A stretch of DNA of 61,447 nucleotides, counting the filler, from an uncultured virus (IMG/VR IMGVR_UViG_3300005239_002421) (Duplodnaviria > Heunggongvirae > Uroviricota > Caudoviricetes). It is 6 parts of one record of this genome, joined end to end, with 100 filler letters (N's around TTAATTAATTAA, not from the genome) between each part and the next. Parts side by side here need not be neighbours in the genome. Positions count along the whole stretch, not along the records: positions 15,409 to 20,211 come from IMGVR_UViG_3300005239_002421; 5 more parts are not named here. One strand, written 5' to 3'. Shown here piece after piece: positions 1 through 61,447 of the stretch (position 1 is the first letter of the stretch; every line of letters begins with the position of its first letter). The position numbers and the translations under genes were made by a program. The notes under the pieces were generated by a model. That model had not been told where the DNA came from and ran no database searches. It saw only the letters and a list, made by a program, of their open reading frames with translations.

Positions 1-2
1 GT

Positions 3-224
3 TGGAATACCGATAGACAATTTGCAATAGCAGCAGGAATAGGAAACTCTTATGGTGATTCAGGATTCCGAGATAAGGCTCGAAGATATGATTGGGATGC
101 AGAGAAAATACTAAATGCTTATGTATATAAATTTGGTAATGAATTTAGTAATCATAAAAACAAAAGAAAAAAGCAAATAGATAAGTGGTTTCCTAAATCT
201 AAAGAAACAAAAATAAATCTATAA
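3..224 (+). CDS. C-terminal fragment of hypothetical protein (only plus-strand gene seen)
   Basis: Open frame WNTDRQFAIAAGIGNSYG...KINL* from the window edge; its stop abuts the stop of the convergent gene at 225. Confidence 0.6.
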   Translation, partial: WNTDRQFAIAAGIGNSYGDSGFRDKARRYDWDAEKILNAYVYKFGNEFSNHKNKRKKQIDKWFPKSKETKINL

Positions 225-2137
225 TTATTTCTTATCGGCAATATACAGTCCTTTATCTAATTGCTCTTGTGTTATATCTGCTACGACTTTCATAGAATTT
301 TCATTTATCATATAACTAGATGCCTTTTTAGTATCTTCAGAAGTATCTAGCATTTTTTCCATAATTTTAGGATTTATATATTTCGGATGAACATACCAAT
401 CTTCATAACAAGCGGTATCATTTGGTGCTATATTTCTTACAACTAATTCATATCCTTTAGAATTAAGGAATAATCTTGATAACTCTCTGTATTTACTTTT
501 TGGGTCTGCATAATGGTCGTGCTCATATGTAATTACTTTAAAATCACACTTATCAAAAGGTATAGAAGTTAAAATATCAAAAGTTACAGAAGCAGGGTCA
601 CAATCTATCTGCAAATAATCAATTACACCGATTAGGTTGGAATAATCATATTTTCTTGCATCACAAAGTTCAACTTTATTTTTCCTCTCTTCTCTAAATT
701 TATTTACAAAAACCTCATCTATATCTATTGATACTCCTGTCCAACCTAATTCTTCTAATAAAGCAGTATTATTTCCGTAGAATGGGTCAGCAGAACCTAT
801 TTCAAGATATTCTCCATTAGTCTTTCCATCCAACATTGATAATACAAACATATCCTGATAACATTGAGAATAATTTTTATCTATTTTTTTATAATTTTTG
901 AATTTATATCTTAAACTATCTGCCATAGATTTATCATAAGGAAGGCACGGATGACTTACTTCCCCTAAATCTGTAATATTTTTTAATATTAAATCCTTAT
1001 AGAATTGTGTTAAAGGATAGTCCGATGAATAGAGTTTACTAAACTTTTTTCTAGCATCATTTCCTTGTCCTAAATTCCAATCACATATAGCATCTTGAAA
1101 CTCTAATTCATAAAAATGATGATATAAAAGAGCATTACTTATTGGTTCGCTATTATTTTTAAATTCAAGACCCAACCTAGCAAAGGTTTGAGATTGAGAA
1201 AAATTATTTCTATGTTCAAAATACTGTGAAACAAATAGATATGCTTCCGGTCTAGTTGGTTTATATCTAATAGCATTATGCCACAATTCTATTTCTGTAT
1301 CATCTCTCCTGCCTAATAAACTAATACATTTAGCTACAAATAATAATGATTCATAAACTAAATTTTCAGGTGTTTCTTCTATTTCAGCAGTTCTCAAAAA
1401 GAAAGATAATGCTGATGAATATTGACCACTTGTGAAATAATATAACCCTAAATCGTAATTTGTATTATATATATTTGGAGAATTAATAAAACTATTAATT
1501 AATCCGGTTGTACCTTCTACATCTATTTTTTTAAGTTTTGTATTCGGCTTCCTTAATCCTACCATTTCCTCAAACATATCACAAGGTAGTTTTAATAAGA
1601 ATGCGGTTGTATCTTGATAGCCAAATGGTAAATAAAAGTTATCTCCTTCTAAATGCAAACCACAGGTAAACTCTATCTGAGCATCCATAAATTTAAATTC
1701 TTCTGAATGATGTACTATTTTCCAATCTTTATCCCAAACAATAAACCTATGATAGTATTCACAATCTTTGTTATTCTGCTCATTAAACCATAAATCAACT
1801 TCGTGAGTAACACATACCCAATAGTCTTTATATTTTATTACTTGTGACCCTCCTCTTAAATCTCTTGGAAACTCAACATCTTGCTCAATTGTTTTTACCG
1901 TTTTAGATTTAGTTTTGGTGTTGTTTATCTTAACAATTTCTGTTGGAGAAGTCCATTTAACATAGTGATTTGGCATATCTAAAATTGGCATCCAATTCTT
2001 CTCACAGTAAGTATCTTTTGGTGCTTCTATTCTATTTCTTGAAATCTCTTTATTGCTTTTCACTTCCGAGATTTCCATTCTTCCCTGCCCGTTTGTAGTG
2101 GTATCTCTTCTAACTCCTGTTAGCAAAACTTTTCCTC
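225..2137 (-). CDS. Multidomain glycan-modifying protein: beta-propeller glycosidase-like + TPR + FkbM-like methyltransferase (5' truncated by gap)
   Basis: EKNWMP, LRGGSQ and IEFTCGL propeller-type motifs; PTRPEAY TPR-like helices; NYSQCYQDMFV..YLEIGS..IDYLQIDCD..VITYEHD..EDWYV. Confidence 0.7.
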
Positions 2138-2181
2138 NNNNNNNNNNNNNNNNNNNNNNNNNNNNNNNNNNNNNNNNNNNN

Positions 2182-2193
2182 TTAATTAATTAA
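2182..2193. other. Assembly spacer TTAATTAATTAA (also at 15353, 20256, 32152, 57321)
   Basis: Identical six-frame-stop linker embedded in runs of about 44 N on each side. Confidence 0.95.
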
Positions 2194-2238
2194 NNNNNNN
2201 NNNNNNNNNNNNNNNNNNNNNNNNNNNNNNNNNNNNNG

Positions 2239-3081
2239 TTTCTTCAAATCCCGGAATATCCCCTTCCCAATCAGTATGCTCTGCCTGTTCTTGAATAGTG
2301 GCTCCTTCATCTTCTTTCATAGCTTTTTCAAAAAGACTTGCAGTAGTTTTAGGTTTTGTTTCTATAACTATAGGCTGATTATTATCATCTAACCTCATAG
2401 CCCCTCCTCCTTCTACCACATTATCATAAGCTATAACTTTAGCCATATTTAAGTTCTTAGGTAGTAGTTTACATAATTGTTTAAAGCAGGTTTTCTTTAG
2501 CATCCAATTCTCAGGGTCTTTGGGTGAAAACCATATAGAACCATTACCTGCCTTTGAAAGTGCTTGTATGGCTCTTAAATCATCCATATTCATAACTTTA
2601 AAGATAGGTTCTTGGTTGGAAAATCTTACTACACAATATACTGCGATTAATGCCCCTCTCTTTACTGAAGTGGGTTTATGAGATAAAGTAGGAGTTAATC
2701 CTAGTTCATATTCAAACTCATCGTTCTCATAAACACATTCACTTGTTATATTTTGAACATTAGGATTTCTATATAATAATTTACTTAATCCTTGATAACC
2801 TATTTGAAATTGACATTCATTTCCATAAGGTATTAACCAACATTCTCCCATTTGAGCAGTTGGAGATAATCCAAATTCCGCACAAGTTAAAATTGAAGAA
2901 AATACAGATGCCGGATTTTTAGTAAATACTTGAAGTAATCTTGAATTTCTTTTTATTTGATTAACCGCCATATGCATAAACTGCTGAGGGTTAATTTCTT
3001 GTTCTTCTAAACGTCTTTTATAGTTTGTAGATAATACTTACTAAGTTGACTTTCAAATTTTAATGCTATTTCTTTTGACAT
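2239..3081 (-). CDS. recT: RecT-family ssDNA annealing protein
   Basis: GLSP..GECWLIPYG..CQFQIGYQG..VYENDEF..MLKKT motifs. Likely true ATG at 3081, joined if one base is missing in a homopolymer near 3010. 3' end runs into gap. Confidence 0.9.
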
Positions 3082-3098
3082 AGTGTGTGTGTTTTTAA

Positions 3099-3210
3099 AA
3101 TAGATGATACGGTAAAGTTCCTACTCGGCAACGGTCAAGTATGCTCCACAGGTTTGTACGGACTTTTTTGATGGAGGACTGCTCGTAACTTACCCCTGCA
3201 CTCATCTATT
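3099..3210 (-). ncRNA. Candidate structured RNA / 5' leader of recT
   Basis: GC-richer intergenic segment closed by AAUAGAUGA/UCAUCUAUU; internal pairs GGUAAGUU/AACUUUACC, CUCCA/UGGAG, UACUUG/CGAGUA. Confidence 0.45.
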
Positions 3211-3213
3211 ATA

Positions 3214-3648
3214 TTATTTATTTAACTCTTTATATCTTGCTATTTTTTGGTTCATTGTTTTACATCCTTTATACTCATCCCCGTAAGAACCCATAGTATA
3301 TATTTTGCAAAACTCTTTAACCTTAATATCTGTCCACAAATATTCTTGAATATCTTCAGACTCTCCATTCCATTCAAACTCTAATTCTGATTTGCTAGTA
3401 TCTTCATCAGCAATCATAAATATTGGTGTTTTTTCTCCCATATAGCTTCCAACTACATTATGTTGAAAAAATTCTACCGCCTCTTCTTCAGTCATTTTAT
3501 CTCTTTCCATAAGTATTTGTATGCATTTTTTACTGCTATAAATAGCTTTGACTGTATTACATTGTGATATTCCGACTATAGCTTCATTAAAACCATCTGC
3601 CAATAAGCATTGATTAAAATCTAACAACATTTCTAGTTCTTTATTCAT
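3214..3648 (-). CDS. Conserved phage hypothetical protein
   Basis: LLADGFNEAIVG..YS..KCIQILM..MTEEEAVEFF..NV.GSY.GE.TPIF pattern recalled from aquatic phages. Confidence 0.7.
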   Translation of the reverse strand: MNKELEMLLDFNQCLLADGFNEAIVGISQCNTVKAIYSSKKCIQILMERDKMTEEEAVEFFQHNVVGSYMGEKTPIFMIADEDTSKSELEFEWNGESEDIQEYLWTDIKVKEFCKIYTMGSYGDEYKGCKTMNQKIARYKELNK

Positions 3649-3680
3649 TTTTTAATTATTTATTTTTTTAATATTTATAG

Positions 3681-4094
3681 CTATATAGACTTAATTAAAT
3701 CAGCAACTATTTTCCAATCCTCATTAGTGCTATTATCTTTATTCTTGTATAATACACGCAATGAATTTAAAGCATCATTAATCTTTTGCTTCTTGGTTTT
3801 ATTAGATTTTTTTATATTTATAGGTAGTCTATCTGTTAAATCCCATTCAATTGATGTTCTTCCTGTAACATTACACTTTCTATTTTGAACTTCATAAATA
3901 ACCCCAAGTTTTCTTAATTCAGTAAATCTTGTTGCTTCTTGCTTAATGACATTCATAGTTGCATATACCTCTCTAGTTGTAGATGGTTTTCCCATAGACA
4001 ATAAAGCTGAATAAACTCTAAATCTCATATTAGATAATAGTCCTTCTTCTTTAATTTGATTGTAGCAATCTATTGATGTTTGTCTTGTATTCAT
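3681..4094 (-). CDS. Winged-helix DNA-binding protein
   Basis: TSIDCY..VYSAL..TTREV..RFTELRKLG..RKC.VTGR pattern. Confidence 0.6.
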   Translation of the reverse strand: MNTRQTSIDCYNQIKEEGLLSNMRFRVYSALLSMGKPSTTREVYATMNVIKQEATRFTELRKLGVIYEVQNRKCNVTGRTSIEWDLTDRLPINIKKSNKTKKQKINDALNSLRVLYKNKDNSTNEDWKIVADLIKSI

Positions 4095-4106
4095 AGTTTT
4101 TTTGAG

Positions 4107-4190
4107 TAATTAAGGAAGTTGTGTTCCGCAGTACCACCCTCAGCCTGAGTGGGTCTTTTGCTGACTGACTATTTACAACCTCCCTAATTA
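4107..4190 (-). ncRNA. Candidate structured leader RNA
   Basis: 16-bp stem UAAUUAGGGAGGUUGU/ACAACUUCCUUAAUUA, fully paired only on the minus strand (G-U pairs), enclosing a CUCA/UGAG hairpin. Confidence 0.5.
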
Positions 4191-4406
4191 AATTAATTAT
4201 ATACTTTTTCAACTTCTACTCTAACTCTTTTTGTTACTTTATCAATAGTATGGACACATATTAATCCGGTTGTCAATTCTATTCTTTCAATTTCTTTTAT
4301 TCTTCCTCCAAGTATTAAATACTTAATTTTTTTTAATAAATTTTTCATAATTTCTATTTTAATGTTTTAAACTATAATTTGTCTTAACAATAATTCCTTC
4401 TGAGAA

Positions 4407-4703
4407 TTAATGTCTGTTTGGATAACCTAAATCGTTTCTCCATTTGTCTTGAAGTTTACCCTGTCTTTTAAGATACTTTACTCCTCTAAATTGAGGTTCT
4501 TCTTCTTGCAGTTTTGCTCTTGCTCTTTTTATACTTGGAGCAGATGTTAATTGCTTAGTTGCGTACAATCTTAAAAAATCTTTATTTTCATATCCAAGTT
4601 GTTGAATTTCCTTGGACCAAATGTTAGCAGATAATCTTTCATCATCATCCTTTAAGGAGGGATGTTTATTTAGCCAATACTTTACTTTATCTTTAGTTTT
4701 CAT
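4407..4703 (-). CDS. Conserved phage hypothetical protein
   Basis: VKYWL..P.LKDDDERL.ANIW..SIKRARAKLQEE.P..RG. Confidence 0.7.
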   Translation of the reverse strand: MKTKDKVKYWLNKHPSLKDDDERLSANIWSKEIQQLGYENKDFLRLYATKQLTSAPSIKRARAKLQEEEPQFRGVKYLKRQGKLQDKWRNDLGYPNRH

Positions 4704-4727
4704 TACTATTTGATTTTGATTTCATTA

Positions 4728-4735
4728 CAAATATA
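4728..4735 (-). promoter_or_regulatory. Bacteroidota-type -7 promoter element TATATTTG
   Basis: Matches TAnnTTTG, intergenic, about 25 nt upstream of the ATG at 4703. Confidence 0.55.
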
Positions 4736-4797
4736 TAAAAAAAAACATAAAAACAATATATCTTTAAAGATAATTTGATAATTATTTTAAAAAATAT

Positions 4798-5172
4798 TTA
4801 TTTAACCTGATAATCGCCCATAAAAAAGGCACCATCTTTATCTAATTTCTGCTCTCTAATATGGAAATAAGCTAAATCTACAGACTTAATATATTTCATA
4901 TTTCGGTTAAAATCGGTCATTTGATGTGCCAAAACACCATTCTCCCATTTTTTGTGACAGGAAACACAATGATATTGTATGTTATTAGGGTCGGTAATTA
5001 GGTGCCTTGACCTAGAACGAGGAATAAGATGTGAATGAGTTAATTGCCTATAGGTTCCGCATCCTGTGCAGCGATGAGGTCTTTCTTCTGATATTCTTTG
5101 ATATACTTCCTTTAACTCTGTGTCTATTAAAGATTGTTTATCGCTTTTGTATGAAAGGTGTGTTTTTTTCAA
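4798..5172 (-). CDS. HNH / NinG-like endonuclease
   Basis: CTGCG..HSHLIPRS..NNIQYHCVSCH. Confidence 0.8.
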   Translation of the reverse strand: MKKTHLSYKSDKQSLIDTELKEVYQRISEERPHRCTGCGTYRQLTHSHLIPRSRSRHLITDPNNIQYHCVSCHKKWENGVLAHQMTDFNRNMKYIKSVDLAYFHIREQKLDKDGAFFMGDYQVK

Positions 5173-5174
5173 AT

Positions 5175-5513
5175 CTAATCTAATATATCTCTCATTGCAT
5201 CAAATAACATTTCTACTGATTTTTTAGAATCTTTTTCATTTGAAACATCTTCAAGTTTTTTGGCAAACTTTCTAAGTTTGAATGGAAAGGTTATCTTTTT
5301 CCATAGGTTTTTAAAAAACTGCTTTATATTATAGTATAATTTCATAATGTGTAAAGGGAATGTAAATAATAAGCAAACTATCCATAAAGAAATTTCAATA
5401 ATAATTGGCTCGTGAAATGGGAAATCATCCTGTATTTTTTTTCTATACTCTTCTTGAACCTTAAAGTATTCAACTATACCAACCAATATGTATATTATAA
5501 CGAATATTCCCAT
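5175..5513 (-). CDS. Hypothetical membrane protein
   Basis: Two hydrophobic segments; TATCTTTG promoter-like element upstream (5530-5537). Confidence 0.6.
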   Translation of the reverse strand: MGIFVIIYILVGIVEYFKVQEEYRKKIQDDFPFHEPIIIEISLWIVCLLFTFPLHIMKLYYNIKQFFKNLWKKITFPFKLRKFAKKLEDVSNEKDSKKSVEMLFDAMRDILD

Positions 5514-5547
5514 CTGATTTATTTATTCTCAAAGATAATTAATTATA

Positions 5548-6090
5548 CTACATACTATCCACAACTAAGGTTATATTATCAAGTTCATTTATAAAAGTGC
5601 TTACATTGATGTACTTCTTATAATAATCCTTATGTTTAAATACTTCAATAATTAAAGTTAAGTTATCTTTTACCTCAGAAAGGTCATTAAACTCTATCTT
5701 TCTACCAATTAATTTTTTAATAGATTTTAAAGAGTAATTATTTAATATATGAGAATAAGAATTATGGTTTATATCAGTATTAAAAACTACATTATTAACG
5801 AAATGCATATGCTCCCCATTAGTGCTTGATAATTTAAAATCTGAGTTCAACTTAAAAGGAGGCTCTTTTTCTCTTATGCTATTGACCTCAACACCGGTCA
5901 TTTCGCATACAAAGGGAATGTTTTCAGGTATTTTCCTGCCTTTCCTGTCTACATCTCTAATTAATGCTTTTTGATGCCTTAAAACAGATATATACCTTTT
6001 TTGTAATATTTGGTCTAATATATTTGACTCTATAAAGTCTATAACGACATTTAGTTCTTGTATTTTCTTATCAAGTTTGTTTGGTTTCAT
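5548..6090 (-). CDS. Hypothetical protein
   Basis: 180-aa ORF in co-oriented gene array. Confidence 0.6.
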   Translation of the reverse strand: MKPNKLDKKIQELNVVIDFIESNILDQILQKRYISVLRHQKALIRDVDRKGRKIPENIPFVCEMTGVEVNSIREKEPPFKLNSDFKLSSTNGEHMHFVNNVVFNTDINHNSYSHILNNYSLKSIKKLIGRKIEFNDLSEVKDNLTLIIEVFKHKDYYKKYINVSTFINELDNITLVVDSM

Positions 6091-6105
6091 TTATTAGTGT
6101 GTGTA

Positions 6106-6936
6106 TTAATCTCCTATATTTTTAGTTATATGCTTGATTGTTGTACTAAACCAAACTTCACTTACTTCAGGAACCTTTACTTTTTCTTTACAATTTTCTT
6201 TCAAAAAACATTTTGCACATCTTGAAATATTAGGGATTGCTTTAAAACCTGTTTTAAAATTGTGCATTAGGAAATTTAGACCTACTCTTATATCATTTGC
6301 GTGTTCTTCATATAACTCTTCTTCTATGTGAACTTTAATAATTTTGAAATCGTGCTGATTCGTAGTAGAGAAAACCCAAAAATAAAAGTCTAAATCTTCT
6401 CCGTGTAACTCTTTATAAAGCCATTTATAGTGTAATGCCTGAATCAATAAGGTTAATTTTGGTCTAAATTCACCTGCAAGGTGCTCTGTATTCCACCCAA
6501 AATCATTCCATTTGTCATCAAATAATGCCGTAGTTTTTAGGTCAATGATTGATTTTTTGCCATTCACTTTAGCAATAATATCAGCAGTTCCTGTTATGTT
6601 ACCCCAATTCATACTTACTCCTGACTGAATTTCAGTAACATTATAATGCTTTATAGCTTCTTTATAATTTTTAACTTGATTTAGCATTCTTTCATATGCC
6701 ACAGATAGTTTTCCGCTTTTTAAAACTTTTGGCAAAGGTACTTCAGGATGGTATGCCGGTAATGCTCCCGTACATTTATATTCAAACCAATTTCCTAAAT
6801 TCTGAGCATCAGTTGTGGGTCCTTTTGCCCCTTTGATATATAGGGCTTCAACTTTTAAACCACATTCTTTTTTTTCAGCATATTTAGTTAGTGCCTTTAA
6901 AAGAGATTGAGATATAGATAAATTATCAACTTTCAT
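6106..6936 (-). CDS. PD-(D/E)xK exonuclease (RecE/Cas4-like), probable RecT partner
   Basis: SQSLLK..LGNWFE..TGTADII..IIDLKTT..QALHY..C..C..C. Confidence 0.8.
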   Translation of the reverse strand: MKVDNLSISQSLLKALTKYAEKKECGLKVEALYIKGAKGPTTDAQNLGNWFEYKCTGALPAYHPEVPLPKVLKSGKLSVAYERMLNQVKNYKEAIKHYNVTEIQSGVSMNWGNITGTADIIAKVNGKKSIIDLKTTALFDDKWNDFGWNTEHLAGEFRPKLTLLIQALHYKWLYKELHGEDLDFYFWVFSTTNQHDFKIIKVHIEEELYEEHANDIRVGLNFLMHNFKTGFKAIPNISRCAKCFLKENCKEKVKVPEVSEVWFSTTIKHITKNIGD

Positions 6937-8060
6937 TATTTTTTATTTTCTTTTGGTATAAATAATATATCCCATATTTTTTCTCCTAAATCAGTATTAC
7001 ATTCTGATATTAAGTTTTTATAAGAATATCCTAATTCTAATAACTTTTTGAATTTTGTTTCTATTTGTTCATCTGTAATAATAGAGCCATAATCATAATC
7101 GCCCATACATTCTAAAACAATTACAGGTTTGAACTTATTAATTATTTTTAGCCCTCCCCTAATAACATTTTCTTCATATCCTTCTACATCTATTTTAAGA
7201 TAATCTAGGCTATCTAATTTTAATGAATCAAGAGTAATTACATCTACTTCTAAATCTAACTCTAGGTCATTTTTGTTTTTCCAAGTCTTATTTATAGAAC
7301 CTCCTTGTAATACGGTTGCTCCACAATTACCATCAGCAATAAAATCTATTTTAATCTTTCCTTTTTTATCGCCTATTCCTTTTTTAAATGTCTTTACATT
7401 TTTACAATTATTTAAATCTAAATTTTTGTTTAATAAATCATAAGATTGTTTTAATGGCTCAAAAGAATATACTTCTTTAGATAACTTGCTTAATATAACA
7501 GTTAGTGTACCAATGTGTGCCCCAACTTCTACTACTGTAGAATTTGAATCTAAATATTTATATGCTAAATCGTGATGATGCTCTTCCCATCTATAACCTC
7601 TTCTGATACAATCGGATATAATACATTTTTGATAAAGTTGAAATTTAGCGGTTTGCTCTTTATAGTAATTTGGTAATTCTCGTATGGTGTTATCTAATCT
7701 AAAAGTAGCTATTTCAGGATGTAATAAGTCGAACAAATCTTCATACCAACCATTATCTCCTTCTTTAACTTTAAATATATCTTCATCTTCTGCCATATCT
7801 CCACTTTCGACTATTTCACAATTATTTTTTGTATAGTCATCTACATAGCCTTGCACAATATCAGCATCAATTTCCCACATATCATCATCGTAATCGTGAC
7901 AAACATCTCCATCTTCATCGAGGTATGTTTCAACAGGAGATACATTTGCATATTCTCTTAAAACTCCTTTGTCCATATAACTATAGTTTATACCATAGTA
8001 ATTATTGTCTTTATCCTTGTAATAACAAATTTCTCCTGTATCAAATAGATGTACTAACAT
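6936..8060 (-). CDS. FkbM-family methyltransferase with acidic N-terminal extension
   Basis: VVEVGAHIG..SFEP..TLDSL..LKIDVEGYEENVIRGG..PVIVLE. Confidence 0.85.
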   Translation of the reverse strand: MLVHLFDTGEICYYKDKDNNYYGINYSYMDKGVLREYANVSPVETYLDEDGDVCHDYDDDMWEIDADIVQGYVDDYTKNNCEIVESGDMAEDEDIFKVKEGDNGWYEDLFDLLHPEIATFRLDNTIRELPNYYKEQTAKFQLYQKCIISDCIRRGYRWEEHHHDLAYKYLDSNSTVVEVGAHIGTLTVILSKLSKEVYSFEPLKQSYDLLNKNLDLNNCKNVKTFKKGIGDKKGKIKIDFIADGNCGATVLQGGSINKTWKNKNDLELDLEVDVITLDSLKLDSLDYLKIDVEGYEENVIRGGLKIINKFKPVIVLECMGDYDYGSIITDEQIETKFKKLLELGYSYKNLISECNTDLGEKIWDILFIPKENKK

Positions 8061-8284
8061 AATTCTTTTCGTTTTTCTAGTAATTGTAATTCTAATTGAG
8101 TTGACCCTACTAAATCATCAGTAGCATTCAAATACAATTTGATATAATTTTTTGCAGAATTTAAATGTTTATCATTCGTACAACTTTCAATTACTTTTTC
8201 TGCTTTATTCTTTGCTTTAATAATATCCTCTATAGTGTCTATAGAAAGATATATGAGATTTTGATTTTTGTCTTTCCCTATCAT
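8054..8284 (-). CDS. Hypothetical protein
   Basis: KAEKVIESC..HLNSAKNYIKLY; overlaps its neighbours. Confidence 0.6.
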   Translation of the reverse strand: MIGKDKNQNLIYLSIDTIEDIIKAKNKAEKVIESCTNDKHLNSAKNYIKLYLNATDDLVGSTQLELQLLEKRKELC

Positions 8285-8493
8285 TACTTTTTGATTTTTG
8301 ATAATTTTTCTATAAGATTTAAGATTTCTTCTTTATGCTTATAGTCTGTGTTTTTTAATTTATCTGAAATATATACAAGGTCTGTAGTTTTATCTTTTTC
8401 AATACCCATTTCTAATGCAAGAGTTGATAATCTCTTATATTTCTCAAGAATATTCCTTGTTTCAGGATTCATTAAGTCTGCTAATGTTGACAT
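8284..8493 (-). CDS. Hypothetical protein
   Basis: ORF in tightly packed array. Confidence 0.55.
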   Translation of the reverse strand: MSTLADLMNPETRNILEKYKRLSTLALEMGIEKDKTTDLVYISDKLKNTDYKHKEEILNLIEKLSKIKK

Positions 8494-8512
8494 TTTAATT
8501 TTAGTTTAATTA

Positions 8513-8935
8513 TTAAATAACAAATTTATCTGTAAGTATCACTTTCCTGCCTCTATCTTTAGTTCTTACACCTCTAAAGGGCATTTTCATTAATTCCTTT
8601 ACATCTAAGATTTTTTTTAACGCAGTTAATAGTGGTAATGAACAAAAAACTATATCAACTTTCTTTTCATTATAAAGTAACTCCCACATATTAATTCTTG
8701 ACATAAGTGCTTTTGATAACATAAAATCCATTTCAACTCCTGAAATATCCCTTATGTCTTTAACTACTTTTTCTCTAAACTGTACTTTAAAAAGACTTGA
8801 CTCTCTAATATCACATTTCATTAGTTTACTTCCATCATCAAATGTGAATATATGTGGACTACTAAAATTTGCTACTTTGGTTCCGTTTTTAAGAGTGATT
8901 ATAGAATCCTCTAAATCTTGCATACTTCTTCTCAT
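8513..8935 (-). CDS. Hypothetical protein
   Basis: VANFSSPHIFTFDDG; 140 aa. Confidence 0.6.
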   Translation of the reverse strand: MRRSMQDLEDSIITLKNGTKVANFSSPHIFTFDDGSKLMKCDIRESSLFKVQFREKVVKDIRDISGVEMDFMLSKALMSRINMWELLYNEKKVDIVFCSLPLLTALKKILDVKELMKMPFRGVRTKDRGRKVILTDKFVI

Positions 8936-8943
8936 ACATCAGT

Positions 8944-9466
8944 TTAGAAAGGTAGTTTATCATCTTCTTCGTAGGAAGTCATTTCATCTGTGAAATCTTC
9001 ATCTTGAATATCTAAATCCATTAAAGCATTTGCTTGTTCTTCAACTAAAGAATTTGCTTGTTCTTCAACTATCAATTCAGGAGAAGGCTTTTTTTGTTTC
9101 CAAAAATCCTCATCTCTTGTAAACCAAGATTTTAAAGTAAGTATAGAAACCTCTTTTATTAATACCGGAGTATTATTTCCTCCTTCAGAATCATCTAATT
9201 TTGTATTAACTTGCACTCCTGCTTTCGGCATCCAAGCATACATATTGTTTTCTTTATCTTCTATTTGTATAGCTTTTTCACTTATTTTACTTACAAATAC
9301 ATTTTTGTTTTCATTATAAGATTTATCCTCAAAAACACATTCTTGATTAAGAGATAAATGTAATACCTCGCATCGTGTATGAATTTTTTTATCTTGTTGA
9401 GTTTCTTTTCTTAAATGAATTATTTGTTTTTCTGAAAGTGTTCCTCTTTCTTTATATTGGTTTGAT
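8944..9466 (-). CDS. Hypothetical protein with acidic DDKLPF tail (SSB-like C-terminus); 5' part near or in gap
   Basis: Ends EEDDKLPF; coding-like sequence continues upstream of the ATG at 9243. Confidence 0.45.
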
Positions 9467-9827
9467 NNNNNNNNNNNNNNNNNNNNNNNNNNNNNNNNNN
9501 NNNNNNNNNNNNNNNNNNNNNNNNNNNNNNNNNNNNNNNNNNNNNNNNNNNNNNNNNNNNNNNNNNNNNNNNNNNNNNNNNNNNNNNNNNNNNNNNNNNN
9601 NNNNNNNNNNNNNNNNNNNNNNNNNNNNNNNNNNNNNNNNNNNNNNNNNNNNNNNNNNNNNNNNNNNNNNNNNNNNNNNNNNNNNNNNNNNNNNNNNNNN
9701 NNNNNNNNNNNNNNNNNNNNNNNNNNNNNNNNNNNNNNNNNNNNNNNNNNNNNNNNNNNNNNNNNNNNNNNNNNNNNNNNNNNNNNNNNNNNNNNNNNNN
9801 NNNNNNCTAAATTTAAATTCCATATTA

Positions 9828-10124
9828 TTAAGATTTTAATTTGTTATTTTCTTTTTCTTCAACACTTTTTAAAAGTGCATCATAAGTAAATTCTTCATTT
9901 AGCATTTTGGTTGGAAGATAACCAAGTTGAAAAAGATTACTGCCTAATAACTGCATATCTTCAGCATTTGAAACTTCTCTTTTTTCTACCGGCATATCCA
10001 TAAGATACTTTTGTGCAAGGTATAAGGCTTGACCTATAATATACTTTCCTCGCATATTGTGAAATAATTCTAATGCCATTTCTTTTTCTTTGTTCTCTTC
10101 TTTTTTGCTTTGCTTAGTTGCCAT
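9828..10124 (-). CDS. Hypothetical protein
   Basis: RGKYIIGQAL..EVSNAEDM. Confidence 0.6.
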   Translation of the reverse strand: MATKQSKKEENKEKEMALELFHNMRGKYIIGQALYLAQKYLMDMPVEKREVSNAEDMQLLGSNLFQLGYLPTKMLNEEFTYDALLKSVEEKENNKLKS

Positions 10125-10148
10125 AATTATTTTTTTAAATTTTTGATT

Positions 10149-10436
10149 TTAGATAAATAGGAAAAATGGGTCATTTTCCTTTGTGCTAATTAAATCTTTA
10201 ACTATAGATATTTTGAATTTCCAATCTTGATATAACTTCATATCAGCAGGTTCTTGTTTCTCTAACTCTTTATGAAATTCAATAAGTTCTTCTGATGAAT
10301 AATTTTTAAGATGATTAAGTTCATAATATTCTAACTCAGAAACTTTTTTATCATCTATAAAGTATTCCCATCCTGACTGCTTATTCTTTTCGCTGCTGCT
10401 AAAAAGAAGTTTAATAACTTTTTTCTTGTTTCCCAT
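10149..10436 (-). CDS. Hypothetical protein
   Basis: First ORF after the intergenic region at 10440-10630. Confidence 0.55.
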   Translation of the reverse strand: MGNKKKVIKLLFSSSEKNKQSGWEYFIDDKKVSELEYYELNHLKNYSSEELIEFHKELEKQEPADMKLYQDWKFKISIVKDLISTKENDPFFLFI

Positions 10437-10633
10437 TTTGTGTGATTTATTAATTAACTATTTGTGACTTGATTTCGATGTAAAGATAATTAAATTTTAT
10501 AATCCACAAAATAAAATAGACATAAATTACATATTTTTATATGCAACATCAGTATTATCAGGGTATGAGAGCCTGTAATTTGTTTTTAAAAATAATTGTA
10601 AAAAGGCGAAAATCTTAAAAATAATTGAAATAA

Positions 10634-11995
10634 TTACTCTTTTTCGATTGGGAAATCGTGCTTTTTGAATAATTTTCTTGCACCTTGCTCGGTATCAAGT
10701 TGATGTTGAACAAACTCCGGTGAGGGTATAAAGAGGTTTGTTCTTTGGAATGTACTTCCAACCATATCAAACTGAGGCATTTCTTCGACCTTTTCTTTTG
10801 GGAAGCAATCATAATTAATCATCAGTTGCTTGATGTATATTAACTTTGATTTAATTTGGTCTTGCCATAAAGGATTTTTACCTGCATTGAAAGTAGATTC
10901 TGAAACTACAGACTTTCCTGATTGATTAGCAAACTCTGACTTAGATGGCTTACCATCTTTTATCCATTGTAATTTTTCACTTAAATACTTACTTCTTTTG
11001 ATTAAGAAATCACAACCATACTTATCATATCCTTTTTCTAAACTATCTACAAAGTCAGGAGTTATATAATCCTTGTTTAGTTTTGGTTTTTTTACTTTGG
11101 CAATCAAAGGAGTTGCTATATCTATATATACATAATCAAGTATCAACCTTACAGTTGTTAAAGGAAGTAAATTATATTTTATTTTCGTAAAACCATCTAG
11201 TATGTACCCTTTCCCTTTTGGTGTTATAATGTAATTTTGAGATTGATATGGGTCAATAGTCGGTGTAAGTACCTTTTGATATACTTTACCTGTAGCTAAT
11301 GTTCTATCAAATAAAAACGGCTCTAATATTTGTTCTTGATTTTCAGAAAATATTTGAAAATTCTTTATGTCATATGTTCTCTGAATTGTACTATACAAAA
11401 AGTCGTTGTAAGGGAAATTAGAAGTAGATATTACAGAAATATTGGGATTTGAAGGCAAAGTAGGTGCTGCGGCTGAGGCTGAAGGATATACTTGTATTTC
11501 GCCCCAATTTGCTGCACCGGTTTGACCACCTAATAACAAAGATTCTACTCCATAATTATATTGAGCAGTTTTAGCAATATTTTGTGCAGCTACATATGCA
11601 GGGTCTACAATAACTCTAATTACGAAACTTGAAGATTCAAGACCATAAGGTCCATCTATTGACCATTCTCCTATTACGGCAAATGGGTTAGCTGCATCAT
11701 TCAAATATAATACTAATTCATCAGTAGATAGATTTACTAATTTTGGGTCCGTAATAGAACTAACTACAAATGTACTACCATCTGCTCTATAAATTCTTAT
11801 TGCCACAGTACCATTAGAGAGTACAAGTTTAGTATTCCACCAATCACCCAAAGTATATATAGGTGACCAATTTTGTTCAAAGTTCCAAACAGTTTCCGTG
11901 CTTGTATTGGGTGCACCTAAAGATGAAGTTTCAAAAACTGAAAATTCTTGAACTTCTGTAGAATTATTTCTAAAACTAAATACCGATGCATCCAT
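10634..11995 (-). CDS. Capsid-protein paralogue (minor capsid, penton or turreted subunit candidate)
   Basis: Shares Y..FL, Q.LE, K.L.PTIDPYQ.Q and DGFT with the ORF at 40420-41169; has a large insertion. Confidence 0.6.
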   Translation of the reverse strand: MDASVFSFRNNSTEVQEFSVFETSSLGAPNTSTETVWNFEQNWSPIYTLGDWWNTKLVLSNGTVAIRIYRADGSTFVVSSITDPKLVNLSTDELVLYLNDAANPFAVIGEWSIDGPYGLESSSFVIRVIVDPAYVAAQNIAKTAQYNYGVESLLLGGQTGAANWGEIQVYPSASAAAPTLPSNPNISVISTSNFPYNDFLYSTIQRTYDIKNFQIFSENQEQILEPFLFDRTLATGKVYQKVLTPTIDPYQSQNYIITPKGKGYILDGFTKIKYNLLPLTTVRLILDYVYIDIATPLIAKVKKPKLNKDYITPDFVDSLEKGYDKYGCDFLIKRSKYLSEKLQWIKDGKPSKSEFANQSGKSVVSESTFNAGKNPLWQDQIKSKLIYIKQLMINYDCFPKEKVEEMPQFDMVGSTFQRTNLFIPSPEFVQHQLDTEQGARKLFKKHDFPIEKE

Positions 11996-12672
11996 TATTT
12001 GCTATTTTTTAGTATGGTGAACCAATCTTGGGTATTATCATTTAAATATCCTTTATTGTCAATACTTACAATTCGCTTTGTAACTCCATTACTGACATTC
12101 CCTCCAATTACCTCTATATTTTTTCTTTTTCTATTAACATCTACAACTATATCACAATGTGATTTATAACTACTTGTTGTATCATAGTTTACACCCCTTT
12201 GTCTAGGATAACATATTAAATCTCCTTTTTCAGGTTTAACTTCGTGTACCTTATATCCTTTAAAGTCCGATTTATTGTTTTGTTTTCTATTCTGAATAAA
12301 AGGTCTTATATAATTAGTATGTGCCGATGAATAAGGAAATTCGTTTCCGGCACCACTCTTTTTCATTATAAATGATATGAAAGCAGATGACCAAGGTGTT
12401 TTTCTATCACAACCATCATAATTTTTATCTGTTCCTTTTTTCCAATACTCTCCTACTCTTTCTTTATATATAGGAGTACACTCAAACTCTCCTGATTCTT
12501 CTAATTTACCTCCTACTATTACAGGGCTACCCCATAGTTTCCATTCTTTATTAGCATTTGAAATAATAGCAGATTTGAATCCACTTAAAAGATATTTTTT
12601 AAACAAAATATATAGACCTGCCGATACGACAAGTCCTATTCCAACTCCTATTGCTACCTGAGCCTTTTTCAC
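11995..12672 (-). CDS. DUF2272 (CHAP-like) peptidoglycan hydrolase with N-terminal TM anchor
   Basis: EW..WG..YW..PWSSAFIS..AH..YI..GDLICY.R..SHCDIVV..IGGNV. Confidence 0.8.
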   Translation of the reverse strand: MKKAQVAIGVGIGLVVSAGLYILFKKYLLSGFKSAIISNANKEWKLWGSPVIVGGKLEESGEFECTPIYKERVGEYWKKGTDKNYDGCDRKTPWSSAFISFIMKKSGAGNEFPYSSAHTNYIRPFIQNRKQNNKSDFKGYKVHEVKPEKGDLICYPRQRGVNYDTTSSYKSHCDIVVDVNRKRKNIEVIGGNVSNGVTKRIVSIDNKGYLNDNTQDWFTILKNSK

Positions 12673-13070
12673 TTTTTAAATTTAGTATAAGCATAATATC
12701 CAATAGCAAAAAATGCAGCCCAATAATACCATTTAATAGCCTTATTTTGCATAACTCCATCATCAGCCTTCTCTTCTACATTTCCATTAAGAACTCCTCC
12801 TAAAGACTCTCCTGCCTTGTTGTATTCTAAATTTATAGTATTTGTGCCTGATGAAAAATCTTTGATAGATACAGTTTTGTTCTTATATCCAACATAAGAA
12901 ATAGTAAGAAAGTCAGAAGGAAAGACATCAATGGTAAATAAACCTTTTTTATTTCCGCTTGTCTTTTTTTTATTATCAATAATATTACCCTCTCCATCAG
13001 TTACATAAACCGTTGCTTGTGGTAATATTTCTTGAGTTTTACTATCTACTACTAATCCGTTTGCTAACAT
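12669..13070 (-). CDS. Carboxypeptidase-regulatory-like (CarboxypepD_reg) domain protein with C-terminal TM
   Basis: G.VVDSKTQE.LP.ATV..G.F.I..LTISYVGY, a domain typical of Bacteroidota. Confidence 0.8.
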   Translation of the reverse strand: MLANGLVVDSKTQEILPQATVYVTDGEGNIIDNKKKTSGNKKGLFTIDVFPSDFLTISYVGYKNKTVSIKDFSSGTNTINLEYNKAGESLGGVLNGNVEEKADDGVMQNKAIKWYYWAAFFAIGYYAYTKFKK

Positions 13071-13075
13071 TTTAT

Positions 13076-13207
13076 TTATTTTTCATCTGTTTCATCTATC
13101 ATTTTATTGGAAATTGCTCTATGAATTAGTAAAAACACTCCTAATAAAACAACTCCTATAATTATATCTCTTTCCGCTTTCTTTACTTCTTTTTTTATAC
13201 TAGACAT
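13076..13207 (-). CDS. Small membrane protein (43 aa)
   Basis: Read manually: MSSIKKEVKKAERDIIIGVVLLGVFLLIHRAISNKMIDETDEK*. Confidence 0.55.
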   Translation of the reverse strand: MSSIKKEVKKAERDIIIGVVLLGVFLLIHRAISNKMIDETDEK

Positions 13208-13208
13208 T

Positions 13209-13364
13209 TTATTTTTTTGTTTTTTTGTTTTTTTGGGCTTCTGCTACTTTGGATTTTATTGCTCCCGACAATCCTGTGTTTCCTTGAAATCCTTGATTTC
13301 CTATATTGCCTGAATTACCTGACCTTAAACCTAATCCTTTATTTGCTTTACCCGATAATCCCAT
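13209..13364 (-). CDS. Small Gly/Lys-rich protein (51 aa)
   Basis: Read manually: MGLSGKANKGLGLRSGNSGNIGNQGFQG... Confidence 0.45.
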   Translation of the reverse strand: MGLSGKANKGLGLRSGNSGNIGNQGFQGNTGLSGAIKSKVAEAQKNKKTKK

Positions 13365-15308
13365 TATTTTCTTCCTAAAAAGATTCCTAACAGAATACCT
13401 GCTAGTCCTCCTATTAACATTGAATTATCACCTTTTTTCTTTACTTCGCCACCTTTTGCATAACTTATTCTATCTAATCTTTTTCCTAATTCTTCTTCAT
13501 CATTTTTCCACAAATAAAACATTTCTTTGGCTAAATCTTCTACATCTTCATCTTCTGCCAACTCATCTCTATTCCAACTTACAACCTCTACTCCATCTCT
13601 ATATATAAAAAAATCTCCTAATTCTCCATCTGCTCCATCTCCATAGGGGTTTCCCTCTATTGTAATCTTACCACCTTTAGCAAAACTCCCAACATACTTA
13701 TCATCTAAATATCTAAATTTTCTTGTAATTCTATATCCGTTTTCTTTTAAGTATTTGATTTCTTTTTTGCATCTTCTAAAGAATCGAATCCTTCGTTATA
13801 TTCATCCCCCTCACTATCTACATATTCAATGTCATACGAATATCGACTATCTAAATCTCCACCTTTAGCAAATCTTCCGATTTTCAATTCTCTTCCTTCT
13901 TTATAGTTATCCCCATCAAACCATTTAGATATTTTATCAATACCTTTTTGTAGTTTTTCTTTTAAATCTTCTATACTATCAAAAGTGAATTTGTCTTGTG
14001 TGTAATCTTCCATATTTCCTGTTCTGTGATAAGGTGCTTCCATATTTACATTACCGGTAAGAACTATAGTATGCTTACCATCAATACCTCTGCTATTATC
14101 AGGATTATAGTAAAATGCTTCTACTTCAAACATAATACTATCATCATCACTTCTTGAAAACATATCTAAATCTTCTGCCTCATCCATATATCCTGCATCC
14201 TGTAAAGAAGAGTAATCAACATTTTCAATACCTCCTAATTCTTTTACTATGTCAGGATATTCTTCTTCAAATCTTTCTTTACCATATTCATAATTTAGAT
14301 TTTCTACTCTTTCTAATTCAGCATCTAAAGTATTTGTAGGTAAAGATTTTCCTGAACCTGTCAAATAGTTCCCGTATGTGAAAAAACGGTATTCATAACC
14401 TCCATCAGTAAAAGGAATAAAGCCATCTCTGCTCTCGTATTCTACTTCTTCTCCTTCTATGTCTTGACCTTCATATTCTTGATTAGCATCTTCTAATACA
14501 TCTTCTAACTCATCTTTTAATACCTCTACTATATCTTCTCTGCTTATAGCTTCTCCACCCTCTGAAAAACCTTGAGGGAATTTAGAACTATATATTTCAT
14601 CGTTATATCGAGATGCATTATCAACAACTCTTACCCAAGTATTAGAATCTTCTATTTCTCTTGCTTTTGAAATTGCTCTTTTTTTATTTGGTGCCTCATC
14701 ATCTAAATGCACTACATCGTAGTTTTCATCGAAATCATAATCATTTTCGTTGTTGTAAACTCTAATAATATATTCTTTGTTTTCATCTAAATCCCCACCT
14801 TTTTCAAAACTTCTAATCACGAAAATATCTCCATCATTAGACTTGTATTTCATTTTAGGGAAATACTTTTGTTTAGCTTCTTCAAAATTATCTCTATTCT
14901 GTCTTTCTGAATCTACAAAAATCACTTTATAATTATCTCCTGCTAATACTTTTATTTCTTCTACATCATAATCATAATCTCCTCCGGACTGCCAATCATC
15001 TCCGAACTTTTGCTTTGCTAAATCAATTAAACCGTTTTCACTAACAAAATCATCTGTTGATGTATAATTTCCACTTAAATCGTTTCCTAAACTGCCACCT
15101 TTTGCATATTTAGATAAATCGTATTCTTTTACTGTTCCTCCCTTTTTATAGTTTTGAAAATAATGTCCATCATATTCGTTGTAATTGTTTATTGATAAAT
15201 CTCTTCCCAAAGCCTCATAGTCAAAATAAAATTCAGGATTTGAAACACCTTCAATACCACCTACATTATCAACATAATTTTCTCCTAATTCGTAATCTCC
15301 ATCATATT
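13364..15308 (-). CDS. xxGG-repeat polyprotein A: ArdA-like segment, acidic modules, C-terminal TM (5' truncated; -1 shift near 13765)
   Basis: Frame open to the gap with YFDYEALGRDL; 7 [YF]xxGG motifs; -1 frame continues to LIGGLAGILLGIFLGRK. Confidence 0.75.
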
Positions 15309-15408
15309 NNNNNNNNNNNNNNNNNNNNNNNNNNNNNNNNNNNNNNNNNNNNTTAATTAATTAANNNNNNNNNNNNNNNNNNNNNNNNNNNNNNNNNNNN
15401 NNNNNNNN

Positions 15409-15515
15409 CTTTTATAATCTCTTAATCTTTCATTAGCACTAAAAAGTTGCCAAATAAGAATAAATAGAATTATAATACATATAGTTAGTGCATTATTTTT
15501 AAGTTTAGAAAACAT
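15409..15515 (-). CDS. Membrane protein, N-terminal fragment (spanin-like position)
   Basis: MFSKLKNNALTICIIILFILIWQLF.. directly after the holin-like gene; runs into gap. Confidence 0.4.
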
Positions 15516-15523
15516 AATCCATT

Positions 15524-15718
15524 TTATTTCTTGTTTCCTATATTTGACAAGTGTTCTCCGGCATTACCTACTGCATAAATACCAAATATCCACATTACAA
15601 ACTCAGACCAATTAGCAAAGTCTGCCTGTCCAATAAACAAGAAAACTGTTGCACATATAAACAATAAAATCGCAAAAAACATTTTACGACCACCTAAAAA
15701 ACTAAATACTTTTTCCAT
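15524..15718 (-). CDS. Holin-like two-TM protein
   Basis: GGRKMFFAILL..W..FVMWIFGIYAVGNAGEH. Confidence 0.6.
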   Translation of the reverse strand: MEKVFSFLGGRKMFFAILLFICATVFLFIGQADFANWSEFVMWIFGIYAVGNAGEHLSNIGNKK

Positions 15719-15730
15719 TTTTTCTTTTTT

Positions 15731-16402
15731 TTAATTCATAATTCTAACATCATATATATTCTGATTGGCGGCTATTATTCTTCTATTAACCTCATCCCAA
15801 TTTATAATTTTAAATATATTTTTGATGTATTTCGTTCTGTCTGCATCGTATTTCAAATAATATGCGTGTTCCCACACATCTATTCCTAATAAAGGATATG
15901 ATTGATACTCAGGCATATATGGGTTGTCTTGATAAGGGGTAGCTAGTATATTTGTACTACCATCTCTATTCATTACCCACCATACCCATCCTGAGCCGAA
16001 TCTTTTCTGCGATGCTTCAATAATAAATTCTTTAAATTGTCCGTAAGTACCAAAGTCTTGAATAATTTTAGCCAATGAAACACCGTGTGGTGGATTTGAC
16101 TTTTTTGATGGATTAGGTTTAAGCATTTTCCAAAACATAGAATGATTTACATAACCTCCTCCATTATCTCTAATTTCAATTGGGTATCTATCTATGTTCT
16201 GCATTACTCTAATAACCGGGTCAGTAATATCATATTTGTCTACTGCTGCGTTAAACTTTTTTAAATACCCTAAATAATGTTTATTGTAGTGTATTTGCAT
16301 AGTTTCCTCATCAATATATGGCTCTAAACCGTTATATTTATAAGGAAGCCTTACAGGAGAAAAATGTATTAAATCATAGTCATCATATTTATTCATTTTC
16401 AA
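15731..16402 (-). CDS. sodA: Fe/Mn superoxide dismutase (Mn-type signature)
   Basis: LEPYID..HYNKH..GGYVNHSMFW..FGSGW..QDNP..DVWEHAYY. Confidence 0.95.
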   Translation of the reverse strand: MKMNKYDDYDLIHFSPVRLPYKYNGLEPYIDEETMQIHYNKHYLGYLKKFNAAVDKYDITDPVIRVMQNIDRYPIEIRDNGGGYVNHSMFWKMLKPNPSKKSNPPHGVSLAKIIQDFGTYGQFKEFIIEASQKRFGSGWVWWVMNRDGSTNILATPYQDNPYMPEYQSYPLLGIDVWEHAYYLKYDADRTKYIKNIFKIINWDEVNRRIIAANQNIYDVRIMN

Positions 16403-16825
16403 ACTTTTTATTGCGTGTTAAGTTGCGTGTGGTAACATACGAACCTCTGAACAAAGCAAAAGAACCAATTACACACACGACTAACAAAGCACTTAGAACA
16501 ACTTTATTATTCACTTATTACTTACACTTATAGATTAAGTAACCTAACATTCCAATGATAATTACATTGTGAACATTGTTACCACCTAAAAAATCTGCAC
16601 TTTTAATATCAAACATTTTTTTTAAATTTTTGGGTTAATACTCGTTTTATTTACTCTCCTGCAAGTTATATTTTTTAATGAGATTTTTAGCGATAGTTTG
16701 TAACTTCTTTTTATCGGCTCTTGCAGGTGGGAGATTGTCGTTAGTAATATTAAGTTTAGACTCTTGCATACTTGCAATTGTATATTTTAAATTCTTAACG
16801 ATTTCTCTTGCCCTATTTACACTCA

Positions 16826-17332
16826 CTACTTCTTCAATAATAAATAGGCACCTACACCTATTGCTATATATAAAATTAAATCATTATTATCTTTTTTACC
16901 TTCAACCGGCTGCGGATTTACTACAACTACAGGAGTAGGTGTTACAGGAACTTCTGTAATAGGCTCAGTAACTACATTTTCTACAATAGGTTTAGTAGGA
17001 GGCGAGTAATTGATTCCTAACTCATCTACTGCTATAATAGGGTCATCTATATGATGTCCCTGAATAGGGTCAACAAACACAGGTGGACCTTTTACAATTG
17101 GTGTATTGCAAGGGTCTTTATCTAATGTCCATCCTTGAGGGCAAACTGTTCCGGGGAACATATTAGAAACCCCAAATCCTTTATCACACTTATTACATAT
17201 TACAGTCTGAGTAACAGGGTCTACAGGTCTAGTTGGTACACTTGGCACCGAAACAGGTGGTCGATAAGTTGGTACTACAACCCTACTTCGACCTTGAGTA
17301 GCTGCTGCTTCAAACCATAATTCATTTGACAT
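16826..17332 (-). CDS. Pro/Cys-rich protein with C-terminal TM (virion membrane candidate)
   Basis: Starts MSNELWFEAAA; ends LILYIAIGVGAYLLLKK. Confidence 0.65.
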   Translation of the reverse strand: MSNELWFEAAATQGRSRVVVPTYRPPVSVPSVPTRPVDPVTQTVICNKCDKGFGVSNMFPGTVCPQGWTLDKDPCNTPIVKGPPVFVDPIQGHHIDDPIIAVDELGINYSPPTKPIVENVVTEPITEVPVTPTPVVVVNPQPVEGKKDNNDLILYIAIGVGAYLLLKK

Positions 17333-17525
17333 ATCTTTTTATTTTTTATTATTTAATCTAATCCTACTAATTCATCAATAGTTTTGCCATCGAAATATTT
17401 ATCTTTTAAGAAATTATCATAAAAACCAACCAAGGCTACAATAGCTAATAAGTTAAAAGCTACTTGATATTCAAAAGGGGCTAAACCACCTTTTTTTAAT
17501 TTATTGTATGACCTTTTATTCATTT

Positions 17526-17741
17526 TTAATCTTCATTTATATTCCAATCTTGCTGAGGCTTTACGGCAATTATTTTAGATGAATTTTCTTCTTTTAATTC
17601 TTTTTTTACTAATTTTATTCTTAAAACATCTAAATATGTTTTTACAATATAAGAAACTCCTATAGCAATTGCAATAGAACCTCCTACTGTTAGTATTTTT
17701 TGAAGATGACCTTCTTCTAAATAATCTTCCCACTTAGCCAT
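17526..17741 (-). CDS. Small membrane protein
   Basis: Single TM segment. Confidence 0.6.
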   Translation of the reverse strand: MAKWEDYLEEGHLQKILTVGGSIAIAIGVSYIVKTYLDVLRIKLVKKELKEENSSKIIAVKPQQDWNINED

Positions 17742-17862
17742 TTACAATGTGTTTTTAGTTATTGTAATATTTTTTGCTATATATTCTTGGTAAATCATAT
17801 AAGCACCGTACCCTGCAAGAGCATATTTTATTATTGAAAACATAGTATATTATTTTTATTTG

Positions 17863-18369
17863 TTATGCTCCACAAGAACCACAAGCATTACTCATATTTG
17901 AAGTTTGCCAATCAGTACCTTGTAGGTTTCCTGATGCATTACTCATATTAGAAGTTTGCCAATCAGTTCCTTGTAAATTTGCTCTTCTTGCTCCGTTTGC
18001 ATTTGAATAACCACTTCTTCCCGGCATAGCCGCTAACCAAGTAGCTTCCCAACCTGCACTTGGTTTTCTTCCCGGAATAGCTGCTAACCAATTGTTATCT
18101 CTACTAGGTATTGCTTTAACATTAGGTGGACCATAAGGAATCATATATCCTCTTCTTGCTCCTGATGCGTTTTGGAATACTCCACCATCTTGCCACATAG
18201 TTTCTCTGTTTCTACCACTTTGTTGCCAATTAGTTCCTGTGAAACTTGAAGTTGGTTCAGCACCTTCAATTGGTGGAACTGTACTTGTTTTTGGTTTAGA
18301 GAAATGCTCGTAAGCTGCATATGCTCCAAATCCTGCTAGTCCGTAAAGACCGATTTTCATTAAATCCAT
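17863..18369 (-). CDS. N-terminal TM protein with repeated NAxG motifs
   Basis: FQNASG, YSNANG, MSNASG, MSNACG; tandem NLQGTDWQTSNMSNA x2 and WLAAxPGR x2. Confidence 0.75.
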   Translation of the reverse strand: MDLMKIGLYGLAGFGAYAAYEHFSKPKTSTVPPIEGAEPTSSFTGTNWQQSGRNRETMWQDGGVFQNASGARRGYMIPYGPPNVKAIPSRDNNWLAAIPGRKPSAGWEATWLAAMPGRSGYSNANGARRANLQGTDWQTSNMSNASGNLQGTDWQTSNMSNACGSCGA

Positions 18370-18388
18370 TTTTCTTTTTTTTTATTGA

Positions 18389-18802
18389 TTAATAATTATT
18401 TAATTTTTGTTTAATAGGTATTTCTAAAACTTCGCTACCTTGAAATTTATATTCATTTTCAGGGTACATCATTTGCGAGTTACCTAAGTTGTCTATTCCC
18501 CAAACAGGAAAATCCACATCTTTCATTGTGATTCTTCCATTTGGAATGAGATTATAAGGTTTGTTTATGTCCTTACTATCTCTTTTATAACCTGTAACAG
18601 AATATATGTCACCATTAAATCCTAATGATGCGGTTCCTCCTATTGGCAAACCTCCAATTACTCCACTATCAGGTACAGTCACAACATAAGGTTGTGATTG
18701 TCTATTAGAATCAAAAAAGTTGTCACCTTCGTTAAACCAAGAATCTCTTGTGTCTAACAAATTAGATACATCAGCATAGCCATCTTTAATAATACTATCC
18801 AT
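18389..18802 (-). CDS. Hypothetical protein with conserved-looking C-terminal beta domain
   Basis: GYKRDS..NLIP..ITMKDVDFPVWGIDNLGN..MYP..Y.F.G..V.EIP. Confidence 0.65.
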   Translation of the reverse strand: MDSIIKDGYADVSNLLDTRDSWFNEGDNFFDSNRQSQPYVVTVPDSGVIGGLPIGGTASLGFNGDIYSVTGYKRDSKDINKPYNLIPNGRITMKDVDFPVWGIDNLGNSQMMYPENEYKFQGSEVLEIPIKQKLNNY

Positions 18803-18968
18803 TTAATCCTCTTTTGTCTAATTCTTCTTTTACTATTTTCTTTACACCCGGTCTAAAAACATATATTTCTGCCCACATTTCAAGAGCAACAAAGGCACCT
18901 ACTGCTACTGCTACTGTACCCCAATTTATTTTATCACCGAATAACTTCATATTACCTTTTATATATTA

Positions 18969-19337
18969 TTAAAACAAAAATCTTGAGCCATTAGGAATAT
19001 CATATATAAAATCTTCACCTTCACAATAAAATGCTCCTTTTTTACCATTTTTATCTAACCAAAATTTTGATACAGTACAAGGTGTTTTACCATTAATAAG
19101 TCCTTTTGTTCCAATATGTAACCTTTCAGTTGCTTCATATTTATCATCACGAATTAAATCAATTGCATTATTATTTTTTGCATCACTAATGTTGATTGAA
19201 TTATTAAATGTTGAAGCTAGATTATCCTGCCCTAAAGTTGTTTCAGTTAATTCATTTTTATCTTTTTTAATAAATAAAAAGTAAGCTGCTACTGCCGCTA
19301 CTGATACACCTATAATAATTTTTGTTTTCTTATCCAT
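18969..19337 (-). CDS. N-terminal TM protein, paralogue of 32900-33253
   Basis: Shared ATE.L..GT..PCTVSKFW.DKNG..GA..C. Confidence 0.75.
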   Translation of the reverse strand: MDKKTKIIIGVSVAAVAAYFLFIKKDKNELTETTLGQDNLASTFNNSINISDAKNNNAIDLIRDDKYEATERLHIGTKGLINGKTPCTVSKFWLDKNGKKGAFYCEGEDFIYDIPNGSRFLF

Positions 19338-19350
19338 TTTATTGTTTTTC

Positions 19351-19494
19351 TTACTTCTTTTTATATATCATCATACCTGTCTTTGTTTTTGATGCAACAT
19401 AGGTACTTCCGTTATAACTAAAAGATTTTTTTCCGGCTTTTCTTGCCTTTTCTTTTGCTTTCATATAAGCATTCATTGCTCTTTTCTTTGCCAT
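19351..19494 (-). CDS. Small basic putative DNA-binding protein (47 aa)
   Basis: Read manually: MAKKRAMNAYMKAKEKARKAGKKSFSYNGSTYVASKTKTGMMIYKKK*. Confidence 0.7.
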   Translation of the reverse strand: MAKKRAMNAYMKAKEKARKAGKKSFSYNGSTYVASKTKTGMMIYKKK

Positions 19495-19664
19495 AATTAT
19501 TTATTTTTAAATTTATTTTTATATATGTAAAATGCTAAACCTGCCACAAGAATTGCACCTCCTATATACATTAGATTCTTATTTCTTTTTTCAGTTTTTA
19601 CTTCTTGAGTACGAGCATCAATAACTGCCTGTTCTTCTATAGTATGTTGTTTAGCCGCCATAAT

Positions 19665-19931
19665 TTATTTTTTAAACATTCCCTTACTGTAGGCATAATA
19701 TACACCTACTCCAACAATTGCTATCCAAGCTAAGTTTGGTAAGCCCATAAATCCTGCTTTTTTTGGCTTAACATCTGCCGGAGTAGTTCCCACATTATCT
19801 CCGGGTCCTATTACTTCTGCTTCAGCTAATAATTCTTCTTTTACTTCGGCATCATCTTTTCCTGCTCCGTATAAAGCATCATTTACTTTTTTTATATATT
19901 CAGGGTCTGTCCCTTGTGCGAATCTTGACAT
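19665..19931 (-). CDS. C-terminal TM protein
   Basis: KKAGFMGLPNLAWIAIVGVGVYYAYSKGMFKK; paralogous fragment at about 20058-20211. Confidence 0.7.
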   Translation of the reverse strand: MSRFAQGTDPEYIKKVNDALYGAGKDDAEVKEELLAEAEVIGPGDNVGTTPADVKPKKAGFMGLPNLAWIAIVGVGVYYAYSKGMFKK

Positions 19932-19937
19932 AATTTT

Positions 19938-20045
19938 TTATTTTTTTCGGGTATGACTTTTTACTGTCTTACCTTTTCGTTTATAACTCTTTATTATTGT
20001 GCAAGATTTACTTCCACTTTTTTTTGCTGCTTTTTTCTTTGCCAT
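19938..20045 (-). CDS. Small basic protein (35 aa)
   Basis: Read manually: MAKKKAAKKSGSKSCTIIKSYKRKGKTVKSHTRKK*. Confidence 0.6.
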   Translation of the reverse strand: MAKKKAAKKSGSKSCTIIKSYKRKGKTVKSHTRKK

Positions 20046-20311
20046 TTTATTTATTTTTTATTTTTTAAAAACTCCTTTTGTGTAGGCATAATATACACCT
20101 GCACCAATAATTGCAACCCAAACTAAAGTCGGTAATCCCATAAATCCTGCTTTTTTTGTTTTACCATCTGCAACTTCTGTGGTAGTAGATTCTGCTGCTA
20201 CTATTTCAGTTNNNNNNNNNNNNNNNNNNNNNNNNNNNNNNNNNNNNNNNNNNNNTTAATTAATTAANNNNNNNNNNNNNNNNNNNNNNNNNNNNNNNNN
20301 NNNNNNNNNNN

Positions 20312-22054
20312 ACCACCTTTAGCGAAATCATCATCTTGCTCTCTATCTTCTTGAGCATCATAATAATCTAAAGTTTCATTATTTAAAGTATCAATCAGAA
20401 TAACATCCATTTTATATAAATATTTACTTCTTTCATTTATAAACTCATCGTATGCTTCATCATAATCATTTCCTCTCCATAAATCATTTCTGCCATCAAG
20501 AGAAACAAGATATCTTCCATCTACCATCCCACCTTTAGCATATTTATTTTTCCATTTATTATTGGCGGTTTTTATATAATCTTCCTTGATGGCTATTTCT
20601 TCAAAATTATCATCATCAACATTATATCCGTGTCGTTCAAATTTTTCTTTCAAATCTTTATCAGTATATCTAACTCTTTTATCATAAGTATATTTAGGGT
20701 CTTTTATTCTGCCGCCTTTTGCATAATCTTCTATAATTACATCATCATAACCTTTTTCTTTCCACTCTTTTGCCAATCTCTCGGCTTCTTCTTCGGTTAA
20801 TTCTTCTCTACCATCTATATCTAAAGGCATATCTCCTACCCACACAATCTTACCACCTTTTGCATAAGATTTTTCATTTACTCTTTTAAGTAAATAAGTC
20901 TGCCAATCTTTCTCATCTTTCGTAAGCATATCTCTTCTACTCTCCCTATTCCAATCCTCTCTAATCTTTCTTCTTTCATCTAAATCAATTCTATCTAAAA
21001 CATAATGAGTGAACCTTTCATAATCTCTATCAAAATCATCATAAGTTTTCATAATCTTACCACCTTTAGCGAACTCTAATTTCTCTTTTTTATAGACTTC
21101 ATATGGAAATACAAATTGAGCAGAATACAACTTCATTTCACCTTTCTTCCAAAGTTCTTTTTCTTTTTCATTAGGTGCAGAAAACTCATCCCAATCACTA
21201 CCTTTTTCGTGCTTTACAAGAGCACTTGTTTGAATAGTATCTTCATCAACATAAAAATCCTCTTCTTTCATATCTGCGTATGAAACAAAATCATTTAAAG
21301 TTTCAAATAAATCTTTTTTATTAGTAAACTTAGTTTTATATGGAAAATCATTTTCACCTAAGTAATATGAATGAAATTGGTCTTGCTCTCCCTCTTCATA
21401 AGAATCTTCATAGAAAGTAACATCAGCACCCTTTATTTGGTATGTTTTTCCTACTTCTCCACCTTCTTCAAGTAAATCCGGATTAACATATTCTTTAGCC
21501 ACCATCATCTTTACGGGTATTTGTCTTTCGACTAAACTATCAACGGCTCCTTGTTCATTATATTCATTACTCATTATATAGCCATCCATACTGCTCCAAA
21601 CTAATCCTTGATTTTCTGCCTCATCCATAAACTCATCATCGCTTAATTCATCAGCATATCTTTTAAATTGATTGTAAGTGAAGAAACCTTCATCTGCATA
21701 CATATCTGCTCTCATATCAATAGCATAAACCCTTTCCTCAATCGTACCGCCTTTAGCAAATTTTGCTTTTTGTTTCTTAGCATCTTGAACGGTTTTGTAT
21801 ATGCCTCCTAAATCTTTCTTGATGTCTTTAATAACATTCTCATTATCCTTAATAGATTTTTTTTCTCTATCAATGCCACTCTCTAAATTGTTAATTTGAT
21901 TTTCAGAACCTGTAATGTCTTTACGAATGCTTTTTATCTCTTCCCTTCCTTCATTGATTTCTTTATCGCCTTTTTTAGCAACATTACCCATAGCTTTAGC
22001 AAGTTCAATTTGACCTCCTCTTTCGTAACTATTATTTCTATTTCCTCTTTTCAT
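20312..22054 (-). CDS. xxGG-repeat polyprotein B (3' end in gap)
   Basis: 8 motifs (YERGG, FAKGG x3, LEEGG, YAKGG x3) separating acidic modules. Confidence 0.8.
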
Positions 22055-22056
22055 AA

Positions 22057-23148
22057 TTATCTTCCTATAAAAAATGCACCAAGTAAAATACCTGCTATCC
22101 CTCCTACAAGTAAAGTTTGATTATTATTATCTTCAGTATTATCAACTTTTTTTGCTTCTACTTTTTCAATTTTATCATCACATTTATCTTTAGTGATAGT
22201 TTCTTTTCTTAAAGCACCTTTTTCCTTCTTTAGTTTAGCAATTTCTTTGTCTTTTTCTCTTCTTAGCTTAACATATCTATCTCTGTCAATTTTACCTTTA
22301 ACAGAACCTCCTCTTGCATATTGTTTTTCTGTATAAAATTCTTTTATGTTATCCTTTAACCCATACTGCTCTTTAAGTTGCTCTTGACTATTTTTACCAT
22401 CATATATTATGTCGCTATTTAACATATAATTTAAATTTTCTACTTCTTTTTCTGCCTCTGCTTTAGATTTATAAAGCATATCCTTATTTGTTGCAAAGAA
22501 ATTTTTATTTTTTGTTCTTCCCTTTATCACATAACCACCTTTTACAGAGCCACCACGAGCCATTTTTCTTTTGCCTTTATCCATTGTAGATACATCTGCA
22601 TACTTTCTTCTGCCCATAGATTTTTCAGTTCCTGCACTTTCTCTCATTCTACTATCTAAAGATTGAGATTTTTTTCCTCTGTTTCTTTCTCCTATGCTTT
22701 CTCTATCTCTGTCATCATAACCTTGAGTTTTACCACCTTCCATAAACATTCTATCTCCATTATCCATAGTTTCTACACTTGAATATGCTCTACGACCTAG
22801 ATTTTTATTAGCTGCTTTGCTTTCATCTCTTCGGTCTTTTAATGTTTGTTTATAATTGCTTTCTCTTCCAAGTCTAGTTCCTAAATCTTCATTTAACTTG
22901 TCGTTATACCCTTGTGGTTTAGCGGTTTCTCCTCCTTTAGCCATCTTTTTCTTATTTGCTATTTGTTGCATATTTAAAGCAAATTGTGCTCTTTCACGAG
23001 TTCTTTCTGAAAAGTCAGTTGGATTATCTTTTACTTTTTTAGCAAAATCTTGAACGGACATACCTGCATCAGTAGCTTGTTTAGTAAACGCACCAACAGT
23101 TCCTTTTTTTTCCATTTCTTTATCTACATTTTGAATCCAATCTGCCAT
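22057..23148 (-). CDS. xxGG-repeat polyprotein C with basic modules and C-terminal TM
   Basis: MAKGG, FMEGG, MARGG, YARGG; duplicated QGY.D..RR.Y..V.TMD module; ends LLVGGIAGILLGAFFIGR. Confidence 0.8.
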   Translation of the reverse strand: MADWIQNVDKEMEKKGTVGAFTKQATDAGMSVQDFAKKVKDNPTDFSERTRERAQFALNMQQIANKKKMAKGGETAKPQGYNDKLNEDLGTRLGRESNYKQTLKDRRDESKAANKNLGRRAYSSVETMDNGDRMFMEGGKTQGYDDRDRESIGERNRGKKSQSLDSRMRESAGTEKSMGRRKYADVSTMDKGKRKMARGGSVKGGYVIKGRTKNKNFFATNKDMLYKSKAEAEKEVENLNYMLNSDIIYDGKNSQEQLKEQYGLKDNIKEFYTEKQYARGGSVKGKIDRDRYVKLRREKDKEIAKLKKEKGALRKETITKDKCDDKIEKVEAKKVDNTEDNNNQTLLVGGIAGILLGAFFIGR

Positions 23149-23152
23149 ATTA

Positions 23153-23653
23153 TTAATTTTTTTTCATTATTAAATAACCTAAAACTAAAACAACTGCTCC
23201 AATACCTAAATACATTGCCATATTGCTATCATCTGAGCCTGATGAAACACCTGCTGCTACACTATCATCGTTTACATCATAAGAGGTCAAGTCATCTGAA
23301 TCAACTCCTAAATCTTCATCTATAACTTCATCAATCTCTTCTTGATTACTTGGTTGTTCCGAAATAGTCATTTCTGATAATTCATCATTAAAATCACTAA
23401 GATTCATAGATGTACCACCTTTTACTGTAACTTCTTTTCCGGGGTATCGTGAGTCTGATGGTCCGTGTTCTCTTAATGTTGCACTATATCCATCTCTTAC
23501 TGAAATATGTGATGCATCATCATTTGGAAAATCAGTATCTCCTAAAAAAGTACCTTCTCCAAAATTTTCTTGCCATCCCGGAAATCTACTATCACCATCT
23601 CCGTGTTGAGATAATGTTACTGCTCCTGTTTGTCCAAACCAAATATCACTCAT
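23153..23653 (-). CDS. Beta/gamma-crystallin domain protein with C-terminal TM
   Basis: Two Greek-key-like repeats: VTLSQH..FPG..NDDASHISV..GY.ATLREH..YPG..NDELS. Confidence 0.7.
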   Translation of the reverse strand: MSDIWFGQTGAVTLSQHGDGDSRFPGWQENFGEGTFLGDTDFPNDDASHISVRDGYSATLREHGPSDSRYPGKEVTVKGGTSMNLSDFNDELSEMTISEQPSNQEEIDEVIDEDLGVDSDDLTSYDVNDDSVAAGVSSGSDDSNMAMYLGIGAVVLVLGYLIMKKN

Positions 23654-23754
23654 ATCTATTTATTTATTAAAAACATTTTTGTTCATATACCATAATCCTA
23701 CGGCTATAATTGACCAAAATACTATTCTAGGTTTTCTTTTCTTTTCTTTTGCCA

Positions 23755-24237
23755 TTATCCTTCAGGGTTAAATGTTGCTTCCGGCAACTCCGGTCTTGGA
23801 GGTGCAGGAGCCATTGGAGCCTCTGCTACAGGTGAAGGCACAGTTTGTTGGGTAGGAGTATAGTCTACTTCTCCACCGTGGTCAAACTCTGCTCCATCTT
23901 CTTTCTCAAAGAATAATTTATATCCTACATAAACAATTCCTAAAAGTACCAATGCATCAAAAATCTCTCTCTTGTTTCTTTGAAAGAAATTTTGTTTCCT
24001 AGACAATTCTTTTTTCTTGTATTGTTTTATGCTACTTTTTTGCATATCCTCAACCCAATCTGAATTTCCATCATCGCTGACTTCCATTTTTCCATCAACG
24101 ACATAAGTTTCTTCAGAATTTTTTTGAGTTTCAGAGCCTTTAGGTTCAGATAGTTTCTTGTCTATAAGACCCCATCTTTCCTGTTCTTCTCTGTCATCTA
24201 CAAAGCCATTACTTTTAAAACCTGCATCTATACTCAT
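23755..24237 (-). CDS. Membrane protein with one FDHGG motif
   Basis: Central TM segment, Pro-rich tail. Confidence 0.65.
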   Translation of the reverse strand: MSIDAGFKSNGFVDDREEQERWGLIDKKLSEPKGSETQKNSEETYVVDGKMEVSDDGNSDWVEDMQKSSIKQYKKKELSRKQNFFQRNKREIFDALVLLGIVYVGYKLFFEKEDGAEFDHGGEVDYTPTQQTVPSPVAEAPMAPAPPRPELPEATFNPEG

Positions 24238-24605
24238 AACTTAATTATTTTTGTTCTCTTGCTACATTTCTACCTTTTTGCCACCCATATCCAAGTGCAA
24301 AAAACATTGCTCCTGTTAACACAAGAGAAACTGCGAAAGTGCCANNNNNNNNNNNNNNNNNNNNNNNNNNNNNNNNNNNNNNNNNNNNNNNNNNNNNNNN
24401 NNNNNNNNNNNNNNNNNNNNNNNNNNNNNNNNNNNNNNNNNNNNNNNNNNNNNNNNNNNNNNNNNNNNNNNNNNNNNNNNNNNNNNNNNNNNNNNNNNNN
24501 NNNNNNNNNNNNNNNNNNNNNNNNNNNNNNNNNNNNNNNNNNNNNNNNNNNNNNNNNNNNNNNNNNNNNNNNNNNNNNNNNNNNNNNNNNNNNNNNNNNN
24601 NNNNN

Positions 24606-24872
24606 ACCAAATTTTCCATCAACTTTTAAACCATAACTTCCTGCATCATTTAAAAATCTTTGTAAATTTTCTACTTTTACTCCTCCGCTACCTTTTTTTA
24701 ATGGAAAGCCTCTTCCTGAAAATTTATCTACTGTTTTAATATTAGGGCTATTATTTGTTCCATTATTACTTGGTGTAATTCTAACTCTACTAGGTCTTAA
24801 TAGATAATATAGACCTACTCCTGTTCCGAGTACACCTACAACTATTAAAGTTATTTTTAAGTTTTTATTCAT
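24606..24872 (-). CDS. TM-anchored peptidoglycan-binding protein (3' in gap)
   Basis: FPLKKGSGGVKVENLQRFLN..LKVDGKFG fits PG_binding_1. Confidence 0.8.
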
Positions 24873-24877
24873 AATTA

Positions 24878-25327
24878 TTAATCGTTAAACCACATTTGGT
24901 CATTATATCCTCCAAAACCTTGTTGATTAAAATTAGAGTATGATTCTCCATCAAATCCTATACTAGTTCTTCCTCTAACGGAGCCACAACTTGCAGGGCT
25001 ATTACTATAATTACCCAAAGAACCACAGTTACCTTGAGATGTTAGTGTTGTAAAGTTTGAACCCGGCATTGGTATTCCCACACCTTGACATCCTTGTGGA
25101 TAGCAAAATCCTGTGTAGGTACAACTTCCATCATCATTATTTGCTCCCGGACTATAATTGTTTGCACTAGAATCAGTACAACCGCTAATAGTATATTCAC
25201 ACGGACAATCAACAGTTGGTGGTGGTGGTGGTGGTGGTACATTTATATTTGCTGCTGCATTAAAGAATTCATCTCTTGAAATGTAAGAGTTAAATCCATC
25301 TTGGTCGTTATTTATTAAAAAAGCCAT
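24878..25327 (-). CDS. Cys-rich GCTD-repeat protein, paralogue of 31602-32060
   Basis: GCTDSSANNYSPGANNDDGSC; ends SNFNQQGFGGYNDQMWFND. Confidence 0.75.
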   Translation of the reverse strand: MAFLINNDQDGFNSYISRDEFFNAAANINVPPPPPPPTVDCPCEYTISGCTDSSANNYSPGANNDDGSCTYTGFCYPQGCQGVGIPMPGSNFTTLTSQGNCGSLGNYSNSPASCGSVRGRTSIGFDGESYSNFNQQGFGGYNDQMWFND

Positions 25328-25345
25328 TTTTTTTTATTTTTTATA

Positions 25346-26119
25346 TTAATAATCTCCCATCATAAAGGTTCCATCAAATCCTCTACTGTAATCAACATTA
25401 ACAGGTGTATTTCCTCCTGTTGTTGGAGTAGTTGGGTTAGAACATCCGACTGTTGCATTAGGATTATAGTTATCTGCCAATGGGTCAGTACATCCTACTA
25501 TTTGAACAGGAGGATATTGACAACTTCCATCATCTGCAACTGCTAAAGAATCATAGTTTAATGCTGAAGGGTCCATACATCCTGCTATTGGCATTGGTGG
25601 TGGATTGTATGCACAAGTACCATTGTCTGATGTAGCATTATAATCAAAATTTAATGCTTGTGGGTCAGTACATCCTAATATAGGAGCAGGTGGATAAAAG
25701 CAACTTCCATCATCAAGTGTTGCTAATGGGTTATAAGTGCTTGAATTTGGGTCTACACAACCTAAAACATCAGCAGGAACTTCAGTAGATGGGTCACCAT
25801 ATTGACATAATGGAAAGCCATTTGCATCTAATATATCAGGCTCTGAATTCGCTAAAGGGTTATAAGTGATTGAATTTGGGTCCATACACCCTACTATAAT
25901 ATTTCCACTACCCGGAACAACAACTTGTCCGGAAGTTGGTAGTGGTGGTACAAATATTGGGTCATCAAGAAGTGGTGGTAACGATGGAACAGTTGGGTCG
26001 ATTGGTGGCAATGTTGGTTCGGTATTGCTTACTATAGCAACCGTTTCATCCTTTTTCTTGTTAAGAAGTAAGTAGGCAGCCACACCGATGCCTAATAATC
26101 CCAATAATTTGTTGTCCAT
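25346..26119 (-). CDS. TM-anchored protein with five GCxD..NY..A..DDGSC-type repeats
   Basis: Repeats read directly; ends RGFDGTFMMGDY. Confidence 0.8.
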   Translation of the reverse strand: MDNKLLGLLGIGVAAYLLLNKKKDETVAIVSNTEPTLPPIDPTVPSLPPLLDDPIFVPPLPTSGQVVVPGSGNIIVGCMDPNSITYNPLANSEPDILDANGFPLCQYGDPSTEVPADVLGCVDPNSSTYNPLATLDDGSCFYPPAPILGCTDPQALNFDYNATSDNGTCAYNPPPMPIAGCMDPSALNYDSLAVADDGSCQYPPVQIVGCTDPLADNYNPNATVGCSNPTTPTTGGNTPVNVDYSRGFDGTFMMGDY

Positions 26120-26125
26120 TTTTCT

Positions 26126-26365
26126 CTATTTTGTTAGTTCTTTCTTTAGTTTTTCAGCATCATTTTCATTAAAACCATCAAGAATTGTTTGCGATGTTCC
26201 GGAAACAGGTGTGGTAGGATTTGTCACATTTGCTACACTACCGTTTGAAATGGCAGTATTTTTAGTAGCAGTTGTGCTTTCTCCTTGTTTACGAGAAAAT
26301 ATCCTGTGAAGGATAAATGTTGCAGCAATGGCTCCGATGATATATGTTAATGGTACTTTTTTCAT
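26126..26365 (-). CDS. Small N-terminal TM protein
   Basis: Single TM segment. Confidence 0.6.
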   Translation of the reverse strand: MKKVPLTYIIGAIAATFILHRIFSRKQGESTTATKNTAISNGSVANVTNPTTPVSGTSQTILDGFNENDAEKLKKELTK

Positions 26366-26565
26366 TACTATTTTTTCTTTCTAGCTTTTTTTTCTTCAAC
26401 TACAGGCTCTTCTACAACAGGTGGTGGTGGAGGAGGTGCCGGTAATTCTCCTGTTAAATCTACAGTTCCATAAGTATTAATTTCTTTTACTCCCCATCCT
26501 AATGCTTTATAATGCTTAAACATTCTGCTTTTTTGTCTTGCGTTCATAGTTTTTAATTTTTTTAA

Positions 26566-26820
26566 TTATTTCCAAAATTTAACTACTGCGGTAATTATAA
26601 TACCCCATATTGTAGTTACGGCAGTTACTCCTCCCATAATTTTGTTTTTAAATGTTTTATCTTCGGCTATGTACTCAGAGTGCTCATTTACTTGTTCAAT
26701 CAATCCTTTTTGACCAAACTCTGCATCACCACATACCGCATTAGCTAATCTCTCAATAAGAACACTTTGTTTAGTTAGTTCTTGCTTTATGTATGTTATA
26801 TTCTCTTTTTGCGTTGCCAT
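26566..26820 (-). CDS. Coiled-coil protein with C-terminal TM (holin/XhlA-like architecture)
   Basis: Likely start MATQKEN; G..EFGQKGLIEQV then TM. Confidence 0.5.
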   Translation of the reverse strand: MATQKENITYIKQELTKQSVLIERLANAVCGDAEFGQKGLIEQVNEHSEYIAEDKTFKNKIMGGVTAVTTIWGIIITAVVKFWK

Positions 26821-26822
26821 AA

Positions 26823-27101
26823 TTACATTGCTACTACTATACCTGTGCTTCCTGCTCCACAAGCAATATCCAATACACCTAAATTTCTATTATCAGGATT
26901 TTGGATTGTTATACTTTCATTTGCTTTTAAAACAATATTATTTGAATCATCCCCTCCTATACTTCCTGTGCCTAGAATAGTAATTCCATTGGCTCCCGTA
27001 TTATCTGTTTTACATAAGACAGAAATATATGTTATTCCCATACTTAATGTTGTAGATACCGTGTCAGTTGCGGCTAGGGTTCTTGTAAATATTGCACTCA
27101 T
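26823..27101 (-). CDS. Small all-beta protein (spike/penton-like domain candidate)
   Basis: Alternating beta pattern, IVLKANESITI. Confidence 0.45.
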   Translation of the reverse strand: MSAIFTRTLAATDTVSTTLSMGITYISVLCKTDNTGANGITILGTGSIGGDDSNNIVLKANESITIQNPDNRNLGVLDIACGAGSTGIVVAM

Positions 27102-27102
27102 A

Positions 27103-27543
27103 TTATCCTATATTTCCTAATATCTCTTCAGGCTTATCGAATAGCCAATTAAAAGATATTTGTTTAAAAAATTCGTTGTTGTGATAGGCTAACATATATA
27201 CTTTATTAGCATCGCTATCTTTTGTCACTATTATAGATGACATTTCGTTTACATCTGTGTTTTTTTCTTCTGCTAATCTTATAATAGATTGTTGTAAAAA
27301 AGGTGCGGTTAAAAACTCTCTTTGTTTAAAGTCAAACTTTACATCTAAAATTTCATTGAAAGTTAAGTCACTTATTTTTTCATAATCTTTCATATAAGAA
27401 TATAAAACACTTTTCCCGTTAAACTTAATAACGAGTTGAATGTTTTTTGCATCACAATTGTTTTTATCAGACAACCTTTTTAGAGCATTGCTCATTATGT
27501 CAATCGCTGAATTTACTATTTGTGCTTTTAGTGCCGTGTTCAT
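27103..27543 (-). CDS. Hypothetical protein
   Basis: 146-aa ORF; TATTTTTG element at 27561-27568. Confidence 0.65.
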   Translation of the reverse strand: MNTALKAQIVNSAIDIMSNALKRLSDKNNCDAKNIQLVIKFNGKSVLYSYMKDYEKISDLTFNEILDVKFDFKQREFLTAPFLQQSIIRLAEEKNTDVNEMSSIIVTKDSDANKVYMLAYHNNEFFKQISFNWLFDKPEEILGNIG

Positions 27544-27595
27544 CTTCTAGTTTTTATTTTCAAAAATAATAAAATTATTCAATTTATCCATTTTT

Positions 27596-28081
27596 TTAGC
27601 CTATAAAATCACTTGTAGATGCCGTAACATCAATAGGTAAATTATTTATAGTTACTATTCCTGCTCTTACATCTAAGCTACCTCTAAGAGTTGCCATTCC
27701 CGGTGTCTTATCTACTAATTGATTTATTATTGTTGCAATACCTAATGATAATGATAAATTAGTGTCTGCATTCGCTACTACAGGAATTATTACTGAACCT
27801 TTTGCAGGAATATTATATTCTTTATCATCAGATGATTTTGCAACTATCTTATTATCAATAATTAAATCAAATTGATACCTTTTTACTTTTATATTAAAAT
27901 CCGCAGTATTTGTGAATTTCATTTGAACTTCTATTTTAGTATTGTTATTAGATGTGCCTAAATATGTTACATTTTTTATCTTATATCCAAATGCTGATAG
28001 CAAATTTCTTTGTCTATTTATATAAGTTGCAAATGCAATACCGGCAGCCCCTAAAAGTGTAATAAACCAATACTTTTTCAT
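27596..28081 (-). CDS. LEA_2/WHy-domain membrane protein
   Basis: N-terminal TM, then F.N...FNIKV..Y.FDL.ID..I...IPAKGSVIIPV. Confidence 0.7.
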   Translation of the reverse strand: MKKYWFITLLGAAGIAFATYINRQRNLLSAFGYKIKNVTYLGTSNNNTKIEVQMKFTNTADFNIKVKRYQFDLIIDNKIVAKSSDDKEYNIPAKGSVIIPVVANADTNLSLSLGIATIINQLVDKTPGMATLRGSLDVRAGIVTINNLPIDVTASTSDFIG

Positions 28082-28087
28082 AGTTAT

Positions 28088-28846
28088 TTAGTCGTTATAA
28101 AATTCCGGTTTTGGTCCTGATGCTTTAATTGCCATATATCCTAATGTTGCAACAACTCCTGCCACTAAGACCCATCCAATAATTTTAGTTGTGCCATCTC
28201 CACCTAATGATGCTTGAGTAGTTGTAGTGGTTGTTCCTGCATTTACATTTGCATTAGGGTCAAATTGTGGAGCCTGTACCCCCGGTTTTGTCATATTTAC
28301 TCCTGTTGAAAACCCTTTATTTATACTATCAAATATATTACCTATTGTACTCCAAGTATTTTGTTTTCTATCATCAATTTGTGCTTGAGTTAAACAAGTA
28401 TTTCTTGAACTAGAAGTCCATCCTGCCGGTTGCTGACCTTTTGGAAATTGTTGACTGATTGGCATACCATTTTGGCAAGTATGATAAGTTCTCATACCAT
28501 CTCCACCAAAAATTCCTGATATAAATCCACCTCCACTAGAACTCTCTTCTGTAGCAGGAACTGTTCCTAAATCTACAGGAGGTAATTCACCTCCATCAAC
28601 AGTATCGTTATCTCCTCCACCAAATATTCCGCCTAAAAATCCGGGGTGATTACTCCAAGCATCATCTTGTACCTCTCCTGTAAAACTATTGTATTCAGCA
28701 GTACCATTTAATCCATCTCCTTGGTCAACAGAATTCGCTTGAGTATCAGGATTACCTCTTAATCCAAAAGGATTTGGTAAAGGATTATGAAATGTATAAT
28801 CTTGGGAATCTCCAAAGAAGTTTAAATATTTATCTTCACTTTTCAT
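28088..28846 (-). CDS. Gly-rich protein with C-terminal TM
   Basis: SFTG and WSNHPGFLGG motifs; TM near the end. Confidence 0.7.
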   Translation of the reverse strand: MKSEDKYLNFFGDSQDYTFHNPLPNPFGLRGNPDTQANSVDQGDGLNGTAEYNSFTGEVQDDAWSNHPGFLGGIFGGGDNDTVDGGELPPVDLGTVPATEESSSGGGFISGIFGGDGMRTYHTCQNGMPISQQFPKGQQPAGWTSSSRNTCLTQAQIDDRKQNTWSTIGNIFDSINKGFSTGVNMTKPGVQAPQFDPNANVNAGTTTTTTQASLGGDGTTKIIGWVLVAGVVATLGYMAIKASGPKPEFYND

Positions 28847-28854
28847 ATCTTTTT

Positions 28855-29502
28855 TTATTTTTTCATTATAAGATAGATAGCAACTGCCCCTAATACTAAT
28901 GCTATAGTTTTATCTACACACTTTTCTTCTCCTTGAATTTTAAAAGGTACTGTATATTGGTCATCTCCACATCCACTTGAAACTACCACAGGTGCCGGTT
29001 GAGGTACTACTATTACGGGCACAGGTACCGTGTCATCAATTACTTCCGGTTCAATTACGGGCTCAGGTGCAAGAACACTAACTTCTGTAGCAAAAAAGAA
29101 ACCTGTTGTTCCATCATCCCAAAGTATTTCGTATCTCTCAGGAAAAGTTTTTTGAATATTTCCTGTTACTGTACCTCTATTAATAATCATTGGTGGGCAA
29201 GGTGGAGCAAAACATTGTACTTGAACCGAAATTCCTACTCTTTGTCCTTTAACTAATCTCATTGGCTTAACTCCTCCTGTATTAGGTACAGGTGGTAGCA
29301 CATATCCTATATCATTAGCTATTTGTTCAGCAGTTGAGCCCGGAGCAGGTAATCCTGCCGCTATAGGTGCTCCTGTAGGTATAACTCCTCTATCTACGAT
29401 AAAATTTCCTCCATTATCTTGTGGACATCCCCCGTATATAGCATCACAACTAATTCCGTTAAAAGTTTCTCCTGATTGATTGAACCATAATGTATTTTCC
29501 AT
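28855..29502 (-). CDS. Cys/Pro-rich protein with C-terminal TM
   Basis: Starts MENTLWFNQSG; QCFAPPCP. Confidence 0.7.
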   Translation of the reverse strand: MENTLWFNQSGETFNGISCDAIYGGCPQDNGGNFIVDRGVIPTGAPIAAGLPAPGSTAEQIANDIGYVLPPVPNTGGVKPMRLVKGQRVGISVQVQCFAPPCPPMIINRGTVTGNIQKTFPERYEILWDDGTTGFFFATEVSVLAPEPVIEPEVIDDTVPVPVIVVPQPAPVVVSSGCGDDQYTVPFKIQGEEKCVDKTIALVLGAVAIYLIMKK

Positions 29503-29512
29503 ATTCTTTTTT

Positions 29513-30812
29513 TTAATAATCTCCTAGCATAAACTCTCCATCAAATCCTCTTGTGGGTGTAGCTATATTNNNNNNNNNNNNNNNNNNNNAAACCTCTTGT
29601 TGAGGAAGATATGTTTGTATTGTTTTTAATTTGTGTTTGTATTGGTTTAGTCGGTAACGGTGGCAATGTTGGACTCGTAGGTCTTGTCGGTCTTGTTGAA
29701 CCTTGTTCGCAACATCTTTTTAGTATATCGTATGCCTGATTATATGATAGTGTAAATCCAATACCTGCTGCATAAGTAGTAAATGTGCTTACTACATTTG
29801 GTATAGCAGTTTGTGGCTGACCGAATGCACTAGCATTTCTGAATTGTATGCAAAATTCTTCAGGTACATTTTCACAAGAATAATCGCCTGATTGGTTAGA
29901 TGGTTCACAACAAGAACAATAATCTGTTCCATTTGCTTGGTCATAGTACCAAGTTCCTGTATTTGGATTCCAACTTACAGGGAAACTTCCATTTCCGGCT
30001 CTACATCTATCACAGTAATTATTTTTACCATAGTTATAATTTGGCTGACCAATTGTTCCTCCCATTGCAAGATTTACCCAATTTGGGTCATTACAAGGGT
30101 TATCACCTGTGTTACCATCACGACAACATTTTTGTAATAAACCATATGCTTGGTCATAAGTAAGAGTAACTCCATAACCACTTGCGTAAGTAATAAATGG
30201 TATTACAGTTCCTTGCATATTAGGTGAATCTTTTCCAAATGCAAATGCTTGATTAAACTTAATGCACCATTCTTGTGTTACATATGAGCAATCAAAAGAA
30301 ATCGGGTCATCTGTAGGCTCATCTATTGGTAATTCATAACCTTTACATAAGCATCTTTCAGCTAATAAAGCCTTTGCTTGTGCGTTGTCAATATTATACA
30401 TTGATGCTACTGTAGCAGCTATTGTATTCATAGCACCGCCATTTCCTGAAATATAGGCTTGATAATATTTATCACAATATGCATCAACATTTGAATAATC
30501 ATTTACAGGAGGTACTGAAATAGAAGGTCTTACAGGTCTTACAGGTTGAGCCGTTTGACCCAATGGTATTTCACGATTATATACTTGAGGTATTGATGGT
30601 TCTATACCACCTGTACTTAAAAGCATATCTATGTAAGAAATTTTGTTTACTAGAAGTTGTTGCCATTCAGGGTATGTTCCTGCTGATGCTAATCCATTAA
30701 GTGTATTAACATTTACATTTCTTCTGTTTTGTAAAAATGAAACCCCAAACTTTTTAAATCCATCAATCATATTGTTCTGAAATATAACGGATGGTTGAAT
30801 ATCTTCGTTCAT
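29513..30812 (-). CDS. Cys-rich repeat protein
   Basis: Likely start MNEDIQ; three C..QA...LL..C(C) helical repeats; frame after the gap ends RGFDGEFMLGDY*. Confidence 0.7.
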
Positions 30813-30813
30813 A

Positions 30814-31308
30814 TTATATATTATTTTTATTACCAAACAATCCTTTAGTGTAAGCATAGTATATACCACCTGCTGCTAAAAGCAATACAATTATAAGTTT
30901 GGTATTACTACTACCCATTCCTGCTTCTAATACATCTCCCTCAGCCCCTGTTGTTTCAACTGAACTTGTAACTTCTGTATCATCAGAAGTAGATGCGGCA
31001 CAATCCTTATAAAAATCAAGCCTGTCTTGATTAGATGCAAATTTCATTGTCATAGCTGCATCTACACAACTTTGTGGAATTTTAGTTGTTGTCCCACCCT
31101 CTCTAAAACCTGCATTTGGGTTATTAGGATTACCACCTCTTCTATTAGGTGGATTTGTTCTTGCATTTATATAATCTTCAACCTCAGAGTTCATTTCTAT
31201 TTCACCTGATGCTACTGCATCTTGAACTACCCTTATTTGGGCTGCACGAACTGCCGGTGAGTCAAATCGGCTTCCACCTTGATTGCTTCTTCCTCTTATA
31301 AATGCCAT
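30814..31308 (-). CDS. C-terminal TM protein
   Basis: Ends EAGMG..LLAAGGIYYAYTKGLFG. Confidence 0.7.
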   Translation of the reverse strand: MAFIRGRSNQGGSRFDSPAVRAAQIRVVQDAVASGEIEMNSEVEDYINARTNPPNRRGGNPNNPNAGFREGGTTTKIPQSCVDAAMTMKFASNQDRLDFYKDCAASTSDDTEVTSSVETTGAEGDVLEAGMGSSNTKLIIVLLLAAGGIYYAYTKGLFGNKNNI

Positions 31309-31365
31309 ATTCTATTTATTTTTTAAAATATTTTTGATAAGCTAGTAAACCAATTACACCGGCAG

Positions 31366-31578
31366 CTACACCAATCCAATAATTTTTTCACTAAAAATAT
31401 TTGTGTATGAATCTCCATCTCCACTCATTCTTCTATATCCTCTTCTGCTTCCTCCTGCTGAAGAACCTGATTTACCTGTGCATTGATAACCACTACATCC
31501 TCCACATCCTTTTGGACATCCTACATTTGCATCACAGTAATAATTACTACACGGTTTTTTACTTGCATTAATTGCCAT
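31366..31578 (-). CDS. Small Cys/Gly-rich protein
   Basis: Six Cys in about 25 aa. Confidence 0.55.
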   Translation of the reverse strand: MAINASKKPCSNYYCDANVGCPKGCGGCSGYQCTGKSGSSAGGSRRGYRRMSGDGDSYTNIFSEKIIGLV

Positions 31579-31601
31579 ATCTTCTGTTTTTTCGTTAATT
31601 A

Positions 31602-32060
31602 TTAATCGTTAAACCACATTTTGTCGTTATATCCACCAAATCCTTTTTGGTTGAAATTTGAGTATGAGCCACACCCACCTGCATTATAAAATGTTCCATC
31701 AAAACCTACAGTTGGTCCTGTACTTACAGGTCCTGAAGATGCTCCTCCTAATACATTTCCGTTACAATCTACATTAGCACTAGGGTTGTAATTAAGTGCT
31801 GATGGGTCAGCACATCCTGAAACAGGTGCTATACAAGAACCATCATCTTGATTTGCGTTAGGATTATAGTTTAAGCTACCTGCGGTAGTACATCCTAATA
31901 TTGGTGCAGGTGCATATTGACAAGGGCAACTTGCACTTGCATTACCACCACCTACTGATGAATTACCAAGACCTGTTGATATAGTTCCTGCTACTCCTCC
32001 GCCTATTGCTCCTACTTGATTAAGCCAAGCATAATTTTCATTGTTTCTTAAAAAACTCAT
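31602..32060 (-). CDS. Cys-rich GCTD-repeat protein
   Basis: WLNQVG, FYNAGG; ends GFGGYNDKMWFND. Confidence 0.75.
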   Translation of the reverse strand: MSFLRNNENYAWLNQVGAIGGGVAGTISTGLGNSSVGGGNASASCPCQYAPAPILGCTTAGSLNYNPNANQDDGSCIAPVSGCADPSALNYNPSANVDCNGNVLGGASSGPVSTGPTVGFDGTFYNAGGCGSYSNFNQKGFGGYNDKMWFND

Positions 32061-32207
32061 ATTTTTTTTTTTTTATAATTATTTAATTAAAGGAAAGAGA
32101 AAGGGGANNNNNNNNNNNNNNNNNNNNNNNNNNNNNNNNNNNNNNNNNNNNTTAATTAATTAANNNNNNNNNNNNNNNNNNNNNNNNNNNNNNNNNNNNN
32201 NNNNNNN

Positions 32208-32447
32208 CTTTCTTGCTTTTTGTAAAGCTAGACCGGGTGTAAGCAAAATATGTCCTCCATTACTATAAGATGTATAATAAGTTGGACTAAACCATTCATT
32301 ATAATTACTAATATTGGCTCCTTCTCCCCCAATAGCCGAGTAGATTTCAGTAAATAATTTTTTTCTTCTAATTGAAGTGACAACTAAATACACAATACCT
32401 AATCCGGCAACTGATGCTCCTATAATTATTTTTTGCTTTCTAGTCAT
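32208..32447 (-). CDS. N-terminal TM protein (3' in gap)
   Basis: KIIIGASVAGLGIVYL. Confidence 0.6.
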
Positions 32448-32890
32448 TATTTTCCTATTGCTTTTTGACCTCCGCCTATTTGTCCTGCTTCTGACATTCC
32501 TCTTGTTCCTATTGCTGCACCAAGTCTTTGTGCTCCTTCAGGAGTTTTAACAATATTATAAATCATTAAACCTGCTCCTCCTACAATAATTAATACAATT
32601 ATCTTAGAAATAGTAGAACCAAAATCTATACTGCCTCCAATAAAATCAAATACTCCTTTTCCTGTATCGGTCAATCTGTCTATAACATCTCTATCTAATT
32701 GAACACCTTGTTTTTCCATATACTCTCGTAATTCAACGGTGTCCCCCGGCATTTCTTTATCAAAATTCATCATCCAAAGTTGATTGGCTTGTGATTTTCC
32801 AACGCAACTTTTTAATGACTTATGCCATTCTATCCAAGTAGAAAAACTACTCTGATTAGTGGGTATTATTAAACAGGCATCTTTGCTCAT
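32447..32890 (-). CDS. Membrane protein
   Basis: WIEWHKSLK..ANQLW; C-proximal TM. Confidence 0.7.
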   Translation of the reverse strand: MSKDACLIIPTNQSSFSTWIEWHKSLKSCVGKSQANQLWMMNFDKEMPGDTVELREYMEKQGVQLDRDVIDRLTDTGKGVFDFIGGSIDFGSTISKIIVLIIVGGAGLMIYNIVKTPEGAQRLGAAIGTRGMSEAGQIGGGQKAIGK

Positions 32891-32899
32891 ACTATATAT

Positions 32900-33253
32900 T
32901 TACCAATTTAGTGTGCTTCCTTCAGGCACTTGATAGTCGCCCTCTGCAATTTCTTTACATCTAAGTGCTCCAACATAACCATTTTTATCTTGCCAAAACT
33001 TACTTACCGTACAAGGTGAACCGTTGAAAGTGGCAACTGTTCCTAACCTTAGTTTTTCAGTAGCTTCACCTCTTTCTTTAGAAGGAACACCTATCCATTT
33101 ACCCTTTCCTTTTCCTAATGCTTCTGCTACATCAATACTAAGTCCTTTGTCTGATATGACAGGAGATGAACCATCTCCAACACTTGTTTCTGCTTTTTTT
33201 CTAAAGAACAAGAAATAAGCTGCTACTGCCGCTACTGATGCTCCTATAATTAT
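32900..33253 (-). CDS. N-terminal TM protein, paralogue of 18969-19337 (start in gap)
   Basis: IIIGASVAAVAAYFLF upstream of the tracked ORF; PCTVSKFWQDKNG. Confidence 0.7.
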   Translation of the reverse strand: MIIGASVAAVAAYFLFFRKKAETSVGDGSSPVISDKGLSIDVAEALGKGKGKWIGVPSKERGEATEKLRLGTVATFNGSPCTVSKFWQDKNGYVGALRCKEIAEGDYQVPEGSTLNW

Positions 33254-33273
33254 NNNNNNNNNNNNNNNNNNNN

Positions 33274-33563
33274 TGCATCATCTCTTTCATACGAGTTACA
33301 TTTTCTAACTTATCTCTTTTTTCTTTTTCTAAAGACAAAGAGTTTAATTTAGATTTAAGAATCATTTCATCTTCTTCACAATTAGGCTCAATAGATGAAA
33401 CTTCATTAATCATATCTGTTAAGTCATCATACTCCATATTGTTAGCCATTCGTGATGAATTGGACTTATTACGATTAGGAATTTTATATACTGTTACATT
33501 ATCATCTCCCCAAGCTGAATTGCTTTTTCTAAATGCATCTTTATGATTATTAAGAAATGCCAT
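33274..33563 (-). CDS. Hypothetical protein
   Basis: Likely start MAFLNNHKDAF, resembling the MAFLINN/MSFLRNN starts. Confidence 0.55.
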
Positions 33564-33564
33564 A

Positions 33565-34035
33565 TTATGTAATGTTTTGTATTGATGAAATTTTACAAGA
33601 TTTTCTAGCCATATTATATGCCGTTTTAAATCCGGGACCAATATAACCATCTACTCCACCTGAAGAATCAATTATAACCTTGATGTCAGGACTTAAATCA
33701 GACAGATTCATTTGCATTTTTTCGATTTCGGAAGATGAATAATCATCTGCCTTAATACCATCCGCAGTATATGGGTCTGCCGGTGCTTCACAAGTTGGTG
33801 CCGTTGTAGGATTATTTTCTTTTTCTTTTTTTGCAAAAAGTTCAGAAAACAAATTTCCAATTGTTGTGCCCAAACTATCTACGGTGCTAGTTGATGGGTC
33901 ATTTTGATTTGAACCGCCCCCTCCTGTAGTAGTAATAGTTGTTGTAGTTCCGGGTTTTCTAGTAAGCAAATAAACTCCAACACCTAATGCTCCAACTACA
34001 CCAACACCAATAAGAATCTTATTAGTATCTGTCAT
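33565..34035 (-). CDS. N-terminal TM protein with degenerate PG-binding-like domain
   Basis: IEKMQ..L..GGVDGYIGPGFKTAY. Confidence 0.55.
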   Translation of the reverse strand: MTDTNKILIGVGVVGALGVGVYLLTRKPGTTTTITTTGGGGSNQNDPSTSTVDSLGTTIGNLFSELFAKKEKENNPTTAPTCEAPADPYTADGIKADDYSSSEIEKMQMNLSDLSPDIKVIIDSSGGVDGYIGPGFKTAYNMARKSCKISSIQNIT

Positions 34036-34039
34036 AATT

Positions 34040-34396
34040 TTACTTTTTTAAATATTTGTTATAAGCCCAAAATCCTACTAAAAGTGCTCCTGCAATAAAT
34101 ACTACTTTCTTAGTTGGAAAGTTAGATACACTTGCACCTGCCGTTACTTCTGAACTTCCTAAACTTACTGAACCGCTAACGGCTGCTCCTCTTGGAAACT
34201 CTATATTTTCATCAGCATTATCTAATACCACTTGTTCTTTAGTTCTTGGTGCATCAGGAATAAATCCTTCGCCATTCATATTAATGAATTCTTCATTTTC
34301 AATGAATTTTGCTCCATACTTATTTTTTTGCTCTCCTACCCACTCGCTGAATGGAGTATCTGAACCTGTTAATTTGTAAACTTGATTTGCAGTCAT
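34040..34396 (-). CDS. C-terminal TM protein
   Basis: MTANQVYK..PFSEWV..FINMNG; terminal TM. Confidence 0.7.
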   Translation of the reverse strand: MTANQVYKLTGSDTPFSEWVGEQKNKYGAKFIENEEFINMNGEGFIPDAPRTKEQVVLDNADENIEFPRGAAVSGSVSLGSSEVTAGASVSNFPTKKVVFIAGALLVGFWAYNKYLKK

Positions 34397-34428
34397 TTTT
34401 TTTGATTTTAATTGTTAATTGTTATTAT

Positions 34429-35022
34429 TTATTTTTTTAAGACAAGAACTAAAAGCATAATTCCTACTAATGCTCCTGCACCTATCATTAAATTCTTTTT
34501 TTCTTTATCGGCTTTTGCAGTTTCACGATTTATTAAAGCCTGTGCTTCATTAAATGTTCTTTCAGTTGCTGCTGCCGAGTCCTTACCCAATTGTGTTAAT
34601 TGCTCTCTTATAGCATCTAGTTCTTTGTTTTTTTCTGCTACATCTTCAATACCTGCATCAATAGAAGAGCCTACTGTAGTATTTACCTGACAATCTCTAG
34701 CATCCATAAAACTAACTACTTTACCTTTGTGGAATGTAGCTGCTTTTCTTTTTCTCTTAGGAACTCTACTATTACCTGTATTAGAGTTGTAGATGTCTTG
34801 GAAGAAATCTTTACACTCTTGTAAGTCTACACAACTATCTCCTGCTGCGTAATCACAATCAGCTTTTTGATTTGCCTCTTCGGTTTTATATCTGTCACTT
34901 TCGGCTCCTTTGGGGTTAGTTATATCTTTAAACCAAGACCCTCCAATAAATCCGGGATGATTTAAGAATTCACCATCTGTAAGAGATGATACATTTTGAT
35001 TTGAATCACTATCTAAAAACAT
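34429..35022 (-). CDS. Coiled-coil C-terminal TM protein (family with 35026 and 36454)
   Basis: FLNHPG; FMDARDC. Confidence 0.7.
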   Translation of the reverse strand: MFLDSDSNQNVSSLTDGEFLNHPGFIGGSWFKDITNPKGAESDRYKTEEANQKADCDYAAGDSCVDLQECKDFFQDIYNSNTGNSRVPKRKRKAATFHKGKVVSFMDARDCQVNTTVGSSIDAGIEDVAEKNKELDAIREQLTQLGKDSAAATERTFNEAQALINRETAKADKEKKNLMIGAGALVGIMLLVLVLKK

Positions 35023-35025
35023 AAT

Positions 35026-35835
35026 TTATTTCTTTTTTAATATTAATACTGCAATGACTATAACTGCTCCAATCATAATCATTTTATTTCTTTTTGCTAA
35101 CTCAGCATTATCTTCTGCTGCTATTGCTGCTGCTGCATCTGACTCTTCTTTTATTAGTTCTATTTCTTGATTATATGCTGCATCTGATGTTTCTTTTTCT
35201 ATTTGTGCTAATTCTGCTGCTGCTTCTGCTTCATCTTGTGCAATTTGAGCAGTATCAATAGCTGAGGTTGTGCCATTACAATCTCTTGCATCCATAAATC
35301 CTGAAACCTTACTTAAAGCATCAGAAATTTCACTTAAATATTTTGCTCTATAATCTCTATCAAATTCGTGTACTACCGAAGCATTACTCCAATCATTCAT
35401 TAAAGAATTTAAATTTTCAGTAACACTAACATACTCTGCACAAGTCATATCTGAAGTAAATGGAACTAAGTTTTTTACTCTTGATTTAACTGAATTAAGA
35501 CTACTACTCATAGTAGCTAAATTAAGTCCGTGTGAGTTTAAACTTTCAGCTTTTGTATCATATGCTTCTTTTATTGCTTGATTTGAAGAATAATCTACAA
35601 TTTTGAAGCCGGGTGTTTGGCACATAATACCCATAAAACCTCTACAAGCAGTAAATCCTGCATTTGAGAAACCTGACCTACCGGGGAAAATCTTATATTT
35701 TATAACAAATTCTCTGTAATTTACATTTGCAGCAGCATTATAATATTCTCCACTTGCATAAAGTGAGTTGTCCTGCATTGCATCTGTGTCAAAATTTCCA
35801 AAACTATTTGCGTTAAAGTCGCTATCTATAAACAT
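35026..35835 (-). CDS. Coiled-coil C-terminal TM protein
   Basis: Starts MFIDSD; YYNAAA; FMDARDC. Confidence 0.7.
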   Translation of the reverse strand: MFIDSDFNANSFGNFDTDAMQDNSLYASGEYYNAAANVNYREFVIKYKIFPGRSGFSNAGFTACRGFMGIMCQTPGFKIVDYSSNQAIKEAYDTKAESLNSHGLNLATMSSSLNSVKSRVKNLVPFTSDMTCAEYVSVTENLNSLMNDWSNASVVHEFDRDYRAKYLSEISDALSKVSGFMDARDCNGTTSAIDTAQIAQDEAEAAAELAQIEKETSDAAYNQEIELIKEESDAAAAIAAEDNAELAKRNKMIMIGAVIVIAVLILKKK

Positions 35836-35845
35836 ATTTCTTTTT

Positions 35846-36115
35846 TTAATTATCCATTACACCGTTTTTGAAACGGTATGCCCCAAGTTTTAATCCTTCT
35901 ACTCCTCCAAACTTAGATTTTGTTTTACAATCTTTATTTGTGAAAATTCCATCTCCACTATCATCCATACTGTCACAACCTCTATCCCAAGTTAGTACAG
36001 GCTCATATGAATACTTATCTCCTCCTACAGTAATAACTGCATCTCCGGATTGATTAAACCAAAGTTCTGTACTATTTTGTGCTCCTGATTGATTAAACCA
36101 TAAATTGTTTTCCAT
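35846..36115 (-). CDS. Small protein with two LWFNQSG motifs
   Basis: Likely start MENNLWFNQSGAQNSTELWFNQSG. Confidence 0.65.
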   Translation of the reverse strand: MENNLWFNQSGAQNSTELWFNQSGDAVITVGGDKYSYEPVLTWDRGCDSMDDSGDGIFTNKDCKTKSKFGGVEGLKLGAYRFKNGVMDN

Positions 36116-36125
36116 TTTCTTTTTT

Positions 36126-36449
36126 TTAATAATCTCCAAACATAAAATCACTACTACCACCAAATCCAAACCACACATCTGAATTGGCTTTTGTTCCTCC
36201 ACTTGCATTTAGCATAGATGGAGTAATATTTTGATAAGGGTCAATCACACTTGTATTAACTCTTGTAGATGTATTACCTGCAACTGCATTTCCTGTTGTA
36301 ACACTATATTGTTCAGTTGGACCACCAATACCATCTCCACCAAAAATTGATGAATAATCGCATCCGCTTCCATCAGGTAAACTACATAATGGATAGCAAG
36401 GGTCATTTGTAACATATTGTCCGTTACATAACATTGTTTTGTTGCTCAT
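36126..36449 (-). CDS. Cys-rich small protein
   Basis: MLNASG; ends WFGFGGSSDFMFGDY. Confidence 0.65.
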   Translation of the reverse strand: MSNKTMLCNGQYVTNDPCYPLCSLPDGSGCDYSSIFGGDGIGGPTEQYSVTTGNAVAGNTSTRVNTSVIDPYQNITPSMLNASGGTKANSDVWFGFGGSSDFMFGDY

Positions 36450-36453
36450 AATT

Positions 36454-37143
36454 TTATCTTTTTATTACTTTATAAATACCATATCCAACTGCTCCAAGAA
36501 CTAAAAATCCAAGCATTAAGTTTGTAGGACTATTTAGACCTCCTGTTGCTGCTGCGGATTGTGTAAATAATTGTTGTTGATTAGCCAAATTGACTTGTTG
36601 TGCTTGTTGTTCTGCAATACAAGCTGATTCCATAGCATCTTTTATACTTGGTCTACGAATACCTCTTGTTTTTCTTGCTCTTGCATTAACTCTTTTAGAA
36701 CCTCTACTTCCGCCATCTTTATTGGCTTCTAATCTATCTACATCTCCATCTAATCTTTCTAAACTTGATGTAAGAACCGCACAGTTTCCTGTATTAGGAT
36801 ATTCTGCATTTACTTTAGCTTGTTCTTTAGCTTCTCGTTCTCTTTCAGCTTTCTTTTTACTCCAAGTTATTCCTAAAAATCCGGGATGGTTACTCCATAC
36901 ATCACTATCAGGCATTGAATTATTATCATCATCAGTTAAGACCATATTTGGTCTATTTCCAATATGATGGTCTAATGTGATTGATTCTTCTCCTGATGCA
37001 TTAAAAGCAGTACCAACTATCTGAGATACTCTTACTGCTTCTTCTTTTGTTACATTTCCTGCTTGATTTGACCAAACTGTGTTACCCCAAGGCATATCAT
37101 TTGGCACATCTGAAGCATCCATATTTAAAAAGTTATTGTCCAT
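36454..37143 (-). CDS. C-terminal TM protein with several N-x-x-G motifs
   Basis: WSNQAG, FNASG, WSNHPG. Confidence 0.7.
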   Translation of the reverse strand: MDNNFLNMDASDVPNDMPWGNTVWSNQAGNVTKEEAVRVSQIVGTAFNASGEESITLDHHIGNRPNMVLTDDDNNSMPDSDVWSNHPGFLGITWSKKKAEREREAKEQAKVNAEYPNTGNCAVLTSSLERLDGDVDRLEANKDGGSRGSKRVNARARKTRGIRRPSIKDAMESACIAEQQAQQVNLANQQQLFTQSAAATGGLNSPTNLMLGFLVLGAVGYGIYKVIKR

Positions 37144-37159
37144 TTTTTATATTTTTTTA

Positions 37160-37288
37160 TTAAGCTGATTCTTGTCCTTTATAATATCCATAGCCAATTA
37201 CATAAAATAATACTCCTACTGATACCATTGATAAAACAAAATTACCTACACTCATTTTCGATACATTTTCTTCTTCTGTTCTTTCCAT
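37160..37288 (-). CDS. Small membrane protein
   Basis: MSVG..VIGYG..KG, like the C-terminus of 37305 and the fragment at 24245-24343. Confidence 0.6.
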   Translation of the reverse strand: MERTEEENVSKMSVGNFVLSMVSVGVLFYVIGYGYYKGQESA

Positions 37289-37304
37289 TTTTTTAATTTT
37301 TTTA

Positions 37305-37790
37305 TTACTTAGCAGCCGTACCGCCTTTTCTAATTGAATAACCAATTACAAATGCAGTTAAACCAATTCCTAAATATCCCATCAATAATTTACCTACACT
37401 CATTTGCATATTTGAACTATCTCTTCCGGAGAATCTTCTGTAAATTATTCCTGAGCCTGTTGGCAATGGTTTTACAGGTGTTCTTCTGTCCATTAGTGGC
37501 GGTAATAGTCTTTCATCACCTGCCGCATTTTGGAATACTCCACCATCTTGCCACATAGTTTCACGATTTCTTCCTGATTGTTGCCAATTAGTACCCGTAA
37601 AACTTCTAAAGTTTTGTCTTTGCCCTCTTGGACCATATCTTAATGAGCCTTGTGAAGGAACTCCTCTTGTTTTTGATATTCCTCCTCCTTCTACTCTTGC
37701 ATCGCAAGGGTCACATCCTCCTGAAGAAGTCATTTGCCCAAAACAACTTGAGCCATCTGCCAATATTCTGCTACAATTATATGCTGCCAT
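37305..37790 (-). CDS. Cys-rich N-terminus, C-terminal TM protein
   Basis: Contains a 27-aa block identical to one in the ORF at 17863. Confidence 0.7.
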   Translation of the reverse strand: MAAYNCSRILADGSSCFGQMTSSGGCDPCDARVEGGGISKTRGVPSQGSLRYGPRGQRQNFRSFTGTNWQQSGRNRETMWQDGGVFQNAAGDERLLPPLMDRRTPVKPLPTGSGIIYRRFSGRDSSNMQMSVGKLLMGYLGIGLTAFVIGYSIRKGGTAAK

Positions 37791-37808
37791 ATCTTTTAAT
37801 TTTTATTA

Positions 37809-38639
37809 TTATCTACTTGCTTTCAAATTAGGTGTACTATTCTGAGTGCAAAATTTATTTCTTTCAAAATTTGTTATAAACTGATTTAAAATGTCAAATC
37901 TTTCTTTATTTTGAGGTGTTGGAGTGTCCTTAAATGTTGTAAGGAAACTTTGATAAGCCTCTATTCTTGGATAACCAAGAGCCAAATAAATTAATAATCC
38001 ATTCAAATCTGCTTCTGTTTCATCTTCCATATTCTCATTCAAATAAAAATGAGAAAACTCGTGTAATAGAATTGCCATTCTCATTGGAACAGTAAACTTT
38101 TTATAATGTGCTTTGCTTACTTGTATAATTCCTTTTGACTGACTAATTCTTGCAGGGGTTTGTATTACCAAACCTCTTTTTGTTCTAATATCATCAAAGT
38201 AATCTATTCTAAAATTACCCTCATCTGAGATATATGTGCTTCCGTTTGGAAACTTTCCTGCACTTAATATTCCTGCGTTGTCTGAGAATTGTTGAGCAAA
38301 ATTTGCAAAATCTCTTATTTTTGGATTACTCCAATCAACACAATCCATTTTTCTTTCTAATGGTCTAGCATCTATTTTTACAACTTTAAATGATGCATCT
38401 TGACCCTTTTTCAAATTACCGTTAGCTTTATTATATACACTTATAAGTGCTTCATAAGGAGATAAAGGCATTCTAACGAAGAATCTTTGCTTACCATCAA
38501 TAGTTGCATATCTATTAGTATAATCAGTATTAGGCTTATTAATATCCTTAACTACTATCTGAATTTTTTGAGGACTATTTGTTACGACCTCTATCATAAT
38601 AGTTAACGATTTTTGCTTTGTTTTAAATAAAATATTCAT
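37809..38639 (-). CDS. Zinc metallopeptidase (HEXXH), candidate virion maturation protease
   Basis: ILLHEFSH..ETEAD zincin pattern, located in the structural module. Confidence 0.75.
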   Translation of the reverse strand: MNILFKTKQKSLTIMIEVVTNSPQKIQIVVKDINKPNTDYTNRYATIDGKQRFFVRMPLSPYEALISVYNKANGNLKKGQDASFKVVKIDARPLERKMDCVDWSNPKIRDFANFAQQFSDNAGILSAGKFPNGSTYISDEGNFRIDYFDDIRTKRGLVIQTPARISQSKGIIQVSKAHYKKFTVPMRMAILLHEFSHFYLNENMEDETEADLNGLLIYLALGYPRIEAYQSFLTTFKDTPTPQNKERFDILNQFITNFERNKFCTQNSTPNLKASR

Positions 38640-38767
38640 TTCTTAATTACCAAAATTATTAAACCTAATAATATGACTCCTCCTACTAACCTTAATCGAG
38701 TTACTGATATACCCTTTATTTGCATATCCATTTCTTCTCTTTCCAAAGGTTGTAGTGCCACTTATCA

Positions 38768-39076
38768 TTACTTTTTAAAATTTATAATACTCTCCTTTGC
38801 TATGTAACCTCCGGCTAATCCTCCGGCTAAAACTCCCATCCATACACTTTTCTTTCTCCATAATGATAGAATAGCCCCTAATACACTTCCTAATACTGCT
38901 CCTTTCAACATCTCTTTAGTGCTATCTTTAACTAAAGCTGCCTTTCCATCATCTACAATCGTACTGATACTTTCTTGTGTTTCAGTTGGCATTGTCATTC
39001 TGTTTGTGACATTATTTTGTCCATCAAAAGAAATTTCCTGAGCCTCATCAAAAAGATTTACTTCGCTATCAAACAT
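38768..39076 (-). CDS. Two-TM glycine-zipper membrane protein
   Basis: GAVLGSVLGA..GVLAGGLAGG. Confidence 0.7.
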   Translation of the reverse strand: MFDSEVNLFDEAQEISFDGQNNVTNRMTMPTETQESISTIVDDGKAALVKDSTKEMLKGAVLGSVLGAILSLWRKKSVWMGVLAGGLAGGYIAKESIINFKK

Positions 39077-39087
39077 ATTTCAAAGAA

Positions 39088-39783
39088 CTAATTTTGTACT
39101 GCCGGTGATGAACTTCCTTTTCTACTATTATATAAAGCAAAACCTATAACTGCTAAAACCCCAACACCTAATAAAATAAATACAACTTTGCTAGAGCCTC
39201 CTAAACCTGCTTGAGTTGGCGGTAATACAGTTTGATTTGCACCTAATTCCATTTGCTGCAACATCAAATCTCTATTCATTCCTGCAAGTTCTAATTCGTG
39301 AGCCCTTTGCTTTCCTGCTTCTTTATAGCTTTTATTTCCTTGCCAAATACCTGCAATTGTAGATAATACCTGAACTCCTCCGTTTAACCATTGTCCGCCT
39401 GTAACTCCTGCTCCTGCACTTACCGGTGGGGCAGGAACACCTGCTTGATTCATAAATCCATCTCTAGGCGAATCCGTGTCCATTGGACTAATTTCTTCTG
39501 CACCTTCAATAAATGGCAATTGATTAGCTAAAACTAATTTCATAATTCCTAGCCTTACACATTCACTTGTTAAATTGTATGCTACTGCCGTAACTAATTC
39601 AACTTTTCCTGCTCGTGAAGAAACTCTCACACCACAGTTAATAAGTGTTTTTCGTACTAAAGCCGGTCTACCCTCTATCACTTTAGCAACTTCGGATAAC
39701 ATTAACTCTCTCGTTATAGCCATATCTTTTGTTTTATTTATTGCTTTAAAATTTTCTTTAAAATTATGATGCTCATATCTCAT
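39088..39783 (-). CDS. Virion membrane protein candidate
   Basis: FMNQAG; amphipathic segment and C-terminal TM. Confidence 0.7.
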   Translation of the reverse strand: MRYEHHNFKENFKAINKTKDMAITRELMLSEVAKVIEGRPALVRKTLINCGVRVSSRAGKVELVTAVAYNLTSECVRLGIMKLVLANQLPFIEGAEEISPMDTDSPRDGFMNQAGVPAPPVSAGAGVTGGQWLNGGVQVLSTIAGIWQGNKSYKEAGKQRAHELELAGMNRDLMLQQMELGANQTVLPPTQAGLGGSSKVVFILLGVGVLAVIGFALYNSRKGSSSPAVQN

Positions 39784-39784
39784 A

Positions 39785-40294
39785 CTACTTTTTTGCTATT
39801 ATATATCCTACCGCAAAACCAACGGCTAATAAAAGAATTGGAGATGTTTGCATTTCTTTCATTTTTCTATCTCTTGCTCTCCTATCTCTTTTTAGCTTTT
39901 CTCTAAGTATTTCTTTTTTTACTTCTTTTATTTCACTTACTACCTCTTTTGCATCAAAATTAGAACTTGATGTATTAGGCTCAAATGAAGATGGAGCCTC
40001 CGGTTTAAATGGGGTTGGCTCTACAACTTCAGGTTCAGCAAATCCCGGTGTTCTACCTGTTGCATAAGCGAAATCTTTATCTGAACCAAATGATTTAGTG
40101 AAAGACTCTAATAAAGACTTATCAGGATGAATTTCACTAATATCTTGTAAGGCAACTTTTTTGTATTTTCTTACAATTATTTTTAATCTGCTAATTAACT
40201 CACTTATACTGTTGGTAGCTTGAAAACCATAATTACTTAAAAGTTCATTAGCCCCTGAAGAATTATTATGTGCTATGTATGTGTATAAATTCAT
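39785..40294 (-). CDS. C-terminal TM protein downstream of capsid gene
   Basis: YIAHNN..A..LL..YG..IHPDK; terminal TM. Confidence 0.7.
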   Translation of the reverse strand: MNLYTYIAHNNSSGANELLSNYGFQATNSISELISRLKIIVRKYKKVALQDISEIHPDKSLLESFTKSFGSDKDFAYATGRTPGFAEPEVVEPTPFKPEAPSSFEPNTSSSNFDAKEVVSEIKEVKKEILREKLKRDRRARDRKMKEMQTSPILLLAVGFAVGYIIAKK

Positions 40295-40332
40295 TTTTAT
40301 CTTTTTTGTATATTTTTAATTTATCTTTTAGT

Positions 40333-40385
40333 AAAAAAAAAATGGGGCTCGAAGAAAATGCCTTTGCATCTACCTCTGCCCCATT
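40333..40385 (-). terminator. Rho-independent terminator after putative major capsid gene
   Basis: AAUGGGGC..GAUGC-AAAG-GCAUU..GCCCCA hairpin followed by a 10-U tract. Confidence 0.85.
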
Positions 40386-40419
40386 TAATATCTAATCTCT
40401 AAGAATTAATAACTTAATA

Positions 40420-41169
40420 TTAACCCTGTAATGCACGAGCAACTCCTTGACCAAGAACAATCTTGTCTTGTCTTACAACATTTGGATTACCATAACCACG
40501 AGCAATTGAATTGCCTGTTAGAGCACGACCTTGAGAAACAGTTTCAGATGGGAACAAGTAGACTTTTAAAGTCGCTTTTGCTGCAATACTGTTAACTGTT
40601 AATGTAGTAAAGCCATCCCACTTATAGGTATGCTTTAATACAGTAATGTCTGTTTGGTTTTGGTAAGGGTCAATTGTAGGAACAAGAGTTTTTTGTTGTT
40701 GATTACCATTAGAGTCAACTACTTTTACTACGATAGTTTCTAGGACCTGTGTTGAGCCTCCATCACTTTGTAGGTAAGTTAATCCAACCACGAATGGTTT
40801 AGATGAACTTTGCCATAAAAATTCAAGATAAGTTACACCTGAAATAGCCATATTATATAGGATATTTGCCGTGTTACCTGCTTCACCTGCCGGAATACCT
40901 CCACCTGCTGCGATTGCGGTTACCTTAGTTATCGTGTTATATGCTCCACCAATTTCAACAGATGCTACATCTGCTGCCGTAGAGTTATATAATGAGATAA
41001 TGTAAGGTTGTGATGAACTAGCATCAGCCGAACCCATTGCGTTTAAGTATTCTTCTTCAGAACCACCAAAGTCAAAAGCATCATCCCAATCATTTACACC
41101 ATTAGCTGACATAAATTCGTTTGAAATGTTTTCTTCTGCATCAGAGAAATAACGGTTTAAATTTTCCAT
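40420..41169 (-). CDS. Putative major capsid protein (single beta-sandwich/jelly-roll-like) with acidic N-terminal propeptide
   Basis: Beta-rich; high-expression-type codons (GCT, CGT, AAC); own promoter and terminator; near the packaging ATPase; has a paralogue. Fold is inferred, not computed. Confidence 0.6.
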   Translation of the reverse strand: MENLNRYFSDAEENISNEFMSANGVNDWDDAFDFGGSEEEYLNAMGSADASSSQPYIISLYNSTAADVASVEIGGAYNTITKVTAIAAGGGIPAGEAGNTANILYNMAISGVTYLEFLWQSSSKPFVVGLTYLQSDGGSTQVLETIVVKVVDSNGNQQQKTLVPTIDPYQNQTDITVLKHTYKWDGFTTLTVNSIAAKATLKVYLFPSETVSQGRALTGNSIARGYGNPNVVRQDKIVLGQGVARALQG

Positions 41170-41372
41170 TTTTTCTTTAATTTTATTTGGTTAAACAATT
41201 ATAATTCATAAACTTTTTATGAACTAAACAACATAAACTCCCCTTAACGGGTCACTCTTTTTACAAAACTTAATAATTATCTTGTTATCAATTATCAACC
41301 TTTAGGAGCCGTGGGCTCAACTAAAAGGACCATATCAAACTGACTGCCCTTGGGACTTACCATCAATAATTA

Positions 41373-41501
41373 CTATGCTTCACCATCTTTGTCTAGGAAA
41401 TTCTTTTCAACCACATTTGCTCCAATGATACCTATCATTACACCAACTGCGACTCCAAGAATACCCATCAACATAGACTTCTTTCCTTTTCCTTCAATCA
41501 T
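41373..41501 (-). CDS. Small TM protein upstream of capsid gene (42 aa)
   Basis: Read manually: MIEGKGKKSMLMGILGVAVGVMIGIIGANVVEKNFLDKDGEA*. Confidence 0.7.
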   Translation of the reverse strand: MIEGKGKKSMLMGILGVAVGVMIGIIGANVVEKNFLDKDGEA

Positions 41502-41555
41502 CTTACTAAAGATTTTAAATTAAACTTAGGCACAAGCCATTGTTAAATACAAAAA

Positions 41556-41563
41556 CAAATTTA
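41556..41563 (-). promoter_or_regulatory. Bacteroidota-type -7 element TAAATTTG for the capsid operon
   Basis: TAnnTTTG in intergenic DNA upstream of 41501. Confidence 0.5.
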
Positions 41564-41687
41564 TAAACATATATAGGTTTATTAGCTTGTTGTTATGTAA
41601 ATAAGTGTAACCGGTTTGGTTGAAGTTATTTTAGAAAATACTATTTAACCCTGAAAATTTGATAAAAAAGTTGAAATTAAGTTGAAA

Positions 41688-41924
41688 TTAAAATGATTTT
41701 TTAACTTCATTTACTATTACACCATTCATAATAGAAAATATTCCTACTATTAATGCTAACTTAACTAACTCTTTAGAATCCGGTAATTTGAAGTTATTTG
41801 GATTTGTCACTTCGCCTTCTAATTCTTTTGTATGATTTTTACCCATATTAAAATGGATAATTGCTTCAGTCATAAATAGAACAAAAGTTGTGCCTCCAAC
41901 AATAAGACCTAGATTCTTTTTCAT
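41688..41924 (-). CDS. Two-TM protein
   Basis: TTFVLFMTEAIIHFNMG..FKLPD..LALIVGIFS; TATCTTTG 4 nt upstream of the ATG. Confidence 0.7.
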   Translation of the reverse strand: MKKNLGLIVGGTTFVLFMTEAIIHFNMGKNHTKELEGEVTNPNNFKLPDSKELVKLALIVGIFSIMNGVIVNEVKKSF

Positions 41925-41958
41925 TGGACAAAGATATATAAAAAAATATTATAAAAAA

Positions 41959-43431
41959 TTAATTCAATATTTTTTCAATTTCCATTCCTGTTAAAACATA
42001 CTTAATATCAGGATTTATAGCAATATGATATTCTTTATAAAGCCCCATAGCTATTGCCATTGAAACAGAAGGATTACAATAAAATTTATTACATTTTTTT
42101 ATCATCCAAGCCATATCATATAAGTCTTTTACTTTATCGCCATAAAAAATTAAATTATCTTTTACATCGTATTCTTTTAAAAGGGCTTCATATTCATCTT
42201 TCAAACCAATAAAATAGTTTTTACCTTTTTGTTCTTTAATACATTTTTCCCAATCAAAATCTACTCCATCTCTGTACCTTTGCGTTATATGAAATACATT
42301 AAATTTTCCCTTTGGAATTTCTACATTATTATTTAATTCGGGAGTATTAAATGTAAAGTCATCCTTCAATAATAAATAGGGAAACGGGGTATCTTGAGGA
42401 TTTTCTTTCCAAACTCTAAAATATGAAAACACTACTTGTTCTTCAAAAAGTTTTGGCGAAAGCCTAAAATAATCTAAATCATAATCTAACTCTACTGAAT
42501 TATCATATTTTACTTTAACACCTGTGTCGATTTCAGATGTTGAACCTTTTTTGTATGTTTTTTCTCCAAAACCATCTTTATATAAATTTACATTATTTAT
42601 ATAAGGTTGACATTTAAGCAGCCTGTATAAAGATTGATATTGCTTATTGGTGGCAGAAAATTTATGTTTATTTTTTAAATAAATATCTCCTCCTCCTTTT
42701 TTAATAATTAATGGCAATGAAAATATTACATCTCCTAAACTTCCGCTATGTAAAAAACTTTGAACTCTTTTTTTAGAAAAATTTTCTACTCCTACTTCTT
42801 CTATAAATTCTTCTGTGCTCTTTATATTCATCCACTCTTCTCTGTTTTTTGAGAAATTATCCCAATCAAGAGTTATTTTACCTTTGATAGCCGGTTTTTT
42901 CTTTTGGGCAAATGTAATCATACCAACCCCTGTATCTGTATCAATTACTGACATTTCTACATCTGTTCTTTCATTTCTAACTCGAACAAATGCTTTCCAA
43001 ACATCTCCATTCCAATAACTTGTTACTGCCGGTACTTTTTGATGGTCCTCTTCTAAAGGCAAACAATCGTGCATTAAAATTGTACCCCCTTTATTTAAAC
43101 AATCTATAGAATTATTTATATCTCTATATACTTGCTCATTTAGGTGTAATCCATCAATAAATATAATATCATATTTGTGATTGTGATTTTTAAAATATTC
43201 ATCTGATGTCATTCTAAAATCTACATCTATTTCTGATGGTTTCCATTTTTTATCAGATGTACTTTTAGCAACAGAAAATTCCGCTAAAAATCCTTCATCT
43301 AAAGGGTCACATCCTTTTTTATCATCTATTATAATTTGATTGAAACATTCTTTATCCCTTACCCCTATTTCGAGATATGTTTTGTAATTGTTTTTTTTAA
43401 TCAATGCGTTTATAATGTCAAATCTTTTCAT
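41959..43431 (-). CDS. Class I SAM methyltransferase fused to a GT-B (GT9-like) glycosyltransferase domain
   Basis: YLEIGV..DIIFIDGLH..GGTILMHDCLP..WNGDVWKA; then HSGSLGDVIFSLP. Confidence 0.8.
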   Translation of the reverse strand: MKRFDIINALIKKNNYKTYLEIGVRDKECFNQIIIDDKKGCDPLDEGFLAEFSVAKSTSDKKWKPSEIDVDFRMTSDEYFKNHNHKYDIIFIDGLHLNEQVYRDINNSIDCLNKGGTILMHDCLPLEEDHQKVPAVTSYWNGDVWKAFVRVRNERTDVEMSVIDTDTGVGMITFAQKKKPAIKGKITLDWDNFSKNREEWMNIKSTEEFIEEVGVENFSKKRVQSFLHSGSLGDVIFSLPLIIKKGGGDIYLKNKHKFSATNKQYQSLYRLLKCQPYINNVNLYKDGFGEKTYKKGSTSEIDTGVKVKYDNSVELDYDLDYFRLSPKLFEEQVVFSYFRVWKENPQDTPFPYLLLKDDFTFNTPELNNNVEIPKGKFNVFHITQRYRDGVDFDWEKCIKEQKGKNYFIGLKDEYEALLKEYDVKDNLIFYGDKVKDLYDMAWMIKKCNKFYCNPSVSMAIAMGLYKEYHIAINPDIKYVLTGMEIEKILN

Positions 43432-43451
43432 TTATTTATTTTTTAAAATAT

Positions 43452-44270
43452 TTATGTTAGGAAATATTGCTGCCTTATTCTACCCCTAACTTGTCTAATA
43501 GCTTCATCTCTATCAATTTTAGAGCCATCACTTAAACTTTTTTTATTAATAGCAGGTTTTACTACGGAATTAAAATTTTTAGATAAGTATTCATCTATTC
43601 CATTATTTATAATTGCTTCAGACATTTTTCCTTTTAATTTTTCTTCATCTAAATCTACATACATAAAATATCTAGGATTATCATTAAAATACTGTGTGTT
43701 TACTATGTTTTCAGCTATACTAAACATTTCGTATTTATCAGGAAATTTATTTCTATGTCTTTCAATACTATCTGAGTTTTTATGAAACCTCAACCAATTA
43801 GCATTTTGCCATACTTTAGTTGTTATTCTTCCAATACTCTGAAAATGCATAATAATATCTAAGTCTGTGTGTCTGTTGGAGCAAATAGCACCTACAATAT
43901 CTGTTGGAAGATGGTCACCTACATACTTATTAATGTCCTCAATCAATAACATACCCCCTCTAAAATAGTGTAGTATATCCCATAATTGATTTGCTATTTC
44001 TTTTAAAGTAAGTCTTATTCCTGTCTGCTCATTAAAAGGTCTTACCCTTCTTATTTCTGCGGTAGGCATAACAGAAAATCTTACTAAATCTTTCATAGAT
44101 ATAGCTTTATAATCTACAAACTCATCATTAACATCTAAAATTAATACTCTACGAGGAAGAACCCCTTTTGATGGATTTCCATAAACATAGGATTCAATAA
44201 GTATTTTAGTTTGATAGGTTTTACCAATCCCTTTTTTTCCTACTGCCATTCCTAGCTTTGGTTCTCTCAT
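43452..44270 (-). CDS. FtsK/HerA-superfamily genome-packaging ATPase (A32/P9-like)
   Basis: Walker A GKKGIGKT, ILDVNDEF, Walker B LLIEDI, arginine-finger region NRHTDLDIIMHFQS..VWQNA; 272 aa, no nuclease domain. Confidence 0.8.
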   Translation of the reverse strand: MREPKLGMAVGKKGIGKTYQTKILIESYVYGNPSKGVLPRRVLILDVNDEFVDYKAISMKDLVRFSVMPTAEIRRVRPFNEQTGIRLTLKEIANQLWDILHYFRGGMLLIEDINKYVGDHLPTDIVGAICSNRHTDLDIIMHFQSIGRITTKVWQNANWLRFHKNSDSIERHRNKFPDKYEMFSIAENIVNTQYFNDNPRYFMYVDLDEEKLKGKMSEAIINNGIDEYLSKNFNSVVKPAINKKSLSDGSKIDRDEAIRQVRGRIRQQYFLT

Positions 44271-44271
44271 T

Positions 44272-44898
44272 CTATAATTTTTTAAATGTAGCAGTTAATA
44301 TATTTGGTGTGTAATTTTTATCAATTCTAACTTTATCTTCTATGTTAGTATAATTAATAATTTCAAAACCCATTCTTTTCATAAATTTTTCTAATGATTT
44401 TTCATCAAAGTGATACAAATGTTCATCAGGCTTTCTATGTTTCCAATTATTAAACCATTCATCATCTGATGCCCCCCAACACCAAGGAAGAGATATAACT
44501 GCGTATTTACACTTTAAATCTTTTACAAACTCAATATCATTAAAATGCTCTAAACTGTCAAAAAATGTAATGACATCCACCTCAACAGAGGTTATATCTT
44601 TTACAAATTTTATATTATCTTTTAAAGGATATGCAGGTTCTACATCATTTCCATAAAGAACATCTATTGAGTTTTTACACGCATCTAAAAAATCTCCATT
44701 GCCATATCCAACATCCATTAACGATTTTGGAATATGACCTATTGAGCCAATAATATATCCTAATCTTAGGTTAAGTATATTGCCCCTGTCATTAAATACT
44801 GAATACCTGCTATCTGAATATTCTTTAGAATATATATACGGTTTGCAATTTATTTGCTTAACTACTCCATCTATATTTTTTTTATAGTTAGCTAACAT
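44272..44898 (-). CDS. Class I SAM-dependent methyltransferase
   Basis: LMDVGYGNGDFL..DVITFFDSLEH..EHLYHF. Confidence 0.85.
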   Translation of the reverse strand: MLANYKKNIDGVVKQINCKPYIYSKEYSDSRYSVFNDRGNILNLRLGYIIGSIGHIPKSLMDVGYGNGDFLDACKNSIDVLYGNDVEPAYPLKDNIKFVKDITSVEVDVITFFDSLEHFNDIEFVKDLKCKYAVISLPWCWGASDDEWFNNWKHRKPDEHLYHFDEKSLEKFMKRMGFEIINYTNIEDKVRIDKNYTPNILTATFKKL

Positions 44899-45330
44899 TT
44901 ATTTTTTTTTATAGTCATTCACTTTTTTTTCACTTTCACCTGCTTCAAATCGTTTCATAAAATCTTCTTTGTAATAAATATATGTATCTACATAAACATT
45001 TTTTTGAGATACGATTTCTATTTTAATATTATGAGAATCTATTTTTGCCTGTGCTACATCTAATAGCATTTTATTATCCTCAATAGGATGTGCAATATAT
45101 TCTTTAAGACATTTTTCTTTATCTTCTAAAAGTTCAACATATTTTTTTCGCAATTCTAACTGCCCCTCTAATCTTTCTTTTTGACCCTTCATAGAAGTAT
45201 CTCTCTTCTTATCTCTTTCGCCTATATATTTTGTTATATCTCCGGGCATTTTCCACTTAAAGTCTTTATAATGAGTTTTTTTTGGCTCTTTCCTTAAATA
45301 CTCTTTTCCGTTGTTTGCAAAGTGATTCAT
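44899..45330 (-). CDS. Coiled-coil hypothetical protein
   Basis: 143-aa ORF. Confidence 0.6.
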   Translation of the reverse strand: MNHFANNGKEYLRKEPKKTHYKDFKWKMPGDITKYIGERDKKRDTSMKGQKERLEGQLELRKKYVELLEDKEKCLKEYIAHPIEDNKMLLDVAQAKIDSHNIKIEIVSQKNVYVDTYIYYKEDFMKRFEAGESEKKVNDYKKK

Positions 45331-45350
45331 ATTTTAATTGTGTTTATTTT

Positions 45351-46106
45351 TTAATTATAATCTTTTCCAAATTCTCCCCATTTTGAATTCTTATGTTTAC
45401 ATATTATACCTGTATGAGCAAAATATTTTTGACCATTACGATATAAATCGTTTATGTAAACCACATCAGGAAACCATCTTTGCCCTTCTATATATCTGAA
45501 ATCATACTTTTCAAATACCGGTCTTGCAATCAAAATGCACCCTAAACCTGCTGACAATGTTTGAACAGGCTTTCCATCTATCATAAAGTTGTTACTTGCC
45601 CCTGAAATAGAACATCTATGGTCATCTAAGTCTGATGATATTCTATTCAACATAGGTTGCCTATTCTCGTTATCGTTTAACTGATACAAGGCACCTATTA
45701 CGGGCTTTCTTTCAAACATTAAGTCCTGAATTACATCAGGTGGAGGAAACACATCTGTTTCAAGATGAAGTATGTAGTCGTAATTCTTTCTTAAAGCATA
45801 CTGCCTACACAACTCGTGACTAATCGCTAGTCTTTTTAAAACAGAATCTTTGTTATCTTCTTCAGTTACATTAATACAATCAAAACCTTTGGTTTTAATA
45901 TATTCACTAAAGTCCTTTGTCAAAGAATTGTCCGCAAGAAAAACATCATATTCAGGATAGGTAAAGTTTTTTACATTTTCTGCCCACTCATCAAAACAAT
46001 AATCTTTTATATCTGATTGTGGTCCGCAGACTAAAACCTTTTTCCTTCTGTATTTCATTTTTCTATTTCTTTTTCGTAAATCTTCCTCTAGGTCCTCTGT
46101 CAACAT
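45351..46106 (-). CDS. GT2/GT-A glycosyltransferase-like protein
   Basis: YDYILHLETDVFPP..GLGCILIAR..D..H. Confidence 0.8.
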   Translation of the reverse strand: MLTEDLEEDLRKRNRKMKYRRKKVLVCGPQSDIKDYCFDEWAENVKNFTYPEYDVFLADNSLTKDFSEYIKTKGFDCINVTEEDNKDSVLKRLAISHELCRQYALRKNYDYILHLETDVFPPPDVIQDLMFERKPVIGALYQLNDNENRQPMLNRISSDLDDHRCSISGASNNFMIDGKPVQTLSAGLGCILIARPVFEKYDFRYIEGQRWFPDVVYINDLYRNGQKYFAHTGIICKHKNSKWGEFGKDYN

Positions 46107-46272
46107 TTTTGTTGTATTGAGGATGCAGGTTCTTTTGAGCCCTCTTGATACTTTCTACTCTTTTGTCTTTGGGTTTAGAAGAATCATTTTCACAACTTCC
46201 TTTTCTGTTACACAAAGAATAAATAGAAATACCAAAAAGAATAAGAACTACTAAAAAAATAATTATTTTCAT
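46063..46272 (-). CDS. Small N-terminal TM protein
   Basis: TM segment plus RGPRGRF tail. Confidence 0.55.
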   Translation of the reverse strand: MKIIIFLVVLILFGISIYSLCNRKGSCENDSSKPKDKRVESIKRAQKNLHPQYNKNVDRGPRGRFTKKK

Positions 46273-46303
46273 AATTTCATTTTTGGGTTAATACTAAGTT
46301 TAA

Positions 46304-47477
46304 TTATTTTTCTTCAGCTTCCATAGCATCTGACATATCGAAACCTTTATTTAAATCTACATCTTCAACTGTAGCTTCTATAATTGTTGTTTTACTTTCT
46401 TCTTCTGTTGGCTCTAACCTCATTTTTTTTCTAGGTCTGCCTCTTCTTCTTTTTGGAACTACGGTTATTTCATCTTCCATATCATCGTGAAAAGTTCCTT
46501 CATCTTCATTCGGAGAATTCATTTCCTGTTCTACAGTTTGTTTTATAGGGTTTGCAATTTCTTCTTGTTTCGGAAGCCCTCCAAACACCTCTTCTTCTCT
46601 TAAAGCAGATGGTGCTTCAGGCTCCGGAGTTGGTGGTGGCGGAGGTGGTGATTGGGGCTTAGGAGGAGTTGGTGGAGGTGACTGAGGAGGAGGACTTTGT
46701 GGTCTTGGTCCTGTTGCTCCTTGAGAACTAGAGTTAAACTCAGGATTTACTTGAGCATTATACATTTCGGTCATCATTTTCAACGATTGTGTAAGTGATT
46801 TTTTGAATGTATAAAGTTGTGCTCCTTTTTGAACTATATCTTTTCCAAATGCTACCATTAAGAATTGCTCATCACTCAAACCATATCCTCTTGAAGAGAA
46901 TACTCTAATCATTACGGGTCTTACACTTTCTACAAAATCATCATCAACTACTAATACTTCAGTTACCTGTCTATTATATTCTCCAATAAACTCTTGAACT
47001 GAAATTGTTTGAGTCTGAGAAATAGGGATTCGCATATCAGGATTTATCTCTCCCTTGATAGCTTTTTTAACAATTTCTTCTTCACTTAATGAAAAGTATT
47101 TTTGTCCAAATGTATGTGCAACTTTATTTCCTTCTAAAAAAGTGTCTACCCATCAAACTAGCACTTTCATCGGCATCTTTTTTACTATAATCTTGCAGGT
47201 CGTTATTTACAAAAAGGGTCATCGCTTCCAAATCCTGATTTAGGTTTTGAGGGCTTTTCCTTTTTTGAAGCAGGTTTATCATCTTCATAATCATCCTCTT
47301 GTAATTCATCTAAATTCGGTTGCTGATACATTGGCTCCGGAATGCTTGTTATTGAAGCAGGGTCATATGATACCCTTGGGTTTTGTATATTCCCCTTTGA
47401 ACTACCGGCTCATCAAATGGGTTGAAGTTTTCAGGAGTAGATAATTCCGAATAATCCGGTGTAGTGTTTTCAGACAT
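46304..47477 (-). CDS. Pro-rich acidic protein with AT-hook (about 390 aa; 5' part broken by homopolymer indels)
   Basis: ATG at 47477 (MSENTTPDY..FNPFDEPV) can be threaded into the 46304-47035 ORF; KRRRGRPRKK. Confidence 0.6.
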
Positions 47478-47478
47478 A

Positions 47479-47916
47479 TTATTTATTATTTTCAACGAAT
47501 ATCTTAATATCGTTGTTTATTTTAATTAATTTGTTATTTTGTTTTTTTTCTTCAGGAAATTTCGGGTTCAAATTTTCCATATAACGCATATCTCTGCTTA
47601 CAGTCGCTTTATTTAATTTAAGATTTTGAGATATTTGAGATTGTGACCAATGTAGATGTTCTCTGATTAGTAATACTAACATTGCTCGTGCTTTTGTTCT
47701 AACACCAAACTTCCTGCTTTTGCCTAGAAACAGTTCACTCTCTGATATGTTGAAATTTTTGCAAGTTGTTTTGATAATATAAGCTAAAAGATAATCTTGA
47801 TTTTCATATCCTTCTTTTAGTCCTTTATCTATAATTTTTTTTGCCTTTTCGATTCCTTTCTCATCAACGAGTTTCATTAATTTTTTAATGAGTTCAAAAG
47901 AATTGGTGTGTTTCAC
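47479..47916 (-). CDS. DnaA C-terminal-like HTH protein
   Basis: CKNFNISESEL..GKSRK..ARAM..L..SQSQIS..ATV. Confidence 0.7.
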   Translation of the reverse strand: MKHTNSFELIKKLMKLVDEKGIEKAKKIIDKGLKEGYENQDYLLAYIIKTTCKNFNISESELFLGKSRKFGVRTKARAMLVLLIREHLHWSQSQISQNLKLNKATVSRDMRYMENLNPKFPEEKKQNNKLIKINNDIKIFVENNK

Positions 47917-47981
47917 GAATGAATAATTTTATTTTAATAAATAATTACTAATTGCAACAAAAGTAAAAAAAAAAATTGCAA

Positions 47982-48377
47982 TTACAACCTATTTACTTGA
48001 ATAATTATTTTTGGTTCTCCTTTTTGAAAGAAATAATGAATCTGTTGTATATGATGAACACTATCATCTTCTATTTTTCCCATTCTTTTAAGCAAATCAC
48101 ATAATACCTTTTGCCAAAAAAATGCTTTATTATCTAAATCGAAATGATTGTTTTTGTCTGTTTGATAACCTATTGATATACTTAGATTGCTTCCAAGAAC
48201 CGGACAGTCTTGCAAGTGAGGAAGTAAAAATTGTTTAGCTTCATCGACCACTTGTTTTCTAACTTGGTAATGAACACTACTATAAAATAAATTTGCGGTT
48301 AAGTAGTAGGTAGATTTCTTTTTCTTTCCTAATTCTACTTTTTCTATTGGGGTGGGAATGACTTTTCTATACAACAT
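47982..48377 (-). CDS. rusA: RusA-like Holliday junction resolvase
   Basis: DLDN..K.LCD.L..GKIEDDS. Confidence 0.75.
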   Translation of the reverse strand: MLYRKVIPTPIEKVELGKKKKSTYYLTANLFYSSVHYQVRKQVVDEAKQFLLPHLQDCPVLGSNLSISIGYQTDKNNHFDLDNKAFFWQKVLCDLLKRMGKIEDDSVHHIQQIHYFFQKGEPKIIIQVNRL

Positions 48378-48381
48378 AAAC

Positions 48382-48408
48382 AAAAAAAAAGTCAGGCACC
48401 AACCTGAC
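48382..48408 (-). terminator. Intrinsic terminator-like hairpin
   Basis: GUCAGG-UUGGUG-CCUGAC followed by U9. Confidence 0.65.
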
Positions 48409-48501
48409 TGAATTCTAAGGAATAAACAATTTGTAAAAAAGAGTTGTTTAAGCTACAAATATATAAAAAATTTATTAAACAAATCATTTTTGTGTTTTTT
48501 T

Positions 48502-49137
48502 TTACAAGAACTTTAATCCTCTCTCGGTTACTTCTTGTATTGATTTAAAATGTGATAATGAAAGTTGATAACTACCTTCATCACTCATTAAAACTTCAGC
48601 CTCTTTTAAATTGGTCATAAATCCATTTTCAGTTAATACTGAAGGCATTGATGTATATTTTAATACATAAAAATTAGCGGTTTTAATACCTCTATTTCTC
48701 CATTTCATCTCCTCAACAACATTATCATTAAATATGGATGCTAATCTTAATCCTTTGTCTGATGTTGGATAATGATAAGTTGACAATCCGTGTGCATTAT
48801 TCCAACCTTTTCCGTAAGCATTATGATGTATTGATACATATATACAGTTATCTATCTTTTCAGCTATTAAATTAGCTTTTGTAACTCTATCGCTTAAAGA
48901 ATTATCTCTCCATTCCTCTGATACTACACTATATTCGTAGTTGTTTTCATCTAGTAACTCTTTTAAACAATGTAAAACCTGTCTATTTCTTACTCCTTCA
49001 TACAATACTTCTCCTGCATATTTATTTGGAGTAGGGAATACCGGGCTTCTTTTACCTCTTGTTTGATACTCTCCGGTTTCAGGATTCAATCCTCCGTGAC
49101 CTGCATCTAATATCCAATGATATTTTTTAGTATTCAT
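48502..49137 (-). CDS. N-acetylmuramoyl-L-alanine amidase (Amidase_3), endolysin candidate
   Basis: ILDAGHGG..E..VSIHHNA..FYVLKYT.MPSVLTENGFMTN. Confidence 0.9.
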   Translation of the reverse strand: MNTKKYHWILDAGHGGLNPETGEYQTRGKRSPVFPTPNKYAGEVLYEGVRNRQVLHCLKELLDENNYEYSVVSEEWRDNSLSDRVTKANLIAEKIDNCIYVSIHHNAYGKGWNNAHGLSTYHYPTSDKGLRLASIFNDNVVEEMKWRNRGIKTANFYVLKYTSMPSVLTENGFMTNLKEAEVLMSDEGSYQLSLSHFKSIQEVTERGLKFL

Positions 49138-49147
49138 ATGCTTATGT

Positions 49148-50116
49148 TTATTTAGTACCAAACGGAGGCATACCTCCTTCAGGTGCTTTAGGAAGCCCTC
49201 CAAATACCTCATTTTCATTTACTGTTTTAGGTGGAGCAAATCTATTAGGTGTTTGTCCTTGATTGCCTTGAGGACTGTTTTGTACTGCATTAGAGATTCC
49301 ATAATCTTGTTGTGAATCAAAATAATTTTCTGTCCCCGGATTATTATTTACATAATTCTTTATTGGGCTTTTGCTATCTCCTATACTTTCTGCAATTTTA
49401 CTTGCATTAAAATATTTATTTTTAAAGTTGTCATCGTTAATAATACCCTGAGCCAATTGCTTACCAAAAACTTCATCAGAAGGAAAATGAACTCCTAAAA
49501 TTATTCTTGATTTAGAGCATTTATCAGCAAATTTAGTTAGCATATCTTGTTGGTCGGGATAACGAAAAGATAATATCTCTGCAAATACCCTGCTTTGTAC
49601 GGTATGACCTGAAGGGTATGAAGGTGACTGAGCAGATACCGTGGGCATTGGGTTTAAAGGAAACTTATAAATATTTGCAAGTTGATAAGGTCGTATTCTA
49701 TTATAATAAAATTTTAACTTCATTATAATTGGATTTATATCTTTATATAATTCTTTTACAAAACCTTCAAGATTTGAAACTCCGCATTTATATGCAGTAT
49801 CAAGAAACATTCCTTCTAAATCTTCATCAAATTTGATACTTAACTCCACAACTTTATCGTGTTGGAGTTTTTCCATATCTTTTTGTATATCCTTTAACTC
49901 TTTAGCGGCATAAGTACCATCATTATTTGGATAGGGTTTATCCATAAAATAATTTGCTATGTAATCAAAATCTCCTTCTTTTCTAATAAGTATATCTTGT
50001 GCTGCATTAGGATTTCCATATGTTAGATTATTAACAGGAATTAGCCCATACTTAGTTTCAGGTGTAGAAGTATTAATTGTTTGCTGAGTTCTTTTTCTTG
50101 TTCTTGTTCTAGCCAT
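49148..50116 (-). CDS. PAP2-superfamily phosphatase
   Basis: K....RIRP, SYPSGH, SRIILGVHFPSD. Confidence 0.85.
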   Translation of the reverse strand: MARTRTRKRTQQTINTSTPETKYGLIPVNNLTYGNPNAAQDILIRKEGDFDYIANYFMDKPYPNNDGTYAAKELKDIQKDMEKLQHDKVVELSIKFDEDLEGMFLDTAYKCGVSNLEGFVKELYKDINPIIMKLKFYYNRIRPYQLANIYKFPLNPMPTVSAQSPSYPSGHTVQSRVFAEILSFRYPDQQDMLTKFADKCSKSRIILGVHFPSDEVFGKQLAQGIINDDNFKNKYFNASKIAESIGDSKSPIKNYVNNNPGTENYFDSQQDYGISNAVQNSPQGNQGQTPNRFAPPKTVNENEVFGGLPKAPEGGMPPFGTK

Positions 50117-50125
50117 AATTATATA

Positions 50126-50560
50126 TTAAAAAAAGTAATCAAAAAGTGAATTTCCCTCTTGCTTAGGTTTAGGCTCAGGCTCTTCTTTCAATTTTTCTTC
50201 TTCTAATCTTTTAGCTTCTGCCTGTTCTGTTCGCTTTAAATCCTCTTCTTCTTGAATTCTTTTTAGTTCTAAGGCTTCTTGTTGTAGTCTTTCTTCTTCT
50301 TTCTTTCTAGCTACGGCTTCTTGCCTTGTGGTATTCATATCTTCATAAATCTGAACACAAACTGATTTTGATAATCTTATTAATTTTTGTGTATCAGATT
50401 CTGATACTTCAAATTCTTTGCCTTTTTTTTCTGCTCTTGATTGCTTTAAAGAAACTCCTCTATGAAAATGATTAAAATCTTTTAAATAATTTTGTGCTTC
50501 TCTTGTCAGATTTTCTTTTTGAAGTTTCTGCTCTTCCATTAAAACTTGGTGTGGGTACAT
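50126..50560 (-). CDS. Coiled-coil hypothetical protein
   Basis: E/K-rich; ends LFDYFF. Confidence 0.65.
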   Translation of the reverse strand: MYPHQVLMEEQKLQKENLTREAQNYLKDFNHFHRGVSLKQSRAEKKGKEFEVSESDTQKLIRLSKSVCVQIYEDMNTTRQEAVARKKEEERLQQEALELKRIQEEEDLKRTEQAEAKRLEEEKLKEEPEPKPKQEGNSLFDYFF

Positions 50561-50582
50561 AATGTATAAGTTTAGTTAATAA

Positions 50583-51274
50583 TTAATTTTGTGCACCGGG
50601 CTTCAATCTTCCGGATGCTATGTCGGCTCTTATCTCGCCTAATTTTTTAATCAAATCTTTTATTAATTGGTCTGCATCTTTTTTATATTGTATCATTTCA
50701 ACACAATTTTTAACAATAGACTCAATATTGAATGCAATGGCTTTTTGTTCACTTTTGGTAATCTTCTGACCGGCATCAGATTTACTCTCAATAGTTTCAG
50801 CTTCATTTTTCAATGATGCACTTGGTTTTAATGAACCATCTTTGGTTGCTCTTCCTGATTTAATATTTTTTTCAGTTGTATCTTCTGCCTTTAATAAAGA
50901 ATTAGATTTTTGTTTTAGAANNNNNNNNNNNNNNNNNNNNNNNNNNNNNNNNNNNNNNNNNNNNNNNNNNNNNNNNNNNNNNNNNNNNNNNNNNNNNNNN
51001 NNNNNNNNNNNNNNNNNNNNNNNNNNNNNNNNNNNNNNNNNNNNNTTTTTTATTAGTGTCCTTAGATTTTTTTGCTTTAGCTTTTTTGTCAGCTTCTGCT
51101 TTTTTATTTGCTTTAGCTTTTTCTTCATCCTCCAAGGCTTTAAGTGCTTCTTTAGCAGCTTTTATCCTAACCTCTACCTTATCAGCAAACTTTTTATTCC
51201 TTTCTTTACAAAAGTAGATTTAAGACCTCTTGGTTCTTAATTTTCTTCTTTAATTCTTCTATTTTACTTGCCAT
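50583..51274 (-). CDS. Lys/Ala-rich basic protein (gap and indels inside)
   Basis: ATG at 51274 (MASKIEELKKK), KAKANKKAEADKKAKAKK; TATATTTG at 51294-51301. Confidence 0.55.
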
Positions 51275-51349
51275 TTTCTATTGTTTTATTTTACAAATAT
51301 ATTATTTTTTAAAATAACTTACTACATTTGTATGGTTAATTTAATATTA

Positions 51350-52965
51350 CTACTTTAATGTTGTTAACTTCTTTAAGTTTTTATCAATCAATTTTTGTAT
51401 TGACTCTACCCTGAATGAATTAATTCGTTTTTCATCTGATGTTACACTAGCATCTAAATTTTCTAAACTTACTTTTAATTGATTATAAAGATAGTCCAAA
51501 CTAAAATTAACTTTTAGTGATTCATCTGACTTTAATTTTTTGACTTTTCCTCCTTTTTTCATACGAGATTTTGCTCTAACTCTATCTGCTTTGCCCGATG
51601 AAATAGCACCAAAGTATCTTTTCTGTTTATCAGTTAATTGCTTTCCATTTGCAATACCATCATCTAGTATTTGTTTAGCTTTTGTAGGTGTAAGCCCTCC
51701 TTTTTTAAACTTTCCTTCGTTGTCAATATAATATAAATCTCCTTCATATTCAAAACCTATAGCTTCTTGACCCCATTTTCTAGCCCATTCTTTTACTTTA
51801 GAAACTACTTTTGCTTCATTCTTACTCCAATCCTTTTCATTAGCAAATACTGATACTTTAACTATATCCTCTTCTATTATTTCTCCTGACTGAGATTTGT
51901 AACCTCCATCTGTTTCGGTTTCAGTATATCCTCCAAATTCATTTGCTACATAGTTCTCTACTTCTTTAACTCTACCTTCTAATTCTTCTTCAGATATTTT
52001 ATCTCCTACATTAGATGTAGATGGGACATAAATAACAAAATTCTTATCAAATTTAAATTCTTTTGACAAGGCACCACCTTTCTCATAAGGACTTGATACC
52101 CAAAGTTCTCCTCCTTTTTCCATCTTCAATTCCTTTTCATCTACTTTGGCTGCCTTACCTCCCATTACCGCACTATACACCCTAGCTTGAGCCCATTGCT
52201 CTTTTGATTTAACATTAGGTCTAACACTCGATGGATTAGTTTTATAGGCTCCTATGCCTTTATTGTATATTTTTTGAATTCCTTTTTTTGAAACACCGGT
52301 ATCTTCTGCTATATCCGATAATGAATTTGATGCATCTAAATCATTTCCATACTTTTTATTATATTTTTCTTTCCAAGTCTTTGCCTCTTTGGTCTTACCA
52401 CCTTTTTTAAATTCAGTTGGCTTATTNNNNNNNNNNNNNNNNNNNNNNNNNNNNNNNNNNNNNNNNNNNNNNNNNNNNNNNNNNNNNNNNNNNNNNNNNN
52501 NNNNNNNNNNNNNNNNNNNNNNNNNNNNNNNNNNNNNNNNNNNNNNNNNNNNNNNNNNNNNNNNNNNNNNNNNNNNNNNNNNNNNNNNNNNNNNNNNNNN
52601 NNNNNNNNNNNNNNNNNNNNNNNNNNNNNNNNNNNNNNNNNNNNNNNNNNNNNNNNNNNNNNNNNNNNNNNNNNNNNNNNNNNNNNNNNNNNNNNNNNNN
52701 NNNNNNNNNNNNNNNNNNNNNNNNNNNNNNNNNNNNNNNNNNNNNNNNNNNNNNNNNNNNNNNNNNNNNNNNNNNNNNNNNNNNNNNNNNNNNNNNNNNN
52801 NNNNNNNNNNNNNNNNNNNNNNNNNNNNNNNNNNNNNNNNNNNNNNNNNNNNNNNNNNNNNNNNNNNNNNNNNNNNNNNNNNNNNNNNNNATAAGAATTA
52901 TAATTACCTTTTTCTCTTTCACTATTTCTTATAGCTAATAGTTTTTTCTTTTTTTCTCTATCCAT
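51350..52965 (-). CDS. xxGG-repeat polyprotein D (DUF5824-like and SAM-lyase/DUF3574-like modules); spans gap
   Basis: Frame open from the gap edge at 52426 to 51350; FKKGG x2, MEKGG, YEKGG, MKKGG; probable ATG at 52965. Confidence 0.7.
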
Positions 52966-52968
52966 AAC

Positions 52969-55900
52969 CTATAATACTTTTTTCATTTTTTCAATTTCTT
53001 CCATCAATTCTTTACGCAATCCCTCATCTTTTTCTTCTTTTATCATTGATTCAAGAATATCTATTTGTTCTGCAATTTCTTTGTCAAACTTTTTTAAATC
53101 TACTTTACCACCTTTTTCCATAACTAAATCTCCATCTTCATCAAGGTAATAATCTGCATCTTCATCAGTTTTAACTCTGTTTTTTAATTCCCATTCTATA
53201 GCTTCTTCAGGTGTAACAGAGCCATATTCTCTGTCTAATTCCTCATCATAAAAACCATTGTCATAATCCATAACTACTAAAAACTCAGCAACTCTTTGTC
53301 TTTTATCAGACACTTCTCCACCTTTTGCAAATTGTTTATTATACTCTTCGGCTCTTTTTTCAATTTTATTTTTTATTACAATTGGAGCCTTTTCATAAGT
53401 AATTGTTTTACCCCAATGGCTTATGTCAGCAGGAAATTCTGCTCTGTTTCCTGCATACATATCAATACTCATATTTGGCATAGTATGATGGTTCATTTCA
53501 TACACATCTCCGTGCATTACTATAGTATAATCTCCATCCAAGCCTTGATATATGTCTATTTCATTCATATCTAGCTTTCCTCCATCTTCAAGTAATCTTG
53601 CTCCACTATTGTCAGATTTAACAAAAGAACTACCAACACTTTTTCCTGAAGTAGATTTTATTTGATTTATAAACTCCTGTAATTCTGCCTCACTTAACTC
53701 AAAAGTATTTACATTCCTATTCATCATATCTGAGGATAAGTGCCAACTTGTATTTCCTGATTTGCTTAAAATACCTTTTCCGGTAGGCAGGTGTATCTCT
53801 CCGAATTTCTTACCACTTTGAATTCTTATTTTATCAGTTTTCTCAGTAATTGGATATACTATAAAATCTTGTGGCTTTCTCATACCTTTAACCTTTAAGT
53901 CAAAAGATGTAGTTCCCATTATATTTTTCTTATAGTTTGTTATTGGGGAATCAGTTTCTCCACCTTTTGCATTTATAGGAGTTCCATCATATTTTCTGTT
54001 TTCGCCTTTGGAGTTTTTTAATACCTCAAACCCATATTTATCACTTAACTCATAATCTTCTGTCCACTCATCCTTTCTTTTGTCTTTCATTAAGTCCTCT
54101 AAACTCTTATAGGTTTTATATGTTCCTCCATCGGTTGCCTCCCACTCTTTAGTAATTTCATTATAATCTAATATATAGTTTCCTACTTCTAATTGCTTTT
54201 CTTCAATTAACTCTTCATACTCATCTTTGTCTATACCCCAATAATTTCCTTCAATAAATCCACCTTTTTCAAATGGCTTCATTACTACTCTTTCTCCCAA
54301 AGGATAAGTATCGTTTACTCTATAAACAGTATCAATTAGCAAGTCTTTAGGATTTTCTCCTTTTGGTCGTACTCTATCAATTTCAACTAATCCTACCCCA
54401 TCTTCTTTGAATTTATTCTTTCCCCATTCAATAGCTTCTTTTTCACTAGCAAATCTTTTAGAATCTCCATATTTTAAATTATGTCTGTGCTCTAAAGCTA
54501 CTGCATTGTAGTGAGGTGTAACTCCACCTTCTGCATATTTATTATCTTTTCTTCTGTAAAAATAATCATCTGTATCTTTTATTCCATAAGTATCAACATC
54601 ATCAAAAGCACCTTTCTTTTCAAGTCTTTTTTCTATCATACTTGCACCTCTAAATGTATCAGAACTACCTAAGACCTCTCCATCATAACCATCACCTTTG
54701 TGAACAATATATCTTTTGACTTTGCCTCCTTTTGCATAAGAAGGAGTATATAAATCATATCTATCTGACATTTCATATTCTGATAAATTAATTAATCTTT
54801 GAGTTCGGTCAAGCACATCATCATATAATTCTACTACATCATTATCTGAATACTTATCTTTCTCAACTGATATAACCTCTAATGCTATGTTGCTACCTTT
54901 TTTCTGAACAAAATCTCCTTTTTTAAGGTCTGCTATATTAATCTCTCCACCTTTTGCATAAGAAGTTACCATTGGATATTCTCCTTTGTATGAGTCATCA
55001 GCTATTTCATATAGATATTCTCCATCTTTAGATACTTCAACATACCAAGTTCTTTTAAATTTACTTTTTGCTAATTCTATAATAGATTTTGGTGTGCTAT
55101 TTTTAGGAATATCAATATCTCCCAATAAAAATGCTCTACCTGTATCATCATCTTTAAATCCAACAACTTCTCCTTTGTAAGTCAAATTTTTGTCTATGGT
55201 ACCACCTTTTGCATAGTTTTTAGAAATATTTCCTTTAGTTTTTATCTTAGAATAGGTTTTTCCTAATTCAATTAATTCATCATACTTTTTATTTGCCTCT
55301 TCTAATGTTGCATATTGCCAAACCTCTTGATTTTTACCCGGTCCTTGTCTGCTTATGCCATACTTATAATTTCCTTTATACTTTAATCCATCTTGATTTC
55401 TAAAAGGGTTTAGTTTTACTAAATTAAATATCCATCCATCTTCAAAGTTGGTATATCTTAACNNNNNNNNNNNNNNNNNNNNACTTATATTGGTTCTTCT
55501 TACAGAGCCACCTTTTTCATAGTAATTTTTAACATCATCTTCAGTTATTGTTATATCTTGTCCTTCTCCTTTAATTACCGCCCACATTTCATCAGTTGAA
55601 GAACGATAATTTCTTTGATTTCGCATTTGTTTTTTAGCATATTCTATCGCATCTACCAAAGTTCTTAAATATATATTTCTTCAGATGAGTCCTTAAATTG
55701 ATACGAACCTTCATAAAAACGAACTAAATAACCTTTTTCAGTTTCTCCACCTTTTGCATAATCTTTTATAGCTTTGTCTAGTGAAAGAAAAACAACATTG
55801 GCACTTGCTCTATTAAACTTTGGATTTTTGTCATCATAATCGCTATTTAAATCATTATCCTCAGACATAAAATAAACTCTGCCGTTTTTAATATTTATTT

Positions 55901-56741
55901 TTACTAATGGCATTTCACCCGTAACCATATTATCGGTTTGGACTCTTGCTAACATTTCTCCATCCTTTAGAGGAATATGTGAGTAAAATTTTTCATCATA
56001 ATCATCTAGTTTATACAAATAATAATCTCCAATATATTTTTTATCTATCTTGTGAGCAAAGGCTCCAAAAGATTTTTGACCATTAGATGATTTTTTGCTT
56101 TCCCAAATTTTTCTTGAAGAAGTATTATCTTTTAAGTCTGTAAATATTACCTCTCCTCCTTTTGCCATTTTCTCAATATCTCCAATTAAATAACTTCCTT
56201 TTTCTCCTGAAAATTCTACTTGGTCTTTTTTGTTTTTTGATATGTCAGTAACTTTCATTGTAGTTCCACTATCTTTTATTTTTACTTTATCACCTTCATA
56301 TATAGCACCACCTTTAGCAAAGAACAAGCTATTATCTACCTTGATGTCAGAGAATTTTATATTATCTAAATTTTCTTGTGAAACCTGTTTTATTTCTATT
56401 GGTTTCGTTTCGATTTCTTCTACAGTTTCTACAAACTCTTCATCCGGAGAAGAATCTGTTTCTTGTGCAAATTTTCTTTCATCATCTTCAATTTCATCTA
56501 AAGTGTTTTGGTCTAAATCTTGTTCTACAGGAGCATCAGTATTGAGTTCAACTTCTACAGGAGCATCAGTATTGAGTTCACTTAAAGCCGCATTAATTTT
56601 AATTATTTCTTGAGCATTTTTATCATACATCATTTTATAATCACGGTCATCAAGGTCCTCTGCAAACATTTCTTGTTGCTCGTTTAAATCCTCTAAGATT
56701 TCTAATAAATCTTCTTCTGTTTTATTGGTGTAATCTTCCAT
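52969..56741 (-). CDS. xxGG-repeat polyprotein E (about 1250 aa; tracked ORFs 55665-56741 and 52969-55659 probably one gene)
   Basis: 13 motifs; one extra A near 55677 gives SEENIYLRTLVDAIEYAK and joins the two frames. Confidence 0.75.
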
Positions 56742-56746
56742 ATTTT

Positions 56747-57276
56747 TTATTTTAATGCTTCAATTTTTTCTTTAATAATTCTTATTTCTTCTTCGGCTTC
56801 CTCATCCTCTCCTACCATATCTACATACTCTTGCAAAGCAAGAAGTTCAGTATTTAATTCTCTTGTCTGAATAGTTCTTTCATCTTCTACTACTACTATT
56901 GGCTCTTCAGGATTATCTAAATCAATTATAATATCTTCTTCAGTTTTCTCTTCTACCCTTTCATCAATTTTTGCAGGAGCAATTTCTTCTCTGCTTCCAA
57001 TCATTTTTCCTTCCAAAGTCAATACAGGGTCTAAAGTTTCAATCTTTTCTATGACCTCATCATAATCCCACACTTCACTTGGGTATCTACCTGCCGGTAT
57101 ATTTATGTAACTGCCTCTAAATTTTAATTCTTCTTGTTTTTTATTCTCCTTTTCAAGAAATGCTAAGTCTTGTTTTTCCTCTTCCCACACTCCTTTGCTT
57201 GTTTCTGTCATTGTAGTAGGGGCTTTGCTTTTAATTGCTGCCTGTACTGCTAATAAATTATTATTGGCATCTACTA
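56747..57276 (-). CDS. Acidic protein (5' in gap)
   Basis: Frame open to the gap; C-terminus EEIRIIKEKIEALK. Confidence 0.6.
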
Positions 57277-57376
57277 NNNNNNNNNNNNNNNNNNNNNNNN
57301 NNNNNNNNNNNNNNNNNNNNTTAATTAATTAANNNNNNNNNNNNNNNNNNNNNNNNNNNNNNNNNNNNNNNNNNNN

Positions 57377-57575
57377 CAATGCTTTCCGGCTTAAACAAGA
57401 AAGTATCGAATGTATTCATAAGTAACTCGTATTGCTCTTCTATTTGAGGAGAAACACCCTTTTTAACTTTTTTATCTAAACTTTGTAACTCTTTTAAAAA
57501 AGAATCATATCTAGGATAAACTGAATATAGTTGTTCAATTGTTACATTAGGAAATGTGTCTAAAAACTTTCTCAT
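57377..57575 (-). CDS. Hypothetical protein N-terminus (3' in gap; may join the 56747 ORF)
   Basis: ATG 8 nt after the helicase stop. Confidence 0.5.
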
Positions 57576-57583
57576 TTTTTATT

Positions 57584-60500
57584 TTATTTTACTCTTATTT
57601 TTAATAATGGCATAGACCTATTAAAATTTTCAATTAATGTTTCAAGATTATCGCCTCTATTTTTTGAGTTCGCCTCTTGAATTTCCTTCTCTACTACTCT
57701 TCTTTTTTCTTTCCACTTTTTCTCGCTATCTAATTCTTGTTGACCTTCGATTATTTTATTAGATGCACTACTTATTAATTCATCAATATCGTAGATAGAA
57801 TAATTCTCCTTTGTTTTTTCATCTTTTACTTGATTCTCAATTAAGTAGTAATAGTTAGACATAATACTTTCATTTTCAGAACCTGTTACAAATTCATTTA
57901 CTCTTCTTACCAAAGCATCATAAGTAAAGCCTTTTTTGCCTGTTTGATTTCCAAAAATTACTTTAACAATTTGCTTCCCTAAAGAAGATTCCTCGGTTGT
58001 CCTTGACATTTCTAAATTTTGCTCATCAGGTTCTAAATCAAGAATAGTTTGAATTTCTCCTTTTCTTGCCCTAATCATTCTTCTTACTTTATCAGCTACT
58101 TCATTAACCTCTGTCATTTGTGATGAGGAGTTTAGGTATATATCTTGATTTTCTAATATTATATTATTATTATCAATTTCTTTTTGAATAATATCAATTG
58201 CATCACTCATAGAAACCGGAACAAATTTATTCTCTTCTTTCCAAGCACTTCCTCTTCCTCTACTATCTACTTGATACTCATATTGTTTTTGAATATCTAA
58301 TCTTGTCTTTTCTTTATCAGCTAACATTCTAATCTCTCTGTCTATCACTAATTTGTATAGTTTATTCATAGTGAAAACATATGTATCATAAGAGGTTTTA
58401 ACCTTACCATAATTGTTTTTAATGGTATTTAATTTACCTTTTATATCAGAATATCTTGAAACCTTTGCGTTCAATTCATCAACTTTATCTTGCCAAGCTA
58501 AATCAGTTAATTGGTCAATATCAGAGATTATATTTCTAATTCTTTCTTTAGCATTTATAGTGTATTGTGTTTTATTTAATTCATAAACACCCTGCTCTAG
58601 CATTACTTTAATTTCATTAATCTTCGTTTGAAGTTTAGAGTAAATAAATGCATCTATACTATCTCTACCTAAAACATAGACTATTCGTACAAACTCCCAC
58701 ATATTATTCTGCCTCCATATTCTACCTTCTAATTGCATAGCATTAGATGGAGAAAAATCACTATCTAATACATAAAGAGTATGTGCTCTTTTATTTAAAT
58801 CAATTCCTTCTTTAATAGCAGATGAGCCTATTAGAATTTTTATTCTACCATCATTAAATTTATCTCTTATATCCTCTCTTGTTCCTATTGTTTTTTTCTT
58901 TCCGTTTTCATCAAGCATTACTTTATTGAATTTATCAGTAGCATCTAAAGTTTTAGACATACCACCTGTAATTATACCAATTTGGTCTTTTGTAATTACT
59001 TTTTCTTTTTCTTCAATATTATCGTAATATTTAATCTTTCTGTCTACAATATAAGTTTCAATTAATTCGTATAAATTATAGTAGTACCNNNNNNNNNNNN
59101 NNNNNNNNNNNNNNNNNNNNNNNNNNNNNNNNNNNNNNNNNNNNNNNNNNNNNNNNNNNNNNNNNNNNNNNNTGCATATTTTATTTTAGGACTATTCTCT
59201 ACAAAGTTTTTTGCAGATTTAGATTTATCATCAGGATATAAAGGAAAATCTTTAAGCAAATCATTTGGTGTATTTCCGGACTTATCACATTTAAGTAAAT
59301 AAGGAGAAATAACACATAGTTGACCAAATCCTTGCCCTACTATTGCTCTAGCTAATCTTACTTCGTTTTTGCTATTTACAGTTAAGTCTATATCTTGATA
59401 ATTACTATCGTATAAACTCTCTTCATCTGCCATATCTTTAAGTGTTTCAGGCTCAAACAATGCCTTGTCTACTTTAGATTGTTTACTAGCAATTCTTCCA
59501 TCTTCAGGATATTTTTCTCTTAATTCTACTAATATTTTTCTTGCCTTATGAAATAATTCTATCCACTCATTACTTTCTTGCTCTTCTTGTTTTGCTTTTT
59601 TAAGAATTTCATTTACTTCTTCTATTGAATCTTCTACTTCTTGATTAGCATAAGTTATCAACCCTGTTTCTTCTTCAACTTTTATTGCCTCTCCATAATT
59701 AGGGCAGTATTCAAATGGAATATCAATTTTTCCCTCAACATATTCTGCTATTTTCTTTAGAATTTGTTTTTGAACATCACTTAATTCGATATAACTAGAA
59801 ACATTTTGAAGTTCGGGTGCCCATTGAACAGATGATGTATTTGCACCTGCTTGAAAACCTCCATCAGCACCATCTTGAGGTATAATATACTTTAGTGGTC
59901 TTTTAGCCTCTATAATTTTATCTGAAACTTTAAAATTAGCCATTGACTTAATAAAGTTAGCCATAGCTGCACTATTATAATAGCTTTTAATTTCAGGAAA
60001 TAATCCAAAAGTTTGTCTGTGAGTAATGTTATATCTCCACTCTTCTTTTACAAATGTTACAAAGAAGTCCCAAACAGACATAATGTTACTGTCTTTCATC
60101 TTTTCAAGATTAGTCATACCAAATACAGAAAACATTTGAAATATATTATCTGTAAAAGGAGTAGCAGACATTAGTATCGTATTGTTAACATTTTGATTCT
60201 CTTCTTTAGATTGAATTTGAAATATTAAAGCCATTAAATTAGATGGAGCAGTAGTTAAACTTCCCTTACCTGATGAATAATACTTTAATCTATAAGCTGC
60301 TTGAGCCTCGTATTTTTCTGTTTTTATATTTCTTTTAAAAGGATGATGGTAGTTAGTATCATCTTCTATCTGAAGTCCTTGAGTAGAGTTTATATTCTCT
60401 CCATCCGGTAAAAATTTAAGAGCCGCACTTGCACTCATTGTTGGTAATATGTGGAAGTCTTTATCAACCTTTTTCTGACCACCTCTTAATGGTGCAACAT

Positions 60501-61447
60501 TGGAAAGCATATGCTCTCTTGGCTTACTAATAAGATTATTGAAATTATGTATTTCATCTACACAAATCCCATCAATATTTAATTTTCTTAATGATAAAGG
60601 TTGATTTGCTAAATTATCAAAGAACCTGTTAGTGCTCTTATTAACATATCTTACATCTTCTACATTTTGAACATACATCTTAGCTTTTTCTCTAGCTTTT
60701 GAAGTAGCACGGAATTGTTTAATAGCTTGATGAGAACAAAGCACAATTTTATTTGGTTTTAAAACTTCAGGTCTGTAGATGCCTAATACATCAATTAACA
60801 TACCTTCAATCTTTTTTAATAAAGCCGTAACTTTTCCTGTATTCTTACTTCCTATAGGATTAAAGAACTCTAAACCTACTTTGTTTTCAAGTGATTTAAT
60901 TTTACTAATTCCTATTTCTGTCAATGCACCTTCCCATTCTGTATTTAAGGCTTTTGTTTCAGAAACAATTTTATCATACTGTGCTTGAGTAATAACACCA
61001 TCTTTAAGTGCATCCGAAGGATTATCTATCCATCCTTTTTGTGGATATGAACTTTGTGCAATAGCATAGTTTTCTATATTCTTATTTGCTTTAGGGTCTG
61101 CTTTTTTCCACCATTCTTGAATTGACTGTGGGTATTCTGTTATTTTCAGTTTTTTATCGCCTGTAAAGTCCTGTATAGTATATCTATAGCCCGTTTTAAT
61201 TCTTTCAAATTCACTATCTACTTGTGCAATATTATAATCAATTAACCTTTTGATTTTATTAATTATTTCTTCACTTGCCTCAAATATTGGTCCATCATCA
61301 AATAGCTGAGGTATTTTTGTAGGTAAGTAATCAAATAAGAACTCTTCATACCATTCTTCTGCATTTGACTTTATAGAGGTTTCAGAGAATCTTCCTCCTT
61401 CTACTTTTCCATTGCTAAACTTAATAATTGGTAAAGTGTCCTCCGGT
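57584..61447 (-). CDS. Large SF2 (SNF2/DarB-like) helicase, 5' end outside the window; tracked ORFs 59062 and 57584 are one gene across the N gap
   Basis: VDEIHNFNNL, LMSATPF.DN, SPKI, KILIGS..KEGIDL, Q.EGRIWRQ.N; after the gap the frame YYYNLYELIETY..QIGIITGGMSKT is continuous. Confidence 0.85.

Follow-up and report, generated by a model that had tools for sequence, protein, structure and literature searches.

A motif-bounded peptide cassette in two otherwise unrelated genes of an uncultured bacterial virus: selection, probable short-tract exchange and a candidate maturation protease

How can two proteins that are otherwise unrelated carry the same peptide of 27 residues, and what keeps the two copies alike? 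The question was raised by two genes, A and B, of an uncultured virus. They were analyzed in a window of 61,447 nt, which is the whole stretch of DNA considered here and consists of parts of one genome record joined by artificial spacers. The genes and the shared peptide are located as follows.

17863..18369, minus strand: gene A, 168 aa, with an N-terminal segment, a cassette array and a C-terminal CxxC
18166..18246, minus strand: gene A copy of the shared 27-aa peptide (residues 42-68), consisting of two tandem [G/E]TxWQ units, from translation
37305..37790, minus strand: gene B, 161 aa, with a Cys-rich N-terminus and a C-terminal hydrophobic helix (peak 1.76)
37524..37604, minus strand: the 27-aa shared peptide in gene B (residues 63-89), from translation and BLASTP

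Minus-strand translation of both regions (18166-18246 and 37524-37604) gave the identical 27 aa, SFTGTNWQQSGRNRETMWQDGGVFQNA. Nine of the 27 codons (12 nt) differed between the copies, all nine synonymously and none non-synonymously. BLASTP of the whole protein A against the whole protein B returned one block only (29/32 identical), all other segments having E>=0.45, and the proteins are thus otherwise unrelated. Translation and BLASTP therefore confirmed what an earlier note on this DNA had reported, a 27-aa identity in two unrelated proteins with 9 synonymous and 0 non-synonymous changes. The AGT/TCA (Ser) and AGA/CGT (Arg) switches it had listed were both present, at Ser10 and Arg14. The same A/B pair was recovered by a repeat finder as 87 nt of 85% identity (D11). 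A degenerate pattern for the 3' half of the peptide hit exactly two sites in the window and none in 100 shuffles, and a profile from 44 distinct units matched only ORFs A and B within the window. If point changes were neutral (44 of the 230 possible ones are synonymous), nine synonymous changes out of nine would have P ~3e-7, a rough value because the peptide boundaries were picked by identity. The 9 to 0 ratio supports the claim of the note that selection acts on the peptide.

The window contains N/TTAATTAA spacers, and two of them lie between genes A and B. An assembly artefact was ruled out by three observations. Contig L001 runs without interruption through gene A and its neighbours, across the spacers on either side, at 97-100% identity, so that the gene order around A is real. 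Protein B was found on five contigs of up to 90 kb. In contigs from four runs covering the B region, A-type flanks appeared next to B-type contigs, as loose ends bordering the shared block. L001 also indicated that 1-2 kb of real sequence is missing from the window at two spacers. The artificial N/TTAATTAATTAA spacers are found at 2138-2237, 15309-15408, 20212-20311, 32108-32207 and 57277-57376.

Homologue searches detected 67 A homologues among 127 candidates and 32 B homologues among 89. With cluster members, 113 proteins were classified, namely 72 complete A, 28 B, 6 hybrids and 7 partial proteins. The A proteins displayed a constant N-terminal segment, then a variable string of short units and then an invariant C-terminal CxxC. 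TxWQ occurred two to seven times per protein among the 72 A proteins, with a spacing of mostly 10-13 residues; protein A of the window has four such units, and distant members consisted almost entirely of TxWQ-type units. The 27-mer corresponds to one two-TxWQ unit plus its boundaries. The N-terminal segment of the window protein is moderately hydrophobic, its peak of 1.16 being under the hydropathy cut-off used (1.5). The CxxC of gene A (17866-17883) overlaps the last copy of the boundary motif described below; speculatively, it could serve in metal binding, in a disulfide or in an action on the zinc peptidase. On contigs L030 (4512-5838) and L031 (2471-3791), gene A is present as two consecutive ORFs, the second of which has GCxDP repeats, as in the window at 24878-26119 and 31602-32060.

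Variability or absence of the peptide in close relatives had been named in the note as what would speak against it, and this was found in part. Positions 10, 17, 20 and 25 vary among homologues, and the peptide is therefore conserved yet not invariant. The unit was present in 71 of the 72 complete A proteins, ungapped and 29 residues long in 61 of them. It was also present in 23 of the 28 B proteins, a set biased toward unit carriers because the queries contained the peptide. The five B proteins without it comprised one truncated and four complete proteins (4/27 complete B), and three of these four carried other A cassettes instead. Protein A carries the unit as a repeat and protein B only once, which makes A to B the likely direction of transfer. 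In the B variants inspected (P0057 compared with P0058 and P0069), cassette gains and losses ran from motif to motif, and a contig from run X10 skipped 105 nt of B between two motifs. Some tandem repeats within A lacked a bounding motif.

Other short duplications between putative virion genes were detected in the window at 84-88% DNA identity, D7, D14 and D18 among them, which shows that cassette sharing is a habit of this genome and not a one-off event. The segments duplicated include a leader at the N-terminus that ends in the motif, a tail common to two C-termini and a WSNHPG motif.

29469-29536 and 36082-36149: further short duplication
24863-24943 and 31587-31667: further short duplication
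28632-28664 and 36872-36904: further short duplication
19664-19778 and 20057-20171: further short duplication

Hybrid genes were observed at L009 475-1026 and L010 169-672 and as P0016, P0018, P0019, P0020, P0025 and P0263. Four have an A N-terminus with a B C-terminus and two the reverse, all on contigs of 1.2-4.1 kb. Those with an A start and a B end had the upstream gene flank of A and the downstream gene flank of B, and reciprocal pairs occurred at two crossover points. They may have arisen by genuine recombination or by chimeric assembly and carried no weight as evidence.

Three other candidate features were rejected. A Pfam Pentapeptide repeat match (PF00805) on A residues 129-153 was considered spurious (17.4 bits vs a curated cut-off of 20.2), and it was further discounted for appearing in only 5 of 38 members and outside the shared peptide. 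A conserved RNA structure of the peptide DNA was dismissed, as the folds of the copies differed and copy A gave z 0.08 and copy B z -2.94; the RNA of the B copy (37518-37608) was more stable than shuffles (1/200) and that of the A copy was not. A promoter or terminator role near gene A was not retained either, with 9 promoter-like sites vs 8.0 expected.

The codon switches had led the note to conclude that the duplication is old. As stated this was not supported and is half right only, for the AGT/TCA difference segregates within gene A itself: the gene-A alleles at Ser10 are TCA in L002 and L003, and AGT in the window, L001 and L004. The differences between A and B were also unevenly distributed, with seven in codons 1-14 and none in codons 15-25 (Fisher P 0.008). 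This leaves an identical tract in the two genes, located as follows.

18170..18204, minus strand: 35-nt identical tract in gene A, candidate gene-conversion tract, equal to 37528-37562
37528..37562, minus strand: partner 35-nt identical tract in gene B, equal to 18170-18204

Within this tract the A orthologues of L003 and L004 differed from window A. Over codons 15-27, window A differed from window B by 2 nt, from L003 A by 7 nt and from L004 A by 10 nt. Gene A of L002 equalled window B over 44 nt, with no nucleotide difference in codons 15-27, and run X3 contained a 44-nt contig common to both copies; all DNA comparisons of B rest on one full B DNA sequence. The peptide segment is a synonymous hot spot among the A orthologues. 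Compared with window A, synonymous codons were found at 10/27 positions in L003, 6/27 in L002 and 5/27 in L004, and the corresponding changes in seven neighbouring genes were 48/1341, 56/1341 and 59/1341.

At the protein level, six A/B pairs assigned to the same contig were compared. Their peptide distances summed to 2, where permutations averaged 10.3 and 4 of 720 did as well; the pairs are related genomes and phylogenetically non-independent, and they comprise the window and five pairs matched by equal size of the longest contig, not by DNA. A seventh candidate pair (P0031/P0069) was left out, its B having no unit. The D/E state at position 20 tracked the A partner even where the B flanks did not. 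Thus, the window copies were more alike than orthologues over the tract, synonymous sites included (one B DNA), and lineage-specific variants were shared by both copies (six pairs, protein level, inferred pairing), both of which are expected of gene conversion. Against each of 10 A copies, codons 1-14 of window B showed 6-9 synonymous and 0-1 non-synonymous differences, and the B-specific codons ACG and CGT were absent from all aligned A copies. The unconverted 5' half of B therefore has synonymous codons of its own, with amino acids unchanged between window A and B, which argues for selection on the copy of B as well. Taken together, the pattern points to purifying selection combined with recurrent short-tract exchange as what would be the simplest account of the likeness of A and B.

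The window also encodes candidate enzymes for such exchange.

2186..2977, minus strand: RecT single-strand annealing protein (E 5.7e-37), with its 3' end in an N spacer
6106..6936, minus strand: PD-(D/E)XK exonuclease, presumed RecE-like partner

Rad52-like phage recombinases act on short, diverged homology, and the minimal pairing segment of Red-beta is 23-27 bp (PMC3945230). Since recombinases of this kind act on such homology, RecT is by analogy the likely agent of cassette exchange.

Both ends of the peptide matched a six-residue motif, aromatic-x-N/S-A/F-x-G, or in a broader form of the unit ends aromatic-x-[N/S/R/E]-[A/F/M]-x-G. In gene A its copies are located at aa 41-45, 65-70, 121-126, 142-147 and 159-164, and in gene B at aa 61-66, 86-91 and 117-122. 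The peptide is flanked on both sides by a consensus also seen in other putative virion precursors, with the reservation that the N-terminal boundary of A, SSFTG, has no aromatic P6 residue. The motif was found where one cassette adjoins the next, where short N-terminal leaders end and immediately ahead of the folded capsid domain, and it also occurred as 7-residue minimal repeats (GYSNANG) and in several copies per leader.

An independent set of proteins, not involved in defining the motif, was provided by the leaders of 115 capsid-like proteins (the window protein and 114 of 150 listed relatives, fragments and atypical rows being left out). Aromatic-x-x-A-x-G occurred 107 times in these leaders against 13.6 in shuffled sequences (maximum 23 in 300 shuffles), an about 8-fold enrichment, and 71 of the 115 proteins carried it in the leader. 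In the folded part it occurred 29 times vs 20.7 in shuffles. The motif logos of capsid leaders and of A/B agreed (P6 F/Y, P4 N/S, P3 A/F, P1 G). A stricter motif was found 16 times vs 0.86 expected in the 47 window ORFs at 16.8-41.2 kb, from which it was defined post hoc, and three times vs 0.56 expected in the 54 other window ORFs. The proposal of the note that candidate processing motifs bound the peptide therefore stands, in that the ends coincide with a recurring motif enriched in capsid-like leaders. If cleavage takes place after the Gly of both motifs, the following products are predicted.

18160..18234, minus strand: putative 25-aa core from A (residues 46-70), monoisotopic mass 2853.26, on the assumption of cuts after the Gly of both motifs
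37518..37592, minus strand: putative 25-aa core from B (residues 67-91), monoisotopic mass 2837.27, on the same assumption

A different repeat was noticed in long acidic proteins (13747-15210, 20264-23148 and 51350-56741), in which variable domains are separated by more than 20 copies of [YFM]-[AE]-[KE]-G-G. These repeats might be another motif for processing, or a linker; a search of the literature returned nothing relevant.

A candidate for the enzyme lies directly upstream of gene B.

37809..38639, minus strand: HEXXH zinc peptidase candidate, 276 aa, with an N-terminal beta-sandwich and an M48/SprT-like domain

Homologues of this protein accounted for 1661 of 1870 candidates. H193, E194, H197, E207 and E209 were invariant in 93 of 93 aligned sequences (the window protein and 92 of 120 listed). 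Weak Pfam matches among these 93 members were to SprT in 14 and to M48 in eight, and residues 124-261 could be superposed on BepA, an M48 peptidase, with Z 7.9, an rmsd of 5.0 and 122 aligned residues. The window protein alone gave no Foldseek match with E<=0.001 and no Pfam match, and a sequence comparison with solved structures returned no relative, only rows at E 0.28. From its sequence, the HEXXH gene is a candidate maturation protease with intact catalytic residues.

What kind of virus carries these genes? All long ORFs of the window are on one strand. The window encodes an Amidase_3, a CHAP-type hydrolase, RecT, the PD-(D/E)XK exonuclease, a RusA-like resolvase and a helicase, which together identify a bacterial virus. 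A CarboxypepD_reg-like protein presumably suggests a host in the Bacteroidota, an association that we take to be weak. Hydrophobic stretches were found in 33 of the 47 ORFs at 16.8-41.2 kb vs 9 of the 54 elsewhere. Two genes were considered as candidates for capsid and packaging functions.

40420..41169, minus strand: single-jelly-roll capsid-like protein, with a low-confidence acidic leader (aa 18-45) and the motifs FMSANG and YLNAMG
43452..44270, minus strand: P-loop ATPase, candidate packaging ATPase, with a weak HerA/DUF87 match

The capsid-like ORF had 379 relatives among 50%-identity representatives. It was modelled as one beta-sandwich (pLDDT 83), with residues 18-45 of the leader at low confidence. 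Its best fold match had Z 6.4 (AlgX), none reached 8, and no PDB match with E<=0.001 was returned by Foldseek. Capsid jelly rolls scored Z 5.2-6.0, those of PR772, FLiP and phiCjT23 reaching 5.2-5.8, and did not rank above non-viral rows; 'capsid' and 'tailless' are therefore labels that we infer, and the virus is probably tailless. The ATPase matched DUF87/HerA at E 9e-4, under the cut-off, and more weakly resembled a terminase-family P-loop (E 2e-4). In the 73 ORFs of the window compared with PHROGs, no portal or major-head family was found, and one CHAP-domain match is filed under tail lysozyme. Contigs with the genes of relatives reach 90-105 kb, the window being part of a genome. The capsid-like protein has a paralogue of 453 aa at 10634-11995 (hhalign probability 97.6% over 101 columns), which evolves fast between strains and is possibly a vertex protein. 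A conserved Fe/Mn superoxide dismutase (15731-16402) adjoins the structural block, and a PAP2-family protein is encoded at 49148-50116.

The gene-B region was detected in 20 of the 24 runs listed (13 studies). Most were marine, one was a viral metagenome and six were RNA runs. Positions 36400-38700 of the window also occurred in oligo-dT RNA libraries (X17, X19) and metatranscriptomes, occurrence in an RNA run not being equivalent to transcription. Where tested, A and B had no relatives in viral_contigs or in the phage collection, no Pfam match above the cut-off and none in PHROGs or PDB sequences. The sole genome_contigs match (L042) was a chance one on the opposite strand of an archaeal gene, and the Atlas search returned only clusters without names. 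The literature within the search, outside which most subscription papers and supplements lay, held no description of the peptide, the motif or the virus group.

These observations can be combined in one mechanism, a docking cassette of membrane-associated precursors that is cut at both ends during maturation. A and B would be membrane-associated modular virion precursors, A being made of a short membrane-associated segment and motif-bounded units. The TxWQ pair would be the ancestral repeat unit of A, and B would have acquired one unit from it. Short tracts of ~35-45 nt would be exchanged between the genes, probably through RecT and the exonuclease, such that variants appear in both copies, each of which would remain under purifying selection. 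During assembly, the Trp-Gln units may attach A and B to the inner face of the shell, at a site that recurs there, or to another high-copy virion protein. The neighbouring zinc peptidase would then cut after the motif Gly, as for the leader of the capsid protein, and the cutting would free the 25-residue core from its membrane anchor. Cassette structure, selection, within-genome tracking and motif enrichment are read from the sequences themselves, and from these we infer the virion location, the recombinase responsible, the cleavage, the cut position and the binding partner. We hold the sequence-level half (cassette, selection, conversion) to be highly probable and the cleavage half to be somewhat favoured, and give the mechanism as a whole an even chance. 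Co-folding of three capsid candidates (49-249) with A residues 38-72 scored 0.00, was run without controls and was counted neither for nor against binding.

The cleavage half is the one challenged by an explanation in which the flanking motif and the TxWQ pair are never cut. The peptide would then stay in place as an arm that binds the capsid or the membrane, and the substrate of the peptidase would be a different one. Minimal GYSNANG repeats and several motifs per leader would suit multivalent binding, paired Trp-Gln units 10-13 residues apart resemble repeated anchors, and the cutting that we propose is itself deduced from sequence. However, the placement of the motif between cassettes and at leader ends resembles that of the protease sites in SPN3US head proteins (PMC10052503), and a strongly conserved HEXXH gene is located within the same block. 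Docking without cutting is therefore possible, though on the unlikely side. The function in B is questioned by another explanation, according to which the unit works in A only and its copy in B is a tolerated insertion kept alike by conversion alone. The complete B proteins that lack the unit (4/27), three of them with other A cassettes instead, are in agreement with a passenger of this kind, as are the several other short duplications between virion genes (D7, D14, D18). It is difficult to reconcile with codons 1-14 of B, whose 6-9 synonymous and 0-1 non-synonymous differences from the A copies, together with its B-specific ACG and CGT, suggest that the unconverted half drifted silently with the protein unchanged; we consider a passenger improbable.

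The exchange itself would be superfluous if one old duplication had been kept identical by selection alone, both copies co-adapting to one partner. Nine synonymous and no non-synonymous changes would fit such a history, and a common binding partner could drive joint change of both copies. But selection on the protein explains neither the 35-44 nt of synonymous identity between paralogues, at which orthologues from strains diverged by ~4% differ, nor the polymorphic AGT/TCA codon, and this explanation appears very improbable. A reading that goes beyond our mechanism treats A and B as peptide-precursor polyproteins of a neuropeptide- or RiPP-like kind, from which the viral zincin would yield small peptides that stay in the particle. 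These might serve as shell glue, as a protease cofactor or as a membrane-entry peptide, drawn from a cassette pool shuffled and homogenised by the virus' own recombinase, and the virus would belong to a large, apparently undescribed lineage of single-jelly-roll bacterial viruses. We hold this polyprotein reading to be rather unlikely and offer it tentatively.

Adenain, the protease of adenoviruses, is a cysteine protease. Several features of the preferred mechanism, a docking cassette released by cutting, have a parallel in its substrates. Adenovirus pVI, pVII and pre-mu (protein X) are processed by adenain at a short Gly-ending consensus, M/L-X-G-G. Two cuts yield mu as a middle piece of 19 aa, and the peptides cleaved from pVI and from pVII are competitors for a common site on hexon (PMC7998265). 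The likeness consists of one viral protease acting on several virion precursors and of peptides from two proteins binding one site, as proposed here for A and B. By contrast, adenoviruses are eukaryotic and double-jelly-roll, whereas here the host is bacterial and the capsid candidate a single jelly roll. The enzyme is an HEXXH zincin candidate, its site would be aromatic-x-N/S-A/F-x-G and not M/L-X-G-G, and a single cassette, passed from gene to gene, supplies both peptides. The adenovirus precursors and A/B showed no relationship in sequence, nor was one expected.

The prohead proteases of SPN3US, phiKZ and T4 cut A-X-E sites in many head proteins, several per propeptide (PMC10052503). These systems resemble the present case in the short site common to many proteins, in its recurrence within a propeptide and in the role of propeptides, which direct proteins into the particle. 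Those are tailed phages, and in the same text their propeptides are mostly cleared and not conserved, whereas here the piece between the sites is the most conserved part of the protein. Rad52-like phage mosaicism (Red-beta, RecT) likewise involves short diverged segments exchanged within genes, and RecT is encoded in the window. That process is an exchange between phage and prophage genomes (PMC3945230), whereas here two genes ~20 kb apart in one genome have one peptide homogenised. The Odin group and other prokaryotic double-jelly-roll viruses share with this virus a jelly-roll capsid (a candidate here) and an uncultured marine origin. Odin genomes, however, are 7-11 kb without a packaging ATPase (PMC5894146), whereas the 61-kb window has an ATPase candidate. 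Membership of the Odin group was rejected on these grounds of genome size and ATPase, contigs of relatives reaching 105 kb. By analogy, the peptide would work like known protease-bounded virion peptides, and it stands outside those families.

What this locus adds is an architecture of cassettes, a candidate metalloprotease and a peptide that evolves in concert in two genes far apart. If our reading holds, it would provide a precise handle on an abundant uncultured lineage (379 capsid-like clusters at 50% identity), because the mass of the peptide, the site of cutting and the enzyme are all specified as predictions that could be tested without culturing the virus. It would also show clearly that one peptide cassette can evolve in concert in phage genes that are unlinked, and adenovirus-style maturation, with its released internal peptides, would extend to a bacterial tailless virus with a metalloprotease.
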